The notes: generated by a model from the letters alone, not told the origin. Counted from the stretch's first letter, positions 1 to 64,000 are shown. The stretch is DNA of 64,000 nt from an uncultured delta proteobacterium (GCA_963708295.1 CAVPSJ010000006.1:1-64000); one strand, 5' to 3'. Numbers and translations are program-made.

Positions 1-82
1 ACGACGACCTGTCTGAAAGCTTGCAACTTTTCGGTGCACCGGCGGCCAATGCTGCGATGATGCTTGCAATAGTACTGACCAT
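1..82 (-). CDS. 5' part of a hypothetical protein running off the window edge
   Basis: ATG at 82 with GAGGGAG RBS-like motif upstream; reads MVSTIASIIAALAAGA... Confidence 0.35.
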   Translation of the reverse strand, partial: MVSTIASIIAALAAGAPKSCKLSDRSS

Positions 83-332
83 TTTACACTCCCTCGCTCG
101 TTCAAGGCAAAAAAACTCGGGACAGTATTAATTTACAATCGTAATATACATTATTCTCAACTTTTTCAGAAGAAAAAGTTACCGCAAGAAGTCCTTGCTT
201 GACCTGACACTGTCCATAAGGGCAAGTCATGACCTTGAGACCTGAAGGGTTTTGGGGTCAGGCTTAAAAATTGAGATTCGGTTCCATTTACGAAAAACTT
301 GGTTATTCCGTTAAATACCAGAGGATGGAATG

Positions 333-372
333 TAAAAAAGGGATTAGCCCCGTCTTGGCCAATCCCTTGATA
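333..372 (-). terminator. hairpin with U-tract downstream of tRNA-Leu
   Basis: minus strand AAGGGATTGGCC-loop-GGCTAATCCCTTTTTT. Confidence 0.55.
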
Positions 373-374
373 TT

Positions 375-463
375 TGGTGCCTAGGGCCGGACTTGAACCG
401 GCACGGTGGTCACCCACCGAGGGATTTTAAGTCCCTTGCGTCTACCAATTCCGCCACCCAGGC
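375..463 (-). tRNA. tRNA-Leu (anticodon TAA)
   Basis: GCCTGGGTGGCGGAATTGGTAGACGC...CTTAAAA...long variable arm...GGTTCAAGTCC...ACCA. Confidence 0.97.
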
Positions 464-561
464 GTTTGTTCGCGATTCATCACTCGTGAGCCGTGATTTT
501 GGAATCGTCTCATGTCCATAATTATCTCACAAAAATATTCCTAAGGATATTGTTTGCCACC

Positions 562-789
562 TCACGAAACTTTCTTTCTCTTCCGTGCCCCATGAAGCTC
601 TGTGTTTGATCGGTGTTCGTTCAGATCCCTTTTCAGACCGCTGATTTCTATCTGGAGCCGCTGATGCTCCGCCTCATCCTGGCTGGCAAGCCTGTCTATC
701 TTCTCACTCAAAGGATTGTATCCCTCGATCACCGTATCGAACTTTTCTTTCACGTCCTCCAGAACGATCTTAAGTTCTTCAGAGGCCAT
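562..789 (-). CDS. small coiled-coil hypothetical protein (75 aa)
   Basis: AGGAG RBS before ATG; heptad-like charged helix with basic tail. Confidence 0.7.
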   Translation of the reverse strand: MASEELKIVLEDVKEKFDTVIEGYNPLSEKIDRLASQDEAEHQRLQIEISGLKRDLNEHRSNTELHGARKRKKVS

Positions 790-1029
790 CTATCTCTCCT
801 TTTTCGTCGCGCGAAGACTGCTAAACCCAATAACTGGCAAGACATAACTGTGCCACTTCGGCCCCCATCCCCCTCCGAACCTCCCCCTTGAAGGGTGAGG
901 GGAACCCTGAGATGTATAACTACCGTAAACATTCCCCCCCCTTTTGTCAATCCTAAAATTATCTCAAACTTAAGAACGTGGGAAGGCGACGAATAGGTGG
1001 TGAAACATTTGAGGATGGAGAGGCGATAG

Positions 1030-2265
1030 CTATTTCTTGTGCCGGAGAATGAAGAGACCGTGATTTTTGTCCGTGATGTAAATATATCCCCGCTTATCTA
1101 CGATGACGTCTTCCGTCTGGGTGGCCAATTGTTTGGGAAGCAGTCCCCTCTTTTTCTTCGGGGACGCAGGAATAAAATAGGCAATGGGTGTCGGCACGCC
1201 CGGGGCGCTGATGTCATAAAGCCAAAGGCCTCCGCTCTCGTAGCAGAAATGGATGAGATTGTCCACCTCCGCCAGACAGGGCTGATGGTGGGGCATGTGA
1301 ATGTTATGGGGTCCGAACTTCCCACCCAGGTCCTGGAAATCCCGGACTCCGAATTCTTCCGGAGGAACCGGAATCGGGAAGTACGCAATCGGTTTTGGCT
1401 TCTCCTCATCTTTCACATCCACGACCAAAGCCAGGTTGAGCGGGTCCCTCTCTTCTTCGAGAATGGCCTCCGTGGTGGCGATCGCCAGTTTCCTCGACGG
1501 GATGGGTAAATAAGTGTGAGCTCCCACAACGCTTCCAAAATCTCCGATGTCGATCCGACTGATCTGGCGAGGATGGGAAAGATCGGAGATGTCCAGCGTG
1601 ATGAAACCGGCCCGGCCATAAGGGAGATAAGCCCTGTCCCCTACCACATACGGCGGGCCGTGGAGTTGATAAAATCGCTCCGCCTTCTCTCCTCCCTCTT
1701 CCCATTGCCCTTTCACCCACCATCGTGAGACTTCTTTGGGATGCGCGGGGTCGCTGATGTCCAGAGCGACGAAGATGTTCCCTTTATACCCCTTCATGTT
1801 GGCGGCGAGGTAGGCATATTTCCCTCCTGGAAAAAAGTTGCGATGAGTTCCGAAGCCTCCCGTCTTAAAAGAGCCCAGTAGCTTCGGGTCTGTCGGACTC
1901 CTCACATCCCAGATCAGGATGCCTTCCTGGAAAGGCAGAGAGGGATCGTGCCCCCAGATATCGTTCCGGCCCAGGATTCCATCCCCGATTCTCTCCAGAG
2001 CGGTAACCATCTTTCCCTGGGCCACCTGAACTTGCAAGGTCCATGTATTCGCAGGACCGGGGATAAACTTGACAAGCTCCGGTGAAGAGGGACGGGTGAT
2101 GTCCAGGATGGTCCAGCCGCGGTGCCAGAAATGACCGATATACATGTACCACCGGCCCTCCACCTCCTGGATCGCCATTTTAAATCCGGGCCTTTCGTCA
2201 AGGTCATGGTATCCGACCATCTCCATGTTCTTGCTGATAAAACCCGGACTCTCACTCATCACCAT
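1030..2265 (-). CDS. LVIVD-repeat beta-propeller protein
   Basis: repeated ILDITRPSSP, IWDVRSPTDP, ALDISDPAHP, TLDISDLSHP, LYDISAP motifs; FGPHN. Confidence 0.85.
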   Translation of the reverse strand: MVMSESPGFISKNMEMVGYHDLDERPGFKMAIQEVEGRWYMYIGHFWHRGWTILDITRPSSPELVKFIPGPANTWTLQVQVAQGKMVTALERIGDGILGRNDIWGHDPSLPFQEGILIWDVRSPTDPKLLGSFKTGGFGTHRNFFPGGKYAYLAANMKGYKGNIFVALDISDPAHPKEVSRWWVKGQWEEGGEKAERFYQLHGPPYVVGDRAYLPYGRAGFITLDISDLSHPRQISRIDIGDFGSVVGAHTYLPIPSRKLAIATTEAILEEERDPLNLALVVDVKDEEKPKPIAYFPIPVPPEEFGVRDFQDLGGKFGPHNIHMPHHQPCLAEVDNLIHFCYESGGLWLYDISAPGVPTPIAYFIPASPKKKRGLLPKQLATQTEDVIVDKRGYIYITDKNHGLFILRHKK

Positions 2266-2505
2266 TCTCCCTTCTCAAATCCCTTGTGATCAATCACTAT
2301 CTCCCTGCCTGCGCCCGCCTCCGGTAAGCAGGCAGCTTGATCCCCCCTCACCCCCACCCTCTCCCGCCAGGGGAGAGGGTAACTATGGGTTATTCTCTAT
2401 CTAATTGTGCCTCGACTGCCCTCCGGGACCATAAGGGCGGTGTTTGTTTTCTACAGTGACGCTGTGCGCCATGCCCTATGCGCCATGCTGTTTTCTGCGG
2501 CAGGT

Positions 2506-3678
2506 TCACGGAAGTCTCTGCCTGGCCCCTTTGATCGTATCGATCACATTGTTCTGCATCTTTCCGTCTTTGGTATCTGCAACGCAGATATAGAGGTCCG
2601 CAATCACCTGCCCCCGCTCGTCAAACCGGATCGTTCCCCGGGGGCTGTTCAGGGAGATTTTGGAAATGGCAGCCAGGAATTTGTCTTTATCAGAAAGATT
2701 CCCCTTAACGCTGGAAGCAGCCGCCAGGATGACCTTGGCCGCATCATAAGCATTCACACTGGGCAACGACGGGTCAATATTAAATTTGGCTCGAAAGGCG
2801 GCCACGAACTTTTTATTCTCCGGGAGGTCGATGCTCGGTGTGTACGGAGTGATTATCGTATTCCCTTTGATAAAATCCTTGATCGAATCCATGATCGTTT
2901 CTTCATTGATACCGATCCAGCCGGTCAGGGGGATCTTGCCCTTGAGACCGAAGTCCACGTATTGGGAATCAAATTTTATTGCATCCGCGCCCGCATACCA
3001 GGCGTAGACCGCATCGATATCCCTTTTCATCTGCGAAAGGTAAGGCCCGAAATCAGGGGTATTCATCGGCGTGTAGACCTCCTGAACAACCTGCCCTCCC
3101 ACCTGCTCAAAGCCTTTTTTGAAGGCAGCCACCGAATCACGGCCTGCCGGAAAATCGATGCCGAATCCTACCATTTTACGATATCCTTTCTTCTTGTACA
3201 GCCATTCGGCAAAGGGGAAATTCGCCTGGCTCGGTATGACCTGGAGGCGAAACGTATACTTATTGGCCAGGGGCGGAAGCGTTAGATTTTCCGGCATGGC
3301 CAGGGGTATAATCCAGGGAACCTTCTGTTGGACAACGTAGTCTCTCATGGCCACGGCAGCAGCAGCATTGACAGGCCCCATCAGGATATCGATATGGTCC
3401 TTCTCGACTAGCTTCTGGGTCTTGGTCAGTGCAATCGCCGGTGACATAACCTCGTCTTCGATGATAACCTTGATGGTCTTGCCGGCGACACGGTTGGACA
3501 CTTCGTCAAGTCCCAGGGTAAATCCGTTGATGATGTGTGTGCCCTGGAATGTCATGGGACCTGTCTGGGATGCCAGAAGACCGATCGTGATCGTATCTTC
3601 CGGGGCGCCGAAGGAAGCCATCGGAAATACGAAGAGGATGAAAAGAAAAATGAACAGAGCGTACCGAATCTTTTTCAT
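2506..3678 (-). CDS. branched-chain amino acid-type (LivJ/K family) ABC substrate-binding protein
   Basis: signal peptide; ITIGLLASQTG, IIEDE...P..A, AYDAA, SPRGTIRFD motifs. Confidence 0.9.
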   Translation of the reverse strand: MKKIRYALFIFLFILFVFPMASFGAPEDTITIGLLASQTGPMTFQGTHIINGFTLGLDEVSNRVAGKTIKVIIEDEVMSPAIALTKTQKLVEKDHIDILMGPVNAAAAVAMRDYVVQQKVPWIIPLAMPENLTLPPLANKYTFRLQVIPSQANFPFAEWLYKKKGYRKMVGFGIDFPAGRDSVAAFKKGFEQVGGQVVQEVYTPMNTPDFGPYLSQMKRDIDAVYAWYAGADAIKFDSQYVDFGLKGKIPLTGWIGINEETIMDSIKDFIKGNTIITPYTPSIDLPENKKFVAAFRAKFNIDPSLPSVNAYDAAKVILAAASSVKGNLSDKDKFLAAISKISLNSPRGTIRFDERGQVIADLYICVADTKDGKMQNNVIDTIKGARQRLP

Positions 3679-3876
3679 AGTGTCTCCTTTCTATGTTGTG
3701 TGACAACCCGAATTCAGTATGCCCCTCCCTCCCTGCGTGAGATGGGAAGAGGGATTTACAACGAACTAAAATTATATTAAACCCATGTCTGTGTCAAGAT
3801 GGCTGGATAAAAGGTCCTTGATTTTACCTCTCTCTGGATATACCATGCATCTGACTCTGGAGGAAGCCCACCCATC

Positions 3877-5751
3877 ATGATCTTCTACTGGCTCACGCAC
3901 ATTGCGAACGGACTCTCCTTCGGCATGCTCCTCTTTGTCCTGGCCGCAGGGTTATCGCTCATTTTCGGGTTATGCCGGATCGTGAACCTGTCCCATGGCT
4001 CTTTCTACCTCCTGGGTGGGTATATCGGGTTCTCAACGGTTCGCTTGACCGGAAATTTCCCTCTTGCCGTCGGCTTGTCCATGCTCTCCATGGCCATCCT
4101 GGGAATGCTGACAGAACGTTTTCTTCTTCGTCGATTCCGGGTAAAGCCTCTCGCCCAGGTGCTGCTGACCTTTGGTCTCATATTTGTCTTTCAGGACCTG
4201 GCCATCTGGATATGGGGGGGAACCCCCGTCCTGTTGAAGAAACTTCCCATTCTCACCGGCGCGACGAATATCTTCGGCTTCTACTACCCGACCTACCGAC
4301 TTCTCATCCTGCTGATTGGATTGCTGATCCTTTTCTTTCTCTGGTGGCTCCTGATACGCACACGGCTGGGCATCTTCATCCGGGCGGCTGTCGACGACGG
4401 AGAGATGGCGAACGGGGTCGGCATCCGAATGAATTTTCTCATGACCATGGCTTTTGGTTTCGGCACCCTCTTGACCGGACTGGCTGGAAGCATCGGAGCA
4501 CCCTTTCTGGGCGTCTACCCCGGTCTGGATATCGAGGTGCTGCTCTATGCCATGGCCGTGGTCATCGTCGGCGGGTTAGGCAGCCTGAAGGGCTCTTTCT
4601 TCGGCGCTCTCATGGTGGGCCTCGTCGACTCTATGGCCAAGGCACTCTGGCCCGAGACGGGAATGTTTTCGATGTTTGCGCTGATGGCCCTCGTATTGAT
4701 TCTGAAACCTACGGGTCTTTTCGGCCTTCCCATCGCACCCAGCAGCCAGGCGTCGGTCTCAGAGGGCGTGTTTCTGGAAGCGATCCCCTCAAGCTCGGGA
4801 CATCTGTCAAGATGGCGAGGGAGGGGATGGATCATCACGGCTTGTCTGGTCATCGCCGGCCTGGTCTGTCCCATCGTTCTTTCGACATACTACGTCAGGC
4901 TGTTTACGCTTGCCCTCATCTGGGCGATCTTTGCCATGAGCCTCGACCTCATTCTCGGTTTGGGAGGAATCATCTCCCTCGGCCATGCGGTCTTTTTCGG
5001 AATCTCTGCGTATACGATCGGGCTCGCCGCACGTTTCTTGACGCCCAATCTTTTCCTCCAGATCGGTTTGGCTTTGTTCATCTCCGCCTTCGCAGCCCTG
5101 GTCTTAGGATGGCTTCTGCTCAGGAGCCGCGGGGTTTATTTCATGATGTTGACCATCGCCTTTTCCCAGGTCTTTCGGGCGATTGCTCATTCCTGGCGTT
5201 CCGTAACAGGGGGGGCGGATGGCCTTTCCGGTTTTGTGCGGCCCATGTGGATGACCTCTGTCGAGACGTTCTACTACTTCGCTCTCTTCGTCTTTGTCGC
5301 CGTTTTTCTCTTTCTTCGTTTTTTTGTCAAATCGCGTGTCGGAATATCTCTCATCGGAATCCGTGAAAGCGAAAAACGCATGACGAGCCTTGGCTATCCT
5401 GTAGACCGGATCAAGCTCCTCTCCTTCATCGTGTCGGGCGGTCTGGGCGGAGTCGCCGGCCTCCTGAATGTCTATTTCAACGGATACATCAGTCCCGATT
5501 ATTTTTCTGTGGATACATCCGCACAGGCCATCATCATGATCATTCTTGGCGGGGCGGGAACATTGATCGGGCCCATCCTCGGATCGTTCTTCGTCATTTA
5601 CATGCAGAACATCTTGAGCGCGGTCATGGAGCGGTGGACCCTGGTTCTTGGCATTCTTTTTATACTGGTCGTCATCGGCGCTCCAGCAGGAGTCGTGGGA
5701 CTTTGGAGAAAACAATGGCACAAATTCAGCCAGAGAATACTCCCGTCCTGA
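3877..5751 (+). CDS. fused LivH-LivM ABC permease
   Basis: GLSLIFG..IVNLSHG (LivH half) and SLDLILGLGGIISLGHA, GGADG (LivM half) in one 624-aa ORF. Confidence 0.9.
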   Translation: MIFYWLTHIANGLSFGMLLFVLAAGLSLIFGLCRIVNLSHGSFYLLGGYIGFSTVRLTGNFPLAVGLSMLSMAILGMLTERFLLRRFRVKPLAQVLLTFGLIFVFQDLAIWIWGGTPVLLKKLPILTGATNIFGFYYPTYRLLILLIGLLILFFLWWLLIRTRLGIFIRAAVDDGEMANGVGIRMNFLMTMAFGFGTLLTGLAGSIGAPFLGVYPGLDIEVLLYAMAVVIVGGLGSLKGSFFGALMVGLVDSMAKALWPETGMFSMFALMALVLILKPTGLFGLPIAPSSQASVSEGVFLEAIPSSSGHLSRWRGRGWIITACLVIAGLVCPIVLSTYYVRLFTLALIWAIFAMSLDLILGLGGIISLGHAVFFGISAYTIGLAARFLTPNLFLQIGLALFISAFAALVLGWLLLRSRGVYFMMLTIAFSQVFRAIAHSWRSVTGGADGLSGFVRPMWMTSVETFYYFALFVFVAVFLFLRFFVKSRVGISLIGIRESEKRMTSLGYPVDRIKLLSFIVSGGLGGVAGLLNVYFNGYISPDYFSVDTSAQAIIMIILGGAGTLIGPILGSFFVIYMQNILSAVMERWTLVLGILFILVVIGAPAGVVGLWRKQWHKFSQRILPS

Positions 5752-6488
5752 AAATCACGGGCCTCTTCAAGAACTACGGCGGGCTCGAAGTCCTGGCCGA
5801 CATCCATTTGGAAATTTATCGCCGCGAATTGCACGCTTTGATCGGATCGAACGGAGCCGGGAAAACCACGCTTTTCGACATCATTTGCGGCTTCATCCAT
5901 GCCTCCCGCGGAAGTATTCAATTTCTTGGGAAGGAAATCACCTCCCTCCCTCCCTTCAGGCACGCCCATCTGGGGATCGGCCGGACGTTCCAGATTACAA
6001 CTCTCTTCCGTTCCATTACCGTCCTGGATAACCTCCGGCTCACCCTCGAAGCCCTCCCCGCAACCCGCGTTCCCTTTTTGAAATCAAATCGATTTTCCGA
6101 AAAGAACTTAGAACCCATGAAGGACCTGCTCAACACATGGGGGTTGTGGGAGACAAGGAAGTTCCCGGTAGCCGCCCTGCCCTACGGCGTCCAGAGGCAA
6201 TTGGAAATCATCATGGCCCTTCTCCAAAAACCGAGACTGCTGATGCTCGACGAACCCATGGCAGGCCTGGAGGCCGGAAGTCGCGAATCGATGATGCGTC
6301 TGATCAGGGAATCCAGTAAAGAAACGACTCTCTTTTTTATCGAACACGATATGAATGTGGCTTTGCAACTGGCGGACCACGTCACCGTTCTGCATCAGGG
6401 GAAAATCGTCGCTCAAGGAAGCCCTTCGCAAGTTCAAAACAACAGAGAGATTCAGCGAATCTATTTCGGATACGAAGAGAATGATTAG
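5715..6488 (+). CDS. ABC ATP-binding protein, LivG-like
   Basis: Walker A GSNGAGKTT, GRTFQ, LMLDEP; start set at ATG 5715 after GGAG. Confidence 0.88.
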   Translation: MAQIQPENTPVLKITGLFKNYGGLEVLADIHLEIYRRELHALIGSNGAGKTTLFDIICGFIHASRGSIQFLGKEITSLPPFRHAHLGIGRTFQITTLFRSITVLDNLRLTLEALPATRVPFLKSNRFSEKNLEPMKDLLNTWGLWETRKFPVAALPYGVQRQLEIIMALLQKPRLLMLDEPMAGLEAGSRESMMRLIRESSKETTLFFIEHDMNVALQLADHVTVLHQGKIVAQGSPSQVQNNREIQRIYFGYEEND

Positions 6489-6742
6489 ACCGGTGAAAGA
6501 AAGTATTTTCCTCATCTCCCCTTTCGGGGGAGGATTAAGTTCGGGAGGAACTTTATGAACTCCTCCCCCTTAAAGGGGGAGACTGTGAGGGGGATGGGCC
6601 TTTCTGGCCGGTCACAATCTACCCATCCCCACCCTCACCCTCCCCTTGAAGGGGAGGGAATACATACGTTGGCACTTATGTCTGTCTAGGGGAACCGTTG
6701 GAACCGTTGTTTTCGGGGCAGGGTCAAGGCAGGGGTTTTTAG

Positions 6743-7492
6743 ATGGAAAACAGATCGATCCTTAATGTAGAGGAAATTCATACCTACTACGGCCAGAGCC
6801 ATATTCTCCAGGGAGTCACCCTTTCCATGGACGAAGGGACCATCGTTGCCGTGCTCGGCCGCAACGGCGTCGGTAAGACCACGCTCGTGAGATCGCTCAT
6901 CGGGTTCACCATCCCCCGGGAAGGAACGATCTATTTTAAAGGAGAGGACATTACCCGCCTGGAGCCATACGGGAGAGTCGATGCCGGGATCGCCCTGGTT
7001 CCGCAGGGACGCCGGATATTCGGCTCACTGACCGTTGAAGAGAACTTGCTCTCCTCGGCAAAGCGGAGAGAAAAAAGAAAGGTCTGGGATCAAAATGCGA
7101 TTTTCGACCTTTTCCCTCAACTCAAAGAGAGAAAAAAAGTTAGGGCCTCCCATCTGAGCGGAGGAGAACAGCAGATGCTGGCGATTGGCCGAGCCCTCGT
7201 GAGCAATCCCGACCTTCTCCTCCTGGATGAACCCACGGAAGGCCTATCGCCTTCCGTCATCCGGGAATTGATCAAGATTCTTTCTCAACTGGCGAAAGAG
7301 GGACAATCGATCCTTCTGGTCGAGCAGAACCTGCAATTTGCTCTGAGTATTGCGGGTTACCTATTCATCCTGAGCCGGGGGAAAATCGTTTACCAGTCAA
7401 CACCCCGGGAGCTTTCCCAGAAACCCGAGGTGCAACTCGCCTATCTCGGCGTTGGCCAGTCTGAAACAAAAGAGATGAATCCAGTATCGTAG
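6743..7492 (+). CDS. ABC ATP-binding protein, LivF-like
   Basis: GRNGVGKTT, VPQGRRIF, LSGGEQQMLAIGRAL, LLDEPTEGL, LLVEQN. Confidence 0.92.
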   Translation: MENRSILNVEEIHTYYGQSHILQGVTLSMDEGTIVAVLGRNGVGKTTLVRSLIGFTIPREGTIYFKGEDITRLEPYGRVDAGIALVPQGRRIFGSLTVEENLLSSAKRREKRKVWDQNAIFDLFPQLKERKKVRASHLSGGEQQMLAIGRALVSNPDLLLLDEPTEGLSPSVIRELIKILSQLAKEGQSILLVEQNLQFALSIAGYLFILSRGKIVYQSTPRELSQKPEVQLAYLGVGQSETKEMNPVS

Positions 7493-7598
7493 TCCTCTTC
7501 AATCGGAATTTGGCGGGATTTGGCCCTGTCGTTCCTTGTTTCAAAAAGAAAGTTGTGTTAGAGACAAATAGATATCTCTGTAAGAAAAGGAGAAGGCC

Positions 7599-9254
7599 AT
7601 GCGATCCGATGCGATGAAAAAAGGACTCGAAAGGGCGCCCCATCGTTCCCTCTTCAAGGCCCTCGGGCTGACGGATGAAGAGATCGAACAGCCCATGATC
7701 GGAATTGCAAACTCAGCCAATGAAGTCATTCCGGGCCATCTTCATCTCCATCAGATCTCCGAAGCCGTCAAGGCAGGCATCCGGATGGCTGGAGGGACAC
7801 CCCTCGAATTCTGCACCGTCGGGGTCTGCGATGGCATCGTCATGGGTCATGAGGGAATGAAGTATTCTCTCAGTTCAAGGGAGTTGATCGCAGATTCCGT
7901 TGAATCCATGGCCATGGCCTACCCTTTCGATGGTCTGGTCCTCATCCCCAATTGCGATAAGATCGTGCCCGGAATGATGATGGCGGCGGCGCGGGTTGAC
8001 ATCCCCAGCATTGTGGTCAGCGGCGGTCCCATGCTGACGGGCGATGTTCGCGGAAAGGAGTACGACGTCATTTCAGTATTTGAATGCGTCGGAAGAGTAA
8101 AGGTCGGGGAGATGACCCTCGAGGACCTGAAAGAGGTTGAAGGATGTGCCTGCCCGGGAGTGGGCTCTTGTGCAGGGATGTTTACCGCCAACTCGATGAA
8201 CTGCCTTTCGGAAGCCCTTGGCCTTGCCCTTCCCTATAATGGCACGATTCCTGCGGTCTTCGCTGAACGGATCCGTCTCGCAAAGAAAACGGGAATGAAG
8301 ATCATGGACCTCGTCAAGCAAGATTTGAAACCTTCAAAGATCCTGACGAGGAAGGCCTTTGAGAATGCCATTACGGTTGATATGGCGTTCGGGGGATCGA
8401 CGAACACTTCCCTTCACCTCCCAGCGATTGCGAAGGAAGCGGGAATGGAGCTAACTCTTGCTGCCTTTGATGAAATCAGCGAAAAGACCCCCCATCTCTG
8501 CAACATGTCTCCGGGCGGGCCCCACCATTTACAGGAACTTCACCAGGCGGGAGGCATTCCGGCACTGATGCTTGAGCTCAGCTGCGGCAATCTCATCCAT
8601 CGAGATGCACTGACCGCGACGGGAAAGACGGTTGGGGAGAACCTCCAAGGAAAGAAGACCCATGACCCTGAGGTCATCCGCTCCCTGAAAAAACCCTACC
8701 ATCAAACCGGAGGGCTCGCCGTTCTCTTCGGGAACTTAGCACCCCAGGGCGCGGTCGTAAAACGTTCCGCGGTGGATGACGCCATGCTGAAGCATCGGGG
8801 GCCCGCCAGGGTTTTTGATACCGAAGAAGAAGCTCTGAAGATGATCCTGGATGGAAAGATCTTGAAGGGGGATGTCGTGGTCATCCGGTATGAAGGGCCA
8901 AAAGGCGGGCCGGGCATGAGGGAGATGCTGGCTCCAACCTCCGCCATTGCAGGGGTGGGAAGAGACCGCGATGTGGCCCTCATCACGGACGGCCGGTTTT
9001 CAGGAGGAAGCCGCGGAGCGGCCATCGGTCACGTCTCTCCCGAAGCTGCCGAGGGAGGCCCCATTGCTGCGGTTCAGAACGGCGATCTGATCGAAATCGA
9101 CATCCCGAATAAGAAGCTGGGTCTCCTCATCTCTGAAGAGGAATTGAAAAAGAGGTTGTCCCAGTGGAAGCCGCCTCAGAAAAAACTCAGAGGATATCTG
9201 AAACGGTATGCAAAGCTGGTACAGTCGGCCCACACCGGAGCCACCTTCGAGTGA
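7599..9254 (+). CDS. ilvD: dihydroxy-acid dehydratase
   Basis: [58 protein letters not shown]. Confidence 0.97.
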
Positions 9255-9257
9255 TAA

Positions 9258-9449
9258 GAAGGCAGTAAGCACTCTGCAGAAAGCAGAAAATGATAAGGCT
9301 TCTCACCGCCCTACCTTCGTTTTTGTGCTTTGAGTATTATCCGCCTTCTACTTACCGCCTTTTGTCATGTCTGCCAAGGTGGGCAGGCTCCGCTTTATCA
9401 ACCCTGCTGTTTTTATGTTTTCTGCCTACTGCATACTGCCTACTGCTTT
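9258..9449. repeat. inverted heptamer-repeat tracts (GCAGTAR/GCAGAAA type) between convergent ilvD and larA
   Basis: gcagtaa gcactct gcagaaa gcagaaa on the left; tgcctac tgcatac tgcctac tgc on the right. Confidence 0.7.
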
Positions 9450-10868
9450 CAGGACGGGCACGGCGTACGGGCCTTCGCGGATGACCCCCATGGTCGGCTG
9501 AATGCCTTTCTCCCGGTACCGGTAAATCGCAAACTGTACGGCCTTCTGGACCATCTCTTGAGCTTTTTCCAGCGAGGGTTTTATCCTTTTCCCCTTCATA
9601 AAATCGAGCCCACACACTCCCGGAAGGATGCAGTAATTTCCTCTTTCAATTTCGAGGGAACAGTAGATCAATCCTTCCTCTCCCACTTTTCTCAAAACCT
9701 TTCCCCAGACTTCGGGTTCCCATTGGTCCTTCGTGAACTTCCAGCTGGATGTCTTCAGCAAATCCAGGTAGCCGTTCGGTCCCTGTAGTTTGAGGAGGTG
9801 GATCAGGCTCCGGTATTCCGGGGAACCGATGGGGTTGATAAAATCACGGTTATTCGCCGCGATGATAATGACGCCGCCCGTTTTCACAGCCGGAAGCGCC
9901 CCTACCCCGGCCTTTGCCGTCTGGTAATGATCTCTCCCGACATACCCGCTGTGAGTGAGCACGATATCGAACTCCTCCCGGAGAGGAATCTCCGCATAGC
10001 CCTTGATCACTTCAAAAGCCTTCAAATTCGCTTCCACGACATTCCCGGCGAACACCCCCAGGAGGCGCAAGTCCTTGTCGAGGTTCACGTTGATCACAAA
10101 GTCGACCCCGACCGTCTCGGCCACTTCCAGCGCCTCTTCATGGCATGGGTTCCCTTCGAGGATGAGATTCGTTGCCCGGGGATCTTCGAGAAAGGCGGGA
10201 CCATGAAACCTCTGAATCGTTTTGACATCCACCAATCCAGGACAGATAGACTTCCTGCCTCCGGAGATCCCGGTGAAAAAATGGCTCTCAACCAGTCCGG
10301 TGGCGATCTTCAGGTCCGCAAAATAAAAGTCCCGATTGACATAGACATGGGTCCCTCTCTTCGTCGTCCCGATGCTTTCGAGAAGGTCGTTGTTCTCGCA
10401 GTCGTGGTCTGTGATGGCGTATCGTTCAACGACTTCCTTCCCGTACATCTCGATTTTTTCATCTGCGGTGCTCGCCCGGTGCATCCCCGTTGCCACAATA
10501 ATCTTAACGTTCTCCCTCTTGATCCCCGCAGATTCCAGGCGCCTGAGCAAAGGGGGAAGAATCCCTGCCTCTCCCTTGTAGGGGACAGGTCGTGTGATAT
10601 CAGAAACGGCAATCGCTGCGGTCATCTCTCCCGGAGTCTTCCCTTTTCTTCGGATAATCTCCTCGAGGGGGGGGCTGCTGATCGGATTCAAAAAAGCCTC
10701 CTCAAACGCCGCCTTGGGATCCGACAAAACAGGAACGTCCTTCATGGTCAGCTCAACACAGTTTGGAGGCACCGAAACCTCTATCGCGTCTCTTCCAAAC
10801 TCCACCAGAACTTTCTTCCAATCCTTCGTATCCATTTTTTGGATGGCCTTTTTTAGGTCCTTTCGCAT
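9426..10868 (-). CDS. larA: nickel-pincer lactate racemase LarA family protein
   Basis: SDITRPVP, ATGMHR, HDC, GLVESHFFTGISGGRKSICPG, DQW motifs; AGGAGG RBS before ATG 10868. Confidence 0.9.
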   Translation of the reverse strand: MRKDLKKAIQKMDTKDWKKVLVEFGRDAIEVSVPPNCVELTMKDVPVLSDPKAAFEEAFLNPISSPPLEEIIRRKGKTPGEMTAAIAVSDITRPVPYKGEAGILPPLLRRLESAGIKRENVKIIVATGMHRASTADEKIEMYGKEVVERYAITDHDCENNDLLESIGTTKRGTHVYVNRDFYFADLKIATGLVESHFFTGISGGRKSICPGLVDVKTIQRFHGPAFLEDPRATNLILEGNPCHEEALEVAETVGVDFVINVNLDKDLRLLGVFAGNVVEANLKAFEVIKGYAEIPLREEFDIVLTHSGYVGRDHYQTAKAGVGALPAVKTGGVIIIAANNRDFINPIGSPEYRSLIHLLKLQGPNGYLDLLKTSSWKFTKDQWEPEVWGKVLRKVGEEGLIYCSLEIERGNYCILPGVCGLDFMKGKRIKPSLEKAQEMVQKAVQFAIYRYREKGIQPTMGVIREGPYAVPVLKAVGSMQ

Positions 10869-10912
10869 CGTGGTCCTCCTGATCATCACCTGGGATCATG
10901 AAATCTTGATAA

Positions 10913-11010
10913 GCTGTTGAAAAACCCCCATCTGCGGCGATGTCCGGCCGCCTCACCCTCTCGGCGGCGTGGCAAGATGTCGCTCCTTATTCGTCGCGAC
11001 GCCACCCCTT
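10913..11010. mobile_element. partial MITE-like element (GCTGTTGAAAAA end family)
   Basis: gctgttgaaaaaccccc atctgcggcg matches the start of the element at 36415. Confidence 0.55.
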
Positions 11011-11302
11011 GCTCCGATAGTCCTTTCTGCGAACCCAATGGTTTGGATGCCATCTGAGCGACTTCCTATTATTACGTAACCTCAAATCCTCTTAAGATCA
11101 ACAGTGAGTTGGGTCCTTCGCTTCCTGACGGGTTGAACCTGAGAGACGCGGGAAGGCGTGATGGATTGAGTTTAATCCAAAACAACCGTTCGGGAGGCTT
11201 AGAGATCTCACGGGCGCCTCTTTGGGTACAGGCATGAGAGGAAACTCCTTCGATGGAAGATCAGATGGTCGTAGGTGAAAGGAAAAAGCCGGAAACTGTC
11301 GT

Positions 11303-11566
11303 TTATGAGGAAGCCATTTGTCTTGGATACAGACGCAGATACATCCCGAACATGTCATCGGCCATTTTTTCGGTTGTCTCTTTAATTTCGTTTAAACCGG
11401 ATACGAAGGAATGCAGTGATTCGTCAAGCTTCGTCAGATTCTCAGCATTGCTTTTGGCATTCTCCAGCAGTTTTCTCTCCCGCTCACGAGATTCTTCGAT
11501 AAGATCTCTGAACTTTTCCCTCTCTTCTTCAGTCCATTCCGACACAAGCTCATCGACAGTCTTCAT
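11303..11566 (-). CDS. hypothetical helical protein (87 aa)
   Basis: GAGGGG RBS; protein-like composition. Confidence 0.75.
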   Translation of the reverse strand: MKTVDELVSEWTEEEREKFRDLIEESRERERKLLENAKSNAENLTKLDESLHSFVSGLNEIKETTEKMADDMFGMYLRLYPRQMASS

Positions 11567-11819
11567 GATCTATCCCCTCTAGGCAATGATAAGAGGGTAG
11601 GTAGCAAGATATATACCGGGTTCATTCATCGCCGAAGCAATCATAAAATGGCCCATCGCTTCGAAGACTTATGCCACCGCAATAAAACTCGGCCCCAAGA
11701 GGCCCTATAAAACAGGAGAATCGCTTTACTCTTTTTAGAAAATTCTTTTCCCTTTTTGGGCCTCACCCTTCCCTCTCCCCGGGAAGACGGTGTTGTAACA
11801 AAAAAAGCGCGTAGAAAAC

Positions 11820-11981
11820 GGGACAGACAGACGGGTGAGAAAGCTTTAGAGCGCAACCTCTAAACCATGAGACTCAGGGACTTCAAGTCAATGAAAAGAG
11901 TATCTTTCCTGTGGCAACAAGAGTGACCTCTAACCTTAAACGTGCGCATTCTAGAGCTTTGGAGTTCCCGCTGTTTGTCCC
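11820..11981. ncRNA. putative structured ncRNA/rod-like element, copy 1 (family unassigned)
   Basis: ends pair (GGGACAGACAG/CTGTTTGTCCC; AAAGCTTTAGA..GCGCA/TGCGC..TCTAGAGCTTT); homologous to 21554-21718. Confidence 0.6.
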
Positions 11982-12049
11982 TTCCTTCCCTCCCTTCGTT
12001 CGATGACAACACACTCTCAAAAGGGAGAGAGTGGAGGTGAGAGGGGCAC

Positions 12050-13450
12050 CTAAAGTTGCCGCATGAATGCCACAAGATCCTTCTTCTCCTGCTCGCTGAG
12101 CCCGAGCTCGAGAATCAAATTAAAAAACTCTACCGTATCTTCCAAAGTAAGAAGTCTCCCATCGTGCAAATAAGGCGGGGAATCTTTGATGCCTCGTAAA
12201 GGAAAGGTCTTGATTGGACCATCTGCAGACGCATATCTTCCGTTGATCATCCGCGGTTTATAGAACCGCTCTACTTTCAAGTTGTGCATCAGATTATCGG
12301 TATAATAGGGGCCGGGGTGACAGCTACCGCAGGCAGCTTTGCCAAAAAAGAGAATCTGCCCCCGCATCTCCGGCTGGCTTGCCTTTCTCGGATCAAGCTT
12401 TCCGTCGATCCTGAGTTTAGGAGCCGGCGGGAAGTCCAGCAATGCCTGAAACTCCGCCATGAAATGGACCTGGCTCCCCCGCTCCAGAATATTGACCCCT
12501 TTCTTCGTGGCAATCACCGGATCGCCGTCAAAATAAGCAGCCCTTTGTTCAAATTCGGTGAAATCTTCGATCGACCGTAGGGCCCGCTGGGAGCCAAACA
12601 GCCGTTGGATGTGCACACCCCGAAGGCTTGGGGTATCAAGCCGATGCCGGAACTCCTGGGGCCGGATATCCCCGACAAGGTGCGTCGAGGCATTCGTGTG
12701 GCCGTTGGCGTGACAGTCAAAACAGACGACGCCTCGGCTTGGACGCTCGGACCGGCGGTCCTCGGTCTGGTTGAACTGCTGTTGGGGGAACGGTGTGAGC
12801 AATAGCCTCAAGCCTTCAATCTGCTTGGGATTAAGAATTCCATTGAAGAGCGCATAGTAATTATCCATTGTAACCAATTTCCCCTGGGAGACATCTCCAA
12901 GATCCGGACGCGTCGTCAGATAAATAGGCGCTGGAAACTCAGGAAGAAAATGATCCGGTAAGTCATAATCCAGGTCGAAGCGGGTAAGGTCCCGGCTTTC
13001 TTGTTTCTTGATCTCGTCAATATGGAACTTGGGGAAGAGCATGCCACCCTCAGGATGATTCGGGTGCGGCAGAGGAAATAGACCCGCTGGGAATACGCCC
13101 TTCTCACGAATCTCCTCCGGGCTCATCCCACCCAAATTCTCCCAGCTCATCCCCGCTGGAAGTTTGATCCGGACCCCTTCCTGAACGGCTTTGCCGCGGG
13201 ACATCGTCACCCCCGTGGCCGCGCGATTGCTCAAATCATAACGCTCATTGAGCAAATCCATCTGACGCTTCATCACCCCCGGCGTTGCAGCTTTCATCCG
13301 GGACAGGATCGTCTCAAAACTCTCTTTGATCACCACGGGAGAGTAACTCGATTCTCCTCTTGAGGGGGACTGGGCAAAAGTGGAAATCGCCACAACCATC
13401 AGAGCGAGAGTTCCCGCTGCCCACCCCATGTATTTTATCGTCTTTGGCAT
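12050..13450 (-). CDS. exported diheme cytochrome c, cytochrome c peroxidase-like
   Basis: signal peptide; CFDCH and CGSCH; TPSLRG; PPYLHDGRLLTLED. Confidence 0.85.
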   Translation of the reverse strand: MPKTIKYMGWAAGTLALMVVAISTFAQSPSRGESSYSPVVIKESFETILSRMKAATPGVMKRQMDLLNERYDLSNRAATGVTMSRGKAVQEGVRIKLPAGMSWENLGGMSPEEIREKGVFPAGLFPLPHPNHPEGGMLFPKFHIDEIKKQESRDLTRFDLDYDLPDHFLPEFPAPIYLTTRPDLGDVSQGKLVTMDNYYALFNGILNPKQIEGLRLLLTPFPQQQFNQTEDRRSERPSRGVVCFDCHANGHTNASTHLVGDIRPQEFRHRLDTPSLRGVHIQRLFGSQRALRSIEDFTEFEQRAAYFDGDPVIATKKGVNILERGSQVHFMAEFQALLDFPPAPKLRIDGKLDPRKASQPEMRGQILFFGKAACGSCHPGPYYTDNLMHNLKVERFYKPRMINGRYASADGPIKTFPLRGIKDSPPYLHDGRLLTLEDTVEFFNLILELGLSEQEKKDLVAFMRQL

Positions 13451-13725
13451 TTTTCCTTCCCTCCTTCTTATGGAATTTTATCGGTTCCGAGGTTCATCAT
13501 CGTCTCATGACCCCTCTGCCTGCCTTTGGTCCTATCAATATACACGCAGGCAACAGATACAATAATATTTTCGGCGATTCTGAATAAATGGGGTGAACAC
13601 TGTATTTCTCTTGGAGGGAAACAGTATTTTGAAACTTTTCCCCTCGCCCTTTCCCTCTCCCCAACAGGAGAGGGAAAGGGCGAGGGGAAAAACAGGGGCG
13701 ATAGGGGATTCCGTCGGGAGATTTT

Positions 13726-13938
13726 TTATCTTGAGGATTTTCGAGGTTTCATCCTGGAAACTACTCCGTAAGTGCTTTTATATATCTCTATCCATTGATC
13801 CCTGAATTTTTCATAATTCAGCGTCTCGTTTCTTTCTGACTTGAGCAGTTCAAGGACTAAGTAACAGGAAGCAAGATTTGAGGAAATAATAATATTTCTC
13901 AGCTCATTGAATTCCGGTGGCAAGGGTTTTAGCTCCAT
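13726..13938 (-). CDS. hypothetical protein (70 aa)
   Basis: GGAGG RBS before ATG; AT-rich. Confidence 0.65.
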   Translation of the reverse strand: MELKPLPPEFNELRNIIISSNLASCYLVLELLKSERNETLNYEKFRDQWIEIYKSTYGVVSRMKPRKSSR

Positions 13939-14070
13939 GGTTGACCTCCTCTGATGATGGGATGATTTTTCTTCCCTTCGGTTCCTGATCCTCCCTTTGC
14001 CGTCAGGGCTTCCTGTCGGACGGCCTGGACATGGGAAGATCTCAAAAGAAAACGCTCGGGGGAGTGGAAG

Positions 14071-14400
14071 TTATCCTTTATCGCAGCCAAGATATTTGAA
14101 CAGGCCGCTGATATAGTTTCCCCAGGTTGGAATCAATCTATCAATTTCATACGACAGCAGAGTTAATTTCCCATTATGGACCTTCGTATGGACCTCTTCC
14201 AGCTTTTCATATCTCAAAGGCCATGTCATCTTCCCTGATTGATTCATCATGTAGAAAGTTTTCTGTTTTTCGTCCAATCCGAGGACTCGCAATTGGTTAA
14301 GGCCATCCGCAGCCCAGAATTTTACACCCTGATCCTTCATCTCCTTCAATTTTTCCCAACTAAAGGGGCACTTCGGAACAATCTCCAGGATTTCAATCAT
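14071..14400 (-). CDS. hypothetical protein (109 aa)
   Basis: GAGG RBS; globular protein-like composition. Confidence 0.7.
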   Translation of the reverse strand: MIEILEIVPKCPFSWEKLKEMKDQGVKFWAADGLNQLRVLGLDEKQKTFYMMNQSGKMTWPLRYEKLEEVHTKVHNGKLTLLSYEIDRLIPTWGNYISGLFKYLGCDKG

Positions 14401-14710
14401 GATTTCCTCTTATTCTCTACGCCTTCCTGTTCGTCTTCTACATCAAAAGTGTATTCGACCAGAACCATGGGCCAACGAAAACTCCGTCCGGCTCTCCCTT
14501 CTTGACATTGACTATCTGCGCGGTGGGGAAAAGGAAAAGTTTTCGGATTCCCCCCGCCGAAATCAATCCCAAAAAACGATTGAAGTTCTTGATGGGACCT
14601 CGGAACTCTGAAGGAACAATCGGTAATTTCTCGTGCCGCGGAGTGATCTCTACAAGATATAAGAAAACGGTTACACGCCGCTGATCGAACTTGTAACCCG
14701 TTATTTCTTC

Positions 14711-14785
14711 TGGAGGCGGCAACCGGATTTGAACCGGTGAATAACGGTTTTGCAGACCGTCGCCTTACCACTTGGCTATGCCGCC
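14711..14785 (-). tRNA. tRNA-Cys (GCA)
   Basis: GGCGGCATAGCCAAGTGGTAAGGC...CTGCAAA...GGTTCAAATCC...CCA. Confidence 0.97.
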
Positions 14786-14787
14786 AT

Positions 14788-14862
<75 letters not shown>

Positions 14863-14885
14863 GTCTTCTTTTCTTTCAACGTTAA

Positions 14886-14914
14886 AAATTACAAGATTTG
14901 CCCTTCGATGTCAA
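14886..14914 (-). promoter_or_regulatory. sigma70 promoter of tRNA-Gly/Cys
   Basis: TTGACA-17 nt-TAATTT, about 24 nt upstream of tRNA-Gly. Confidence 0.7.
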
Positions 14915-15049
14915 TAGGAAAAGGAACAAAAGATGGGGGGGGTTGAAAACACTGGGCCGGGCTGATCAGGAGAGAGAGAGACCTGAAGACGAGGGGATGA
15001 GGAAGATAAGGGGATAGGGGGATAGGGAGAAAAAAGACAATACAAAAGT

Positions 15050-15613
15050 TCAGGCAATGATGGACTTCAGATATTTCCGAAGATAGTCAACTCCGGAGAC
15101 AACGGCTACGATCAGCGCAACCCACAGAAAAACGATCCCGACCGGATAGAAACTGACGGAAAAATACTTCCCATTGAGGATGAGAAAGAAGATGGAGGTC
15201 ACTTCGAAAACCGTTTTATATTTTCCCAGTTGACTCGCCGCAATGACAATACCTTGAGTGACCGCAATTCCTCTTAAGCCGGTGATGGCAATCTCTCTTC
15301 CGACAATGACAATGACCATCCAGGCTGGAATCTCTCTCGCCGGAATGAGCGCGATCAATGCCGTCACGATCAAGAGCTTGTCCGCAAGGGGATCAAGAAA
15401 TTTCCCCAAGGTCGTCTCCATGCCGCGCCGTCGCGCGAGATATCCATCGAATGTATCCGTCACAGCGGCTCCGAGAAACAGGAGCGCCGTAAAGAGCTGG
15501 TATCCCTTCCACGCGTCAGAAAGGAGGGCAAGGATGAGGGGAATAGCCAAAATCCTGAGGATGGTTACCCCGTTCGGCAGACTCATGATCTGCTCGTGAT
15601 TCAGTTTTTCCAC
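15050..15613 (-). CDS. pgsA: CDP-diacylglycerol--glycerol-3-phosphate 3-phosphatidyltransferase
   Basis: LPN.VTILR, TDTFDGYLARR, GKFLDPLADKLL; start GTG 15613 (leaderless) or ATG 15586. Confidence 0.93.
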   Translation of the reverse strand: MEKLNHEQIMSLPNGVTILRILAIPLILALLSDAWKGYQLFTALLFLGAAVTDTFDGYLARRRGMETTLGKFLDPLADKLLIVTALIALIPAREIPAWMVIVIVGREIAITGLRGIAVTQGIVIAASQLGKYKTVFEVTSIFFLILNGKYFSVSFYPVGIVFLWVALIVAVVSGVDYLRKYLKSIIA

Positions 15614-15620
15614 AGAAGGG

Positions 15621-15649
15621 ATTATACTACCGGATTGATTTCTCGGCAA
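15621..15649 (-). promoter_or_regulatory. sigma70 promoter of pgsA, leaderless geometry
   Basis: TTGCCG-17-TATAAT-7 nt-GTG. Confidence 0.65.
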
Positions 15650-15659
15650 GCTTTAATAA

Positions 15660-16280
15660 TCAAGGCAGGTAGGATTGATAATAGGCTAACACTTTCTTGA
15701 CGTAATCCACGGTTTCTCGATACGGCGGGATCGAACGCACCTCGGCAACGACATTCTCTCCGGCATTATAAGCGGCCAGCGAGAGCCGGAGGTCATCGTT
15801 GAAAAGGGAAAGGAGATACTTAAAATATCTTACTCCCCCCTCAATGTTCTCTCTCGGATTAAAGCTGTTCGAAACGTTCAGCCGGGAGGCGGTCTCCGGC
15901 ATCAATTGCATCAAACCCCTCGCTCCTTTTCTTGAAACGGCCGCGGAGTTGAATCCTGACTCTGCCCGGATGATTGCCTTGATTAAGGCAAAATCCACCT
16001 GGTACTTCTTGGAGAATTCAGCGATCAGTGAGTCATATTGATTCGAATCTTTCGAAGAGAAAAATCGGCTCTTATTCTCAACGTCATCTTTGCTCTCCCG
16101 GATGTAGAGCTTAAATTTAGGGTCTCTAGGACAGTTGGTAAAATGAATGACCCCATTTTCATCTTCGTAACGATAAATACCCGCTGTGGAAGCCAAAGGC
16201 ATGAAAAAAATACTAAATAAAATCAACAAGGTGGCAATGCAATACATTAAATTCCGGTCCTCGATGTCAATATTGGCCAA
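15660..16280 (-). CDS. lytic transglycosylase (SLT) with N-terminal DUF4124-like domain
   Basis: IYRYEDENGVIHFTN; AESGFN, GLMQLMP, AAYNAG, ETVDYV; start uncertain. Confidence 0.9.
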   Translation of the reverse strand: MANIDIEDRNLMYCIATLLILFSIFFMPLASTAGIYRYEDENGVIHFTNCPRDPKFKLYIRESKDDVENKSRFFSSKDSNQYDSLIAEFSKKYQVDFALIKAIIRAESGFNSAAVSRKGARGLMQLMPETASRLNVSNSFNPRENIEGGVRYFKYLLSLFNDDLRLSLAAYNAGENVVAEVRSIPPYRETVDYVKKVLAYYQSYLP

Positions 16281-16404
16281 AAACTACCATAACTTGTCAC
16301 TTTCGTCAACAAAACTTCAGTCTCAAGTAATTTCAAAATTCTCTCAACTGGATGAAATCAAAGGATATTTCTTGAACTATATGAAATATCGCTGAATGGA
16401 ATAT

Positions 16405-16420
16405 TGCAATCTCTGTGCCT
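16405..16420 (-). promoter_or_regulatory. sigma54-type promoter upstream of the SLT gene
   Basis: AGGCACAGAGATTGCA fits GG-N10-GC. Confidence 0.55.
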
Positions 16421-16629
16421 ATTGATCGTTAAAGATCTCTCTGCCAAATGGATAGGAAAGGTCTCTTCCCCCGGTCCCGGATTCAATCGCAGAAATCCGT
16501 CAGATCCAGGGCGCAGGTCTCGATGAATTCAAACATGATCTTATGCGAACCTGCCTCTCCGGCAAGATCTCCGATATTGACATCTTTGCAGTCGTCCAAA
16601 TCGACGCCTTTCCGGGATACGAACTGGCT

Positions 16630-17952
16630 TTACGGGTACATCTTACCCATGCCTCGTTCCAATTGTGCCTTAGCGATGTTGAAATCACTCAACGCGCCAT
16701 AGTAATTGACTCTCGCCTGGGCGAGCAATGTGACCGCAATTAACACATCGGTTTGCGTCGCCACCTGATACCGATACCTTTCTTCAAACATCCTCAGGTT
16801 CTCTTCTGCCTGCTCGATGGCCTTCTCCGCGGTGCCGATGTTCTTTTCCGCCACCAGCATGTTGAGATAATCATTCTTTACTTCTAATGTGACCGAGTCG
16901 ATGAGTTGATTTTTTGAATCTTCAGCCTGGGTGACTTTGACCTTGTTCTCTCCAACCTTGAACGCTGTATTCCCCCAGTCCCAAAGAGTAAAGGTGGCTA
17001 AGGCCTGGATCGTCCACCTGTCGCTAAAACCAACCCCCCCGCTCAGGTCCGCGTTGTCGGAGAATCGACTATAGTTGCCCGAAAGGCTGACCGTTGGGAA
17101 GAATCCACTCCTGGCAATCTTCACACTCTCTTTTGCCTGGTCGATGGTTAATTGAGCGGCCTTGATCTCTGGCCTTAGTCGGAAGGCTTCTTCAAGAGAC
17201 TGCTCGAACGACAATGGGAAGGCTTTGTGTGCAAGGATGTCGACCACCTCGAAGGGCATGTTGACGTCTCTCCTGAGCAGGATATTGAACGAAGCCTTGG
17301 CCGCAGTCACGTCATTCGCTGCCTTGACCAGGCTTTGCTTCGCATTGGCAAGTTGCACCTCCCCTTGAAGCACATCATTCTTGGGAACAATTCCAACGTC
17401 GAAAAAGGCTTTGGTCACTTCCAATTGAGCCTCAAAATTTTTCACTTGCTGCTCAGCTACTGCTAAGAATTTCTCCGCCCTTAAGATTATGAAGTACCCC
17501 ACCCTCACCTGAAGGACCAAATCCACTTTTGCCGTCTCCAAACTCTCTTTTGAAAGATCCACACCTAACTTCGATGAACGATAATTCGCTAGGTTCTGCC
17601 CCCCGGTAAAAAGAGGTTGATAAAGGGTCGTATTGAAATTGTAAATGTCTCTACTCGTGGGGGTGATAAGACCAGGAACAGCGGCCTGCGTCACTCCTAT
17701 CGAAATGGGTGCGTTATATCGGTTCCAATAATATTGCCCCGTCCATTGAGGGAGGAAATTTGTGATTGCCTCCTTGCGCCTAAATTCAGAGCCTATAATT
17801 CCCATCGAAGCAGAATGAAGTGTCCAACTTCTCTCCATGGCGATCTTGATGCTCTCCTCCAGGGTGAGAGGTGCCTGAGATTCTTGTGCCTGGGCGGCAC
17901 CTGCGAAAACCATTGCCCCTAGAATGAATCCTACGAACCATCTCATTTTCAT
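16630..17952 (-). CDS. TolC-family outer membrane efflux protein
   Basis: signal peptide; LTLEESI..A, QPLFTGG, RPEI, duplicated OEP repeat. Confidence 0.9.
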   Translation of the reverse strand: MKMRWFVGFILGAMVFAGAAQAQESQAPLTLEESIKIAMERSWTLHSASMGIIGSEFRRKEAITNFLPQWTGQYYWNRYNAPISIGVTQAAVPGLITPTSRDIYNFNTTLYQPLFTGGQNLANYRSSKLGVDLSKESLETAKVDLVLQVRVGYFIILRAEKFLAVAEQQVKNFEAQLEVTKAFFDVGIVPKNDVLQGEVQLANAKQSLVKAANDVTAAKASFNILLRRDVNMPFEVVDILAHKAFPLSFEQSLEEAFRLRPEIKAAQLTIDQAKESVKIARSGFFPTVSLSGNYSRFSDNADLSGGVGFSDRWTIQALATFTLWDWGNTAFKVGENKVKVTQAEDSKNQLIDSVTLEVKNDYLNMLVAEKNIGTAEKAIEQAEENLRMFEERYRYQVATQTDVLIAVTLLAQARVNYYGALSDFNIAKAQLERGMGKMYP

Positions 17953-18026
17953 CGACCTGTCTCCTCCATCGCTTATATCCTTAGACGGGGACTAAGAACA
18001 TTTATTCACTTTTTGAATGGTTATTT

Positions 18027-18055
18027 ATCGTATTGCAAAAAAAGAGTGCTGTCAA
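18027..18055 (-). promoter_or_regulatory. sigma70 promoter of the tolC-like gene
   Basis: TTGACA-17-TACGAT. Confidence 0.6.
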
Positions 18056-18217
18056 ATGGAATTCGAGAGGCATTTCGAGTGATCTGGCCGTAGCTTGAAA
18101 CACTCCTCCGTCTCCGCCATTCCTTTCACCCGAAGTTGATTTAAGCGGTCTCACGAGGCCCGGGGCATCGCCTTCCCTCTCTACGACGTCTGCGGGGATC
18201 GCCTGAAATCCCGTACG

Positions 18218-18832
18218 TCAGGTCTTGGACGAAAGCGAAACGATCTTTCCGCCCACCGCCAGGGTCTGGACGATGACCCCTTTCAGGGATTCGATGATGC
18301 CTAGATACAGGGGTGAATGCTTTGGCACACAAATCCCATTAATCAATCTTTCCTCATGGACTTCGGAATAACCGTCCGCGATCTTGAACATCGACCTTCC
18401 CTGCTCGCCGACTTGTTGGGCGAGGGATTTACTCCCGGTGGCGAACAGGTTCGGCAGATTTTTCAGAAGTTCCGTCGTTTCTTGAAAGAGATCGTTCACC
18501 TCTTTATCAGCCTGATCACTGAAGACGATATGGTTTTCAAATTTCCCCCTCACCCGATCCAAAGTACTCTGAATATTGTAAGTCAAGAGACCCAGGCTGG
18601 AGGCGATGGAAAGATAAGGCTTGATCTGTTCCTTCTCCTTTTCAGCCGGCGGGGTCTTCGAAATAATGAACCCGGTTAATTCTGAAGAGGTTTCGTAGAT
18701 CTTATCTTCGAACACTTCCACTTCTCTGAACGACGCCTCTGTGGGCCTCTGAAACCCCTCAAAGGCCAATTCCAGCATCCTCATTAAGTTCTGACAAACC
18801 AGGATCATCTTTCCCTTTATTTCCTTATCCAT
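18218..18832 (-). CDS. PhoU-like helical bundle protein
   Basis: FSDQA..E, HEERL..G.C.PK.SP.YL motif as in the PhoU-like domains of Na/Pi cotransporters. Confidence 0.75.
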   Translation of the reverse strand: MDKEIKGKMILVCQNLMRMLELAFEGFQRPTEASFREVEVFEDKIYETSSELTGFIISKTPPAEKEKEQIKPYLSIASSLGLLTYNIQSTLDRVRGKFENHIVFSDQADKEVNDLFQETTELLKNLPNLFATGSKSLAQQVGEQGRSMFKIADGYSEVHEERLINGICVPKHSPLYLGIIESLKGVIVQTLAVGGKIVSLSSKT

Positions 18833-18945
18833 CTTCCCTCTCTCCAATGAATTTAAGGATCTTTCCGCCCAAAGATGACCGGCCTTCCGCTTCACCTGTC
18901 TTTCCAAAGACTAAGACCTGCTCTATGAGAATTCTAAACCTTAAC

Positions 18946-20200
18946 CTAAAACAAGTTCAGTTGCTCTTTGACTTCCGCTTCTCCTCTTCTCTCGGGAAAG
19001 AGATTGATTTTGCCGTAGACGCCATCATGGCCCGGAACGATTGAAACCTTTCCCTGCCTCATCCGGACAATCCCATCCAGGATCGGGGGGGGGAGCAAAG
19101 GAAGCCAGTTCATCCGGAGTGGCGTCGAGAAGAATTCTAAATTCCGATCCCCCCCTCTCGATCAGCCTTTCATACTCAGCTTCGACTGCCTTCGTCCCAA
19201 CTCCAACGGCCAGAGCTTCCGCGACGATCTCCTCCAGAGGAATAAGGTGGATGGAGGGAATGGCGTTCTTCGGAATAAAGCCCTCCGGTCGGTCGGCGAG
19301 TTCCTCCACGCGGTGCATCACCCCGATCGTCAACTTTTTGCGGCAACTGGGGCAAAGATACTGGTGTGCCTTGGTCTGAGACGGAGAGAAGCACACGCCG
19401 CATTCCCGATGACCGTCGTAATGATACTTCCCCTCCTCCGGAAAAAATTCGATGGTGAAGAGAAGTCTCCTCCGGTCCTTCTTTCGAATCGTTTCGGCGA
19501 TCTCCCTGTAATCCAGCGGGCAATCGAAGACGTTCGCTTCCCGTCCCAGCCGGTTCGGGGAGTGGGCGTCGGAATTGGACAAGAGGGTCAGGGAATCGAG
19601 AGCGGACAACCTCCAGTTCATTTCAGGATCCGATGAGAGGCCTGTTTCAACGGCATGAATATGCGAAGACAGTTCCTCGAAACATTCCTGAATGGAGTCG
19701 AACCCCGAGTTCGCTCCAAAAATCGAAAACCAGGGTGTCCAGATATGAGCGGGGATGATCAGGCAATCCGGGGAGATATCCAGGACCATCTTCGCCAATT
19801 CCTTTGCTGTAAAACCAAAAATAGGTCTCCCATCCGATGAGAGTTTCCCGAGGTTTCCCAGCCTGGAACGGATGGCCTCGACCACTTCAAAGCCGGGGGC
19901 AAAAATGAGAGTGTGGATCCGTCCTGCCCCTTTCCATTCTGAGTATAAATATTGCAGACCTCGGTCGTTAAAATGATACTGAACTCCCGTTTCTTCCTTC
20001 TTCAGCTTGAAGAGCCCATTCCCTGACGGCTCCAGCTTGGACCTCAGTTCCGCGAAATAAGTGGGATGGGTGAAGTCCCCCGTACCGAGGAGAGCAATCC
20101 CTTTTTTCTTTGCCCACCGCGCAAGGGTTTCTACCTCCATCTCCTTGCTGGTGGCCCGACTGTATTTGGAATGAATATGAAAATCCGCAATAAATCGCAT
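18946..20200 (-). CDS. PHP-domain endonuclease Q family protein (frameshifted in this assembly)
   Basis: ADFHIHSKYSRATS, GTGDFTHP, SNSDAHS, GKYHYDGHR.C, CPSC; C-terminus ...PGHDGVYGKI...QLNLF in another frame after a G8 run. Confidence 0.85.
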
Positions 20201-20213
20201 CGTCTAACCCTTG

Positions 20214-20345
20214 AAATCCGAAGCACGAAATCCGAAATACGAAACAATTTCAAAATTCTAAATCCGAATGTTCAAAACTTGTTTAGAATCTTCGTCATTC
20301 GGAATTCGAGTTTGTTTCGTGCTTCGATATTCGAATTTCGAATTT
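20214..20345. repeat. inverted heptamer-repeat element (AAATCCG/AAGCACG family)
   Basis: aaatccg aagcacg aaatccg aaatacg aaacaa ... ttgtttcgtgcttcgatattcgaatttcgaattt. Confidence 0.85.
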
Positions 20346-20358
20346 GAGAGAGCAAACA

Positions 20359-21444
20359 TTAGCATGCACTCTTGGAGAATGTTGCTAGACGTTTTATAGC
20401 GTCCATCTTTTCCCGGTCGCCCACCTTGGCTTTTTCAACCGCGGACTTCAATACCTCAATCGTCCGATCATAGACTTGTCGATCCACGGGATAGGGATGG
20501 CCATCTTTCCCTCCATGGGCAAAGCTGAATCGCGTCGGATCTCTGAAGCTGGGTGAGATTCCGTGAATCAGCTCCGAGATGAGAGCTCAAGGCCCGCAGG
20601 CTTTTCGGGCCCACTCCCCGGATTCCAAGAAGTTCCTCAAAATTCCGGGGCAATGCTCATAGATTTGAATAAACGTTTTCTCCAGCCTCTCCAGGCGAAT
20701 CTCTTCCATGGGAACGGGATGCTCTCTCGGAAGGAAAAGCTCATTTACCTTCTTCCCTTCGGCGATCAAAAACTCGGGTTTCTCGTGGGAAAGGTCGGCG
20801 ATGGATTGCCTGGTCCCCTTACTCTCAGCCGCGACGAGATTGAGACCTCTCCTTTTTCTGGTCGCAGCAGACTGCCCAGTGCGGTTCACAGACAAAATCT
20901 TTTACCCCCAGGCTCAACCAATGGTATCTCCGGGCATATCGGTGTCTCTTCATTCATGCCCTGCTGGACCACGGCCCATGGACCCTGGATGGGTGAAAAA
21001 GAACGTGTGATGATAGATCTGGTACCCATCCTGAACGGCGGCACTATCGACCTTTGCAGACATCCGGCTTGCATAGATCAAGGGGCCTCCGTCCACCGAC
21101 CCTCCGGTCGCAAATCTCCTCGATCTCAAGCGGGGTCTTTCGTGGAGGTCCTTCCTTTCCCGCCTGCGATGATAGAATCCCAGCTCCTCCTCCATCCCTT
21201 TGATCCCCTCTTTCAGGGCACCACAGACGGTCGTGGTCACGCCGCTCGAATGCCAATCAAACCCCAGCGCACAGCCGAAGGCCTGAAACCAGAAGGGATC
21301 GGAAAGCCGGGAAAGCATTTCTTCCGTCCCGAAAACGTCGATGATGAAAAGGGTGATCTCTTTCGCGAGGCTCTTCATCCTCTGAAAGAGCCATGAGGGC
21401 GCCTTCCCATAATGGAGCGGAAGATGAGCCACGCCTGTCTTCAT
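20359..21444 (-). CDS. DUF763 family protein (several frameshifts)
   Basis: LPLHYGKAP.WLF.RM, DWHSSGVTT, WAVVQQGM, GVGPKSLRAL, FAHGGKDGHPYPVD spread over several frames. Confidence 0.8.
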
Positions 21445-21553
21445 CTCTACCCTCTTCGCCTACGGGAATAAAATATCAGACCCTTCATTTCGTCTTACGA
21501 TCTTACTCGCTCCCCTCCCCCGTCAAGAGACGGTGTGGCTGAAATTCCAAAAA

Positions 21554-21718
21554 ACGGGACAGACAGACGGGTGAAAAAGCTTTAGCGCGCAACCTTTGCC
21601 CCTTAGGACTCAGGGGCTCTAAGTCCATTCAAAAATCGAATTTTTTGAGGCAACGACAGTTCCCCCTACCCTTAAACGTGCGCATTCTAAAACTTTGGAA
21701 TCCGGCTGTTTGTTACGT
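21554..21718. ncRNA. putative structured ncRNA/rod-like element, copy 2
   Basis: colinear homolog of 11820-11981 with the same terminal stems. Confidence 0.6.
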
Positions 21719-21768
21719 CTTTATCTTCCTTTGATATACGAATGCAATCTCTCAGTGATAGGTCGGGG

Positions 21769-22026
21769 TCACCCCGCGAGCTTATAAACGACGTCGTGTT
21801 CTCTCACCCGGTCTTTGATCTTAATCCCGATGTCCGCACCCGGCCCCGCCTCCTGGACACTCGCGTTTTCAATCTGCATGGAGTCGATTCCTTGAGTGAC
21901 ATCGGTCGTGTGGCCTACGATGTGGATGGTCTCCCCCACCTTCAACGACCCCTCGGATAGCCGTATCGCGGCAACGCCGATTTTTCCAAAATATTTGATC
22001 ACCTCGCCTATTTTCTTCTCCTCCAT
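21769..22026 (-). CDS. translation elongation factor domain II-like beta-barrel protein
   Basis: IG.V..YFGKIGVAAI.L...LKVGETIHI.G...Q.IDSMQIE...VR..D.VYK. Confidence 0.85.
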   Translation of the reverse strand: MEEKKIGEVIKYFGKIGVAAIRLSEGSLKVGETIHIVGHTTDVTQGIDSMQIENASVQEAGPGADIGIKIKDRVREHDVVYKLAG

Positions 22027-22049
22027 CTTCCCCCTCCTTTCTTAGAACT

Positions 22050-23087
22050 TCAACGGATGCCTATTTCCTCGAGGCCTTCCAAAACGTCCTTCACTTCGAC
22101 CGCCCTGAGACACTCCGGGTCCCTGCATTGGAAGAATTTCTCTTGAGAACACGGAGAGCAGTGGATTCCCCTCCAAACCACAAACGTCTCTTCCCCCCTC
22201 GGGGACCAGACGCTTTGGTCCGTGGGACCAAAGATGGCCAGTGTCGGAAGTCCTAACGCAGCCGCCATGTGAGAGATACCGGAATCATTTCCAACGAAAA
22301 ACCGGCATCCGTCCATCACAGAGGCCAGCTGGAGAAGCGTCAGCCCCTTCGCCAGGACCGGGGAGTTGGGTCCCGTTGTTTCAAACGCCTTCCGGACCTC
22401 TGGCCCCTCGGCCGGGCCAAGAACGACAAGGATTTTTGAGTGATAACGATCTTGAAGGATACGAGCGAGATTCAAGAATCGATCCAGCGGCCACGCCTTC
22501 TTCTTGCTCCCGCTCCCCGGATGGAGGATGAACACCTTCGACCGTTCTCCCGGGGACACCCCCCGGCTTTCCCAGAAATTTCTTGCCCACTCTCGGTCCG
22601 ACTTCTTTAAATAGAGCCTGGGATTGGGTCCGGAGGGGCGAATCCCGTACTGGTCAAGCTGCTTGAGAAGATGATCGGTGATATGAACCTTCTCATCCAA
22701 AGGCGGAAAGGGGTGGATGGGAAGGATTTGTCCCTGACACACTCTCTTCAAATTTCCGATCACCGTTCCCTCTCCGTCCTTTCCAAAGGCAACGATGAGA
22801 TCGAATGTCTTGAAGAACTCCGAGAGCGTAAAATCTAGATTCCCTTCTCGAGTAAAGAAGGAGGCCATTCCTTTTTGGTCCACCGAGAAGATGTCATCCG
22901 CGTAGAATCGCTCGTGCGCCAACTCCAGGATTCGCGGATATCCCATGATCACTGATTTCGCATGCGGAAAAGCCTTTCGAAGGGTTTCGAGGGTGGGCAA
23001 CGCAAGAATGAAATCACCCAGGGCGCCCTGGTGAAGGATCAGGATGGATTGAACCTCAGGGTCTTTTTTTGAATCAGGAGAGGCCAT
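22050..23087 (-). CDS. glycosyltransferase family 9 (heptosyltransferase-like)
   Basis: GALGDFIL, HPGSGSKKKAWP, GNDSGISHMAAALG.PT.AIFGPT. Confidence 0.9.
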   Translation of the reverse strand: MASPDSKKDPEVQSILILHQGALGDFILALPTLETLRKAFPHAKSVIMGYPRILELAHERFYADDIFSVDQKGMASFFTREGNLDFTLSEFFKTFDLIVAFGKDGEGTVIGNLKRVCQGQILPIHPFPPLDEKVHITDHLLKQLDQYGIRPSGPNPRLYLKKSDREWARNFWESRGVSPGERSKVFILHPGSGSKKKAWPLDRFLNLARILQDRYHSKILVVLGPAEGPEVRKAFETTGPNSPVLAKGLTLLQLASVMDGCRFFVGNDSGISHMAAALGLPTLAIFGPTDQSVWSPRGEETFVVWRGIHCSPCSQEKFFQCRDPECLRAVEVKDVLEGLEEIGIR

Positions 23088-23294
23088 CCGTTTTTTCCTC
23101 TCAGTCAGGAAATTTTTCCCGGATGCTTCCGATGAAGCACCCCATGGAAGGCCCCTTGCTGAAGACCATTCCTTCACCGTCCCAAAAGTGACCCCGGAAT
23201 CATCGATATTGCTCCGGTTCATGACCTGGCAAACACTCGCCTGGATGACAAAATCCTTTTCTAACATCGGACCTCAGCCACGATTCCTTCGGCT

Positions 23295-23684
23295 TTAAGA
23301 GGGATCGACCTCTTTCTCCAACGCCCTCTCGATCGCGTCCAATAGCTCCTCGGGGTCGTAAGGTTTCTTTACGTAGAAACGAGCCCCCAGCGCCATAGCC
23401 TTTTCCTCCGAGTTCCTATCCGGGCTCCCCGTCAGAAAGATCACCGGAACAGCAACGGTATCCGTGGACTCCCTCAATTTCTCGGCAACGCTGAATCCAT
23501 TCCCCGCCGGCATTCGGATATCCAGGAGGATGAGATCCGGTTTTTCTTTGAGGGCCATGAAAATACCCTGAGCCCCGTCAAAGGCGGTGACGACTTCATA
23601 TCCCGCTCGACTGAGCCGGATCGTCAACGCCTTGACAATATCCCGCTCGTCATCGACGATAAGAATCCTTTTTTTCTCCCCCAT
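23295..23684 (-). CDS. single-domain response regulator
   Basis: ILIVDDE, PDLILLDIRMP, VIFLTG, KP. Confidence 0.93.
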   Translation of the reverse strand: MGEKKRILIVDDERDIVKALTIRLSRAGYEVVTAFDGAQGIFMALKEKPDLILLDIRMPAGNGFSVAEKLRESTDTVAVPVIFLTGSPDRNSEEKAMALGARFYVKKPYDPEELLDAIERALEKEVDPS

Positions 23685-23755
23685 ATTCTCCCCACTCTCC
23701 CCCTCGGCTCTTTATGATCTCCCGGCTATTCTTGAACCATGCATCGGGCCATGCA

Positions 23756-25066
23756 TCAAGGGCTCATCCCCTTCGTCTCCTGCGAACGCGGGTCAGGGGA
23801 GTCCCCCTGAAGCCAGCCTGCCATCTCGTCCCTTGTTTGATGGAAAGCCTCCATCTCTCCCTTTTCGATGGGAAAGCCCGTAGGAAAGATTTCTCTCAGC
23901 GGATTCCGGAAATGTCCATCTTTGGACAGCCGATAGTCCAGATGGGGCCCGGTGGAAAGACCGGTCGATCCGACATATCCGATGATCTGTTTCTGGCTCA
24001 CCCGCGCTCCCCTTCTGATCCCAGGGCCAAAACCGGAAAGATGACCATAGTAGGTGGTATACCCGTTCATATGGCGGAGGATAACCTGATTCCCGAATCC
24101 ACCATTCCATCCGCACGACGTAACGGTTCCGTCGGACACAGCCCATATCGGCGTACCGGGCGGAGCCGCGTAATCCACGCCATAATGGGGTCGCAGTCCT
24201 CCCAGGATCGGGTGTTTTCTGGCCTGGCTGAATTTCGAGCTAATCCGGTTAAACCTCAAAGGAACTTTCAAGAAGGCTCGCTTCAAGGAAATTCCTTTCC
24301 CGTTATAATATCCGTCCTTATACCGGATTCCTTGAATGATCCTTTCTCCCCTCTGGTACTCTACGGCACGGATCGGTCCATATTGGATAAATTGATCTCC
24401 TTTATAAAGTTTCTCCACGACCACTTTGAATCGATCCCCCTCCCGGACATCTTTATAAAAATCGATTTCCCAGGCCAGGATTTCCGCAAAGGCAATCGTC
24501 AAGGGATCCTGCTCCCCGGCCGCGTCCATCGCCTCGAAGAGAGAGGAACGAATCTCTCCAACGACTTTGACCAGACGGCTTTCCAGGAGAACTTTCTTTC
24601 TTTGGACAACGTACCCTTCGGAATCTTTCTCAATCTCATAAATCTCCGTAGGACTCGCTTCATAAATGAACCTTACCAGCTCTCCCTTCATATCATGGAA
24701 GTACTGGTAAGTTCCTCCTTTGATCTTCCTAAAATTAACGTGCGGTTTTAGTTTCGAGATAATGAGATCGATCCATTGAAGAGGAATGCCCTTCTCGGAT
24801 AAGGATTGGAAAAGGGTGCTCCGGTCTTTCACCTTCCCTTCAATGGTTTGGAGCGGGGGCTCCTGTGAAGCCGACGAAACGGGAGCAGGAGTAGGAGCGG
24901 TAGCGGGAGGCGGTGGAGGGGTGGAGGGGATGACAAAAAAGTAGACCAGGAAGAAAAGGCCGACGAGAGAAAATCCTGAGAGAAGAAACCATTTCCGCCT
25001 CTTCCTCTTGGCCTTAAAAGGTCTTCCTTCGAACCGACCCAATTTCCCCGACTCTAATGGCTCCAT
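23756..25066 (-). CDS. M23 family metallopeptidase (MepM-like)
   Basis: HYGVDY, YGHLS, TGPHLDY; N-terminal TM helix. Confidence 0.92.
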   Translation of the reverse strand: MEPLESGKLGRFEGRPFKAKRKRRKWFLLSGFSLVGLFFLVYFFVIPSTPPPPPATAPTPAPVSSASQEPPLQTIEGKVKDRSTLFQSLSEKGIPLQWIDLIISKLKPHVNFRKIKGGTYQYFHDMKGELVRFIYEASPTEIYEIEKDSEGYVVQRKKVLLESRLVKVVGEIRSSLFEAMDAAGEQDPLTIAFAEILAWEIDFYKDVREGDRFKVVVEKLYKGDQFIQYGPIRAVEYQRGERIIQGIRYKDGYYNGKGISLKRAFLKVPLRFNRISSKFSQARKHPILGGLRPHYGVDYAAPPGTPIWAVSDGTVTSCGWNGGFGNQVILRHMNGYTTYYGHLSGFGPGIRRGARVSQKQIIGYVGSTGLSTGPHLDYRLSKDGHFRNPLREIFPTGFPIEKGEMEAFHQTRDEMAGWLQGDSPDPRSQETKGMSP

Positions 25067-25114
25067 GTTGGGCTCTTCATCTTAAATTTGCAGAAAAACC
25101 ATCCCGAAAAGGTG

Positions 25115-26101
25115 TCATAGCATCCCCCTCAAGAAACGCGAGGCATCTTCGGGAGGCGTGGGATTGACAAAAAAACCCGTCCCCCATTCGAACCCTTCCC
25201 TCAGTCCGATTCGTAATCGGGTTTCCATGTGCCAGTGGTATTCCGACCGGTGGAATCGCTGGACGGGAGAAGTGTGCAACGTAAGACTATAGGGCGGATC
25301 CGCAAGGAGTTCAAAGAAACAATGGAACAGCGACTGAATCCCGGCGGATAGGTCCGCCACCTGTGCTTCGGTGATGTTGTGAAAATCAGGGGAGTGAAAC
25401 TTTGGGACGATCCAGGTTTCAAAGGGGTAGCGTGAGGCAAACGGGGAGAAGATCAAGAAATGGACGGTTTCCAGAATCACCCTTTTCTTAACCGAGATTT
25501 CTTCCTTAAGGATGTCACAGAAAATACAGCGCTCCTTCCGTTGATAGTAATCCAGCGTCCCGTAGATCTCCTCGTCGATTCGCTTCGGGATGACCGGCAT
25601 CGCCAGGATGTGGGAATGGGGGTGGCGGTTAAAGATGCCCGGGTAATTCTTCAAGATCAGGAACTGCTCAAATCGCCGATCCTTTCCCAACTCGATCAGC
25701 CTCCCCTTATAGGCCAACAGGATTTTCTCAATCTGCCTCGGATCAAAAGTGGCCAGGTTCTGATCATGCTCAGGAGCCTCGACAACGATCTCATGGGCGC
25801 CGATGGCCTCCATGACATCGTACATCCCCTCCGGTCTCCGGTCGAAAGTCCCTTCGATATGGAAGAAAGGGAACTTATTCGGAATCACCCGAACGGACCA
25901 TCTTCCCCCTCCCTCCTGTTTCAACGAAAAAGTCTCCTGGGGGGTCATCCCTTCGTTGCCCGGACAGAAGGGACAGGGCCCCTCCGTGTCACGGCGGCCG
26001 AAAGGCGGCTTGAAGGAAAGGTAATCCGCCGGCCCTTTGGGATCGTCGTTGGTCACCACCACCCACATTCCTGTCACAGGCTCTCTTCTCAGTTCTGCCA
26101 T
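25115..26101 (-). CDS. GalT-like HIT-superfamily nucleotidyltransferase
   Basis: ELRR.P..G.WV, CPFCPGNE..TP, VRVIPNKFP, CIFCD, YHWH.E, GFEWGTG; active site HPHSH. Confidence 0.85.
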   Translation of the reverse strand: MAELRREPVTGMWVVVTNDDPKGPADYLSFKPPFGRRDTEGPCPFCPGNEGMTPQETFSLKQEGGGRWSVRVIPNKFPFFHIEGTFDRRPEGMYDVMEAIGAHEIVVEAPEHDQNLATFDPRQIEKILLAYKGRLIELGKDRRFEQFLILKNYPGIFNRHPHSHILAMPVIPKRIDEEIYGTLDYYQRKERCIFCDILKEEISVKKRVILETVHFLIFSPFASRYPFETWIVPKFHSPDFHNITEAQVADLSAGIQSLFHCFFELLADPPYSLTLHTSPVQRFHRSEYHWHMETRLRIGLREGFEWGTGFFVNPTPPEDASRFLRGML

Positions 26102-26111
26102 CGCACCCTTT

Positions 26112-26699
26112 CTAAAAGAGGAGGGACTGGTAAATATATTGTCTTCCCCGATGGGAATCTTCTTTTCCCATGATCGCCCCCTCGACTCGCACAACGAGAC
26201 GCTTCTTGTAAAGATTGAGAAGCCGCGTGCCGCTCGTGTTCATCTCAATCCCTTCCTCCTCCGATAATTCCCTGAGCGTCAACTGCCTCCTCTTCATCAC
26301 CCGGGTCAGCGTGTGGACCAAATAATTATTCAGCGAACCGATCAGTTCCCATTCTTCCGTCCCCGTGGCCAGGACCGCCAATTTTTTTCTTTCCAGGGCG
26401 ACGCCGATGTTCTCCACTTGTGAGGGACTGAGATTTTTCAGGAGAAGAAACTTTTCGCCGTATTCACCACTCCACAACCGGGAGACCATCTTGGCCACAA
26501 CCTCGTCGGCCCAGGAAAAATCGATGGGCCCCATCCCGGAGAAATCGAGGACCAGGCAAACCGATCCCTTCTCCTTTCCCAGAATCCTCTCAAGGCCCTC
26601 CCGGATCCGGATACCCCGTGAGCGGCCGGCCATCTCCTTCGACCCGTTTCTCAACAGGGCGTGGGTCAGTTTCCTCAGAGAGAGGGTGCGCTTTTCCAT
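26112..26699 (-). CDS. STAS-like domain plus winged-helix protein
   Basis: LVLDFSG...IDFSWADE (STAS-like); C-terminal TLRELS...TRLLNLYKKRLV.R...GRQYIY (wHTH). Confidence 0.7.
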   Translation of the reverse strand: MEKRTLSLRKLTHALLRNGSKEMAGRSRGIRIREGLERILGKEKGSVCLVLDFSGMGPIDFSWADEVVAKMVSRLWSGEYGEKFLLLKNLSPSQVENIGVALERKKLAVLATGTEEWELIGSLNNYLVHTLTRVMKRRQLTLRELSEEEGIEMNTSGTRLLNLYKKRLVVRVEGAIMGKEDSHRGRQYIYQSLLF

Positions 26700-27099
26700 C
26701 GTCGTCTTCTTCTTCTTCTTCAATTGATTCAGTTGAACCAATTAACCACAATCCTCAGCGCTTGTCAAGTGATTTTTAGGAAACAGTGTCGCCCATTGCA
26801 GCCCTGAAGGAAGAGACAATCGAGTTCCTGGCTCTTATGAATAGGTCCACGAATGAGTAGACATCTGACTAACCCCACCCCCACCCTGCCCTCCCCCTGA
26901 AGGGGAGGGAAAGCATTATGTTCCTCCCCCTTCAAGAGGTTAGGAGGGGGATGGGGATTTTGCCCGAGCAGTATAATCATCTTCTCAATGACGGCCTTAT
27001 TGATAGCATGCGGTCTTCGAGGAATGGCCAAGCGTTGCTTGCGGAGAATGGAATCAGGGACCTCAGGTGTTCCATCAAGAGGGCTGCGGGGACACGGTT

Positions 27100-27411
27100 T
27101 CAATGAAGAACGGAGTCCGGATCTGTTCGAATCCGAAAGGGGCCTTCCCAGGGGTGCCGAATCTCATCTACGAGCCGATCCCGGCAGCTCTTGCACATGA
27201 TCAGGGTGATCTCTTCATAGACATCTTTCTCCATCTCCTTAGGGTCCGCCTGTTCAACTTCCTCAAGCAGACTCTTCAATTGTTGATCGACATCCCCGGC
27301 CGGTTCTGAAAGGATCCCGTCAAAACCCGAAAAAACCTTGATATGGACGACGTAGAATAAGCCGCCCGGCTGGAGACCTTTCCCGCATCTGGAACAATTT
27401 CTTCCTTTCAT
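27100..27411 (-). CDS. hypothetical protein with two CxxC motifs
   Basis: CSRC ... CKSC; GAGG RBS. Confidence 0.7.
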   Translation of the reverse strand: MKGRNCSRCGKGLQPGGLFYVVHIKVFSGFDGILSEPAGDVDQQLKSLLEEVEQADPKEMEKDVYEEITLIMCKSCRDRLVDEIRHPWEGPFRIRTDPDSVLH

Positions 27412-27513
27412 CGTTTCCTCGTTAGACTCCCCTCCCCCTGAGAGACCGTGTCGCAGTATGAAAATGCGCCATTTTCCCCCTTCTTCAAACTTCATTCCAG
27501 CTTTCCGGAAAAG

Positions 27514-27615
27514 GAGAGAGGCGGTCGGGTGAAAAAGATTTAGAGCGGCAACCTTTAACCGTTTGGATTCATGGTGCTAACCCTATGAAGACGTTCGATT
27601 GCGACACAGTCTCTC
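27514..27615. ncRNA. partial/diverged copy 3 of the rod-like element
   Basis: cgggtgaaaaagatttagagcggcaacctttaacc aligns with the left arm of copies 1 and 2. Confidence 0.45.
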
Positions 27616-28921
27616 ATATTTCATTCTTCTTTTTCCACGCTTCCATTTCTTTCAGAGCTCGCTTTGCCAGAAGAAGCCGTTTCCCCTTGCCTCTGTTCTT
27701 ACCCCCTAAAGGAGGGAACAGACCAAAGTTGATGTTCATGGGTTGAAAGGGAACAGCACCGGAATGGGTGATGTAATCGACTAATGCTCCGATGGCAGTC
27801 GTGAACGGGGGAACAAGGGGCGTCATCCCGTTCGCGTGTCGATGAGCGTTGATTCCGCAGAGCAGCCCGATCGCTGTCGATTCCATGTATCCCTCTACCC
27901 CGGTCATTTGACCGGCGAAGAAGAGGTTCGGATGGGTTGTCAGCTGGAGGGATTCACTCAATAATCGGGGAGAGTCGATAAAGGTATTGAGATGCATGGA
28001 ACCCAGCCGAACAAATTCTGCTTTCTCTAATCCCGGAATCATTCGGAATACCCTCTTCTGTTCTTCATGCTTCAACCGAGTCTGGAACCCTACTAGATTG
28101 AAAAGCGTTTCAAACCGATCCTCCTGCCTCAGCTGGACGACGGCAAAAGGCTGTTTTCCCGTCCTCGGGTCGATGAGGCCCACCGGCTTGAGGGGCCCAA
28201 AGGCAAGAGTCTCCCTCCCCCGCCCCGCCATCTCCTCAACAGGAAGACACCCTTCAAAGAGATATTTTTTTTCAAACGGATGAACCAGGGCTTTTTCCGC
28301 CTGATTCAAGGCCTCTACAAATCGGTGATAGACTTCTTCATCCATCGGGCAGTTGACATAGTCTTCTCCCCCTTTCCCATACCTGGAGGACCTGAAGGCG
28401 TTCTGATAATTGATCGAATCCGCAGTCACGATGGGTGAGATGGCATCGTAGAAAAAAAGGTGACGGGACCCCGTCACCTTCTGAATTTCCCTGCTCAAAC
28501 TTTCTGAGGTAAGAGGACCCGTCGCAATAATCGTAATCCCATCCTGGGGAAGAGAAGAGACTTCCTTCCGGATCACCTCTACATTCTCCATGTTTTCCAG
28601 GGCCTGGGTGATCTGTTTTGAAAAAACTTCTCGATCCACGGCCAGGGAGTCGCCTGCTGGAACCCTTGCCTCTTTTGCTACTTTTAAGATGAGGGATCCC
28701 ATGAGAGCCATTTCCTCTTTCAGGACCCCCGAAGCGTTCTCAATGGATTGTGATTTAAGAGAATTGCTGCACACCAATTCGGCAAAGAAGGGAGACTTGT
28801 GGGCCAGAGAATAGACCTCCGGTTTCATCTCATAGAGGGTGACCTTCCCTCCCCTCCTGGCAATCTGCCAGGCCGCTTCGCACCCCGCCAGCCCAGCACC
28901 GATGACGACAACCGGTTCCAT
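27614..28921 (-). CDS. trmFO: FADH2-dependent tRNA (uracil-5) methyltransferase
   Basis: VIGAGLAGCEAA, AELVCSNS, FEGCLP, FGPLKPVGL, FQPMNINFG. Confidence 0.97.
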   Translation of the reverse strand: MEPVVVIGAGLAGCEAAWQIARRGGKVTLYEMKPEVYSLAHKSPFFAELVCSNSLKSQSIENASGVLKEEMALMGSLILKVAKEARVPAGDSLAVDREVFSKQITQALENMENVEVIRKEVSSLPQDGITIIATGPLTSESLSREIQKVTGSRHLFFYDAISPIVTADSINYQNAFRSSRYGKGGEDYVNCPMDEEVYHRFVEALNQAEKALVHPFEKKYLFEGCLPVEEMAGRGRETLAFGPLKPVGLIDPRTGKQPFAVVQLRQEDRFETLFNLVGFQTRLKHEEQKRVFRMIPGLEKAEFVRLGSMHLNTFIDSPRLLSESLQLTTHPNLFFAGQMTGVEGYMESTAIGLLCGINAHRHANGMTPLVPPFTTAIGALVDYITHSGAVPFQPMNINFGLFPPLGGKNRGKGKRLLLAKRALKEMEAWKKKNEI

Positions 28922-29211
28922 CGCCCTCTATTCTATTTGGTCTCTCCTGAATTTGCAAAATAAAATTCCAAGCCCGAGATGACCACGAAATGTCCCCCCT
29001 CATCCTTCCCTCTCCCCCAAGGGGAGAGGGATAAAATGAGGGGATACAACCCCGATAAAAAAAGACCTTTCCCTGATGTCAAAGGATCATGTCTCACTCA
29101 ATGGCTGGAGGGATATGAAAGTTGCCATGAGATTAAATTCTTGGTATAGATGAGTCTACTTCCGGTGAAAAAGTGGGGGGATGTAATCAGATCCGTTAAA
29201 AAAAGGGACAA

Positions 29212-29679
29212 ATGAAAAAAATAGAACTTACCAATCCTGCCGGAACAAATGCCCCGATCATCACCCACGCGTTTGCGGTGGATAAGGGCCGTTACGGATC
29301 GATCTGGAAAATTTATATCGAGGCAGAGGACGCGGATGGAGATATGGACAAAATTGCCGTGGTCGTCGACCAGACGGGTTACGGTCATTACCCGACGGAA
29401 TGGATTTTCCTAAAACCCAAATTTAGAGAATATCTGATTGGATATCTTCAATGGAATACCTTCAGCTCAAAAGCCTCGAATTTTCCGGAATGGACACAGA
29501 TCACCGTGAAGGTTTCCATTTTTGACAAAGCTGGGAATGAAAGCAATCAGGTGGTTTTCCCGTTTACATTCGAGTCCGGAGCAAAAAATCAAAAATACGA
29601 ACTCCCAGCTCCGTTCGATAAAGAGAACATCCCCCGGTTAGGAAATATTGCGATTGATCTTCATTATGTCACTTATTAG
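29212..29679 (+). CDS. hypothetical protein (155 aa), beta-rich
   Basis: RBS-like AGGGA; AEDADGDM and DKAGNESN motifs typical of Ig-like folds. Confidence 0.7.
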   Translation: MKKIELTNPAGTNAPIITHAFAVDKGRYGSIWKIYIEAEDADGDMDKIAVVVDQTGYGHYPTEWIFLKPKFREYLIGYLQWNTFSSKASNFPEWTQITVKVSIFDKAGNESNQVVFPFTFESGAKNQKYELPAPFDKENIPRLGNIAIDLHYVTY

Positions 29680-29880
29680 CAGGTTGCTCGAAAAGTGATT
29701 ATTTCGCAGACTGCTCAAACATGGACCTGCCTTCGTCTCGCAGGGCGGGACTTCGCGCAGGTAGGCGAGATCCTTCTTGGGGAACGCATATATGCGTTCC
29801 CTGACAATGTACGCCGCAACGACGAAGGATGAGGGAAATCCCGCGAAGCGCGGGACTGATGGGCGTTTTTGAGCAGCCCG
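29680..29880. mobile_element. MITE-like element with nested palindromes
   Basis: ends caggttgctcgaaaa / tttttgagcagcccg; core is the reverse complement of the 36415 element. Confidence 0.65.
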
Positions 29881-31461
29881 CTAGACCTTGAATGCCCCTT
29901 CGCTTCCGATATATCGCTTCCTCAACTTTGTCTTTTCCAATTTGCCGGTAGGGTTCCGCGGGACCTCTCCTAAAAAGATCTTTCGGGGCCGCTTGTATTT
30001 CGGCAGTTTCTCACAGTATTGAAGGATCTCTTCTTCGGTAAGTGATTTGCCCGGAACCACATCTATCACGACGGCAACAATTTCACCCAGTCGCTCGTCA
30101 GGATAGCCAATGGCCGCCACATCCTTCACGCCTGGATGGGTATGGAGGAAATTCTCCACTTCAATCGGGAAGACATTCTCGCCGCCGACGATGATGACAT
30201 CCTTCTTTCTGTCTACGATATAAATGAAGCCGTCTTCATCCTGTCTCGCCATATCTCCCGTGTAGAGCCATCCATCCTTTAGTGCCCGCGCCGTGGCTTC
30301 AGGGTTCTTGTAATACTCCCGCATCACCCCGTTCCCACGAAGGAGAAGCTCGCCGGTCTGTCCCCGGCTGACGTTCTTGCTATCTTCGTCTACAATACGG
30401 GTCTCCCAGTTGAATCCCGGCCTGCCGATGGCCCCGACCTTATGGATATTCTCAATCCCGAGGTGCACGCAGTTCGGGCCGGTGCTTTCACTCAACCCGA
30501 ATGTCGTGTCATAGGCCATCTCCGGAAAATACTTCCTCCAGTGCGTGATCAGGGAAGGTGGAACCGGCTGCGCCCCGATATGCATCAGGCGCCACTGGGA
30601 GAGCTTGTAATCTTTCAGCTTCAGCTCGCCGCTGTCCAGTTTGACCAGGATATCCTGCGCCCAGGGGACCAGAAGCCAGACAATGGTGCCCCCTTCCTCG
30701 CTCGCGGCTTCGAGAATCGATTCCGGAGAGATGCCCTTCAGGATCACCGCGGCCCCTCCGACGATAAAGCTGCCCAGCCAGTGCATCTTCGCTCCTGTAT
30801 GATAAAGGGGAGGGATGAGGATGAAGATATCCTTCTTGGTCTGAAAATGATGGATGTTCTCAGTGATACATGCATTGGCCATGTTCAGGTGGGTCAACAG
30901 GATCGGTTTGGGCTGGCCCGTCGTCCCGGAAGTAAAGTAGAGCCCGCAGGGATCGTCAAACGTGATAGGCACTCCAGGCGGCGTGGCATCTGATCCGGAT
31001 AGAACTTTGGAAAATGATTCCGCATAAGGAGGGATCTTCTCCCCCACACAGATAAGGTGTTTGACAGACGAAAGGCCCTCCCGGATCGGCCCTACCCTCT
31101 CCGCGAATTCCTCGCCGAATACGAAGACGGCCGGCTCTGCCACATCGCAACAGTATTCAATGTCGCTGCTTGTGAAGCGAAAGTTGAGAGGCACCACCCA
31201 TGCCCCTGTCCGGATGATCCCGAAATAGACGACGAGCCAGTCGATCGAGTTGTTCATGAGGTGTATGACTTTGTCGCCTTTCTTGATGCCCCTGGACGAA
31301 AGACCGTTTGCGAAACGATTTGCGCGCTCGTCGAATTCACGCCAGGTAATCGTGCTTCTTTTCTTTTCCGCCGGTATCCTTTCGATAAGAGCAACGTCAT
31401 CGGGATACATCCGGGCATTCCTTGCCAGCATCTCACCGATGTGGATCTGGATATCCCTCAT
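29881..31461 (-). CDS. acyl-CoA synthetase (class I adenylate-forming enzyme)
   Basis: YFTSGTTGQPK, FGLSE, GWLYTGD, VDRKKD, RNPTGK. Confidence 0.93.
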   Translation of the reverse strand: MRDIQIHIGEMLARNARMYPDDVALIERIPAEKKRSTITWREFDERANRFANGLSSRGIKKGDKVIHLMNNSIDWLVVYFGIIRTGAWVVPLNFRFTSSDIEYCCDVAEPAVFVFGEEFAERVGPIREGLSSVKHLICVGEKIPPYAESFSKVLSGSDATPPGVPITFDDPCGLYFTSGTTGQPKPILLTHLNMANACITENIHHFQTKKDIFILIPPLYHTGAKMHWLGSFIVGGAAVILKGISPESILEAASEEGGTIVWLLVPWAQDILVKLDSGELKLKDYKLSQWRLMHIGAQPVPPSLITHWRKYFPEMAYDTTFGLSESTGPNCVHLGIENIHKVGAIGRPGFNWETRIVDEDSKNVSRGQTGELLLRGNGVMREYYKNPEATARALKDGWLYTGDMARQDEDGFIYIVDRKKDVIIVGGENVFPIEVENFLHTHPGVKDVAAIGYPDERLGEIVAVVIDVVPGKSLTEEEILQYCEKLPKYKRPRKIFLGEVPRNPTGKLEKTKLRKRYIGSEGAFKV

Positions 31462-31524
31462 ATGTCCCTCCTCAGGATAGTTATTACAAGGAGCATGAAA
31501 TAGCCTCCATCTCGGGATTGGATC

Positions 31525-31744
31525 TTCACCGCCCACTCGTCCTCGAACAACAGGACTCGTTAGAGACGCGGAGGTCGCTGAGTAGGATATCTTTCTTATG
31601 AAGAATCGGGAGATGCCGATTCTTCATAAGCCTATGGCCTTCGGCTAGGAATCTTTCCAGCCCGGTTGGAGTGTAATTTGCCTGTCGGTATCTCTCGACA
31701 AGCAAATTAGCTTTTCTCCGCGTTCTCTGCGACTCTGCGGTGAT
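31525..31744. repeat. TTCACCGC...GCGGTGA palindromic repeat with nested hairpins
   Basis: ttcaccgc ... agagacgcggaggtcgctgag ... ctccgcgttctctgcgactctgcggtga; internal cttatgaagaatcgg/ccgattcttcataag. Confidence 0.65.
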
Positions 31745-31766
31745 TGAAAACAGTTCTCTGCTCTTC

Positions 31767-32364
31767 TTAGCAACTGGCTCTTCTTCCTTCATGGAAGGCT
31801 TTGATGTTCAGGTCATGCAGCTTTGCCGGCAGGAGTGCCCGGATGGCGTCGGTCCACTGCTCTTCCTTGATTTCCGGGAAAAAATTGGAGAAGGCGCCGA
31901 TGAGAACCACGTTCGCAGCCTGGATATTGCCGAGCTTTCTCGCGATCTCCTGTCCGTTGATGATCCGGACATTGTCTTTGAAGTATTTCTTGAACGTCTC
32001 TTCCACGTCCTTCGGATACTCCATCTGCCCGAGGCTGACGGCAGGCGGCAAGATCGCCTGTTGATTGAGGACGACCTTTCCGTTCGGCTTTACCCAGTTG
32101 ATGTAGCGCAGCGCTTCGAGCAGCTCAAAGGAGATGAGAAAATCGGCCTCCCCGTAGGCAATGAGCGGGCGAGTAAACTTTCTTCCCGAACCGGAAATGG
32201 GTGGTCACATCTCCACCCCGCTGGGCCATCCCGTGGACCTCGGACTTTTTCACATCGTACCCGGCTTTGAGGAAGACTTCACCGAGGATATTGCTCGCAA
32301 GGATCGTCCCCTGGCCGCCAACTCCTGACAAGAATATGTTTGTCACTTTCCCGTTTTTTTTCAT
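31767..32364 (-). CDS. iorB: indolepyruvate:ferredoxin oxidoreductase beta subunit (frameshifted)
   Basis: GVGGQGTILAS, KSEVHGMAQRGG; C-terminal NVVLIGA...N.KAF.EG in another frame. Confidence 0.88.
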
Positions 32365-32375
32365 GGCTCCTCTCC

Positions 32376-34197
32376 TCACTTCGTACCCGGGACGATCGCT
32401 TCGAATTTGCAGATCTGAACACAGACCTCGCAGCCCACGCACTGATCCTTGTTGATCAACACGGTCCCTTTCCTCTTGTGGCCGTCTTTTGTCTGGCCTG
32501 CACCTTCGAGCCAGCTCATCGCGGGACAGTTGATCTCAAGGCACGCCTTGCAGCCCCTGCACTTCTCGGCGTCAATCGCGTAGACATGGGCTCTTGAATT
32601 TTTCCAGCGGTTTGGCCCTGCGGAGCAAGATGCAGGGACTATTTTCTGTGACGATGACGGAGGCATCATCCCTGTTTACCTCTTCCCTGATCACCTCCAT
32701 CGTTTCGTTCACCTTATAGGGATCCACCTTTCGCACGTGCTTGATGCCGACCGCCCTGGCCAACTGCTCATAGTCGATCATGGTTGCGGGCTCGCTTTGT
32801 ATCGTGTATCCTGTCCCCGGGTGGTCCTGCTGGCCCGTCATGGCTGTGATCCCGTTATCCAGAATGATCGTCGTGGAATAGCCTTTATTGTACGCGGCGT
32901 CTATCAGCGGGGTGACGCCGGAATGAAAGAACGTCGAGTCTCCGAGCACGGCACAGATCTTCCCGAGCCCGTCTTTGCCGATCACTTTTCCTGCGCCATA
33001 GGCGCCCCCGATACCGGCACCCATGCACGTTGACGCGTGCATGGCCGAAAGCGGGGGCGCAACCGCCAGGGCATAACACCCGATGTCGCCGAACACATAG
33101 AGTCCGAGCTTTTTAAGAGCATAAAACAGCGGCCTGTGAGCGCAACCGGCACAGAGGTTCGGCGGTCTTCTCGGAAGGTCTTCCGGTTTTACCCGCACTT
33201 TCGGCGCCTGGTAGCGTTTGCCTTCCACAGCCTTCACCAGTGACTGCTTAAGGATATTGGGCGATAACTCGCCTATGGCCGGGATCAAATCCTTACCATG
33301 CCGTACTTTATAGCCCATGGCTTTGATCTCCGTCTCCAGGAAAGGGTCAAGCTCCTCCACCACAATCACCTTCTTCACTTTCTTGAAGAAGGCTGCGATC
33401 TTTTTCTTCGGCAGGGGCCAGACCATTCCCAGCTTCAGGAATGAATACTGCGGGAAAACCTCTTTGGTATAGAGATAGGTAACCCCTGACGTGATAAAGC
33501 CGATCGAGGAATCGTTGATCTCCATCGCATTGTACGGAAACTCTGAATCCGCGTAAGCGGCGAGTTTGGCAATTCTTTCTTCGATAGCAACCCGCTTCAC
33601 CCTGGCATACATGGGCACCATGACATACTTCGGCGTCTCTTTCTGGTCGAGGCCTTTTTGAATCGTCGATTCCTTTCTTTCTCCCAGCTCCACAGGAGAA
33701 TCGCAGTGAGAAACCCTGGTCTCGGTCCTCAGGAGCACAGGGGTATCGAATCGCTCGCTGATCTCGAAAGCGGTCTTCGTAAAATCCTTGCACTCCTCGG
33801 AATCAGCCGGTTCGAGCATGGGAACCTTTCCAAAACGGGTCCAGTTTCTGCTGTCCTGCTCGTTCTGAGAACTGTGCTGCCCCGGATCATCGGCCACGAC
33901 AATCACAAAACCGCCTTTGACGCCCGTGTAAGAAATCGTCATAAAAGGGTCGGCGGCAACGTTCAACCCCACGTGCTTCATGCAGGCCAAGGCTCTTCCG
34001 CCAGCAAGAGAAGCGCCATGGGCGACCTCCACGGCAACCTTCTCATTGGGAGACCATTCCGTGTAGATTTCCCTGTACCTGGATAATTCAGCCATAATTT
34101 CGCTGCTCGGCGTCCCGGGATAGGCGCACCCAACCACTACCCCCGCCTCCCATGCGCCTCTGGCAATCGCCTCATTCCCCTGCAATATCTTTTTCAT
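32376..34197 (-). CDS. iorA: indolepyruvate:ferredoxin oxidoreductase alpha subunit (frameshift near 3' end)
   Basis: GNEAIARG, YPGTPS, MKHVGLNVAADP, SSQNEQD, GDIGCY; ferredoxin motifs in the second frame. Confidence 0.92.
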
Positions 34198-35051
34198 TCA
34201 TTCTCCTCTCTGCCTGATTCTCACAACCCTTCCAATTAATCGGTCCCGTCTCCACCCCACCCCCACCCTTTCCCTCCCCCTGAAGAGGAGGGAAAAACCG
34301 TTGTGCTCCTTCCCCGAAGGGGGAAATCTTTATATTCCTCCCTCTTCAAGGGGGAGGTTAGGAGGGGGATGGGGACGGTTTCATCAGTAACTCATCCTCA
34401 ACGTTTGGCCTGAACTATTGTCAATATATAATCGTTACAAGAACCGTTTGCCCATATCTCGTTGAGACCTAACCCCTATGGCCTCCCGCTTCATCTATCC
34501 TTTCTAAATATCTTCTTAAAGATATAAATAGCCGCTAGTAGCGTACCACCCTTCTTACGAGGTAACCAAGGTCAGGACCCAACATTCAACAAGGCTTCCT
34601 TTTCTATGTTCCGGGTTTTCTGGCGCGACTCATCATATTCCGTATGAGGGCATATTAGCGAAAGCATTGAGGCTCGTCAACGAGAATTATTGCTAAGTAA
34701 TCCACAATCAAGAAGACGTATGCTTCAGAGAATCTCCCCCCTGCCTTCGCCGAAGCGGCTTCGCGCAGGCAGGTCGCCCCTCTTTGCCAAAGAGGGGTAA
34801 TTCCTCCCCAGTACCTCCTTTCCCCTGGAGGGAGAGGGTGCGGGTGAGGGGGACTATACCGTTTTCACCCCCACCTCGATCCTCCCCGTCAAGGGGGAGG
34901 AAAATACAGAGTAATTTCTTGCTTTGGGGGTAACCCCACGGCCACGAAAAATCAATTAGGAGATTGCTTCAACCAGGACCTACTTTGCCCTCCGAGGGGA
35001 GAGGAGGTATTGGTAGTGTGAAACGGGGAAGGGAGTAAGACTCTGGAGGCT

Positions 35052-35081
35052 TTGACATTTCCTTGGGAAGGCGGTTACGAT
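35052..35081 (+). promoter_or_regulatory. sigma70 promoter, leaderless geometry
   Basis: TTGACA-18-TACGAT-7 nt-GTG at 35089. Confidence 0.6.
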
Positions 35082-35088
35082 TATTTTT

Positions 35089-36396
35089 GTGAAGATTGAA
35101 CTGATCCTTCCGGCCGTTGAAGAGAATGCCCGTGTCCCCAGTCTCGCCCTGCCCATTCTTGCAAGTCTTTCTCCAGCAGATGTGGAGATTTCTTTCACCG
35201 ATGACCTCTTGACTCCCATCGATTTAGGAAAGGATCTCAAGGACGTCGACCTGGTCGGCATCACGGTTTTATCCAAGACGGCCTTGCGGGCATACAACAT
35301 CGCTGATGCCTACCGGAAAAAAGGAATACCCGTTGTTCTCGGTGGTATTCATCCTACAGCCGTTCCGGAGGAAGCCAAAGAACATGCCGATTCGGTCGTT
35401 CTCGGAGAGGCTGAAGAAGTCTGGCCTCATCTCATCGAAGATGCCAGAACGGAAAATCTCAAGCCCTTTTATCGACAGGACGGTTACACAGATTTGTCAA
35501 AAATGCCAATGCCTCGGCGAGACATTCTCCCCAGGAAGGGATATTTTCCCGTGGATGTCGTCCAGGTCACACGGGGATGTCCCTCTCGGTGTGAATTTTG
35601 TTCCGTTCAGAATTTTTTTGGAGAAACTTATCGGTTCAGGCCCGTTTCGGATGTCGTCGATGAGGTCCGCCGCCTCCCACACCGATTAATGATGTTCAAC
35701 GATGACAATATCATCGGAAATCCCTCCTACTCGAAAGAGTTGCTCAAGGCGCTCATCCCTCTGAAGAAGAGATGGTTCAGCCAGGCGTCCTTAACCGGAT
35801 TGAAGAAGGTCGAAAATGTGGAGTTGCTCGCAAAAAGTGGGTGCAACGGCCTGCTCATCGGGTTTGAATCGCTCTCCAAACCGAACCTGATCCGGTCTCA
35901 AAAATATCAAAACGATCCGACAGAATATCGCGAAATCATCCATTCCCTCCACCGATCCGGCATTGCCGTCTGCGGGTCTTTCATCTTTGGATTTGATGAG
36001 GATGATCCCTCCGTATTTGAAGAGACGGTCTCTTTCGCCATCCAGACCAAGCTCTTCTCAGCGATCTTTATGATCCTCACGCCCTACCCGGGAACAGCCC
36101 TTTACCATCGAGTAAAAAATGAGGGACGTCTGGTTCAGGATCGATGGTGGTTATTGGAAAAGCCGGAGGACTCATCCCCCTACTTCCTTCCAATGAAGAT
36201 GGGCACGGAGACACTTCGAGAGGGCTGGAAAAAGGCATGGAAAGACTTCAATTCGTTCCCTTCCATTTGGAAACGGTTTCATTGGAATTACTCTCCCACC
36301 TTGGCCAACCGATTCGTCTACTTCCCTTTTCAGTGGATGCAGCACCGGTTCACGAAGAAAAAGATCCTTGAGGACAGACGAAGGTTTCGTAGATGA
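35089..36396 (+). CDS. B12-binding domain radical SAM protein
   Basis: DLVGIT, VLGGIHPT, GEAE, RGCPSRCEFC. Confidence 0.92.
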   Translation: MKIELILPAVEENARVPSLALPILASLSPADVEISFTDDLLTPIDLGKDLKDVDLVGITVLSKTALRAYNIADAYRKKGIPVVLGGIHPTAVPEEAKEHADSVVLGEAEEVWPHLIEDARTENLKPFYRQDGYTDLSKMPMPRRDILPRKGYFPVDVVQVTRGCPSRCEFCSVQNFFGETYRFRPVSDVVDEVRRLPHRLMMFNDDNIIGNPSYSKELLKALIPLKKRWFSQASLTGLKKVENVELLAKSGCNGLLIGFESLSKPNLIRSQKYQNDPTEYREIIHSLHRSGIAVCGSFIFGFDEDDPSVFEETVSFAIQTKLFSAIFMILTPYPGTALYHRVKNEGRLVQDRWWLLEKPEDSSPYFLPMKMGTETLREGWKKAWKDFNSFPSIWKRFHWNYSPTLANRFVYFPFQWMQHRFTKKKILEDRRRFRR

Positions 36397-36414
36397 AGCA
36401 ATGACAAATTTTAC

Positions 36415-36564
36415 CAGGCTGTTGAAAAAAGCCTATCTGCGGCGTTCCCCTCATCCTTCGTCGTTGCAGCGTACATTCAAGTACGCCTCACTCCTCAGGA
36501 TTTCGGGCGCCTTGCATCTGGGCATTTTTGATCAGCCTGAAAAAAAATGACTTTTCCAACAGGC
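36415..36564. mobile_element. MITE-like element with CAGGCTGTTGAAAAA-type inverted ends
   Basis: caggctgttgaaaaa ... tttttgatcagcctg plus a second end ttttccaacaggc; no ORF. Confidence 0.7.
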
Positions 36565-36732
36565 TTTCAAAGTTCAAATGAAATTCAAAGGGCCCACCCG
36601 AACTAATCCCTCCTTACCTTCCTTTAGAAAAGGTCCCGCCTTTCGCGGGATTTTGTAAAGAGGGTTAGGGGAGATGATCAGAAGATGTCTTCTCAATTAT
36701 GGTTTAATTAGAAGCCATGACCTGTGGGTTCT

Positions 36733-38954
36733 TTATTCTGTGGCGCGATAGCCGCATTCTTTTTGGGGGCATCGCTTGGCGGCTCCGCCCTTCCCCACTT
36801 TCTCAACCAGGAGAGGGAAACCGCACTGGGGACATTTCTCCGGAATGGGCTTATCCCATAAAGCGTAGGTACAATTGGGGTAATTGGAACAGCCGTAAAA
36901 AGTTCTTCCCTTACGGGACCTTCTCTCAACAATCAGCCCTTCACACCCTTCCTGAGGACACCGGACACCCGTATCCAGAGATCGGGTGAATTTGCACTTC
37001 GGGTAGTTGGAACAGGCGAGAAATCTTCCGAACTTTCCATTCTTGATGACCATCGGACTTCCGCATTTTTCACACTTCGCGTCGGTTTCCACTTGATTCT
37101 CTCCGTTCCCTTCCACCTCTCTCGTATATCGGCATTCTGGATAACTCGAACAGGCCAGGAAATATCCTCGTTTTCCCCAACGCTTCACCATCTTCGAGCC
37201 ACATCGTTCGCAAACCTCTTCCGTGGGGATGAGTTCTCTCTTCACATCCCTCATGGAGACCTTGGCCATCTCCAGGTCTTTCTCGAAAGGGACATAGAAC
37301 TCTTTTAACGTCTCCACCCAATCCTTTTCACCCTCTTCAATGTGATCCAGATTCTCTTCCATTTGTGCGGTGAATTCGATGTCAAAAATATCTGGAAAAT
37401 TGACGACGAGGAGGTCATTCACCAGACACCCCAATTCCGTCGGGAAGAACTTCCCTTTCTCCAGCCGAACATACTCCTTTTCTTTGATCGTGCCAGGATG
37501 GCTGCATACGTAGAAGGTCTTCCAATTCCCTTCTCTTCCAGCTCCTTAATCAACGTCGCTTCCGAATACCGGTAAGGCGGTTGGGTAAAATGCTGTTTGG
37601 GATTCAGACCCAGGAGCTCAAGAACCTGCCCTTCGGTAAGGGACGGGAGGTTCTTCTCTCCATTGCCATTCTCCTGGTCATCCTGCCCTTCCACGTAGAG
37701 GGCCATGAAACCCTGGAAAACAGGGACCGTCCCGACGGCTGTGAACGTACCATCATCTGCTTTGATCTCGACGGTGGTCTGGAGGAAGTCGGCTGAAGGC
37801 ATCTGCGAAGCAACGAAGCGGTCCCAGATCAGTTTATAAAGTGCCCATTGGTCCTTCTCTAAAGAGGCCTTCACCTGGTCGGGCTCCAAATCAATCGAAG
37901 TGGGCCGGATCGCCTCATGGGCCTCCTGGGCTCCTCTGCGGCTTTTGTAGACATTGGGTTTAGGGGGAAGATAAGAATCCCCGAAGCGGTCCTTGATCCA
38001 CCCCCTGACCTGCTGAATGGCTTCCGTGGACACCCTGAGCGAATCGGTCCTCATATAGGTGATCAGCCCGACCGTGCCGAGGGGACCCAGGTCCACCCCC
38101 TCGTATAATTTCTGGGCGACCCACATCGTCTTTTTCGCGGGGAAGGAGAGCTTTCGATAGGCCTCCTGTTGAAGCCGGCTGGTAATAAAAGGAGGGAGGG
38201 GATGTCGCTGTTTTTCCTGCTGAACAATCTTTGAAACGGAATAAGGAGCGCTCTCCAGGGCCTTCCGAATGGCCAGGGCTTCCGCCTCGTTGGCCATTTT
38301 CACCTTCTTCCCCTTCCATTTCGCCAACTTTGCATCGAAGGAGACCGGCGAATCTTTTCCCTTCAGCGTGGCGGTCAGGCTCCAATACTCCTCCGAGACG
38401 AAATCCTGAATCTCCCTTTCCCTCTCGCAGACGATTCGAACGGCAACGGACTGGACCCGGCCCGCGCTCAGCCCCCGCCGGACCTTCTCCCAGAGGATCG
38501 GGCTGACCTGATAGCCCACCAGCCGATCCAGGATCCGCCTCGCCTGCTGGGCTTCGTACTTGGATTGCTGCAGCTTGCCCGGGTGCCGAAGGGCATCCAG
38601 GACTGCCTTTTTCGTGATCTCATTGAAGAGGACCCGGTAAATCTTCTTGTCCTCGTCTCCGATCTCTTCGGCAATGTGCCAGGCGATCGCTTCGCCCTCG
38701 CGGTCCGGGTCCGGCCCGAGGTAAATGTTCTTCACACCCTTGCTCGCCTTCTTCAATTCCCGGATGACCTTCGCTTTTCCTGTGATGGTGACATATTGGG
38801 GTTGAAAATCTTTTTGAAGATCCACTCCCAGCTCACCCTCCGGAAGGTCTTTGATATGACCCACGGAGGCCTTGATGACGTAATCTTCCCCCAAAAACTT
38901 TTGAAGGGTCTTCACCTTCGCAGGAGATTCTACAATAATCAAACCTTTTGACAT
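36733..38954 (-). CDS. topA: DNA topoisomerase I (single frameshift near 37492)
   Basis: IVESPAK, DPDREGEAIA, SAGRVQS, ITYMRTDS, GIGRPSTYA; zinc ribbons in the second frame. Confidence 0.95.
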
Positions 38955-39023
38955 CCGATTCCCGATCCTTTCATCTGTATTGTTAATTGTATTGTTAATT
39001 CATAACTCATAATTTTTCATACG

Positions 39024-40124
39024 TCACATTTTTTTGCTGAAACATTTGCCCGGCCACTGGGAGATCAGCCCTTTTAATTCCAGATCCAAAAGGAGGCTGG
39101 ACACTTTTCCCGGATCCAATCGGCTCTCCCGTATGATGGCGTCGATGTGCAATGGGGTCTCTCCCAAGAGCTCGAAAAGAATCTTCTCCCCTCCCGCGAG
39201 CCCATGACCGGGAGCCTCGGCTTTTTGGGCGGTCTCCTCCTGCCTTCTCCATTGAGGCAAAATCTCCTCCAGAATGTCCTCACTCGACTCTACCAGTTTC
39301 GCCCCTTCTTTGATCAATCGATTCGTGCCGCGGCTGCCATCGGCTCCCACATTCCCTGGAATCGCAAAGACCTCTCTCCCTTGCTCCAGGGCATACTCGG
39401 CGGTAATCAGCGAACCGCTCTTCGCACTGGCCTGGACGATGACCACTCCGATCGAGAGGCCGCTGATGATCCGATTTCGTCTCGGGAAATGTCCGCCCTC
39501 GGGACGTGATCCCATCGGAAATTCAGAAAGGACAGCCCCGTGTTCGACGATTTGCCTGAAGAGATCACGATTCTCAGAAGGATAGATGACATCGATCCCG
39601 CAGCCGAGGACGGCAATCGTCCTCCCTCTCCCGTCGAGGGCCCCCTTGTGAGCCACTGAATCGATGCCCCTCGCCATTCCGCTGACAATGGTAACGCCCT
39701 GCCCGGCGAGATCCCGGCCTATCTTCTCCGTAATCCATCTGCCGTACGGAGAGGTCTTTCGGCTTCCGACGATGGCCACGGCGAGTTCGTCCTCTCCTCT
39801 CAGCTCTCCCCTGACATAAAGCAGGGCCGGAGGGTCGTAGATATCCTTCAGGCGCTTCGGATAGGCATCGTCCCCTAAAGTAAGAATCGTTCCTCCCACC
39901 CGATTCAGTAAAGCAAACTCTCGCTTGACCGCTTCTTCCTGCGGGCCTTTCCGGATTTCACCGGCCACCCTTTCCCCCAGTCCTTCAATTTGGATCAAAT
40001 CTTTCAGCGGTGCCTGGAAGACAGCTTCCGGGGTCTTGAATCGATCTAGGAGTCGCTTGATGAGGATACTCCCAAGCCCGTGGGTAAGGCTTAAGGCCAA
40101 CCAATAGAAAATATCTTCAGCCAT
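39024..40124 (-). CDS. dprA: DNA-processing protein DprA
   Basis: AIVGSR, SGMARGID, FPRRNRIISG, SGSLITA, C-terminal wHTH. Confidence 0.96.
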   Translation of the reverse strand: MAEDIFYWLALSLTHGLGSILIKRLLDRFKTPEAVFQAPLKDLIQIEGLGERVAGEIRKGPQEEAVKREFALLNRVGGTILTLGDDAYPKRLKDIYDPPALLYVRGELRGEDELAVAIVGSRKTSPYGRWITEKIGRDLAGQGVTIVSGMARGIDSVAHKGALDGRGRTIAVLGCGIDVIYPSENRDLFRQIVEHGAVLSEFPMGSRPEGGHFPRRNRIISGLSIGVVIVQASAKSGSLITAEYALEQGREVFAIPGNVGADGSRGTNRLIKEGAKLVESSEDILEEILPQWRRQEETAQKAEAPGHGLAGGEKILFELLGETPLHIDAIIRESRLDPGKVSSLLLDLELKGLISQWPGKCFSKKM

Positions 40125-40401
40125 GAAGATCCTCGGGGGAGAAAGTACCCTGTTGAACGAATGGAGTCAGGTGACAAAAAAAGGCTCGGGAGACAGAGAA
40201 GATCTCCAAAGCCCAGGTGAAAATTCCAATCACCACCCGCTGTCTACCGCAGGCAGGTTCGGGCGAAAATTTCAGGGACCCTATGACAACAATGCTTGGG
40301 CCTCACCCGCGAAGCCCGTTCTCGCCTGCCAAAGAAAAATTGCTCGCGGGCAGGTAGGCAGTCGAAAGCAGATGGGTCTTCATGACAAACGGACCGTCTT
40401 C

Positions 40402-41253
40402 TTACTTTAAGGCACCCTCCATCTTTTCCTTCGAATAGGCTTGGATATAGTCCCCTATCCAAACGGCATCGAAGCACTCAATCACTCTTGCACTGAAGAA
40501 ATTCTCGTGCTGTTCAATGAGTTGAACTATTCCTACGATGTTATACTTCCTCCCAACCCTTCTTCCAGTAACGGGGTGTGTAATCTCCCTCGCAGGGCGA
40601 AAGACCGTATATTTGTCTCCGATCGCAATAGGTTCTCCGGTTTTTAAAGTCAGGTAAAGGATGTCGCCCTCGGACATTAGATTCTTCCCCTCCCGGCTCT
40701 CTAATACAATCCCGATTCCCCGGTATTCGAGATTGCTCATGAACCCTCCGGAGCGAGCTTCTCGAAAATAACCAGGTTTTTCCCCCGCAGGAGCAGGCTT
40801 TGCCTCGGGTTTAACCTCGGGTTTAACTTCAGGTTTAACCTCGGGTTTGACTTCGGCGACCTCTTCTTGTTTCTTCTCGACCGGAGGAGGCGCGGGAGAT
40901 TCTACTTTTTCGACCCCGGGCTCCTTGACCCCGAGTTCCTCAACCGGTTCCGAAGGCTTCCCCGCGGCGGCCTTCTGAGTCTCCTCCTTCTTCGCCGTCT
41001 CAACATCGGTCAGCTGGATCGTGTTTCCAGGGTAAATCCAGTGAGGATTGGTAATATAGGGGTTCTTCTCCCACAATTTTGGCCAGAGGAAAGGATCTTT
41101 TAGGAATTTCGACGAGATATCCCACAGGGTATCCCCCTTTTGGATGGTATAAACCCCTTCCTTTTCCTTCGCTTCCTGTGTCAAACCCGAAAGAACAAAA
41201 CAGAAGGAGAACATCAAAATCATGGCTAAAAGGAAACCAACGAATCTTCTCAT
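40402..41253 (-). CDS. LysM peptidoglycan-binding protein with VKPE-repeat linker
   Basis: [13 protein letters not shown]...[16 protein letters not shown]; usual neighbour of dprA. Confidence 0.9.
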
Positions 41254-41743
41254 AACGACTTCCTCCTTTTCCCAAAAGGCTTTATAATTTCTAAAGTGGC
41301 AAAATTTTGTTGAAATTTAGCGCTTTATCTTTATTTTGTCAAGGAAAATATAAAGCAATATCCATACCAACACTCAGGCTACTCTTTTTAATTATCGAAA
41401 AGTATTAGAACTTTTTAGAAGTTAAGGAAAAAACCGGATTCTCCTGCCAAATTGGTGTGGATAATTTTTGTACAAAGTCTTCATTATTTTGAACAAATTT
41501 CAGCCTTTTTCTGAATATCGAGACCGAAACGACAGTGATGTGAGGGAGACACCTACTCTTTGGAATAGATAACGGAAAATTCATTGACACGTGAAGCTCA
41601 GCGTGATAATTAAATGCAATCCTTCGACTCTCGGCCCATGGGCGCAATCTTCATATGAGACTTCGGCAAGCTGCTCAACCCGGAGGATCTCGACCGGCTG
41701 ATCCGGGTCGCCCGGTTGAGGGCTCGACTTTATTGTTCAGTCT

Positions 41744-42457
41744 ATGAACCTTCTCCCTTCAGCAGATGAGACCTTAGAACCTTTCTTCAACGGAAAACTC
41801 CAAATCATTCAGAAGAAAAAGGGGTACCGGTTTTCAGTGGATCCGGTGCTTCTCAGTCAATTCGTAAGAATTCGAAAAAATGAAAGGGTGATTGACCTGG
41901 GAACCGGCTGTGGCATTCTACTGTTGTTATTGTCACAGAACGCAAACACCCATTCTTTTGTCGGTGTTGAAATTCAAAGGGGACTGATAGAATGTGCCGA
42001 GAAAAATGTGGTCTTGAATCACCTTGAAGATCGCATATCCATTCTCAAACAGGATTTCAGAGAGTTGAAAAGGATCTTCCCGCCGGGTTCTTTCGACGTC
42101 GTCCTCTCCAACCCCCCTTATCGAGAATATCGGACTGGCAGGATCAACCCTTTGATGGAGAAGGCCATTGCGCGCCATGAGATCAAGGGAAGACTCGAAG
42201 ACCTCATTACTGTTGCTTCCTATCTGGTCCCCCCCAAGGGGAGATGTTACCTGATCTTTCCAGCCTTAAGAACGGTCGATCTCTTCGTCTCGTTGAGAAA
42301 TGGCAAGCTGGAGCCAAAGCGAATTCAGTTCGTTCATCCTCGCATTGGGGAAGAAGCGAAATTCATCCTGACCGAATCCCTCAAGGCGAGCGGGGTGGAG
42401 TTAAAGATCAGGAGCCCCCTGTTCCTCGAGGAACCCCATCCCCTCGCGAACGAGTAG
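41744..42457 (+). CDS. tRNA1(Val) A37 N6-methyltransferase family
   Basis: Q.KKGYRFSVD, DLGTGCG, SNPPY, ARHE. Confidence 0.88.
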   Translation: MNLLPSADETLEPFFNGKLQIIQKKKGYRFSVDPVLLSQFVRIRKNERVIDLGTGCGILLLLLSQNANTHSFVGVEIQRGLIECAEKNVVLNHLEDRISILKQDFRELKRIFPPGSFDVVLSNPPYREYRTGRINPLMEKAIARHEIKGRLEDLITVASYLVPPKGRCYLIFPALRTVDLFVSLRNGKLEPKRIQFVHPRIGEEAKFILTESLKASGVELKIRSPLFLEEPHPLANE

Positions 42458-42533
42458 AAGATCCATCAACCCCCCGAGAGAGCTCCGAGAACAGAACAGG
42501 GTCTCCCCTTCGCTTTATTTCGCTTTATTTCGG

Positions 42534-42562
42534 TTGACAATGATCGGCGAACAAGATAGAAT
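42534..42562 (+). promoter_or_regulatory. sigma70 promoter, leaderless geometry
   Basis: TTGACA-17-TAGAAT-7 nt-ATG at 42570. Confidence 0.65.
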
Positions 42563-42569
42563 TTTCTTT

Positions 42570-43583
42570 ATGAATCCGTTAGCTATAGAGTCTCTCCAGC
42601 CAGAGCAGAGGCCTTCTTCATCCGAGGAAACTCTGAAATTGATCCGGGATGATTTAGAAAAAGTCGATCAGGAGTTCCGAAAGAACTTGAGGTCCGGCGT
42701 TCCTATCATTGCTGCCATCGGGGAACATCTTCTTCGAAGCGGCGGAAAACGATTTCGGGCAAAACTCCTGCTGCTTTCGGCGAGATTATGCGGGTATTCC
42801 GGAGACAACCATATCTCCATGGCCAGCCTCATCGAATTTGTTCATACCGCCACCTTGCTGCATGATGACGTGGTGGATAAGGCCCAGTTGCGAAGGGGCA
42901 TTGAATCCGCCAATTCAAAATGGGGGAACGAGGCCTGCGTCCTCGTCGGAGATTTTCTCTTCACGAAGTGTTTCACCCGGATGGTCGAAAGTGGCAATTG
43001 GAAGATCCTTCACACCATCTCGAGAGCGACTACGACGATGGCGGAAGGGGAGCTGGAGGAGTTGATCAGAACCAACGACCTTTCCCTGACGGAGGAGGAT
43101 TACCTGTCGATTATCGCCCGTAAAACCGCCTACCTCATTTCAGCGGCCACACAGATCGGGGCCATCCTTGGAAATGTCTCAGAGGAAAAAGAGGAAGCGT
43201 TAGCTCAGTTTGGGATGAATGTGGGAATCGCTTTTCAGCTCATCGATGACAATCTCGATTACACATCGAATAAATCAGGGAAGAAAATCGGCATCGACCT
43301 CCAGGAAGGCAAGATCACCCTTCCCCTGATCACCGCCCTGAATCAGTGCAACGAGGAGGAAAGGGCGTTCATCCGGAGGTTGACCGACTCTCAGCCTTTT
43401 ACCGAAAAAGCGTTCTCCCATGTCGTCCAGATTATTGAAGGATATCACGGAATCCGTTACGCGTGGGAAAAGGCGAGGACCTATGTTGAAAGGGCGAAGG
43501 ATTGTCTTCATCTCTTTCCAGAGTCAGAAGAGAAAGAAGCCCTCTGTGCCCTGGCCGAATACGTATTGGAGAGACGGCTGTGA
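42570..43583 (+). CDS. polyprenyl diphosphate synthase (IspB-like)
   Basis: GGKRFR, LLHDDVVD...RRG, FQLIDDNLD, GKITLP. Confidence 0.93.
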   Translation: MNPLAIESLQPEQRPSSSEETLKLIRDDLEKVDQEFRKNLRSGVPIIAAIGEHLLRSGGKRFRAKLLLLSARLCGYSGDNHISMASLIEFVHTATLLHDDVVDKAQLRRGIESANSKWGNEACVLVGDFLFTKCFTRMVESGNWKILHTISRATTTMAEGELEELIRTNDLSLTEEDYLSIIARKTAYLISAATQIGAILGNVSEEKEEALAQFGMNVGIAFQLIDDNLDYTSNKSGKKIGIDLQEGKITLPLITALNQCNEEERAFIRRLTDSQPFTEKAFSHVVQIIEGYHGIRYAWEKARTYVERAKDCLHLFPESEEKEALCALAEYVLERRL

Positions 43584-43728
43584 GGGTTTGGCCGGATTCG
43601 CTGGCCCCCATCGCCCCCAGAAATCATGGATCCCATCCTGAACGCCATGCACCGACCGGGGTGGGTGGCGGAATCCACTTCGCGTAAGTTATACTGTTAA
43701 TCATTAAACTGAACTCAAGGAGCAGAAA

Positions 43729-44061
43729 ATGGCAGACGAGGTAAGTTTGGTTCACGTCAGTGATAAGACTTTTGTGTCCGAGGTCCTCAATTCGGACCTT
43801 CCCGTCCTGGTCGATTTTTGGGCAACGTGGTGCGGTCCCTGCCGAAGCATCAGTCCCATCGTTGAGGAGTTGGCAAAAGAGTTTTCGGGTAAGGTAAAGG
43901 TGACCAAGCTCAACGTCGATGAAAGCCCCGCAACACCCGCCCAATACGGAGTGAGGGGAATTCCTACCTTAATTCTATTCAAAGGTGGAAAAATCCTCGA
44001 CCAACTTACCGGTGCACATCCCAAGGCCCGTTTAAAGGCCCTGGTTGAAAAGGCCCTCTAA
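43729..44061 (+). CDS. trxA: thioredoxin
   Basis: [16 protein letters not shown]. Confidence 0.95.
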
Positions 44062-44112
44062 TCACGTAAAATCCCGAACACAAAATCTGAAGACCCGTGA
44101 AAACGCGAGGAG

Positions 44113-44637
44113 ATGAAGCGAACGTTTCTGACATGGTTTTTGATCTTTAGTTTCTGCATGGGAGGTGCGTTCTTTCTCTCCGGTTGTTCCAAAGAAGAAA
44201 AAGAACCCTTTTCAGCGTTGGCCCCCGATTTTTCCCTCAAGTCCTTTGACGGCCGAAACATCACCCTTTCCCAACTTAAAGGGAAGGTTGTCCTTCTCGA
44301 CTTCTGGGCAACCTGGTGCGGCCCCTGTAAAGAATCGATCCCCCATTTGATTCAACTGTATAAGGATTATCGAGAAAGCGGATTTGAGTTGGTGGGGATG
44401 AACATCGACAAAGGAGACGGGGAGACCGTTCGCCGCTTCGTCACGTCGATGGATATCCCCTACCCTATCGTCATCGCCCCCGAAGATGTCGTCAGGAACT
44501 ACCGGGTAACCGGGATCCCGGCTACTTTTCTCATCGATAAGGAAGGCAAGATTCGAGAAAGAGTGGTCGGGTTTAGCGGCGCCATCGCTCAACGGTTAGA
44601 CACCCGAGTGAAGGACCTCACCTCAGAAAAACCCTAA
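44113..44637 (+). CDS. TlpA-family disulfide reductase lipoprotein
   Basis: lipobox LSGC; [23 protein letters not shown]. Confidence 0.92.
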   Translation: MKRTFLTWFLIFSFCMGGAFFLSGCSKEEKEPFSALAPDFSLKSFDGRNITLSQLKGKVVLLDFWATWCGPCKESIPHLIQLYKDYRESGFELVGMNIDKGDGETVRRFVTSMDIPYPIVIAPEDVVRNYRVTGIPATFLIDKEGKIRERVVGFSGAIAQRLDTRVKDLTSEKP

Positions 44638-44654
44638 GCCCTGTCTTTCCCGGG

Positions 44655-44888
44655 GAAACTCGAAGCACGAAATCGCGCGAAATTCTAAACTCGAAACCCT
44701 AAACTCTAAACAACCTCAAATGTTCAAAACACAAAACTCCAGACCGTATGACATAGAAAAGGTTCGGTTCAATTGTTGAGAAATCAAAATTGCCCTTTGA
44801 GTTTTATATTTTGGATTTGTTTAGGATTTAGAGTTTAGTGTTTAGAGTTTAGCCAATTTCGGATTGCCATGTTTGAATTTCGGATTTA
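44655..44888. repeat. nested inverted heptamer-repeat element
   Basis: aaactcg aagcacg aaatcg outer and aaattct aaactcg aaaccct aaactct inner, with complementary tracts at the right end. Confidence 0.8.
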
Positions 44889-44903
44889 ACGAAAGGGATG
44901 GGA

Positions 44904-45503
44904 TTATTTCTTTCTGGATTCTTCCATAGAGCGGATGTATCCCTCAACGACCTTCTGAGGATCCAACCCAAGAGATTGGGCATAGCTTTTCAAGAAACCC
45001 TTGAGATAAACCGAAGGCGGTAGCGCCTCAAAGACTTCTTCTTCGATCCACTCCAATGTCTTCATGCTGATCTTCGTCTCCCTGGAGATGGCCTGGCGCT
45101 CAACGCCCATTCTTTCCCGGGCCTCCTTCAGGACCTTCCCCCGATAGGCCTCCCTCTCGGTATTAAACAAAAGACCTGAAAAGGCGAGCGAAGTCTTTTT
45201 CTCTTCAGCGACCTCCTGGGTTTCAGGAGGCGCTTCCGTCGGCGGCTCGGTCCCTCTCTGGAAGTGGGACTGGTCATAACTTTTCCTCAATTCCTCATCC
45301 ATGAGAATTCGACGGGCCTCTTCAACGGCCTCCTGGATTTCCTTCACCTCCGCTTCCGAAAAAAGGGAATAGATCGCCAAGGAATCGACGGCAAAGGTCT
45401 CCCTGGCCTGTTCGTAAGCCCTCTGGATCTCTTTGGGTGTCGCCGCACGGCTGACTTCTAAAACCTCATAATACGTCTGGTCTTTAATGCCCTTGAGGCT
45501 CAT
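44904..45503 (-). CDS. J-domain-like plus RodZ-type HTH protein
   Basis: YYEVLEV..AT.KEI..AY...R..YD; LKEARE...TKI...IEE...LP..VYLKGFLKSYA..LGLD. Confidence 0.82.
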   Translation of the reverse strand: MSLKGIKDQTYYEVLEVSRAATPKEIQRAYEQARETFAVDSLAIYSLFSEAEVKEIQEAVEEARRILMDEELRKSYDQSHFQRGTEPPTEAPPETQEVAEEKKTSLAFSGLLFNTEREAYRGKVLKEARERMGVERQAISRETKISMKTLEWIEEEVFEALPPSVYLKGFLKSYAQSLGLDPQKVVEGYIRSMEESRKK

Positions 45504-46443
45504 ATCCTTGAAATGGAGTCGACGCTTTATGACTATTGGCTAATTTGGAGGCAATTTCCATCACGCATTGAGAAGCCCTGGATCTGGGATTCTCCAGGAC
45601 CAGAGGTTGCCTTCGCCGGATGGAATGGCTCACGTCCTGGTCGTAGACGACATAGCCCAAATAATGGAGGTGGATACCAAAATATTTCTGACAGGCACTT
45701 CGAATCGAAAACCCGATTTCAATATCTTTCTTCGACCGGACTTGATTCAGAATCAGATTCGGGTGGAAGGTTTCGATTTCCTCGGCCATCTTTTGGCCGT
45801 CCCCTTCATCCATTCCTCTTGCCGCACGGATGAGGTCATAAGGGTTCTGAATCCCCATCTCATTCTTCCGATCCATGGCGCCATCGATCAGAGCCTTTAC
45901 AGACGAAGAAGAAACCGAGTGTCTCAGCCTCCGATAAAAGGCGCTCTTGAGAAACCGATAAGCATTTTCGATGGAAGTGGGCTCGGGAGTCACCACCAAA
46001 ATCCCTCCGTCCGATATCAAAAAGAAATCCAGGACACTCAACGAATTGCCCGCTCCTAAGTCCACTAGAGCGGTGTCGCTGTTCAGGCTTTGTATGGAGC
46101 GAATCAGTTTTCGCTTCTGAACGCTCTTCGCATCCGCCGCATTCAACAGGTCTTGTGCGCCTGTCAGGAGCTGGAGGCTGGGAACGGCTGTGGGAATAAG
46201 CACCTCCTCAAGATGAGAGACCCTCTTCTTAATGAAATCAGAAAGGGAAAGCGCGGGGGGAGAAATCCCAAGGAACGTATGGAGATTCGCTCCCCCTAAG
46301 TCCGCGTCGACGAGGACCACCCGGATACCCAGTTTGGAAAGACAGACTCCGACGTTCGTCGTGATGAAACTCTTTCCGCTTCCTCCCTTGCCACCTCCGA
46401 TGGTCCAGATCATTTTACGGCGGCTCGCCCGGTCCTGCCCCAC
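45484..46443 (-). CDS. MinD/FlhG-like ATPase
   Basis: deviant Walker A GGKGGSGKS, DADLGGANLH, DLGAG, TPEPTSIENAY. Confidence 0.88.
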   Translation of the reverse strand: MGQDRASRRKMIWTIGGGKGGSGKSFITTNVGVCLSKLGIRVVLVDADLGGANLHTFLGISPPALSLSDFIKKRVSHLEEVLIPTAVPSLQLLTGAQDLLNAADAKSVQKRKLIRSIQSLNSDTALVDLGAGNSLSVLDFFLISDGGILVVTPEPTSIENAYRFLKSAFYRRLRHSVSSSSVKALIDGAMDRKNEMGIQNPYDLIRAARGMDEGDGQKMAEEIETFHPNLILNQVRSKKDIEIGFSIRSACQKYFGIHLHYLGYVVYDQDVSHSIRRRQPLVLENPRSRASQCVMEIASKLANSHKASTPFQGYEPQGH

Positions 46444-46500
46444 TCTGTTCCTTTCTGTTGAAAAAATGAAAAATTCAAAACTAAAATGAAAAAGAAGAAT

Positions 46501-47514
46501 TTAGCTCCAAATCCCGTCAATTTGACCATGGCAATGACGGCACGCTCCACCCACCACATCGTTTTTCCCCACTCGAAACCCTTCCCGTTCAATCAATCTC
46601 CGGCCGCAGTGAGGGCAGAACGTATCCTCGCCTTCCTCGCCGGGAATGTTTCCACAATAGACATACCGGAGCCCCTCCCTGATCCCAATCTCTCTGGCCC
46701 GATGAAGCGTCGCGGCAGGGGTTCTCGGAAGGTCGAGCATTTTATACGTCGGATAGAAGGCCGAGATGTGCCAGGGCACCTCCGGCCCCAGGGAGAGGAT
46801 GAATCGGGCGATCTCGTGAAACTCCTGATCGGAGTCGTTCAGTGTCGGGATGACAAGGGTGGTGATCTCCACCCAGATCCCCATCCGTCTCATCCGTTTC
46901 AGGTTCTCCAGAATCGGCTCCAATCTTGCCCCGCAGACTTCCTTATAAAATTTCTCTCTGAAACTCTTCAGATCCACATTGGCTGCGTCTAAAAAGGGCC
47001 GGATCGTCTCGAGGGCTTCCTCCGTCATGTAGCCGTTGGTGACAAAGATATTTTTCATCCCTTCCTGACGGGCCTCGCGAGCGATATCGTAAGCATACTC
47101 GAAGTAGATGGTGGGTTCGGTGTAGGTGTAGGAGATCGTTTGGCATCGGGATTGTTTGGCTAACGAAACAACTTTGGAAGGAGAGACCTCCGAACCTTCA
47201 ATCCGACCCTTCGGATCCCTCGGCAACTGGGAGATCTCGTGATTTTGACACTGGAGACAGCGGAAATTGCAGCCCACAGCCGCGATGGAGAACGACGTCG
47301 ACCCCGGAAAGAGATGAAAGAGCGGTTTCTTTTCAACCGGGTCCACGTTGAGAGAAATCGCACGGCCGTAGACGAGGGTGTAGAGCTTTCCTTCCCGGTT
47401 CTCCCGCACTCCACAGACTCCCCGCTTTGCGGGTGAAATAACGCATCGGTGGTTGCAGAGATGGCATTGCACTTTTCCGTCCTCTAGGGGGCTATAAAGC
47501 ATGGCTTCTTTCAT
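46501..47514 (-). CDS. amrS: AmmeMemoRadiSam system radical SAM enzyme
   Basis: CHLCNHRC, DPVEKKPLFH, GCNFRCLQCQN.EISQ, YTYTEP, YVYCGN. Confidence 0.92.
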   Translation of the reverse strand: MKEAMLYSPLEDGKVQCHLCNHRCVISPAKRGVCGVRENREGKLYTLVYGRAISLNVDPVEKKPLFHLFPGSTSFSIAAVGCNFRCLQCQNHEISQLPRDPKGRIEGSEVSPSKVVSLAKQSRCQTISYTYTEPTIYFEYAYDIAREARQEGMKNIFVTNGYMTEEALETIRPFLDAANVDLKSFREKFYKEVCGARLEPILENLKRMRRMGIWVEITTLVIPTLNDSDQEFHEIARFILSLGPEVPWHISAFYPTYKMLDLPRTPAATLHRAREIGIREGLRYVYCGNIPGEEGEDTFCPHCGRRLIEREGFRVGKNDVVGGACRHCHGQIDGIWS

Positions 47515-47569
47515 ATCCTCTTCCCTATCCCCGGACGGGGCACATCCTGACGAATCTACCGGCGGTATT

Positions 47570-47780
47570 GAGAGATCGAAACGGGAAAGTTGTTCGAGAA
47601 CATATCGCCGCACGGCCCGTGGCTTGGGGAGGTCAATCCTCCGGGAACCGTTTGGCAAAACATTCGGCTTTCACCCACCCATCCATCCTTTTGGCCTTGA
47701 GGACTTGCACCGTCCTTGTGAAATAGACATCGGTACGTCTCCCGGACTTAATGTCCTCGGGGTCCGCGATGGAACATCTG
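47570..47780 (-). pseudogene. nicotinate phosphoribosyltransferase relic with large internal deletion
   Basis: N-terminus IADPEDIKSGRRTDVYF.RT joined directly to C-terminus DLPKPRAVRRYVLEQL. Confidence 0.65.
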
Positions 47781-47927
47781 TTTTTCCCAGAAATGAAATC
47801 ACAATTTCTTTCCATATAACAGAAATTTGCCGAACCTGTCTATAAAAATATTCAGAGAATGGCTCTTGGGAAACCGAAAGGATAATTCGGTGAGAAGTTA
47901 TAAATCTTGCCGGTGTTTATACTGTGT

Positions 47928-48827
47928 TTATAATTGTTCGATCACATATCCTTTCCCTTTGAGGATCTGAATGATCCCTCGGTCGCCCACCAGATGACCT
48001 GCCCCGACAATGACAAAGGAGGTCGCTTCCGTTCGAATGAAATCTTCGATCTTGGAAGCCATCTTCGTGTTTCTTTCGTAAACGATTTTTTCAAAAATGG
48101 GTGATAGTCTCTTGTCTTCCGAAACGCTTCTCGTCAGGATGGACTCCATGCTTCTTGTATCTCCCGATGTCCATGCCCTGGTCAACTGCTCCAACTCCTG
48201 CTCAAGGATTCTTAAGTCTTTTAACGTATACGACAGAAGCAACTCCTGGTCTTTATCCGAAAAGCCGGAGAGGAGGTCGAGCTGATAATCAAGACTCTCC
48301 AGTTCTGATATCTTCTTCCGACCTTCAGCCTTCGAGAGAAAATACTTATCTATCCCCAGCTCGGGGTCAAGCCCCAATTTCAGGCTCTCCAATGCCACGA
48401 GCGTCATCGCCAGAAACCAGGGTTTCTGTTTGACAAGAAGCTCGGCAGGAATACCCAGCCCTCCCGTTTCTTTCAGGAGCCGTTCATAGATTTCGGGGGA
48501 AACATGCTTTTCCAGCGTATCGTTCTCCGGATAGAAGGCACGGGCTGCGAATTTTTGGATATCCAGTTTCTTCATATCATTCACATCCGCCTCTACGACT
48601 AAAATCTCCGATTCACCAAAGGCTTTTTCGATTTTCTCACTCAGCGGGTAGATCTCTTTTTTGGAATAATGAAGCGAACCCAGGACATACACCGTGTTCG
48701 TTTTTGATTGAATTCTCCATAAAAAGCTTTTCTGGGGCGCAGAAAGAGTTTCTTGAGCGAGCACGGACGGTCCAAGGAGAGCAAGGATAAATCCTATGGG
48801 CAATAATTTTGATTTCCTATTTTTCAT
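47928..48827 (-). CDS. TraB/GumN family protein
   Basis: signal peptide; LWRI...YVLGSLH, LES...Q, ERN..M, VGAGHL. Confidence 0.9.
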   Translation of the reverse strand: MKNRKSKLLPIGFILALLGPSVLAQETLSAPQKSFLWRIQSKTNTVYVLGSLHYSKKEIYPLSEKIEKAFGESEILVVEADVNDMKKLDIQKFAARAFYPENDTLEKHVSPEIYERLLKETGGLGIPAELLVKQKPWFLAMTLVALESLKLGLDPELGIDKYFLSKAEGRKKISELESLDYQLDLLSGFSDKDQELLLSYTLKDLRILEQELEQLTRAWTSGDTRSMESILTRSVSEDKRLSPIFEKIVYERNTKMASKIEDFIRTEATSFVIVGAGHLVGDRGIIQILKGKGYVIEQL

Positions 48828-48956
48828 TGTTAAACCTCTCTTTCGTTCAGACAGGCGCCAATCCCATCCATCCGTTTTGGCATCGCCTCTCATGATTCGC
48901 TCATCCCCACTGATCAATTTTAGTCCAACTCTCCAACAATTACAATGCGGGTGCTT

Positions 48957-48972
48957 TGGCACTTAAATTGCT
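48957..48972 (+). promoter_or_regulatory. sigma54 promoter
   Basis: TGGCAC-TTAAA-TTGCT, full -24/-12 consensus. Confidence 0.75.
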
Positions 48973-49085
48973 CTTTCACTCTCTTAGCTTTCGGTCTCTT
49001 CCAAGAAAAAAAGGGTCGTGCCAAATTAGGTTTGTTTTTCCGCTGTTTCATCTCCAATGCTCAAAAGGGCCGGGGGAAAGGGTTT

Positions 49086-49670
49086 ATGAAAAAGGTTTCA
49101 ATTTTGTTAACCCTGTTCATTTTTGCGAGTATCAACCACGCGCTGTGTGATCCAGTCAAATCAATAAAGGGCGATGAAGCTCAAGTCACGGCGAGGGAAA
49201 TGGGAAAAAATGGGGTGGTCATGCAGAAAAAAGCCGCACCTGCAAAAAAACCTACCGGGTGGATAAAAAAGAATCAGACCGCACGCAGCGACATAAACTT
49301 CCTAAGAACCCTTGAGGAAAAGGAGAGGTCCCCGTGGGTAGAATCGCCGGATAAAGTAATTTCCTTCCGTGATTTTTCGGAGAATGTCTGGAAAAATCAA
49401 TTCTCCAGCTCCCCCCAAATGAAGGAAATCAAGTCTTCAGGCTCCAATTCCAGAAGATTCGTTTTGACGTCCAATCGATACGGAAATGGTTCATTCGAAG
49501 AAGGAAATATTCTGACCACCTTAAGACTTCTGCACTCGAAGGAACACACGTTCAAAGAAATATTTATGGGATTCCGTTTTTCATTGGATCTGACGAGTCG
49601 GCGTCTGTTCCTACAGATGAATGTCGCCCCTTCGACTGAGACAACGTCTGGTTTCATGATCCGGTTTTGA
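49086..49670 (+). CDS. exported hypothetical protein
   Basis: MKK-hydrophobic signal peptide; terminal Phe. Confidence 0.65.
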   Translation: MKKVSILLTLFIFASINHALCDPVKSIKGDEAQVTAREMGKNGVVMQKKAAPAKKPTGWIKKNQTARSDINFLRTLEEKERSPWVESPDKVISFRDFSENVWKNQFSSSPQMKEIKSSGSNSRRFVLTSNRYGNGSFEEGNILTTLRLLHSKEHTFKEIFMGFRFSLDLTSRRLFLQMNVAPSTETTSGFMIRF

Positions 49671-49762
49671 CCGGACACGCCCCCCCGCGCCCTGCCGGAG
49701 ATCCTTGACTGCGACGGCGCAGGACAAGAGGGGGGCTCAAAGAAAGGAACAAGGGTTTCTTC

Positions 49763-50317
49763 ATGGATAAAGAATGTGTCAATATTCTCGTCTTCGGTCA
49801 CACCCCCTTCGGCATCAGGCGCTTGAGGATAAAAAAAGAAACTCTTCGAATGGCTGCTTATCTCCTCGTCTTTTTTCAATTCGCTATTACATTCTTCTTC
49901 TGCGACTACGTGCAGGTCAGAAAGAAGACCTTTCTCCTGAGTCGATTGCGGCAGGAGTCGCAGATTCAGAAGTCCCACATTAACCTCTTTTCAACGAGGA
50001 TCGACGAACTGGAGAAAAAGCTCTCCCGGTTGAAGGAGATTGACCAGAAGATCCGCGTCATCGCCAATCTGGAAAGAGGTCAGGAGGCCCTCCCTTTCAT
50101 CGGCATGGGGGGGTCGTCGTTTTCTGTGACCCGGGCAAAATCGGTGACTCGTGTAAAACCAGCAGAAGAACCCAGAGTGGGAAAATCCAAAGTAGAGGAA
50201 CCCAGGATAGAAGAACCGAAGGAACAAGAACCCAAAGAAAATGCTTCTGCCAAAAAGGGGGATGAAGTCCTCTCCCCAGATAGCTTTCCCTTGGAGACTA
50301 CCCTAGAGTCGCAATGA
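49763..50317 (+). CDS. TM/coiled-coil protein resembling the N-terminus of M23 peptidases, without catalytic domain
   Basis: IRRLRI-TM-coiled coil-KIRVIANL-GMGG then low-complexity EEP tail. Confidence 0.6.
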   Translation: MDKECVNILVFGHTPFGIRRLRIKKETLRMAAYLLVFFQFAITFFFCDYVQVRKKTFLLSRLRQESQIQKSHINLFSTRIDELEKKLSRLKEIDQKIRVIANLERGQEALPFIGMGGSSFSVTRAKSVTRVKPAEEPRVGKSKVEEPRIEEPKEQEPKENASAKKGDEVLSPDSFPLETTLESQ

Positions 50318-51785
50318 CATGGTCTATGGTCTTCTTGTCAAGGGATACCTCTCTGTAGATGCTCTTCACTTCCTCCCTGTCCAGTCGTTCGAAATCCTTT
50401 TCCACGGGGGTGATCAAAAGGCCTCCCATATCGATGACCCCGGGGCTGACCACCACCCGATCCTTCCCCTCTCTGAAAAAGGCCTCCGGACGGTGCTTTC
50501 GGCGCGGGAAGATCAGGACGCGCCATTTTCCCTCTTTTTGAAAACCGGCAATATTCACCATAGGTTCCTCGTCGACGACAAGGACCTTCTTGAGACTGTC
50601 CAAGAACTCCTTTAAAACAACCTCGACGGCCAGCGGGTCGTCCCCTTCCAGCAGGATGACTTCCCTTCCCAGATCTCTTAAGCGATAGAGCAAAACACCA
50701 CCCTCGCGTTGCCTAAGAGGAACGCGGTTCTCGCGGCGCATTTCTTTCTCGATGGGCATCTGTCCCGTCGGGCTCGCATGAAAATGAAGGTGGTCCGGTG
50801 CGGAAGCGCCACACTTTGGCCCGTTGTAGAGAATCGTCCAGCCGGGGCTAAAATCGGCGATAAGCCGGAGGAGGAAATCGATTTGCCCGGCGATGGCCTG
50901 GAGACGATGGTCTACATGAGAGACGATGAAGTGAGAGGGGAAAATGGGCATCGGGTTGCAGAGGATCAGATATTCGCTTCGGTAGAAGATCCCTCTCTGG
51001 CCTGAGGGCAGGCGATCCAGGCAGAGAAAACATCGTCGTTCGTGGGTTTGTGTTCCGCCTACGGCGGCGAGACTACTCTTGATTCTCCCGGGATTGTACT
51101 GGAGGCGGATAGAAAACTTGCCACAGAATAAATCCCGTTCTCTAACGTTCTTAAGGGATTCGTAGCCCAGGCGGAGGCCCTGCCAGCTCTTTTTCTGGTC
51201 CGAAAGGAGTTCGAGACAGAGCCCCGGTAGACTCTTTCCTCCTTGATCAAACGTGGCGTAAATCTTCTGCGGAAGCAGTGTGCTCCCTTTTATTTTCTTG
51301 TAGCCGATGAGATGACTCACCGTCGTTTTCCCCATCGTGAAAGGTTCTTCCCGGACAAATTGAAACCCCATTTTTCTATAAACATCGAGGGCCCGTCTGT
51401 TTTCGACCATCACCCCGATCCACAATTCATCGAGGCTTTTTTCGGAGGCATAGCCTTCCGCGGCTTCAATGAGCTGGCTGCCCATCCCCTGCCCCTCACA
51501 CTCCGGGAGAAGATACAAAGAGGAGACGTAGAGACGATTCTCCTCTCGGCTGAAAAAGAGTCGTGCATACCCGGCAACCTGACCGTCCGTCGCCGCAACG
51601 AAACCCTGCATGGATGGGTCATCGAACAGGTTGAGGAGGGATTCCTCTGAGTAGTGAATCTCAAAGTAGGACTTGAGGTCCCTTTCGGGAATGAAGCTCA
51701 GGTACGTGGAAACCCAGGACTCCCAGGTGATTCTGCGAATGGATCCGAGATCGCTCTTTTGCCAGGGCCGGACGACGATTCCCAT
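50298..51785 (-). CDS. GNAT acetyltransferase fused to DUF4922 (HIT-like) domain
   Basis: LYLLPECEGQGMG...N.RA..VY.KMGF; QYNPGRI.S, CFLC, NP.PIF, YNGPKCGASAPDHLHFH. Confidence 0.85.
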   Translation of the reverse strand: MGIVVRPWQKSDLGSIRRITWESWVSTYLSFIPERDLKSYFEIHYSEESLLNLFDDPSMQGFVAATDGQVAGYARLFFSREENRLYVSSLYLLPECEGQGMGSQLIEAAEGYASEKSLDELWIGVMVENRRALDVYRKMGFQFVREEPFTMGKTTVSHLIGYKKIKGSTLLPQKIYATFDQGGKSLPGLCLELLSDQKKSWQGLRLGYESLKNVRERDLFCGKFSIRLQYNPGRIKSSLAAVGGTQTHERRCFLCLDRLPSGQRGIFYRSEYLILCNPMPIFPSHFIVSHVDHRLQAIAGQIDFLLRLIADFSPGWTILYNGPKCGASAPDHLHFHASPTGQMPIEKEMRRENRVPLRQREGGVLLYRLRDLGREVILLEGDDPLAVEVVLKEFLDSLKKVLVVDEEPMVNIAGFQKEGKWRVLIFPRRKHRPEAFFREGKDRVVVSPGVIDMGGLLITPVEKDFERLDREEVKSIYREVSLDKKTIDHVIATLG

Positions 51786-51794
51786 TGCCGTGAT

Positions 51795-53282
51795 TCATCC
51801 TCCCTGATTCATTTTCTGCCGGGCGAGAATCTCCTCGGTACGAATCTTGTCCTTAAAAGCATTGTTTCGGTTGGCCTCTCCAACGCTGAGCGCCGAGTCG
51901 GTGTTACCCGACCAGCGCCTGCAGAGGTAGAGGCTTTCATAGATCCGCCCGATCCGGTATTCCCGCGAGATCCGGAGCGCTGCCGCATAATCCTCGCCGT
52001 AGCTTACATTGAGAAATCCGATGCTGCGCATCAAGCTCGTGTTGAAAGCCCGCGGTGCGCCCAGCCCATTGATACGCAGCGCATTGTTGTGACCATTCTC
52101 ATCGGTCCATTCTTGGTGGTCGATGAGCCCCGGCGGGATCTCCTGCAGCCCGGAATCGACGAGGGTGTAGGAGCCGATCACCATGGCATAGTTGCTCTGA
52201 CGTAACATGTTGACCATCTTCTGCAAGGTGTATTTATTGCTGTAAAGATCGTCCGAGTCGAGCTGTACCGCATAGCGGCCGCAGACTTGATTTTGAATCG
52301 CTTCATTCCAGCAGCCGCCGATTCCAAGGTCGTTTCTTTCAGGGATGATGTGCTTCAGGCAGGAATGTTGCCTTCCCAGTTCGGAGAGAATAGCCGTTGT
52401 TCCGTCTGCCGAGTGATTGTCCACGACGATGACGTTGAACGGAAAATCTGTTTCCTGAGACAGGGCGCTTCTCACGGCCTCGGCAATCGTTTCTTTTCGG
52501 TTCAGCACGGGAATGATGACAGAGGCTTCCACGGAGAAGGAGTCCGGTGTTTGCTCGGCCTCCCTCAAGCGATCGGGCGGCAGATGGGCCCCAATCTTCT
52601 TCAAATAGTCGGTGAAGACGACTTCCATCTCGCTTTGAGCGGCTTCATTCCGGGGATCCACGTAAGCAAATATCTTTTCTTGTAGGGGCAATTCATGGAT
52701 TGCCCCTACGTTTCTGATCACGGAATAGAGGGCTTCCCGCAGGTGATAGATAGGGTGGTCTATGGAAACCTTCAACCGAAGGTCGTAGAGACCGGCAAAT
52801 CTCACTCCCGAGACAACGCCGTATTTTCTCATGCCTTCCCGAACGGCCGCGGCCCGGAAGAGCATCATGGCGCCGAAGTCAAAATCATCACGGACGCTGC
52901 CTAACTGATAATCACAGAGTGGATGAAGGGTCTTCCCCTGTGGGCCTTCATCATAATAATCCGAATAGACCACGCCTGCCTGTGACGCGTCCGCTTTCTC
53001 CAGAAGTCTCTCCAGGGTCCCGGGCCCGATCGAAATTTGTTGAGGCCCCGGCAGGAAAAGAAGATACTTTGTTTGGGTTTCGGCCACAATCTGACTGAGT
53101 GTCTCGTGCGCGTGAAGGGGGCGGCCAACAAAAATACGGCACTTAGAGATTTCCAAACGAAGCGGCTCCTGACGGATAATCAGGATACGCTCAACGAGGT
53201 CCGACTGCGTGAGAGAAAGCAGGACCTTTTCGAAGTATGGTTCCGGGATATGGGGAATGACCACAGCAATAGGCTTCATCAT
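51795..53282 (-). CDS. glycosyltransferase family 2 (DUF4922-associated type)
   Basis: DYQLGSVRDDFDFG, SVIIPV, VDNHS.DGT, QLDSDDLY, YGEDY. Confidence 0.9.
   Translation of the reverse strand: MMKPIAVVIPHIPEPYFEKVLLSLTQSDLVERILIIRQEPLRLEISKCRIFVGRPLHAHETLSQIVAETQTKYLLFLPGPQQISIGPGTLERLLEKADASQAGVVYSDYYDEGPQGKTLHPLCDYQLGSVRDDFDFGAMMLFRAAAVREGMRKYGVVSGVRFAGLYDLRLKVSIDHPIYHLREALYSVIRNVGAIHELPLQEKIFAYVDPRNEAAQSEMEVVFTDYLKKIGAHLPPDRLREAEQTPDSFSVEASVIIPVLNRKETIAEAVRSALSQETDFPFNVIVVDNHSADGTTAILSELGRQHSCLKHIIPERNDLGIGGCWNEAIQNQVCGRYAVQLDSDDLYSNKYTLQKMVNMLRQSNYAMVIGSYTLVDSGLQEIPPGLIDHQEWTDENGHNNALRINGLGAPRAFNTSLMRSIGFLNVSYGEDYAAALRISREYRIGRIYESLYLCRRWSGNTDSALSVGEANRNNAFKDKIRTEEILARQKMNQGG
52682..52709. 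repeat. GTAG-type REP palindrome inside the GT2 coding sequence
   Basis: GTAGGGGCAATTCATGGATTGCCCCTAC. Confidence 0.8.
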
Positions 53283-53559
53283 AAAGGCCCGCAAGGTCGC
53301 GAACTGGCAATGATGCTTTGCATTGTACAATATGCTTACCCTTTTTGGAAATGCGATTTCACCTGACCCCCTCAACGCGGGCCTTATGAAGCCGCGAAGG
53401 GATTTGCCTTGGTGGCAGACAAGTGAAAACGGGTGGCGGGCAAGGGGCTTCGTTCGATTGACAAAGACTCATGAGATGTGCTTTAGTTTTGATATCAGGA
53501 TATGGCAGATAGGGAAGTCCCACCAGACTTACCAGAGTCATGACAAAGGAAGGAAACCA

Positions 53560-54306
53560 ATGGACAAATCAGTTGCTGTCGTCACCGGGGGAACGCGAGG
53601 CATTGGCTTGCGGATTGCCGAGCGCTTGGTGCAGCGGGGATATTCTCTGGCGGTCACTTACCTCAGCGATGAGAAATCGGCGGAGAAGGCCCAGCAGCAC
53701 CTTACTCGCCTTAGGAAAAAAGATCGGCAAATCCTAACGCTCAGAGGAGATGGCGGCGATGCGGAGAGAGTTGCGGAACACCACCGCTCGATTCTCAAGA
53801 AATTGGGGCCCGTCAGCGTTCTTGTCAACAACGCCGGGATGATGCCGGTAAGATCCTTTGAAGAAATCGCCGTCAAAGACTGGGATGAAACCATTCGAGT
53901 CAACCTGAACAGCGCTTTTTACTGGTGCCGGCAGGTCGTGCCGGGGATGAAGGAGATGAAATTCGGCCGGATCGTCAATATATCCTCCCTCGCAGCGCGG
54001 GGAGGCGGCGTGATCGGGCCGCACTATGCGGCGTCCAAGGCGGGAATGTTAGGATTGACCCGCTACGCAGCCCGAGAACTGGGTCCATGCGGTATTACCG
54101 TCAATGCCATTGCGCCCGCTTTCATCATCGATGCCGGGGTATTTACGGAGTGGCCGGAAGAATAGAGAGCCTCTCTGAAGGACAAGATTTTTGTGCCTCG
54201 CCTGGGAACTTCCGATGATGTCGCCCGTGCGTTTGAATACCTGCTGGATTCGCCTTTCGTCACCGGGGTCACATTAGACGTCAACGGGGGCGCATTTATG
54301 ATCTGA
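53560..54306 (+). CDS. FabG-like short-chain dehydrogenase with in-frame TAG at 54163-54165 (pseudogene, error or readthrough)
   Basis: TGGTRGIG, NNAG, YAASK; frame continues after TAG as RASLKDKIFVPRLG...FVTGVTLDVNGGAFMI. Confidence 0.85.
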
Positions 54307-54342
54307 CCAAAGTGGTTTGAAACCCTTGAAAGGAGAAAAGGC

Positions 54343-54741
54343 ATGATCAAAGGGATCGGTCATCTGGGTATCGTCGTTAAAGATTTGGAAAAAAGCCTGA
54401 AGGCATTGTCGCAAATCATTGAATTTGAAAAACCGGCCGTCAAAGAGTTCCCGGACAAGAAGATGAGATGTGCCATCGTAGAGACCCAGGGAGTTTTCCT
54501 GGAGTTTCTACAGGATAATAGTGACAATGGATTCATGGCGCGTTTTAACCGGGAGAAAGGGGACGCCATTCATCATTTCTGCGTGGTGTCGGACAACATC
54601 GAAAAAGACGTAGAGGTGTTGAAGAAAAGAGGCGTTGAGATGATGGACCCAAAGCCCCGAATAGGCCTGCGGGGAAAAAAGATTGCGATGACCATGCCCA
54701 ACGCTTTGAACGGTATTACGATAGAACTTTCAGAGCCGTGA
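54343..54741 (+). CDS. VOC family protein, methylmalonyl-CoA epimerase-like
   Basis: HLGIVV.DL, EFLQ, IHHFC, NGITIEL. Confidence 0.85.
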   Translation: MIKGIGHLGIVVKDLEKSLKALSQIIEFEKPAVKEFPDKKMRCAIVETQGVFLEFLQDNSDNGFMARFNREKGDAIHHFCVVSDNIEKDVEVLKKRGVEMMDPKPRIGLRGKKIAMTMPNALNGITIELSEP

Positions 54742-55548
54742 TTCACATTTCCGGCGATGGTTTCTTACGATTTCTACAAGGAAGGGCAACACGCGGGAAA
54801 ATGAGTATGGGTGTGATCTCGGGATCACTTCAGATTGACAGGATAAGGTTCTTCGGCACCGTTATTTCGTGGAGACGGACGGAGCCCAAACGGGGAGGCC
54901 TTTATTCTCTCAAAGCTGACTAAATTTGTTGTTACGAACGAACTCAATTTGAGCATTTCGAACTCACATTCCGCACGGAGATAGCCTATCACGTCGTCTA
55001 TGCTCCGGCTCCTCAAGACAGAATCCTGCGGCATCCATCGGCCAAAGTACATTAGAGATTCCACCAGTTCTTCATTTTCCATCTCAGTACACCTCTCTTC
55101 CAAAAACACTCGTGAAAGTTCTTTCAATAATGACGCAGATGTGGCCAGCCCTCTTCCTCCCGATGAGCTTGCCAAGACGATACTGAAACGACAATATTTT
55201 GTTGACGATCGTACTTCTCACCGTCCCTACTTCCTGACCCCTGAGATGAAAAATCGGATTGCTTTCTTAAACACACGACAAAAGAATTTTTCTTATGATA
55301 TGAGCAATTTCGATGCCAACAACCATAAATCCGCATAACCATCTGATACTGAATGGTTTTCTAAAGTAATGGCGATCCGGAAAGAAATATTTCATGACGT
55401 TTTTTGACTTCATTCCGATCGCCAATCCTACGAAAGGTCTGGGGGAGGTGGACCGCCATTCGAGGTCTCTCCGGAGGGCGGGACCTTTCTGTTTATTTCC
55501 GCAGGGGCTGGGCCAATTCCTTAAATTCACCCCATTCCCTATTTTTGC

Positions 55549-55752
55549 TTACGTTACCCCACGGGAAAATTTCCCCATTCCCATCGTCTCGAGACTGTCC
55601 TTGAGCATGACCTCCTCCAGAACGAATCTTACTTTACATCTGACTTGACTCAACATCTTGGATAAATGGGACCCGAAAAAAATCAACTCACCGGTGAGTG
55701 GAGCATATTCTTTATCAATCGTCCCGCCCGTTATCAAGATTCTGACCGTATC
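55549..55752 (-). pseudogene. asparaginase N-terminal fragment
   Basis: VRILITGGTIDKEY...KDSL then early stop; no clear start. Confidence 0.65.
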
Positions 55753-56018
55753 TCCACCTTCCGTATTCCCGTTCCTTGATAACCCCCAGTCGATGAACGC
55801 TGAGCCTGATGGATAGATTATTTCGAAAAGAGTTCCCTCCTCTTATCCACTTCACGCTATGCCGCGCGAGCTCAAAGATAAATAGGACGAAATCACTATT
55901 TTCTTAACCCAAGGACTGTATTATTGATTTGTAACGATCTGAAGTGATGAATGTTCGGATGTTACTTGGAAAATCAGTGTTTTGATGATGTGATGGGAAT
56001 CAGCGATGAAGAGGACTG

Positions 56019-56525
56019 TCATGGCGAACCCGAAAGGAATTTTAATTTAATTCTCATCATCCTCTCAGAGCCATCCAGGTCGAAATATTGGAAACCGAGC
56101 TTCTTGTAGAGTTTAATCGCGATGAAGTTTGACACACTAACCGTCAGCCAAACCGAGTCATAGCCGAGTTGCCTGGACGCTTCCAGGGCGAACCGCGTCA
56201 GTTCCGTTCCGATCCCGAGATTCCTCTGCTTTTGATCAACGAAGATCACAAATTCACACGATTCGCGCTGTCTATCGGGCACCAGTGAGACATGTCCGAT
56301 CACGTTCTTTCCTCTCCAAGCGAGATAGTTCTCCCCTATTTCTAAGAGACTCTTCAGCCAGTTCTGGCAGACCTCAGGGTCTTCAGGCGGCAGTCCCTGA
56401 GAGGCGGGTTTCGGGCAGAAGTGGTCGTACATCTCCAAAAGAAACGGGAAATCTTCAGAGCCATAGATCCCCATTCCAAAGGAGCCTCCAGACTTGTCAG
56501 CTCTGGTGATCTGTTTTGACTTCAT
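56019..56525 (-). CDS. GNAT N-acetyltransferase
   Basis: FVDQKQRNLGIGTEL, N..AIKLYKKLGF. Confidence 0.85.
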   Translation of the reverse strand: MKSKQITRADKSGGSFGMGIYGSEDFPFLLEMYDHFCPKPASQGLPPEDPEVCQNWLKSLLEIGENYLAWRGKNVIGHVSLVPDRQRESCEFVIFVDQKQRNLGIGTELTRFALEASRQLGYDSVWLTVSVSNFIAIKLYKKLGFQYFDLDGSERMMRIKLKFLSGSP

Positions 56526-56725
56526 TTAAGAAAGAATCTTGAAAAGGCACAACCCTGGTCCCACCCAGTGGTTTCTGACCCAATATACCTCAATTTTTTC
56601 GGAAATACAATCTCTCTCGTCCAGCCTCCTGACCCTGTCTTTTTGCTATCCAGAGGTAATCTGTATTATAAATAATCAGAAAAGCAAGAAGTCATTTCTT
56701 TGGAAACAGACGGATAAGAATACCG

Positions 56726-58276
56726 ATGATCCTCGTCCACCCTCCTGTTGCAAAACCATGCGAACCCCCGGCAGGCATAGCGAAACTCTGTGGCGCCCTG
56801 GATCGTCACGGAGTGACGTACAGGGCTTTGGATGCAAATCTTGAAGGTCTCCTCGACCTCCTGAATGCCTCACCTGCGCCCTCCGATACCTGGACGTTCC
56901 GGGCGATCCGTCATCTTTCAAAACATCTCGCCTCGTTCAACGGTTGGAACGTTTACCGGAATCAGGGCCGTTATCGCCGCGCGATAAAAGACCTGAGTCG
57001 GATTCTTGAGATGACAGGGCGTCCCGACCGCGCGCACCTCGGCCTGGCGAACTATGAGCACGAAGAGCTCTCTCCTGCGAGGAGCGTAGACCTTCTGGGC
57101 GCTGCAGAAAGTCCTGAGGACAATCCCTTCTATCCTTATTTCAAAAAAAGATTGATAGAGCTTCTGAAGAACCGACAGCCTTCGGTGATTGGATTTTCAA
57201 TGAACTATTTAAGCCAGGCCCTATGCACGTTTGCAATGATCGGTTTTCTTAGACAAGAATTCCCCGGGGTGAAATTGGTTTTGGGCGGAGGACTTGCCAC
57301 TTCCTGGATGAGAAGGCCTCAATGGAAAAACCCGTTTGATGGCCTCGTGGATCATCTCGTCGCCGGGCCTGGAGAATCACCTTTGCTATCTCTGATGGGG
57401 GTAACGCCATCCGGAGAGAATCACTATAGCCCCAATTATGATACCCTCCCTGTAAGAAACTACTTTGCCCCCGGGCCCATCCTCCCCTACAGTTCCTCAA
57501 GCGGATGCTACTGGAACAAGTGCTCTTTCTGCCCGGAAAGGGCCGAAGGAAATCCGTATCTTCCTGCTCCTGTGGGAGAAGTCTTCGCCGATCTTTTTCA
57601 CCTGGTGGACAAGCAAAAACCGGTCCTCATCCATTTCCTCGATAATGCTATCAGCCCATTGCTGATGAGGGCAATCACCGAACGTCCTCCTGGCGTGCCA
57701 TGGTATGGCTTTGCAAGACTAACACGTCATCTTTCGGATCTGGATTTCTGTATGGCCCTGAGGCGATCAGGATGTGTGATGTTAAAACTCGGGCTCGAAT
57801 CAGGGGATCAGGCGGTACTTGATTCTTTGCAAAAAGGCATTGACATCGAGGCGGCTTCATCGGTCTTAAAAAATTTGAAAAAGGCAGGCATCGCCACCTA
57901 CGTCTATCTTCTTTTTGGAACGCCACCCGAAGGCCAGACGGAGGCGCGAAGGACTCTCGAGTTTGTCGTGAAACATCATGATCGCATCGGTTTCTTGAAC
58001 CTTGCCATATTCAATATGCCGATCGATGCGCCGGAAGCCCGGCACATGAAGACAAAATCCTTCTACGAAGGGGACCTCTCCCTTTATGCAAATTTCGATC
58101 ATCCAAAAGGGTGGAGCAGGCCACTGATCAGGCAATTCTTGGACAAGGAATTTAGGCGACATCCTGCCGTTGCACCGATTCTGAGAAGAGATCCTCCTGT
58201 GTTTACCTCGAATCATGCTCCGTTCTTTGTCATGGATCGGGACTGGATAAGACACGGGGATAGGGGGATGGGGTGA
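56726..58276 (+). CDS. B12-binding-type radical SAM protein
   Basis: ATGATCCTCGTCCAC reads on the + strand at 56726 (ORF track strand label is wrong); GCYWNKCSFC. Confidence 0.88.
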   Translation: MILVHPPVAKPCEPPAGIAKLCGALDRHGVTYRALDANLEGLLDLLNASPAPSDTWTFRAIRHLSKHLASFNGWNVYRNQGRYRRAIKDLSRILEMTGRPDRAHLGLANYEHEELSPARSVDLLGAAESPEDNPFYPYFKKRLIELLKNRQPSVIGFSMNYLSQALCTFAMIGFLRQEFPGVKLVLGGGLATSWMRRPQWKNPFDGLVDHLVAGPGESPLLSLMGVTPSGENHYSPNYDTLPVRNYFAPGPILPYSSSSGCYWNKCSFCPERAEGNPYLPAPVGEVFADLFHLVDKQKPVLIHFLDNAISPLLMRAITERPPGVPWYGFARLTRHLSDLDFCMALRRSGCVMLKLGLESGDQAVLDSLQKGIDIEAASSVLKNLKKAGIATYVYLLFGTPPEGQTEARRTLEFVVKHHDRIGFLNLAIFNMPIDAPEARHMKTKSFYEGDLSLYANFDHPKGWSRPLIRQFLDKEFRRHPAVAPILRRDPPVFTSNHAPFFVMDRDWIRHGDRGMG

Positions 58277-58476
58277 TACGGAGACACGGCGATGCGGAGA
58301 TCAGGAGATGAGGGAATGAGAATCTCGCAAGGTGAAGATAGGGTGAACTCAACAGAAAGAAGATGAGAGAGATTTTTTTAAAAAAATAACTTATAATGAA
58401 TAATTAAGTTTCTCCGAAAGGTTCCTCGCTCCTTTAAGACCACTTCGGAAGACAGCCGGATTTCTAAAATAAATTT

Positions 58477-60276
58477 GTGAAAAACATTCGTAACTTCAGC
58501 ATCATTGCACATATTGATCACGGGAAATCGACCCTCGCGGACCGTCTCATCCAATACACCGGCGTGGTGGATGCGCGGAACTTCAAAGACCAGATCCTGG
58601 ACAATATGGACATTGAACGCGAGCGGGGAATCACCATCAAAAGCCAGGCCATCGCCCTCCCGTATCACGCCCAGGATGGAGAAGAGTATGTTCTTAACCT
58701 GATCGACACGCCGGGTCATGTCGATTTCTCCTATGAGGTCTCGCGCTCCCTGGCCTCTTGCGAAGGCGTCCTTCTTCTGATCGATGCTGCCCAGGGCGTG
58801 CAGGCCCAGACGATTGCCAATCTTTATCTGGCCATGGAGAATAACCTGGAGATCATCCCGGTCATCAATAAGATCGATCTTCCCACGGCAGATGTCGAAC
58901 GGGTGGTGGAGCAGATCGACTCGGAACTCGGACTGGATCCCTTTGGTCATCTGAAATGCTCGGCGAAAGAAGGCATCGGCATCCCAGAGATTCTAGAGGC
59001 CATTGTGAAAAGGATACCTCCTCCGAAAGGGGATCCGGAAGGACCGCTGGCGGCCTTGATCTTCGATGCCCAATACGATCCCTTTCGCGGCACGGTTATT
59101 CATTGCCGGGCTTTTGATGGAACCGTAAAAAGCGGGGATATTATCCGCTTGATGTCTAATCAGGGAACCCACAAAGTCGAGGAGGTGGGTCGATTCCTGC
59201 TCTCCAGAGAAAAACGAGACAGCCTCTCTGCGGGAGAGGTGGGTTATATCTTTGCAGGGGTTAAAACGGTCTCGGACGTACATATCGGGGATACGATTAC
59301 ACTCGACAACCGACCCTGCGACAAGCCGCTGCCCGGCTTCAAAGAATTCAAGCCCGTAGTGTTTTCTTCCATCTATCCGATCGCTCCTGAGGACTATGGG
59401 GACTTGGTCGTTGCCCTTGAAAAATATAAGCTGAATGACGCAGCCCTTGTCTATCAGAAAGATTCGTCCGTTGCCCTGGGGCATGGCTTCCATTGCGGAT
59501 TTCTGGGTCTCCTTCATCTCGAGATCGTCCAGGAAAGGCTTGAGCGTGAATATGATTTATCCATCATCCTGTCCGTTCCGAGCGTTCGCTACCGGTTTAC
59601 ACTGAAAGACGGGAGCACCGTGTTCGTTGACAATCCCGCTCATTACCCGGATCCTAACACCATCGAAAAAGGAGAAGAGCCCTTCATTCGCGCCACCCTG
59701 CTGATGCCTGAAAAATATCTGGGCGCTGTGATCAAACTCTGCCTGGAAAGACGCGGTGAAAACTCGAAGCTGAACTACCTGAGCCCGGGCCGCGTGGAGT
59801 TGATTTACGAGATGCCCCTGGCCGAGGTGATTTATGATTTTTACGATCGTTTCAAATCCATCACGCAGGGATACGGGTCCTTTGATTACGATGTCCTTGA
59901 CTACAGAGAAAGTACCCTGGTCTTGGTGGATATCCTGGTCAACGGCGAGAAGGTCGATGCCCTGTCGCAAATCGTCAATCGAGATCAAGCGCGCCCCCGT
60001 GCCCTGCGGGCCTGCGAAAAATTGAAGGAAGAAATTCCCCGGCAGATGTTTAAAATAGCGATCCAAGGGGCGATTGGAGGAGAAATCATCTCCCGTACCA
60101 CGATCTCTCCATTTCGTAAAGATGTGACAGCGAAGTGCTACGGCGGAGATATCACCCGCAAGCGAAAACTTCTGGAAAAACAGAAGAAGGGCAAGAAGCG
60201 GATGAAAACCATCGGGTCGGTTTCTATCCCTCAGAGCGCCTTTCTCGCGGTGTTGAAAACGGATACGGATGACTGA
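58477..60276 (+). CDS. lepA: elongation factor 4
   Basis: IRNFSIIAHIDHGKSTLADR, GFLGLLHLEI, KCYGGDITRKRKLL. Confidence 0.98.
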   Translation: MKNIRNFSIIAHIDHGKSTLADRLIQYTGVVDARNFKDQILDNMDIERERGITIKSQAIALPYHAQDGEEYVLNLIDTPGHVDFSYEVSRSLASCEGVLLLIDAAQGVQAQTIANLYLAMENNLEIIPVINKIDLPTADVERVVEQIDSELGLDPFGHLKCSAKEGIGIPEILEAIVKRIPPPKGDPEGPLAALIFDAQYDPFRGTVIHCRAFDGTVKSGDIIRLMSNQGTHKVEEVGRFLLSREKRDSLSAGEVGYIFAGVKTVSDVHIGDTITLDNRPCDKPLPGFKEFKPVVFSSIYPIAPEDYGDLVVALEKYKLNDAALVYQKDSSVALGHGFHCGFLGLLHLEIVQERLEREYDLSIILSVPSVRYRFTLKDGSTVFVDNPAHYPDPNTIEKGEEPFIRATLLMPEKYLGAVIKLCLERRGENSKLNYLSPGRVELIYEMPLAEVIYDFYDRFKSITQGYGSFDYDVLDYRESTLVLVDILVNGEKVDALSQIVNRDQARPRALRACEKLKEEIPRQMFKIAIQGAIGGEIISRTTISPFRKDVTAKCYGGDITRKRKLLEKQKKGKKRMKTIGSVSIPQSAFLAVLKTDTDD

Positions 60277-60311
60277 AAAACATAAGACATGGGGCATGGC
60301 GTAAATATATG

Positions 60312-60419
60312 AAATCCGAAGCACGAAATCCGAATTTCGAAACAATCTCTGATGCTCAAAATAGGATATATGAACATTTTTTCTCTTTCGGAAATTTGAC
60401 CACCTGGATTTCGGATTTT
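60312..60419. repeat. heptamer-repeat element (AAATCCG/AAGCACG family), decayed right arm
   Basis: aaatccg aagcacg aaatccg aatttcg aaacaat, same left end as 20214. Confidence 0.75.
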
Positions 60420-60484
60420 TCTAATTCCTATGGCCTGTTTGGCTTAGGCGATGCGAAGCTAGTCTCTGAAACCCGAGTAACCCA

Positions 60485-61615
60485 ATGAACTCAGAACAAA
60501 TTCCCGGTCTCTACATTCATATTCCTTTTTGTCAGAGCAAATGCTTTTATTGCGACTTCTATTCATCAACCTCCCTCTCTGCCCTTCCCCTTTTTCTCGA
60601 GGCCCTCTTCAAAGAAATGGAGATCTACTCCAGCCAATTTAGCTCTTTTGATACGGTCTACATCGGGGGCGGGACGCCTTCTCTTCTCAGCCATCAACAA
60701 TTGGAAAGCATGCTGGCAGGAATAAGGGAAAACTTCCACCTCACGTCGGACATGGAAATAACCCTGGAAACCAACCCGGCTGATCTCAATCGATCTTATC
60801 TTGAATCGTTACGCGAGATCGGAATCAACCGGCTGAATATCGGAATCCAATCCTTTGATCAGGAAGTGCTCCGCTTCCTGGGAAGACGTCACACTCTGAC
60901 GCAGGCCATTTCAGCCGTTGAGGCTTCAAGAAAAGCAGGGTTTCACAACGTAGGGCTCGACTTGATCTACGCTGTCCCGGGGCAGACCATCGATTCATGG
61001 CTCGATACCTTGAAACAGGCTGTTGCCTTTGCACCGGAGCATCTCTCCTGCTATCAACTCACCCTTGAATCTAAGACGCCTTTGGGGAAAAGATACGAGG
61101 TGGGGGAGTTTTCCATTCCCGGAGAAGATTTACAGTATGATTTTTTTATGAAGACGTCTCAGGTCCTCGAGGACGCTGGGTATATTCATTATGAGGTATC
61201 GAACTTTGCCAGGGAAACAAGGTACACCTCCCGGCATAACCAAAAATATTGGGACCACTCTCCTTATCTCGGTCTGGGGCCTGCCGCCCATTCTTTCTGC
61301 GACAATCGTCGCTGGTGGAACTACCGTTCTGTCGATCGATACATCACAGCGGTCAACGGGGAAAATCTTCCGGTTGAGGAAACAGAGATCCTCACGATGG
61401 AGCAACTCCGGCTGGAGGCGCTCTATTTTGGCCTAAGGACAAAAAAGGGAATTCATCTCCAGGATTTTAAGAATTTTTATGACTACGATCTTTTCGCCGA
61501 AAAAAAGAAAATGCTGAGTAAGCTCCAGGAGGAAGGATTGATCTCCATTCAGAACGGCCATCTCTGCCCTACCCCAATCGGCCTCGCCGTCGCCGACAGC
61601 CTGTCGCTGATTTAG
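60485..61615 (+). CDS. hemW: radical SAM heme chaperone HemW
   Basis: LYIHIPFC.SKC.YCDF, GGGTPS, YEVSNFA, SRHN.KYW; follows lepA. Confidence 0.93.
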   Translation: MNSEQIPGLYIHIPFCQSKCFYCDFYSSTSLSALPLFLEALFKEMEIYSSQFSSFDTVYIGGGTPSLLSHQQLESMLAGIRENFHLTSDMEITLETNPADLNRSYLESLREIGINRLNIGIQSFDQEVLRFLGRRHTLTQAISAVEASRKAGFHNVGLDLIYAVPGQTIDSWLDTLKQAVAFAPEHLSCYQLTLESKTPLGKRYEVGEFSIPGEDLQYDFFMKTSQVLEDAGYIHYEVSNFARETRYTSRHNQKYWDHSPYLGLGPAAHSFCDNRRWWNYRSVDRYITAVNGENLPVEETEILTMEQLRLEALYFGLRTKKGIHLQDFKNFYDYDLFAEKKKMLSKLQEEGLISIQNGHLCPTPIGLAVADSLSLI

Positions 61616-61787
61616 GGAAACCCTCTTCCATTTCGAACGAGGTTGCCCGATTATATTTGCATTGCCTGCGATTGTGTGTTATATAAGCAGTGTTCTCGTG
61701 TTTTCAATTCATTCCCGCCTCAATGACTTCCAATTGATTACGCGTAAACAGATCCATAAATAAAACCAAATATTTGAAAGGAAAATT

Positions 61788-62996
61788 ATGCAAACGGAGA
61801 AGTTTGAAGCTCTCGGAATTTCTATGGAATTGCGCAGAGCCGTAAAGGATATGGGGTATGAAGCCATGACGCCCATTCAGGCAAAGGCTATCCCTCTGAT
61901 CCTTCAAGGGAAAGATATTATCGGACAGGCACAGACAGGGACAGGGAAAACGCTCGCTTTCGGCCTCCCTCTGCTGAATTCGATACAACCCGGCAACAGG
62001 AAAACCCAGGCAATCGTTCTGTGTCCCACCCGTGAGCTGGCTGTTCAGGTAGCAGACGAGCTCAAAAGAGTTCTCATCCACAAGAGAGAAATTAAAGTGC
62101 TGCCTATTTACGGAGGGCAGCCGATCGCACAGCAGATTCATGGACTCAGGGCCGGTGCCCATGTCATCATCGGAACCCCCGGCCGCACCATAGACCATAT
62201 CAACAGGGGTACGTTGAAACTCGATCAGGTGAAAACCGTTGTCCTGGACGAAGCGGACAAGATGCTCGACATGGGTTTTGTTGACGATGTCGAGAAGATC
62301 CTTCGGAAGATCCCCACAGAGAGACAGACCCTGCTCTTTTCGGCGACCATGCCCAAACCGATCCTCGACCTGACCCGAAAATATCAGCGGGAGCCGGAGT
62401 TTGTCAAAATGGTCCAGAAACAATTAACCGTGCCTCATGTAGAGCAGTATTACCTTGGAGTCCAAGAGGGCATCAAGCTGGATGTCCTGTGCCGCCTCAT
62501 CGATCTGCACAGCTTAAGGTCCTCCCTCGTTTTCTGCAACAGGAAAAGGAGCGTGGACGAAGTGGTCAGGAAGCTTGGGGCAAGGGGGTATCTTGCTCAA
62601 GGTCTCCATGGAGACATGACCCAGCCTCAGAGAGGGCGTGCCATGGACAAGTTCAAGAGGAATATCTCAGAGATACTCGTGGCTACGGACGTCGCGGCAA
62701 GAGGCATCAATGTGCAGAACATTCAGGCTGTTTTTAATTACGACCTTCCCCTGGATAAAGAATACTATGTTCACCGAATCGGCAGGACCGCACGCGCAGG
62801 GAGGAAAGGACATGCTTTCTCCTTCGTGGTGGGGAGAGAAATCGGAAAGCTCCGGGCAATCGAAGCCTATGCTGCCACAAAAATTGCCTCCATGCCTGTC
62901 CCTTCCATGGCGAATGTGAATAAGGTAAGAACCATCCCGTCTCAAAAGGGCAAAGGCATGGGCGGATACAGGCAATCCCAAACGCTATACACATGA
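61788..62996 (+). CDS. DEAD-box RNA helicase (core only)
   Basis: AQTGTGKT, PTRELA, DEAD, SAT, HRIGRTARAG. Confidence 0.93.
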   Translation: MQTEKFEALGISMELRRAVKDMGYEAMTPIQAKAIPLILQGKDIIGQAQTGTGKTLAFGLPLLNSIQPGNRKTQAIVLCPTRELAVQVADELKRVLIHKREIKVLPIYGGQPIAQQIHGLRAGAHVIIGTPGRTIDHINRGTLKLDQVKTVVLDEADKMLDMGFVDDVEKILRKIPTERQTLLFSATMPKPILDLTRKYQREPEFVKMVQKQLTVPHVEQYYLGVQEGIKLDVLCRLIDLHSLRSSLVFCNRKRSVDEVVRKLGARGYLAQGLHGDMTQPQRGRAMDKFKRNISEILVATDVAARGINVQNIQAVFNYDLPLDKEYYVHRIGRTARAGRKGHAFSFVVGREIGKLRAIEAYAATKIASMPVPSMANVNKVRTIPSQKGKGMGGYRQSQTLYT

Positions 62997-63003
62997 TAGA
63001 AAT

Positions 63004-63203
63004 CAGCTCCGGCTGGAGGCACTCTATTCTGGCCTACGGGTAAAGAAGGGGCTCTCCCTCAAGGACTTCCAGAACCCAATATGGCTTCGATCTCTTCACC
63101 GAAAGGCGGACCATTCTGGGTAAACTCCAGGAGGAAGGATTGATCTCCGTCCAAGATGGCCGCCTCTACTCTACCCAACCGGCCTCGCCGTCGCCGACTG
63201 CCT
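63004..63203 (+). pseudogene. diverged duplicate of the hemW 3' end
   Basis: aligns to 61403-61602 with many third-position changes and indels. Confidence 0.85.
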
Positions 63204-63413
63204 TTCGTTGACCGTCCTCTCGAGAAGATGCAAATCAAGACCACACGGGCAGGAGATATTCTTAACCCAGGGATGGGCTTGCCTTATCATTCGTGTTGAC
63301 TTTTCCAATGGGAGCTATTAGGATTTTCTTTAAGAGATGGCGCTTTGAAAAATAATTCCACAGACATATAAAAAATCACGTTTGTGATCCCTTGATAGAA
63401 AGAGGACTTAATT

Positions 63414-64000
63414 ATGCGAATGATCGATACCCACTTCCACATCGGCGTCATCCCCCATGAATGGCAGCATATCCTCGGGCTCTGTGAATTGGACACGGTG
63501 ATCGTTCCCTCGGATCAGATGATTCCCGACTACTCTACCCTGGACATGGTGAAGGACCATTATGACCGGATCCTCACGGAAAAAACTGAAAATGCCCATG
63601 ACTTTGGGATATTCAACGTCTTTCTGGCTGTCACTTATCCTATGTGGGGACTCCCCGTGACCTTGCTGGACAAAGGCATCGATCTCATGGAACAGTATAT
63701 CGGAAAACCTCGGGTCGTGGGCGTTGGCGAGGCAGGAATGGATACGGTGACCGTTGAGCACGAGGAGGTCGTTTTCAAGGCAATGGTCGCGTTTGCCAAG
63801 GCGCATCATGTGCCGATTATCGTCCACACCCCGCCCCCGCGCCATTCGCCCTATCTTGGTCGTGAGAAAACCGATTATGACAAACGAAAGGTGATGGAAC
63901 GGATAATCAAAATTCTTGTCACTTCCGGAATCGATCCCAAGAAGGTAATCCTCGACCATATGAACAAGGAAACCCTTGAGATGGCCTGGGGCTATGGTTC
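63414..64000 (+). CDS. TatD-like metallohydrolase, runs off the window
   Basis: MIDTHFH, VVGVGEAGMD, PIIVHTP, VILDH; AGAGG RBS. Confidence 0.82.
   Translation, partial: MRMIDTHFHIGVIPHEWQHILGLCELDTVIVPSDQMIPDYSTLDMVKDHYDRILTEKTENAHDFGIFNVFLAVTYPMWGLPVTLLDKGIDLMEQYIGKPRVVGVGEAGMDTVTVEHEEVVFKAMVAFAKAHHVPIIVHTPPPRHSPYLGREKTDYDKRKVMERIIKILVTSGIDPKKVILDHMNKETLEMAWGYG

Follow-up and report, generated by a model that had tools for sequence, protein, structure and literature searches.

Bacterial MITEs are described (PMC10969869) as elements of less than 500 bp that carry terminal repeats of 4-30 bp and, in young copies, direct repeats, and that lie in intergenic regions and give stable stem-loop transcripts. 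In one of them, Chunjie of Geobacter uraniireducens, the terminal repeats are 21 bp and the direct repeats 9 bp long (PMC3184786). Insertion sequences can also aim at repeats: PMC1525189 reports REP targeting by members of the IS3, IS110, IS4, IS256 and IS5 families, and PMC2516522 states that members of the IS1031 group commonly recognize three nucleotides as their insertion site.

We analyzed a 64,000-nucleotide stretch of DNA from an uncultured delta proteobacterium (GCA_963708295.1, CAVPSJ010000006.1:1-64000), hereafter the window. An earlier note, made from the sequence alone, had described in it a rod-like element of about 163 nt at three intergenic places, preferably a 6S-like or protein-sponge RNA and, as a fallback, a structured mobile unit. 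The fallback turned out to be right. The repeats are, with high confidence, non-coding, non-autonomous DNA transposons (MITEs). They measure about 221-255 bp, and what was described as a 163-nt rod is the palindrome in their interior. They constitute a previously unreported MITE family of an uncultured Thermodesulfobacteriota clade; full-text literature searches, partly judged by title or abstract, revealed no paper describing the element.

Copies of the element in the window

The features of the three window copies are listed in Table 1. As first described, copies 1 and 2 are colinear (about 80% identical) and have a core in common with the third copy, and the neighboring genes encode a di-haem cytochrome c (two CXXCH motifs), an 85-aa EF-Tu-domain-2 ORF and a GIDA/TrmFO-type protein. 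The boundaries of the 163-nt unit were drawn too narrowly, as the true units include 16-bp terminal inverted repeats. The third copy, which had been called partial, retains both termini and carries an internal deletion. The orientation rule of the earlier note, with every copy 3' of a minus-strand gene, does not extend to the whole genome, the arrangement being mixed among its 59 copies.

Table 1. Location of the element copies and associated features in the window
Feature	Position	Strand	Basis
Copy 1, full-length element, 235 bp, subfamily A	11784..12018	+	nhmmer family match, terminal repeats
Copy 1, left terminal inverted repeat, degenerate	11784..11799	+	comparison with terminus consensus
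Copy 1, right terminal inverted repeat, degenerate	12003..12018	-	comparison with terminus consensus
Copy 1, inner palindromic rod (structure of the earlier note)	11811..11987	+	folding, covariation
C-rich arm of target hairpin, left of copy 1, outside the mobile unit	11761..11780	.	
G-rich arm of target hairpin, right of copy 1	12022..12046	.	
Copy 2, full-length element, ~225 bp, subfamily A, degenerate termini	~21527..21751	+	nhmmer family match, terminal repeats
Copy 3, 172-bp internal-deletion derivative, subfamily B, both termini	27442..27613	+	terminus matches

In the rod of copy 1, about 26 pairs form the closing stem, and the apical part is variable. This is an old copy: each of its terminal repeats showed four mismatches to a 13-nt consensus, and the flanking triplets were unequal (GGG at 11781-11783 and AAA at 12019-12021). 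Copy 2 has the C-rich arm on its left side only. The termini of copy 3 showed two mismatches (left) and none (right) to a 14-nt consensus, and its flanking triplets were TGA (27439-27441) and TCA (27614-27616), the latter being the minus-strand stop codon of trmFO. No exact flanking 3-bp repeat was present at any of the three window copies, so that their status as MITEs rests on family membership.

Copy number and distribution of the family

The element is not confined to three copies. BLAST gave 10 matches in the genome, and nhmmer (two rounds, E<1e-3, non-overlapping matches) gave 59 in 4.95 Mb, 35 of them near full-length. The copies are dispersed and intergenic and include deletion derivatives. 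Full elements are non-coding and measure about 221-255 bp; the 69 elements with both termini fell into length bins from 120 to 300 bp, mostly 220-249 bp. Relative to the flanking genes, as given by crude ORF calls, 26 of the 59 copies were opposite to both, 13 had the same direction as both and 20 were mixed.

The element was present in 20 of 24 genomes of the host's taxonomic family and in 0 of 16 outside it. An exact 22-nt pattern matched 80 public loci, 78 of which carry the element, and those with the element were nearly all MAGs labeled Thermodesulfobacteriota, Syntrophaceae or delta proteobacterium. An Acidobacteriaceae-labeled locus (L118) was rejected as a chance pattern match. An Anaerolineales-labeled locus (L094) is a genuine copy on a 2.3-kb contig, whose label probably arose by mis-binning. 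The relative G010 has undergone a recent burst and contains an eight-copy subfamily with 97-100% identity. Many element matches across the family genomes sit at contig ends.

Terminal repeats, target duplications and the target hairpin

The ends of the element are 16-bp inverted repeats (GAGACTGTGTCGCAAT). Allowing up to two mismatches, the 14-nt terminus matched the genome at 61 places, and many of these matches form pairs that enclose a core at a distance of 210-224 bp; the 16-mer terminus had 46 matches in G010 as compared with 0 for a reversed control. Immediately outside the termini, 3-bp direct repeats were exact in 39 of the 69 elements with both ends and agreed with at most one mismatch in 54, while offset controls gave 0, 0, 1 and 1 of 69. 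In the G010 burst the triplets were perfect in 8/8 copies, and the flanks varied between copies.

The sequences next to the duplications are strongly biased. Among the 69 elements, the left flanking 8-mers were composed of 63% C and 26% T, and the right flanking 8-mers of 63% G and 26% A. The element is inserted exactly between these C-rich and G-rich arms, which places it in the 3-nt loop of hairpins that already existed. Two young copies in G010 interrupt both hairpin loops of another repeat family, P, and the same loops are intact in the 14 P copies displayed from the window genome. At the empty sites of window copies 2 and 3 the C-rich/G-rich hairpin was absent; for these copies, therefore, the left arm either preceded or accompanied the element, unless a later rearrangement altered the site.

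A long hairpin that targets hairpins could also be of the REPIN/PATE type, with a Y1 (HUH) transposase mobilizing it in single-stranded form as RAYTs do with REP sequences, and the genome does have nine Y1_Tnp matches, seven of which are paralogous open frames of 316-338 aa. However, neither target duplications nor terminal inverted repeats are known from this mechanism in the IS200/IS605 and RAYT families (PMC3184786), and the perfect duplications in all eight copies of the G010 burst argue against it. Moreover, none of the nine Y1 genes had a terminus (up to three mismatches) or an element copy in its flanks or neighboring genes within 2.5 kb; the sole terminus-like match near these genes was inside one Y1 ORF itself. 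We thus regard movement by a Y1 enzyme as very unlikely.

Filled and empty sites

Comparison with related genomes revealed empty sites. Copy 3 was missing at the orthologous spacer in seven aligned genomes of the same genus, and this spacer measured merely 16-41 bp in 9 of 14 genomes. Copy 2 was missing at the orthologous spacer of the relative G009, and one metagenome contig omitted 21531-21663, inside copy 2. Two relatives lacked the segment 11760-14711, which has copy 1 at its left edge, and one metagenome contig passed over it. Contigs from metagenomes of related strains also skipped or replaced parts of copies 1 and 2. A junction from 26909 to 27614, seen in three sequencing runs, was discarded, as one side comprised 21 letters and lay inside repeats.

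The earlier note had named target-site duplications and empty-site alleles, along with the lack of a transcript, as the marks of a MITE. Duplications and empty sites were found, and for this reason we read the repeats as MITEs and not as RNA genes. The family also shows the other characters of such elements, with a length below 500 bp, no transposase gene and terminal inverted repeats; the duplications are present in young copies, and the dispersed copies have filled as well as empty sites.

Fold of the interior and the RNA-gene reading

Folding reproduced the long rod in both full copies. The folding z-scores were -5.0 (copy 1) and -3.1 (copy 2) on the plus strand and -3.9 and -2.9, respectively, on the minus strand. 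In the closing stem, 17 of 26 pairs showed compensatory changes, and the observed values were matched by 0/500 shuffles. This covariation is not diagnostic of RNA, because the paired ends of a transposon covary anyway. The apical hairpin, whose pairing was said to be kept despite sequence change, was absent from the RNAalifold consensus of six subfamily copies; a direct count gave 61% pairing and 0 compensatory pairs, a result that 435 of 500 shuffles also reached.

These results bear on the view that the repeats are free-standing ncRNA genes, each with its own promoter, whose products act as polymerase decoys in the manner of 6S RNA or as sponges for a protein. The plus-strand rod with its central open region, the covarying closing stem and an excess of G-U over A-C cells on the plus strand are in line with it, as is the failure of RF00013 to find a canonical 6S RNA in the 91%-complete genome. 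Nevertheless, 0 of the 59 copies matched RF00013, and the Rfam search of the element gave no match to any family at gathering or E-value thresholds. RF00013 had no match in the window or the whole genome; since the control was positive in just 5 of 14 well-known genomes, this null says little on the existence of a 6S gene. A promoter scan at copies 1 and 2 detected no promoter-like site, sigma-70-like ones included, and the copies lie in both orientations relative to genes. The apical structure is unconserved, the minus-strand fold is nearly equal to the plus-strand fold, and mobile DNA is indicated by the inverted repeats at the termini, by the target duplications of 3 bp and by the empty sites. 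The RNA-gene reading, which the earlier note had preferred, is therefore highly improbable on the missing Rfam match, the missing promoter at copies 1 and 2 and the 59 copies in both orientations. An RNA-library contig set contained element sequence from other loci, possibly through DNA carry-over; this single library, available as contigs only and covering a small share of the stretch, is uninformative on strand, ends and level, and window parts without RNA cover carry no evidential weight.

Strand bias of the stem

The strand had been left as a puzzle, with G-U pairs pointing to the plus strand. This excess is real: among 119 distinct copies, 346 G-U cells were counted on the plus strand versus 107 A-C cells, and changes within clusters from Watson-Crick pairs led to G-U versus A-C in 37 versus 21 cases at an 85% threshold and in 20 versus 8 at 90%. 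The signal is weak in another respect, as raw transitions in paired columns were balanced (44 of G-U type versus 43 of A-C type). Paired columns had 0.44 changes per site versus 0.92 in unpaired columns, and transversions made up a smaller share of changes in stems than in loops. The G-U strand bias is not expected from a model that acts on DNA alone.

One explanation would be a MITE whose hairpin is in addition selected on one strand, either as a stabilizer, terminator or processing site of transcripts or as a single-stranded DNA form folding on the plus strand. The G-U counts, overall and within clusters, and the slower, transversion-poor change of the stems are consistent with such selection. 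In co-directional gene contexts the element was more often opposite (26) than parallel (13), and the opposite orientation places a U run after the hairpin in the mRNA for subfamilies A and B; the element sequence in the RNA-library contigs may be counted here too, subject to the same DNA carry-over. On the other hand, the raw transitions are balanced, orientation is biased by no more than 2 to 1, on crude ORF calls, and the strand favored by G-U pairs (+) is opposite to the one that would terminate or stabilize most neighboring mRNAs. A terminator scan at copies 1 and 2 found nothing spanning the rod, and covariation of the arms is expected when the two ends of a transposon bind the same protein. 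We consider single-strand selection unlikely.

Search for the parent transposase

No pair of termini 0.7-3 kb apart was found in the window genome or in G010, which is assembled in two contigs; pairs 4.5 and 5.8 kb apart enclosed host genes, such as those for V-type ATPase subunits. Searches of the host genome with PF01609 and PF13586 gave no element with matching termini, and an IS5-like element on contig C6 (68.7-70.3 kb) was rejected as the parent, as it has unrelated inverted repeats of its own. The same two models were searched across 55 family genomes, and 35 loci were taken (30 DDE_Tnp_1 and 5 DDE_Tnp_1_2). None of these 35 had a paired, correctly oriented terminus at 3-4 mismatches, five lone matches of that quality being the only ones. 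The assemblies covered by the transposase search are 91-95% complete and possibly lack plasmids.

Terminus-pattern searches of G010 and the relative G003 likewise revealed no parent element, and a whole young copy and its left 60 nt, used as queries, gave no solo end adjoining a gene. Twelve one-mismatch matches to an 11-mer proved to be an internal coincidence in a 12-copy insertion sequence with unrelated ends. Five insertion-sequence types of G010 (rve and DDE_Tnp_4 among those checked) were rejected because their ends are unrelated to the element termini. The ends are likewise unrelated in the one IS5-like element of G010 that has a TTA target duplication (3 bp). Visual comparison showed a 12-nt match of copy 1 to an end of a G010 IS5-like element; since the family consensus has another sequence there, we took this match to be coincidental.

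Proposed mechanism and significance

A transposase supplied in trans would bind both termini, make cuts staggered by 3 bp in a hairpin loop and insert the element between them. Recognition of the target probably requires that the hairpin be extruded or single-stranded, and the length of the duplication would fit DDE enzymes like those of IS5 (IS1031 group) or IS3. The arms of the interior stem may be complementary because both ends match the same protein, or they may come from one duplicated end; RNA involvement would be unnecessary for either. A putative host effect, exerted where such a stable hairpin lies in a 3' UTR or separates two cistrons, would be a by-product.

It is also conceivable, though improbable, that the MITE is aimed by structure and not by sequence when it lands in the 3-nt loops of C-rich/G-rich hairpins, those of the P repeat included, and that it keeps its 26-pair stem by compensatory change. 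Its recent burst in a nearly closed genome that holds no element with matching ends would then point to a transposase of an unrecognized kind or location that reads extruded hairpins; alternatively, an intermediate of RNA or single-stranded DNA that folds in a strand-specific way would be involved, as hinted by the one-strand G-U excess.

The identification of the repeats as MITEs removes a false lead, that of a new regulatory RNA family. The element family breaks assemblies in the host clade, and it is usable as a strain marker because its positions differ between close relatives. Its aim at hairpin loops and its nesting in another repeat are useful for studies of how transposases choose targets, and the missing transposase poses a well-defined problem that could be solved with closed genomes.

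Comparison with known systems

The element resembles 6S RNA (RF00013) in its rod shape, open middle and similar length. 6S RNA has its own promoter, is encoded by one or two genes per genome, and is an RNA that binds the RNA polymerase holoenzyme and serves as a template for product RNAs. The element differs in its 59 copies without a model match, its terminal repeats, its target duplications and its empty sites.

Compared with the IS1031 group of the IS5 family, the element has the same 3-bp target duplication, which makes this group a possible source of the transposase. Ends of the IS1031 group begin with GAG, and so do those of the element; among the loci examined, no IS5/IS1031 member with the termini of the element was found.

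IS1397 and ISKpn1 (IS3 family) and other REP-targeting insertion sequences are alike in that they insert into repeated extragenic palindromes. IS1397 inserts in the loop with a duplication of 3-4 bp. These insertion sequences are autonomous, with a transposase and other ends, whereas the element is gene-free and, unlike them, targets C-rich/G-rich hairpins, in part those carried by another MITE-like repeat.

The closest likeness in kind is to bacterial MITEs such as Chunjie, Correia, ERIC, RUP and Nezha, which are also small and non-coding with terminal inverted repeats and direct repeats, and which share the dozens of dispersed intergenic copies, the truncated derivatives and the very stable stem-loop (PMC10969869, PMC3184786). 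In contrast to these MITEs, the element is not A+T-rich; the genome contigs have 47-52% G+C, and the target is G+C-rich. With its 16-bp repeats and 3-bp duplication it differs from Chunjie (21 and 9 bp) in both lengths. The element is thus an ordinary kind of bacterial repeat, and what is unusual about it is its choice of target, the loops of hairpins.

Boundaries and age of the element

We found the element to be very probably a MITE family, which is new as a family and of an already known kind. A structured mobile unit had been offered as an alternative reading in the earlier note, and it was borne out by 3-bp target duplications and empty sites. The three stretches first recognized in the window were present and related; copies 1 and 2 aligned from end to end, and the left half was shared by copy 3 as well. 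Extension of the alignment revealed that the 163-nt rod, originally taken for the full unit, was embedded in a longer unit whose ends were inverted repeats with the consensus GAGACTGTGTCGCAAT. Copy 3, which had been regarded as a fragment, contained both termini. The 14-nt terminus gave 61 matches with at most two mismatches in the source genome, many of which were paired 210-224 bp apart around the core, and there were further repeats that contained the same termini with a different interior.

The window copies are old, as their flanking triplets did not match (GGG/AAA for copy 1, CAA/TCA for copy 2 and TGA/TCA for copy 3) and their termini were degenerate. The right triplet of copy 3 (27614-27616) is the stop codon of trmFO, which is TGA here and TAA in seven relatives. 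The start of the ORF downstream of trmFO is probably 27411 and not 27495; therefore, copy 3 probably sits in an intergenic spacer whose flanking genes run in the same direction. We also observed that two other copies in the source genome (L039, C4:851862; L040, C13:143091) shared an insert of ~34 nt at the same spot of the left arm, which formed a small G+C-rich hairpin.

Element copies and P repeat in the window
Feature	Position	Description
Copy 1	11784-12018	full unit with termini
Copy 2	about 21527-21751	full unit with termini
Copy 3	27442-27613	both termini, internal deletion
P repeat copy	26830-27005	inverted-repeat-like ends, two internal C-rich/G-rich hairpins; 55 BLAST HSPs in the genome

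Copy number and distribution

BLAST with copy 1 as the query revealed 10 matches across the 20 contigs (4.95 Mb) of the source genome. An nhmmer profile of seven copies, iterated once, gave 59 non-overlapping matches (E<1e-3), 35 of which were near full-length. These comprised at least three subfamilies; one with seven members included copies 1 and 2, and a different one included copy 3. By crude ORF calls, 57 of the 59 matches were located outside ORFs. The 59 showed no single orientation relative to the flanking ORFs: 26 were opposite to both, 13 were parallel to both and 20 were mixed. Upon BLAST searches of 40 relatives, the element was found in 20 of the 24 that share the family of the source genome, with many matches at contig ends, and in none of the 16 that belong to different families within the class and phylum. 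A degenerate 22-nt pattern, matched exactly, occurred at no fewer than 80 loci in a collection with one genome per species. Among the matches listed, the element was confirmed by nhmmer at 78 of 80 loci, and the record titles were almost all uncultured Thermodesulfobacteriota, Syntrophaceae or delta proteobacterium MAGs. The remaining two loci were a chance match and a locus cut by a contig end.

Other features of the window were also observed. A third dispersed repeat (10900-11012, ~110 nt) accounted for 42 HSPs genome-wide, including 17 near full-length ones; it recurred at ~90% identity elsewhere in the genus, showed a very high metagenome-contig depth and had no Rfam match. A fourth (20205-20350) was palindromic and A+T-rich, with 71 HSPs in the genome (40 near full-length), and position 20214 is the break point of many metagenome contigs. 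Additionally, the DUF763 gene (20587-21444, minus strand) was apparently split into ORFs 20950-21444 and 20587-20895, which may reflect a frameshift or an assembly error.

Target duplication at hairpin loops

In many copies, the three bases directly outside one terminus recurred directly outside the other. We analyzed 69 elements from this genome and all loci fetched from other genomes, each having both termini with at most one mismatch in 11 nt; duplicate flanks and elements less than 25 nt from a sequence end were left out. An exact 3-bp direct repeat was present in 39 of the 69, and a repeat with at most one mismatch in 54, versus 0, 0, 1 and 1 at control offsets of 3, 6, 9 and 12 nt. Outside the triplets, C predominated in the left flank (63%, with 26% T) and G in the right flank (63%, with 26% A) in the same set. 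These C-rich and G-rich flanks are the opposing arms of one hairpin, and the duplicated triplet is its loop. In the 2-contig relative G010, eight 227-bp copies were 97-100% identical, with different flanks in each and perfect triplets in all eight (AGA, TTG, GAA, TTG, CGA, TCA, GAT and TCA); therefore, the arms belong to the target and are not carried by the element.

The two hairpin loops of a second repeat family, which we named P (~190 bp; at least 14 uninterrupted copies in the source genome), were split by two of these young copies, and the loops of P are targets of the element. The G010 copies in P are nested insertions, and the intact P copies act as paralogous empty sites. Short C-rich-to-G-rich hairpins numbered 86 in the source genome versus 31 of reverse polarity, and the loop was TCA in 13 of the 86. 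G010 also contained a nine-copy rve-type insertion sequence of 1273 bp (L221/L222); the copy examined was likewise located at a C-rich/G-rich hairpin, with an apparent 5-bp duplication.

Filled and empty sites

Copy 3 lies between trmFO and the following ORF, in a spacer of 202 nt in the source genome. Among 14 same-genus genomes, this spacer was 16-41 bp in nine and 71-123 bp in four, and its left flank was unmatched in the 14th; an alignment of seven of these genomes showed copy 3 to be cleanly absent. Copy 2 was missing from the orthologous spacer of the related genome G009, and another relative, G003, had unrelated sequence there instead. Copy 1 marked the left border of a segment of 2.95 kb (11760-14711) that both genomes lacked at this place. 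Metagenome contigs from related strains, a single contig in each case, skipped 11760 to 14711, replaced 11772-11989 with 63 other letters or skipped 21531-21663. The C-rich/G-rich hairpin was not present in the empty sites of copies 2 and 3, which counts against a simple insertion picture; therefore, either the left C-rich arm of these copies arrived together with the element or preceded it, or a later rearrangement changed the site.

The segment 11760-14711 carries a 466-aa di-haem cytochrome c with two CXXCH motifs. Its flanks are only 40-183 bp apart in G009 and G003, and the cytochrome gene is located elsewhere in both.

Folding and the RNA readings

Both full copies folded as long rods (as RNA), as had been described, and did so on either strand (z of -5.0 and -3.1 on the plus strand; -3.9 and -2.9 on the minus strand). 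The closing stem of 26 pairs was 94.2% paired across 32 copies of the source genome, with 17 pairs changed on both sides; none of 500 shuffles reached these values, and slid controls showed 34-53% pairing. This co-variation is real, yet it is no proof of RNA, because the two ends of a transposon bind one protein and co-evolve, and palindromic MITEs can derive from a duplicated end. The covariation claimed for an apical hairpin failed; the hairpin was absent from the consensus of six subfamily copies, and when counted directly, it was 61% paired without any compensatory pair and was equaled by 435 of 500 shuffles.

With regard to the strand, 119 distinct copies contained 346 G-U cells versus 107 A-C cells, and changes within clusters from Watson-Crick pairs to G-U versus A-C numbered 37 to 21 (85% threshold) and 20 to 8 (90%). 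Raw transitions in paired columns were balanced (44 to 43) and no different from those in unpaired columns, which counts against a strand bias. The change rate per site was 0.44 in paired columns versus 0.92 in unpaired columns. We regard these counts as at most a weak hint of single-strand selection.

In the Rfam search, only three tRNAs in the window passed the gathering thresholds, and permissive thresholds gave no credible match around copy 1. The 6S-like RNA proposed in the earlier note found no support: RF00013 had no match in the whole genome, so by this model there is no resemblance to 6S in any of the 59 copies. No sigma-70-like promoter was found at copies 1 and 2.

Search for a parent transposase

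We found no pair of termini spaced 0.7-3 kb apart in the source genome, G010 or G003. The ends of five insertion-sequence types of G010, set by copy comparison or flanking inverted repeats, were all unrelated to the element termini. Across 55 genomes of the family, 35 transposase loci were retrieved and none contained the terminus, and searches with a young copy or its left 60 nt revealed other element copies only. IS1397 duplicates 3-4 bp in REP loops, and the ends of the IS1031 group start with GAG. According to an excerpt of PMC2516522, members of the IS1031 group (IS5 family) commonly share a 3-bp duplication, and according to an excerpt of PMC1525189, five families include insertion sequences that target REPs. 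An IS5-family insertion sequence (DUF772 and DDE_Tnp_1; 17-bp inverted repeats) lies past the window at about 68706-70330 of contig C6, with its transposase frame split in two.

An origin of the element from a Y1 transposase, of the REP/RAYT-like kind, is unlikely, as the element has target duplications and terminal repeats and is absent from the flanks, within 2.5 kb, of all nine Y1_Tnp genes in the genome. Of the nine Y1_Tnp (PF01797) places, seven were paralogous open frames (316-338 aa) that matched weakly, another was a shorter match, also weak, and the last was a canonical Y1 transposase of 185 aa; one place (C6 70371-71336) lies directly past the window end. None of them was flanked by the repeats examined.

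Comparison with known elements

The MITE family showed every tested feature of the definition in the relevant part of a review (PMC10969869), with the exception that no autonomous partner was found. It is notable for targeting hairpin loops, for nesting within a second repeat family and for a recent burst without a visible transposase. The element differs from Chunjie, a MITE of a related lineage, for which part of PMC3184786 describes 21-bp termini and 9-bp repeats.
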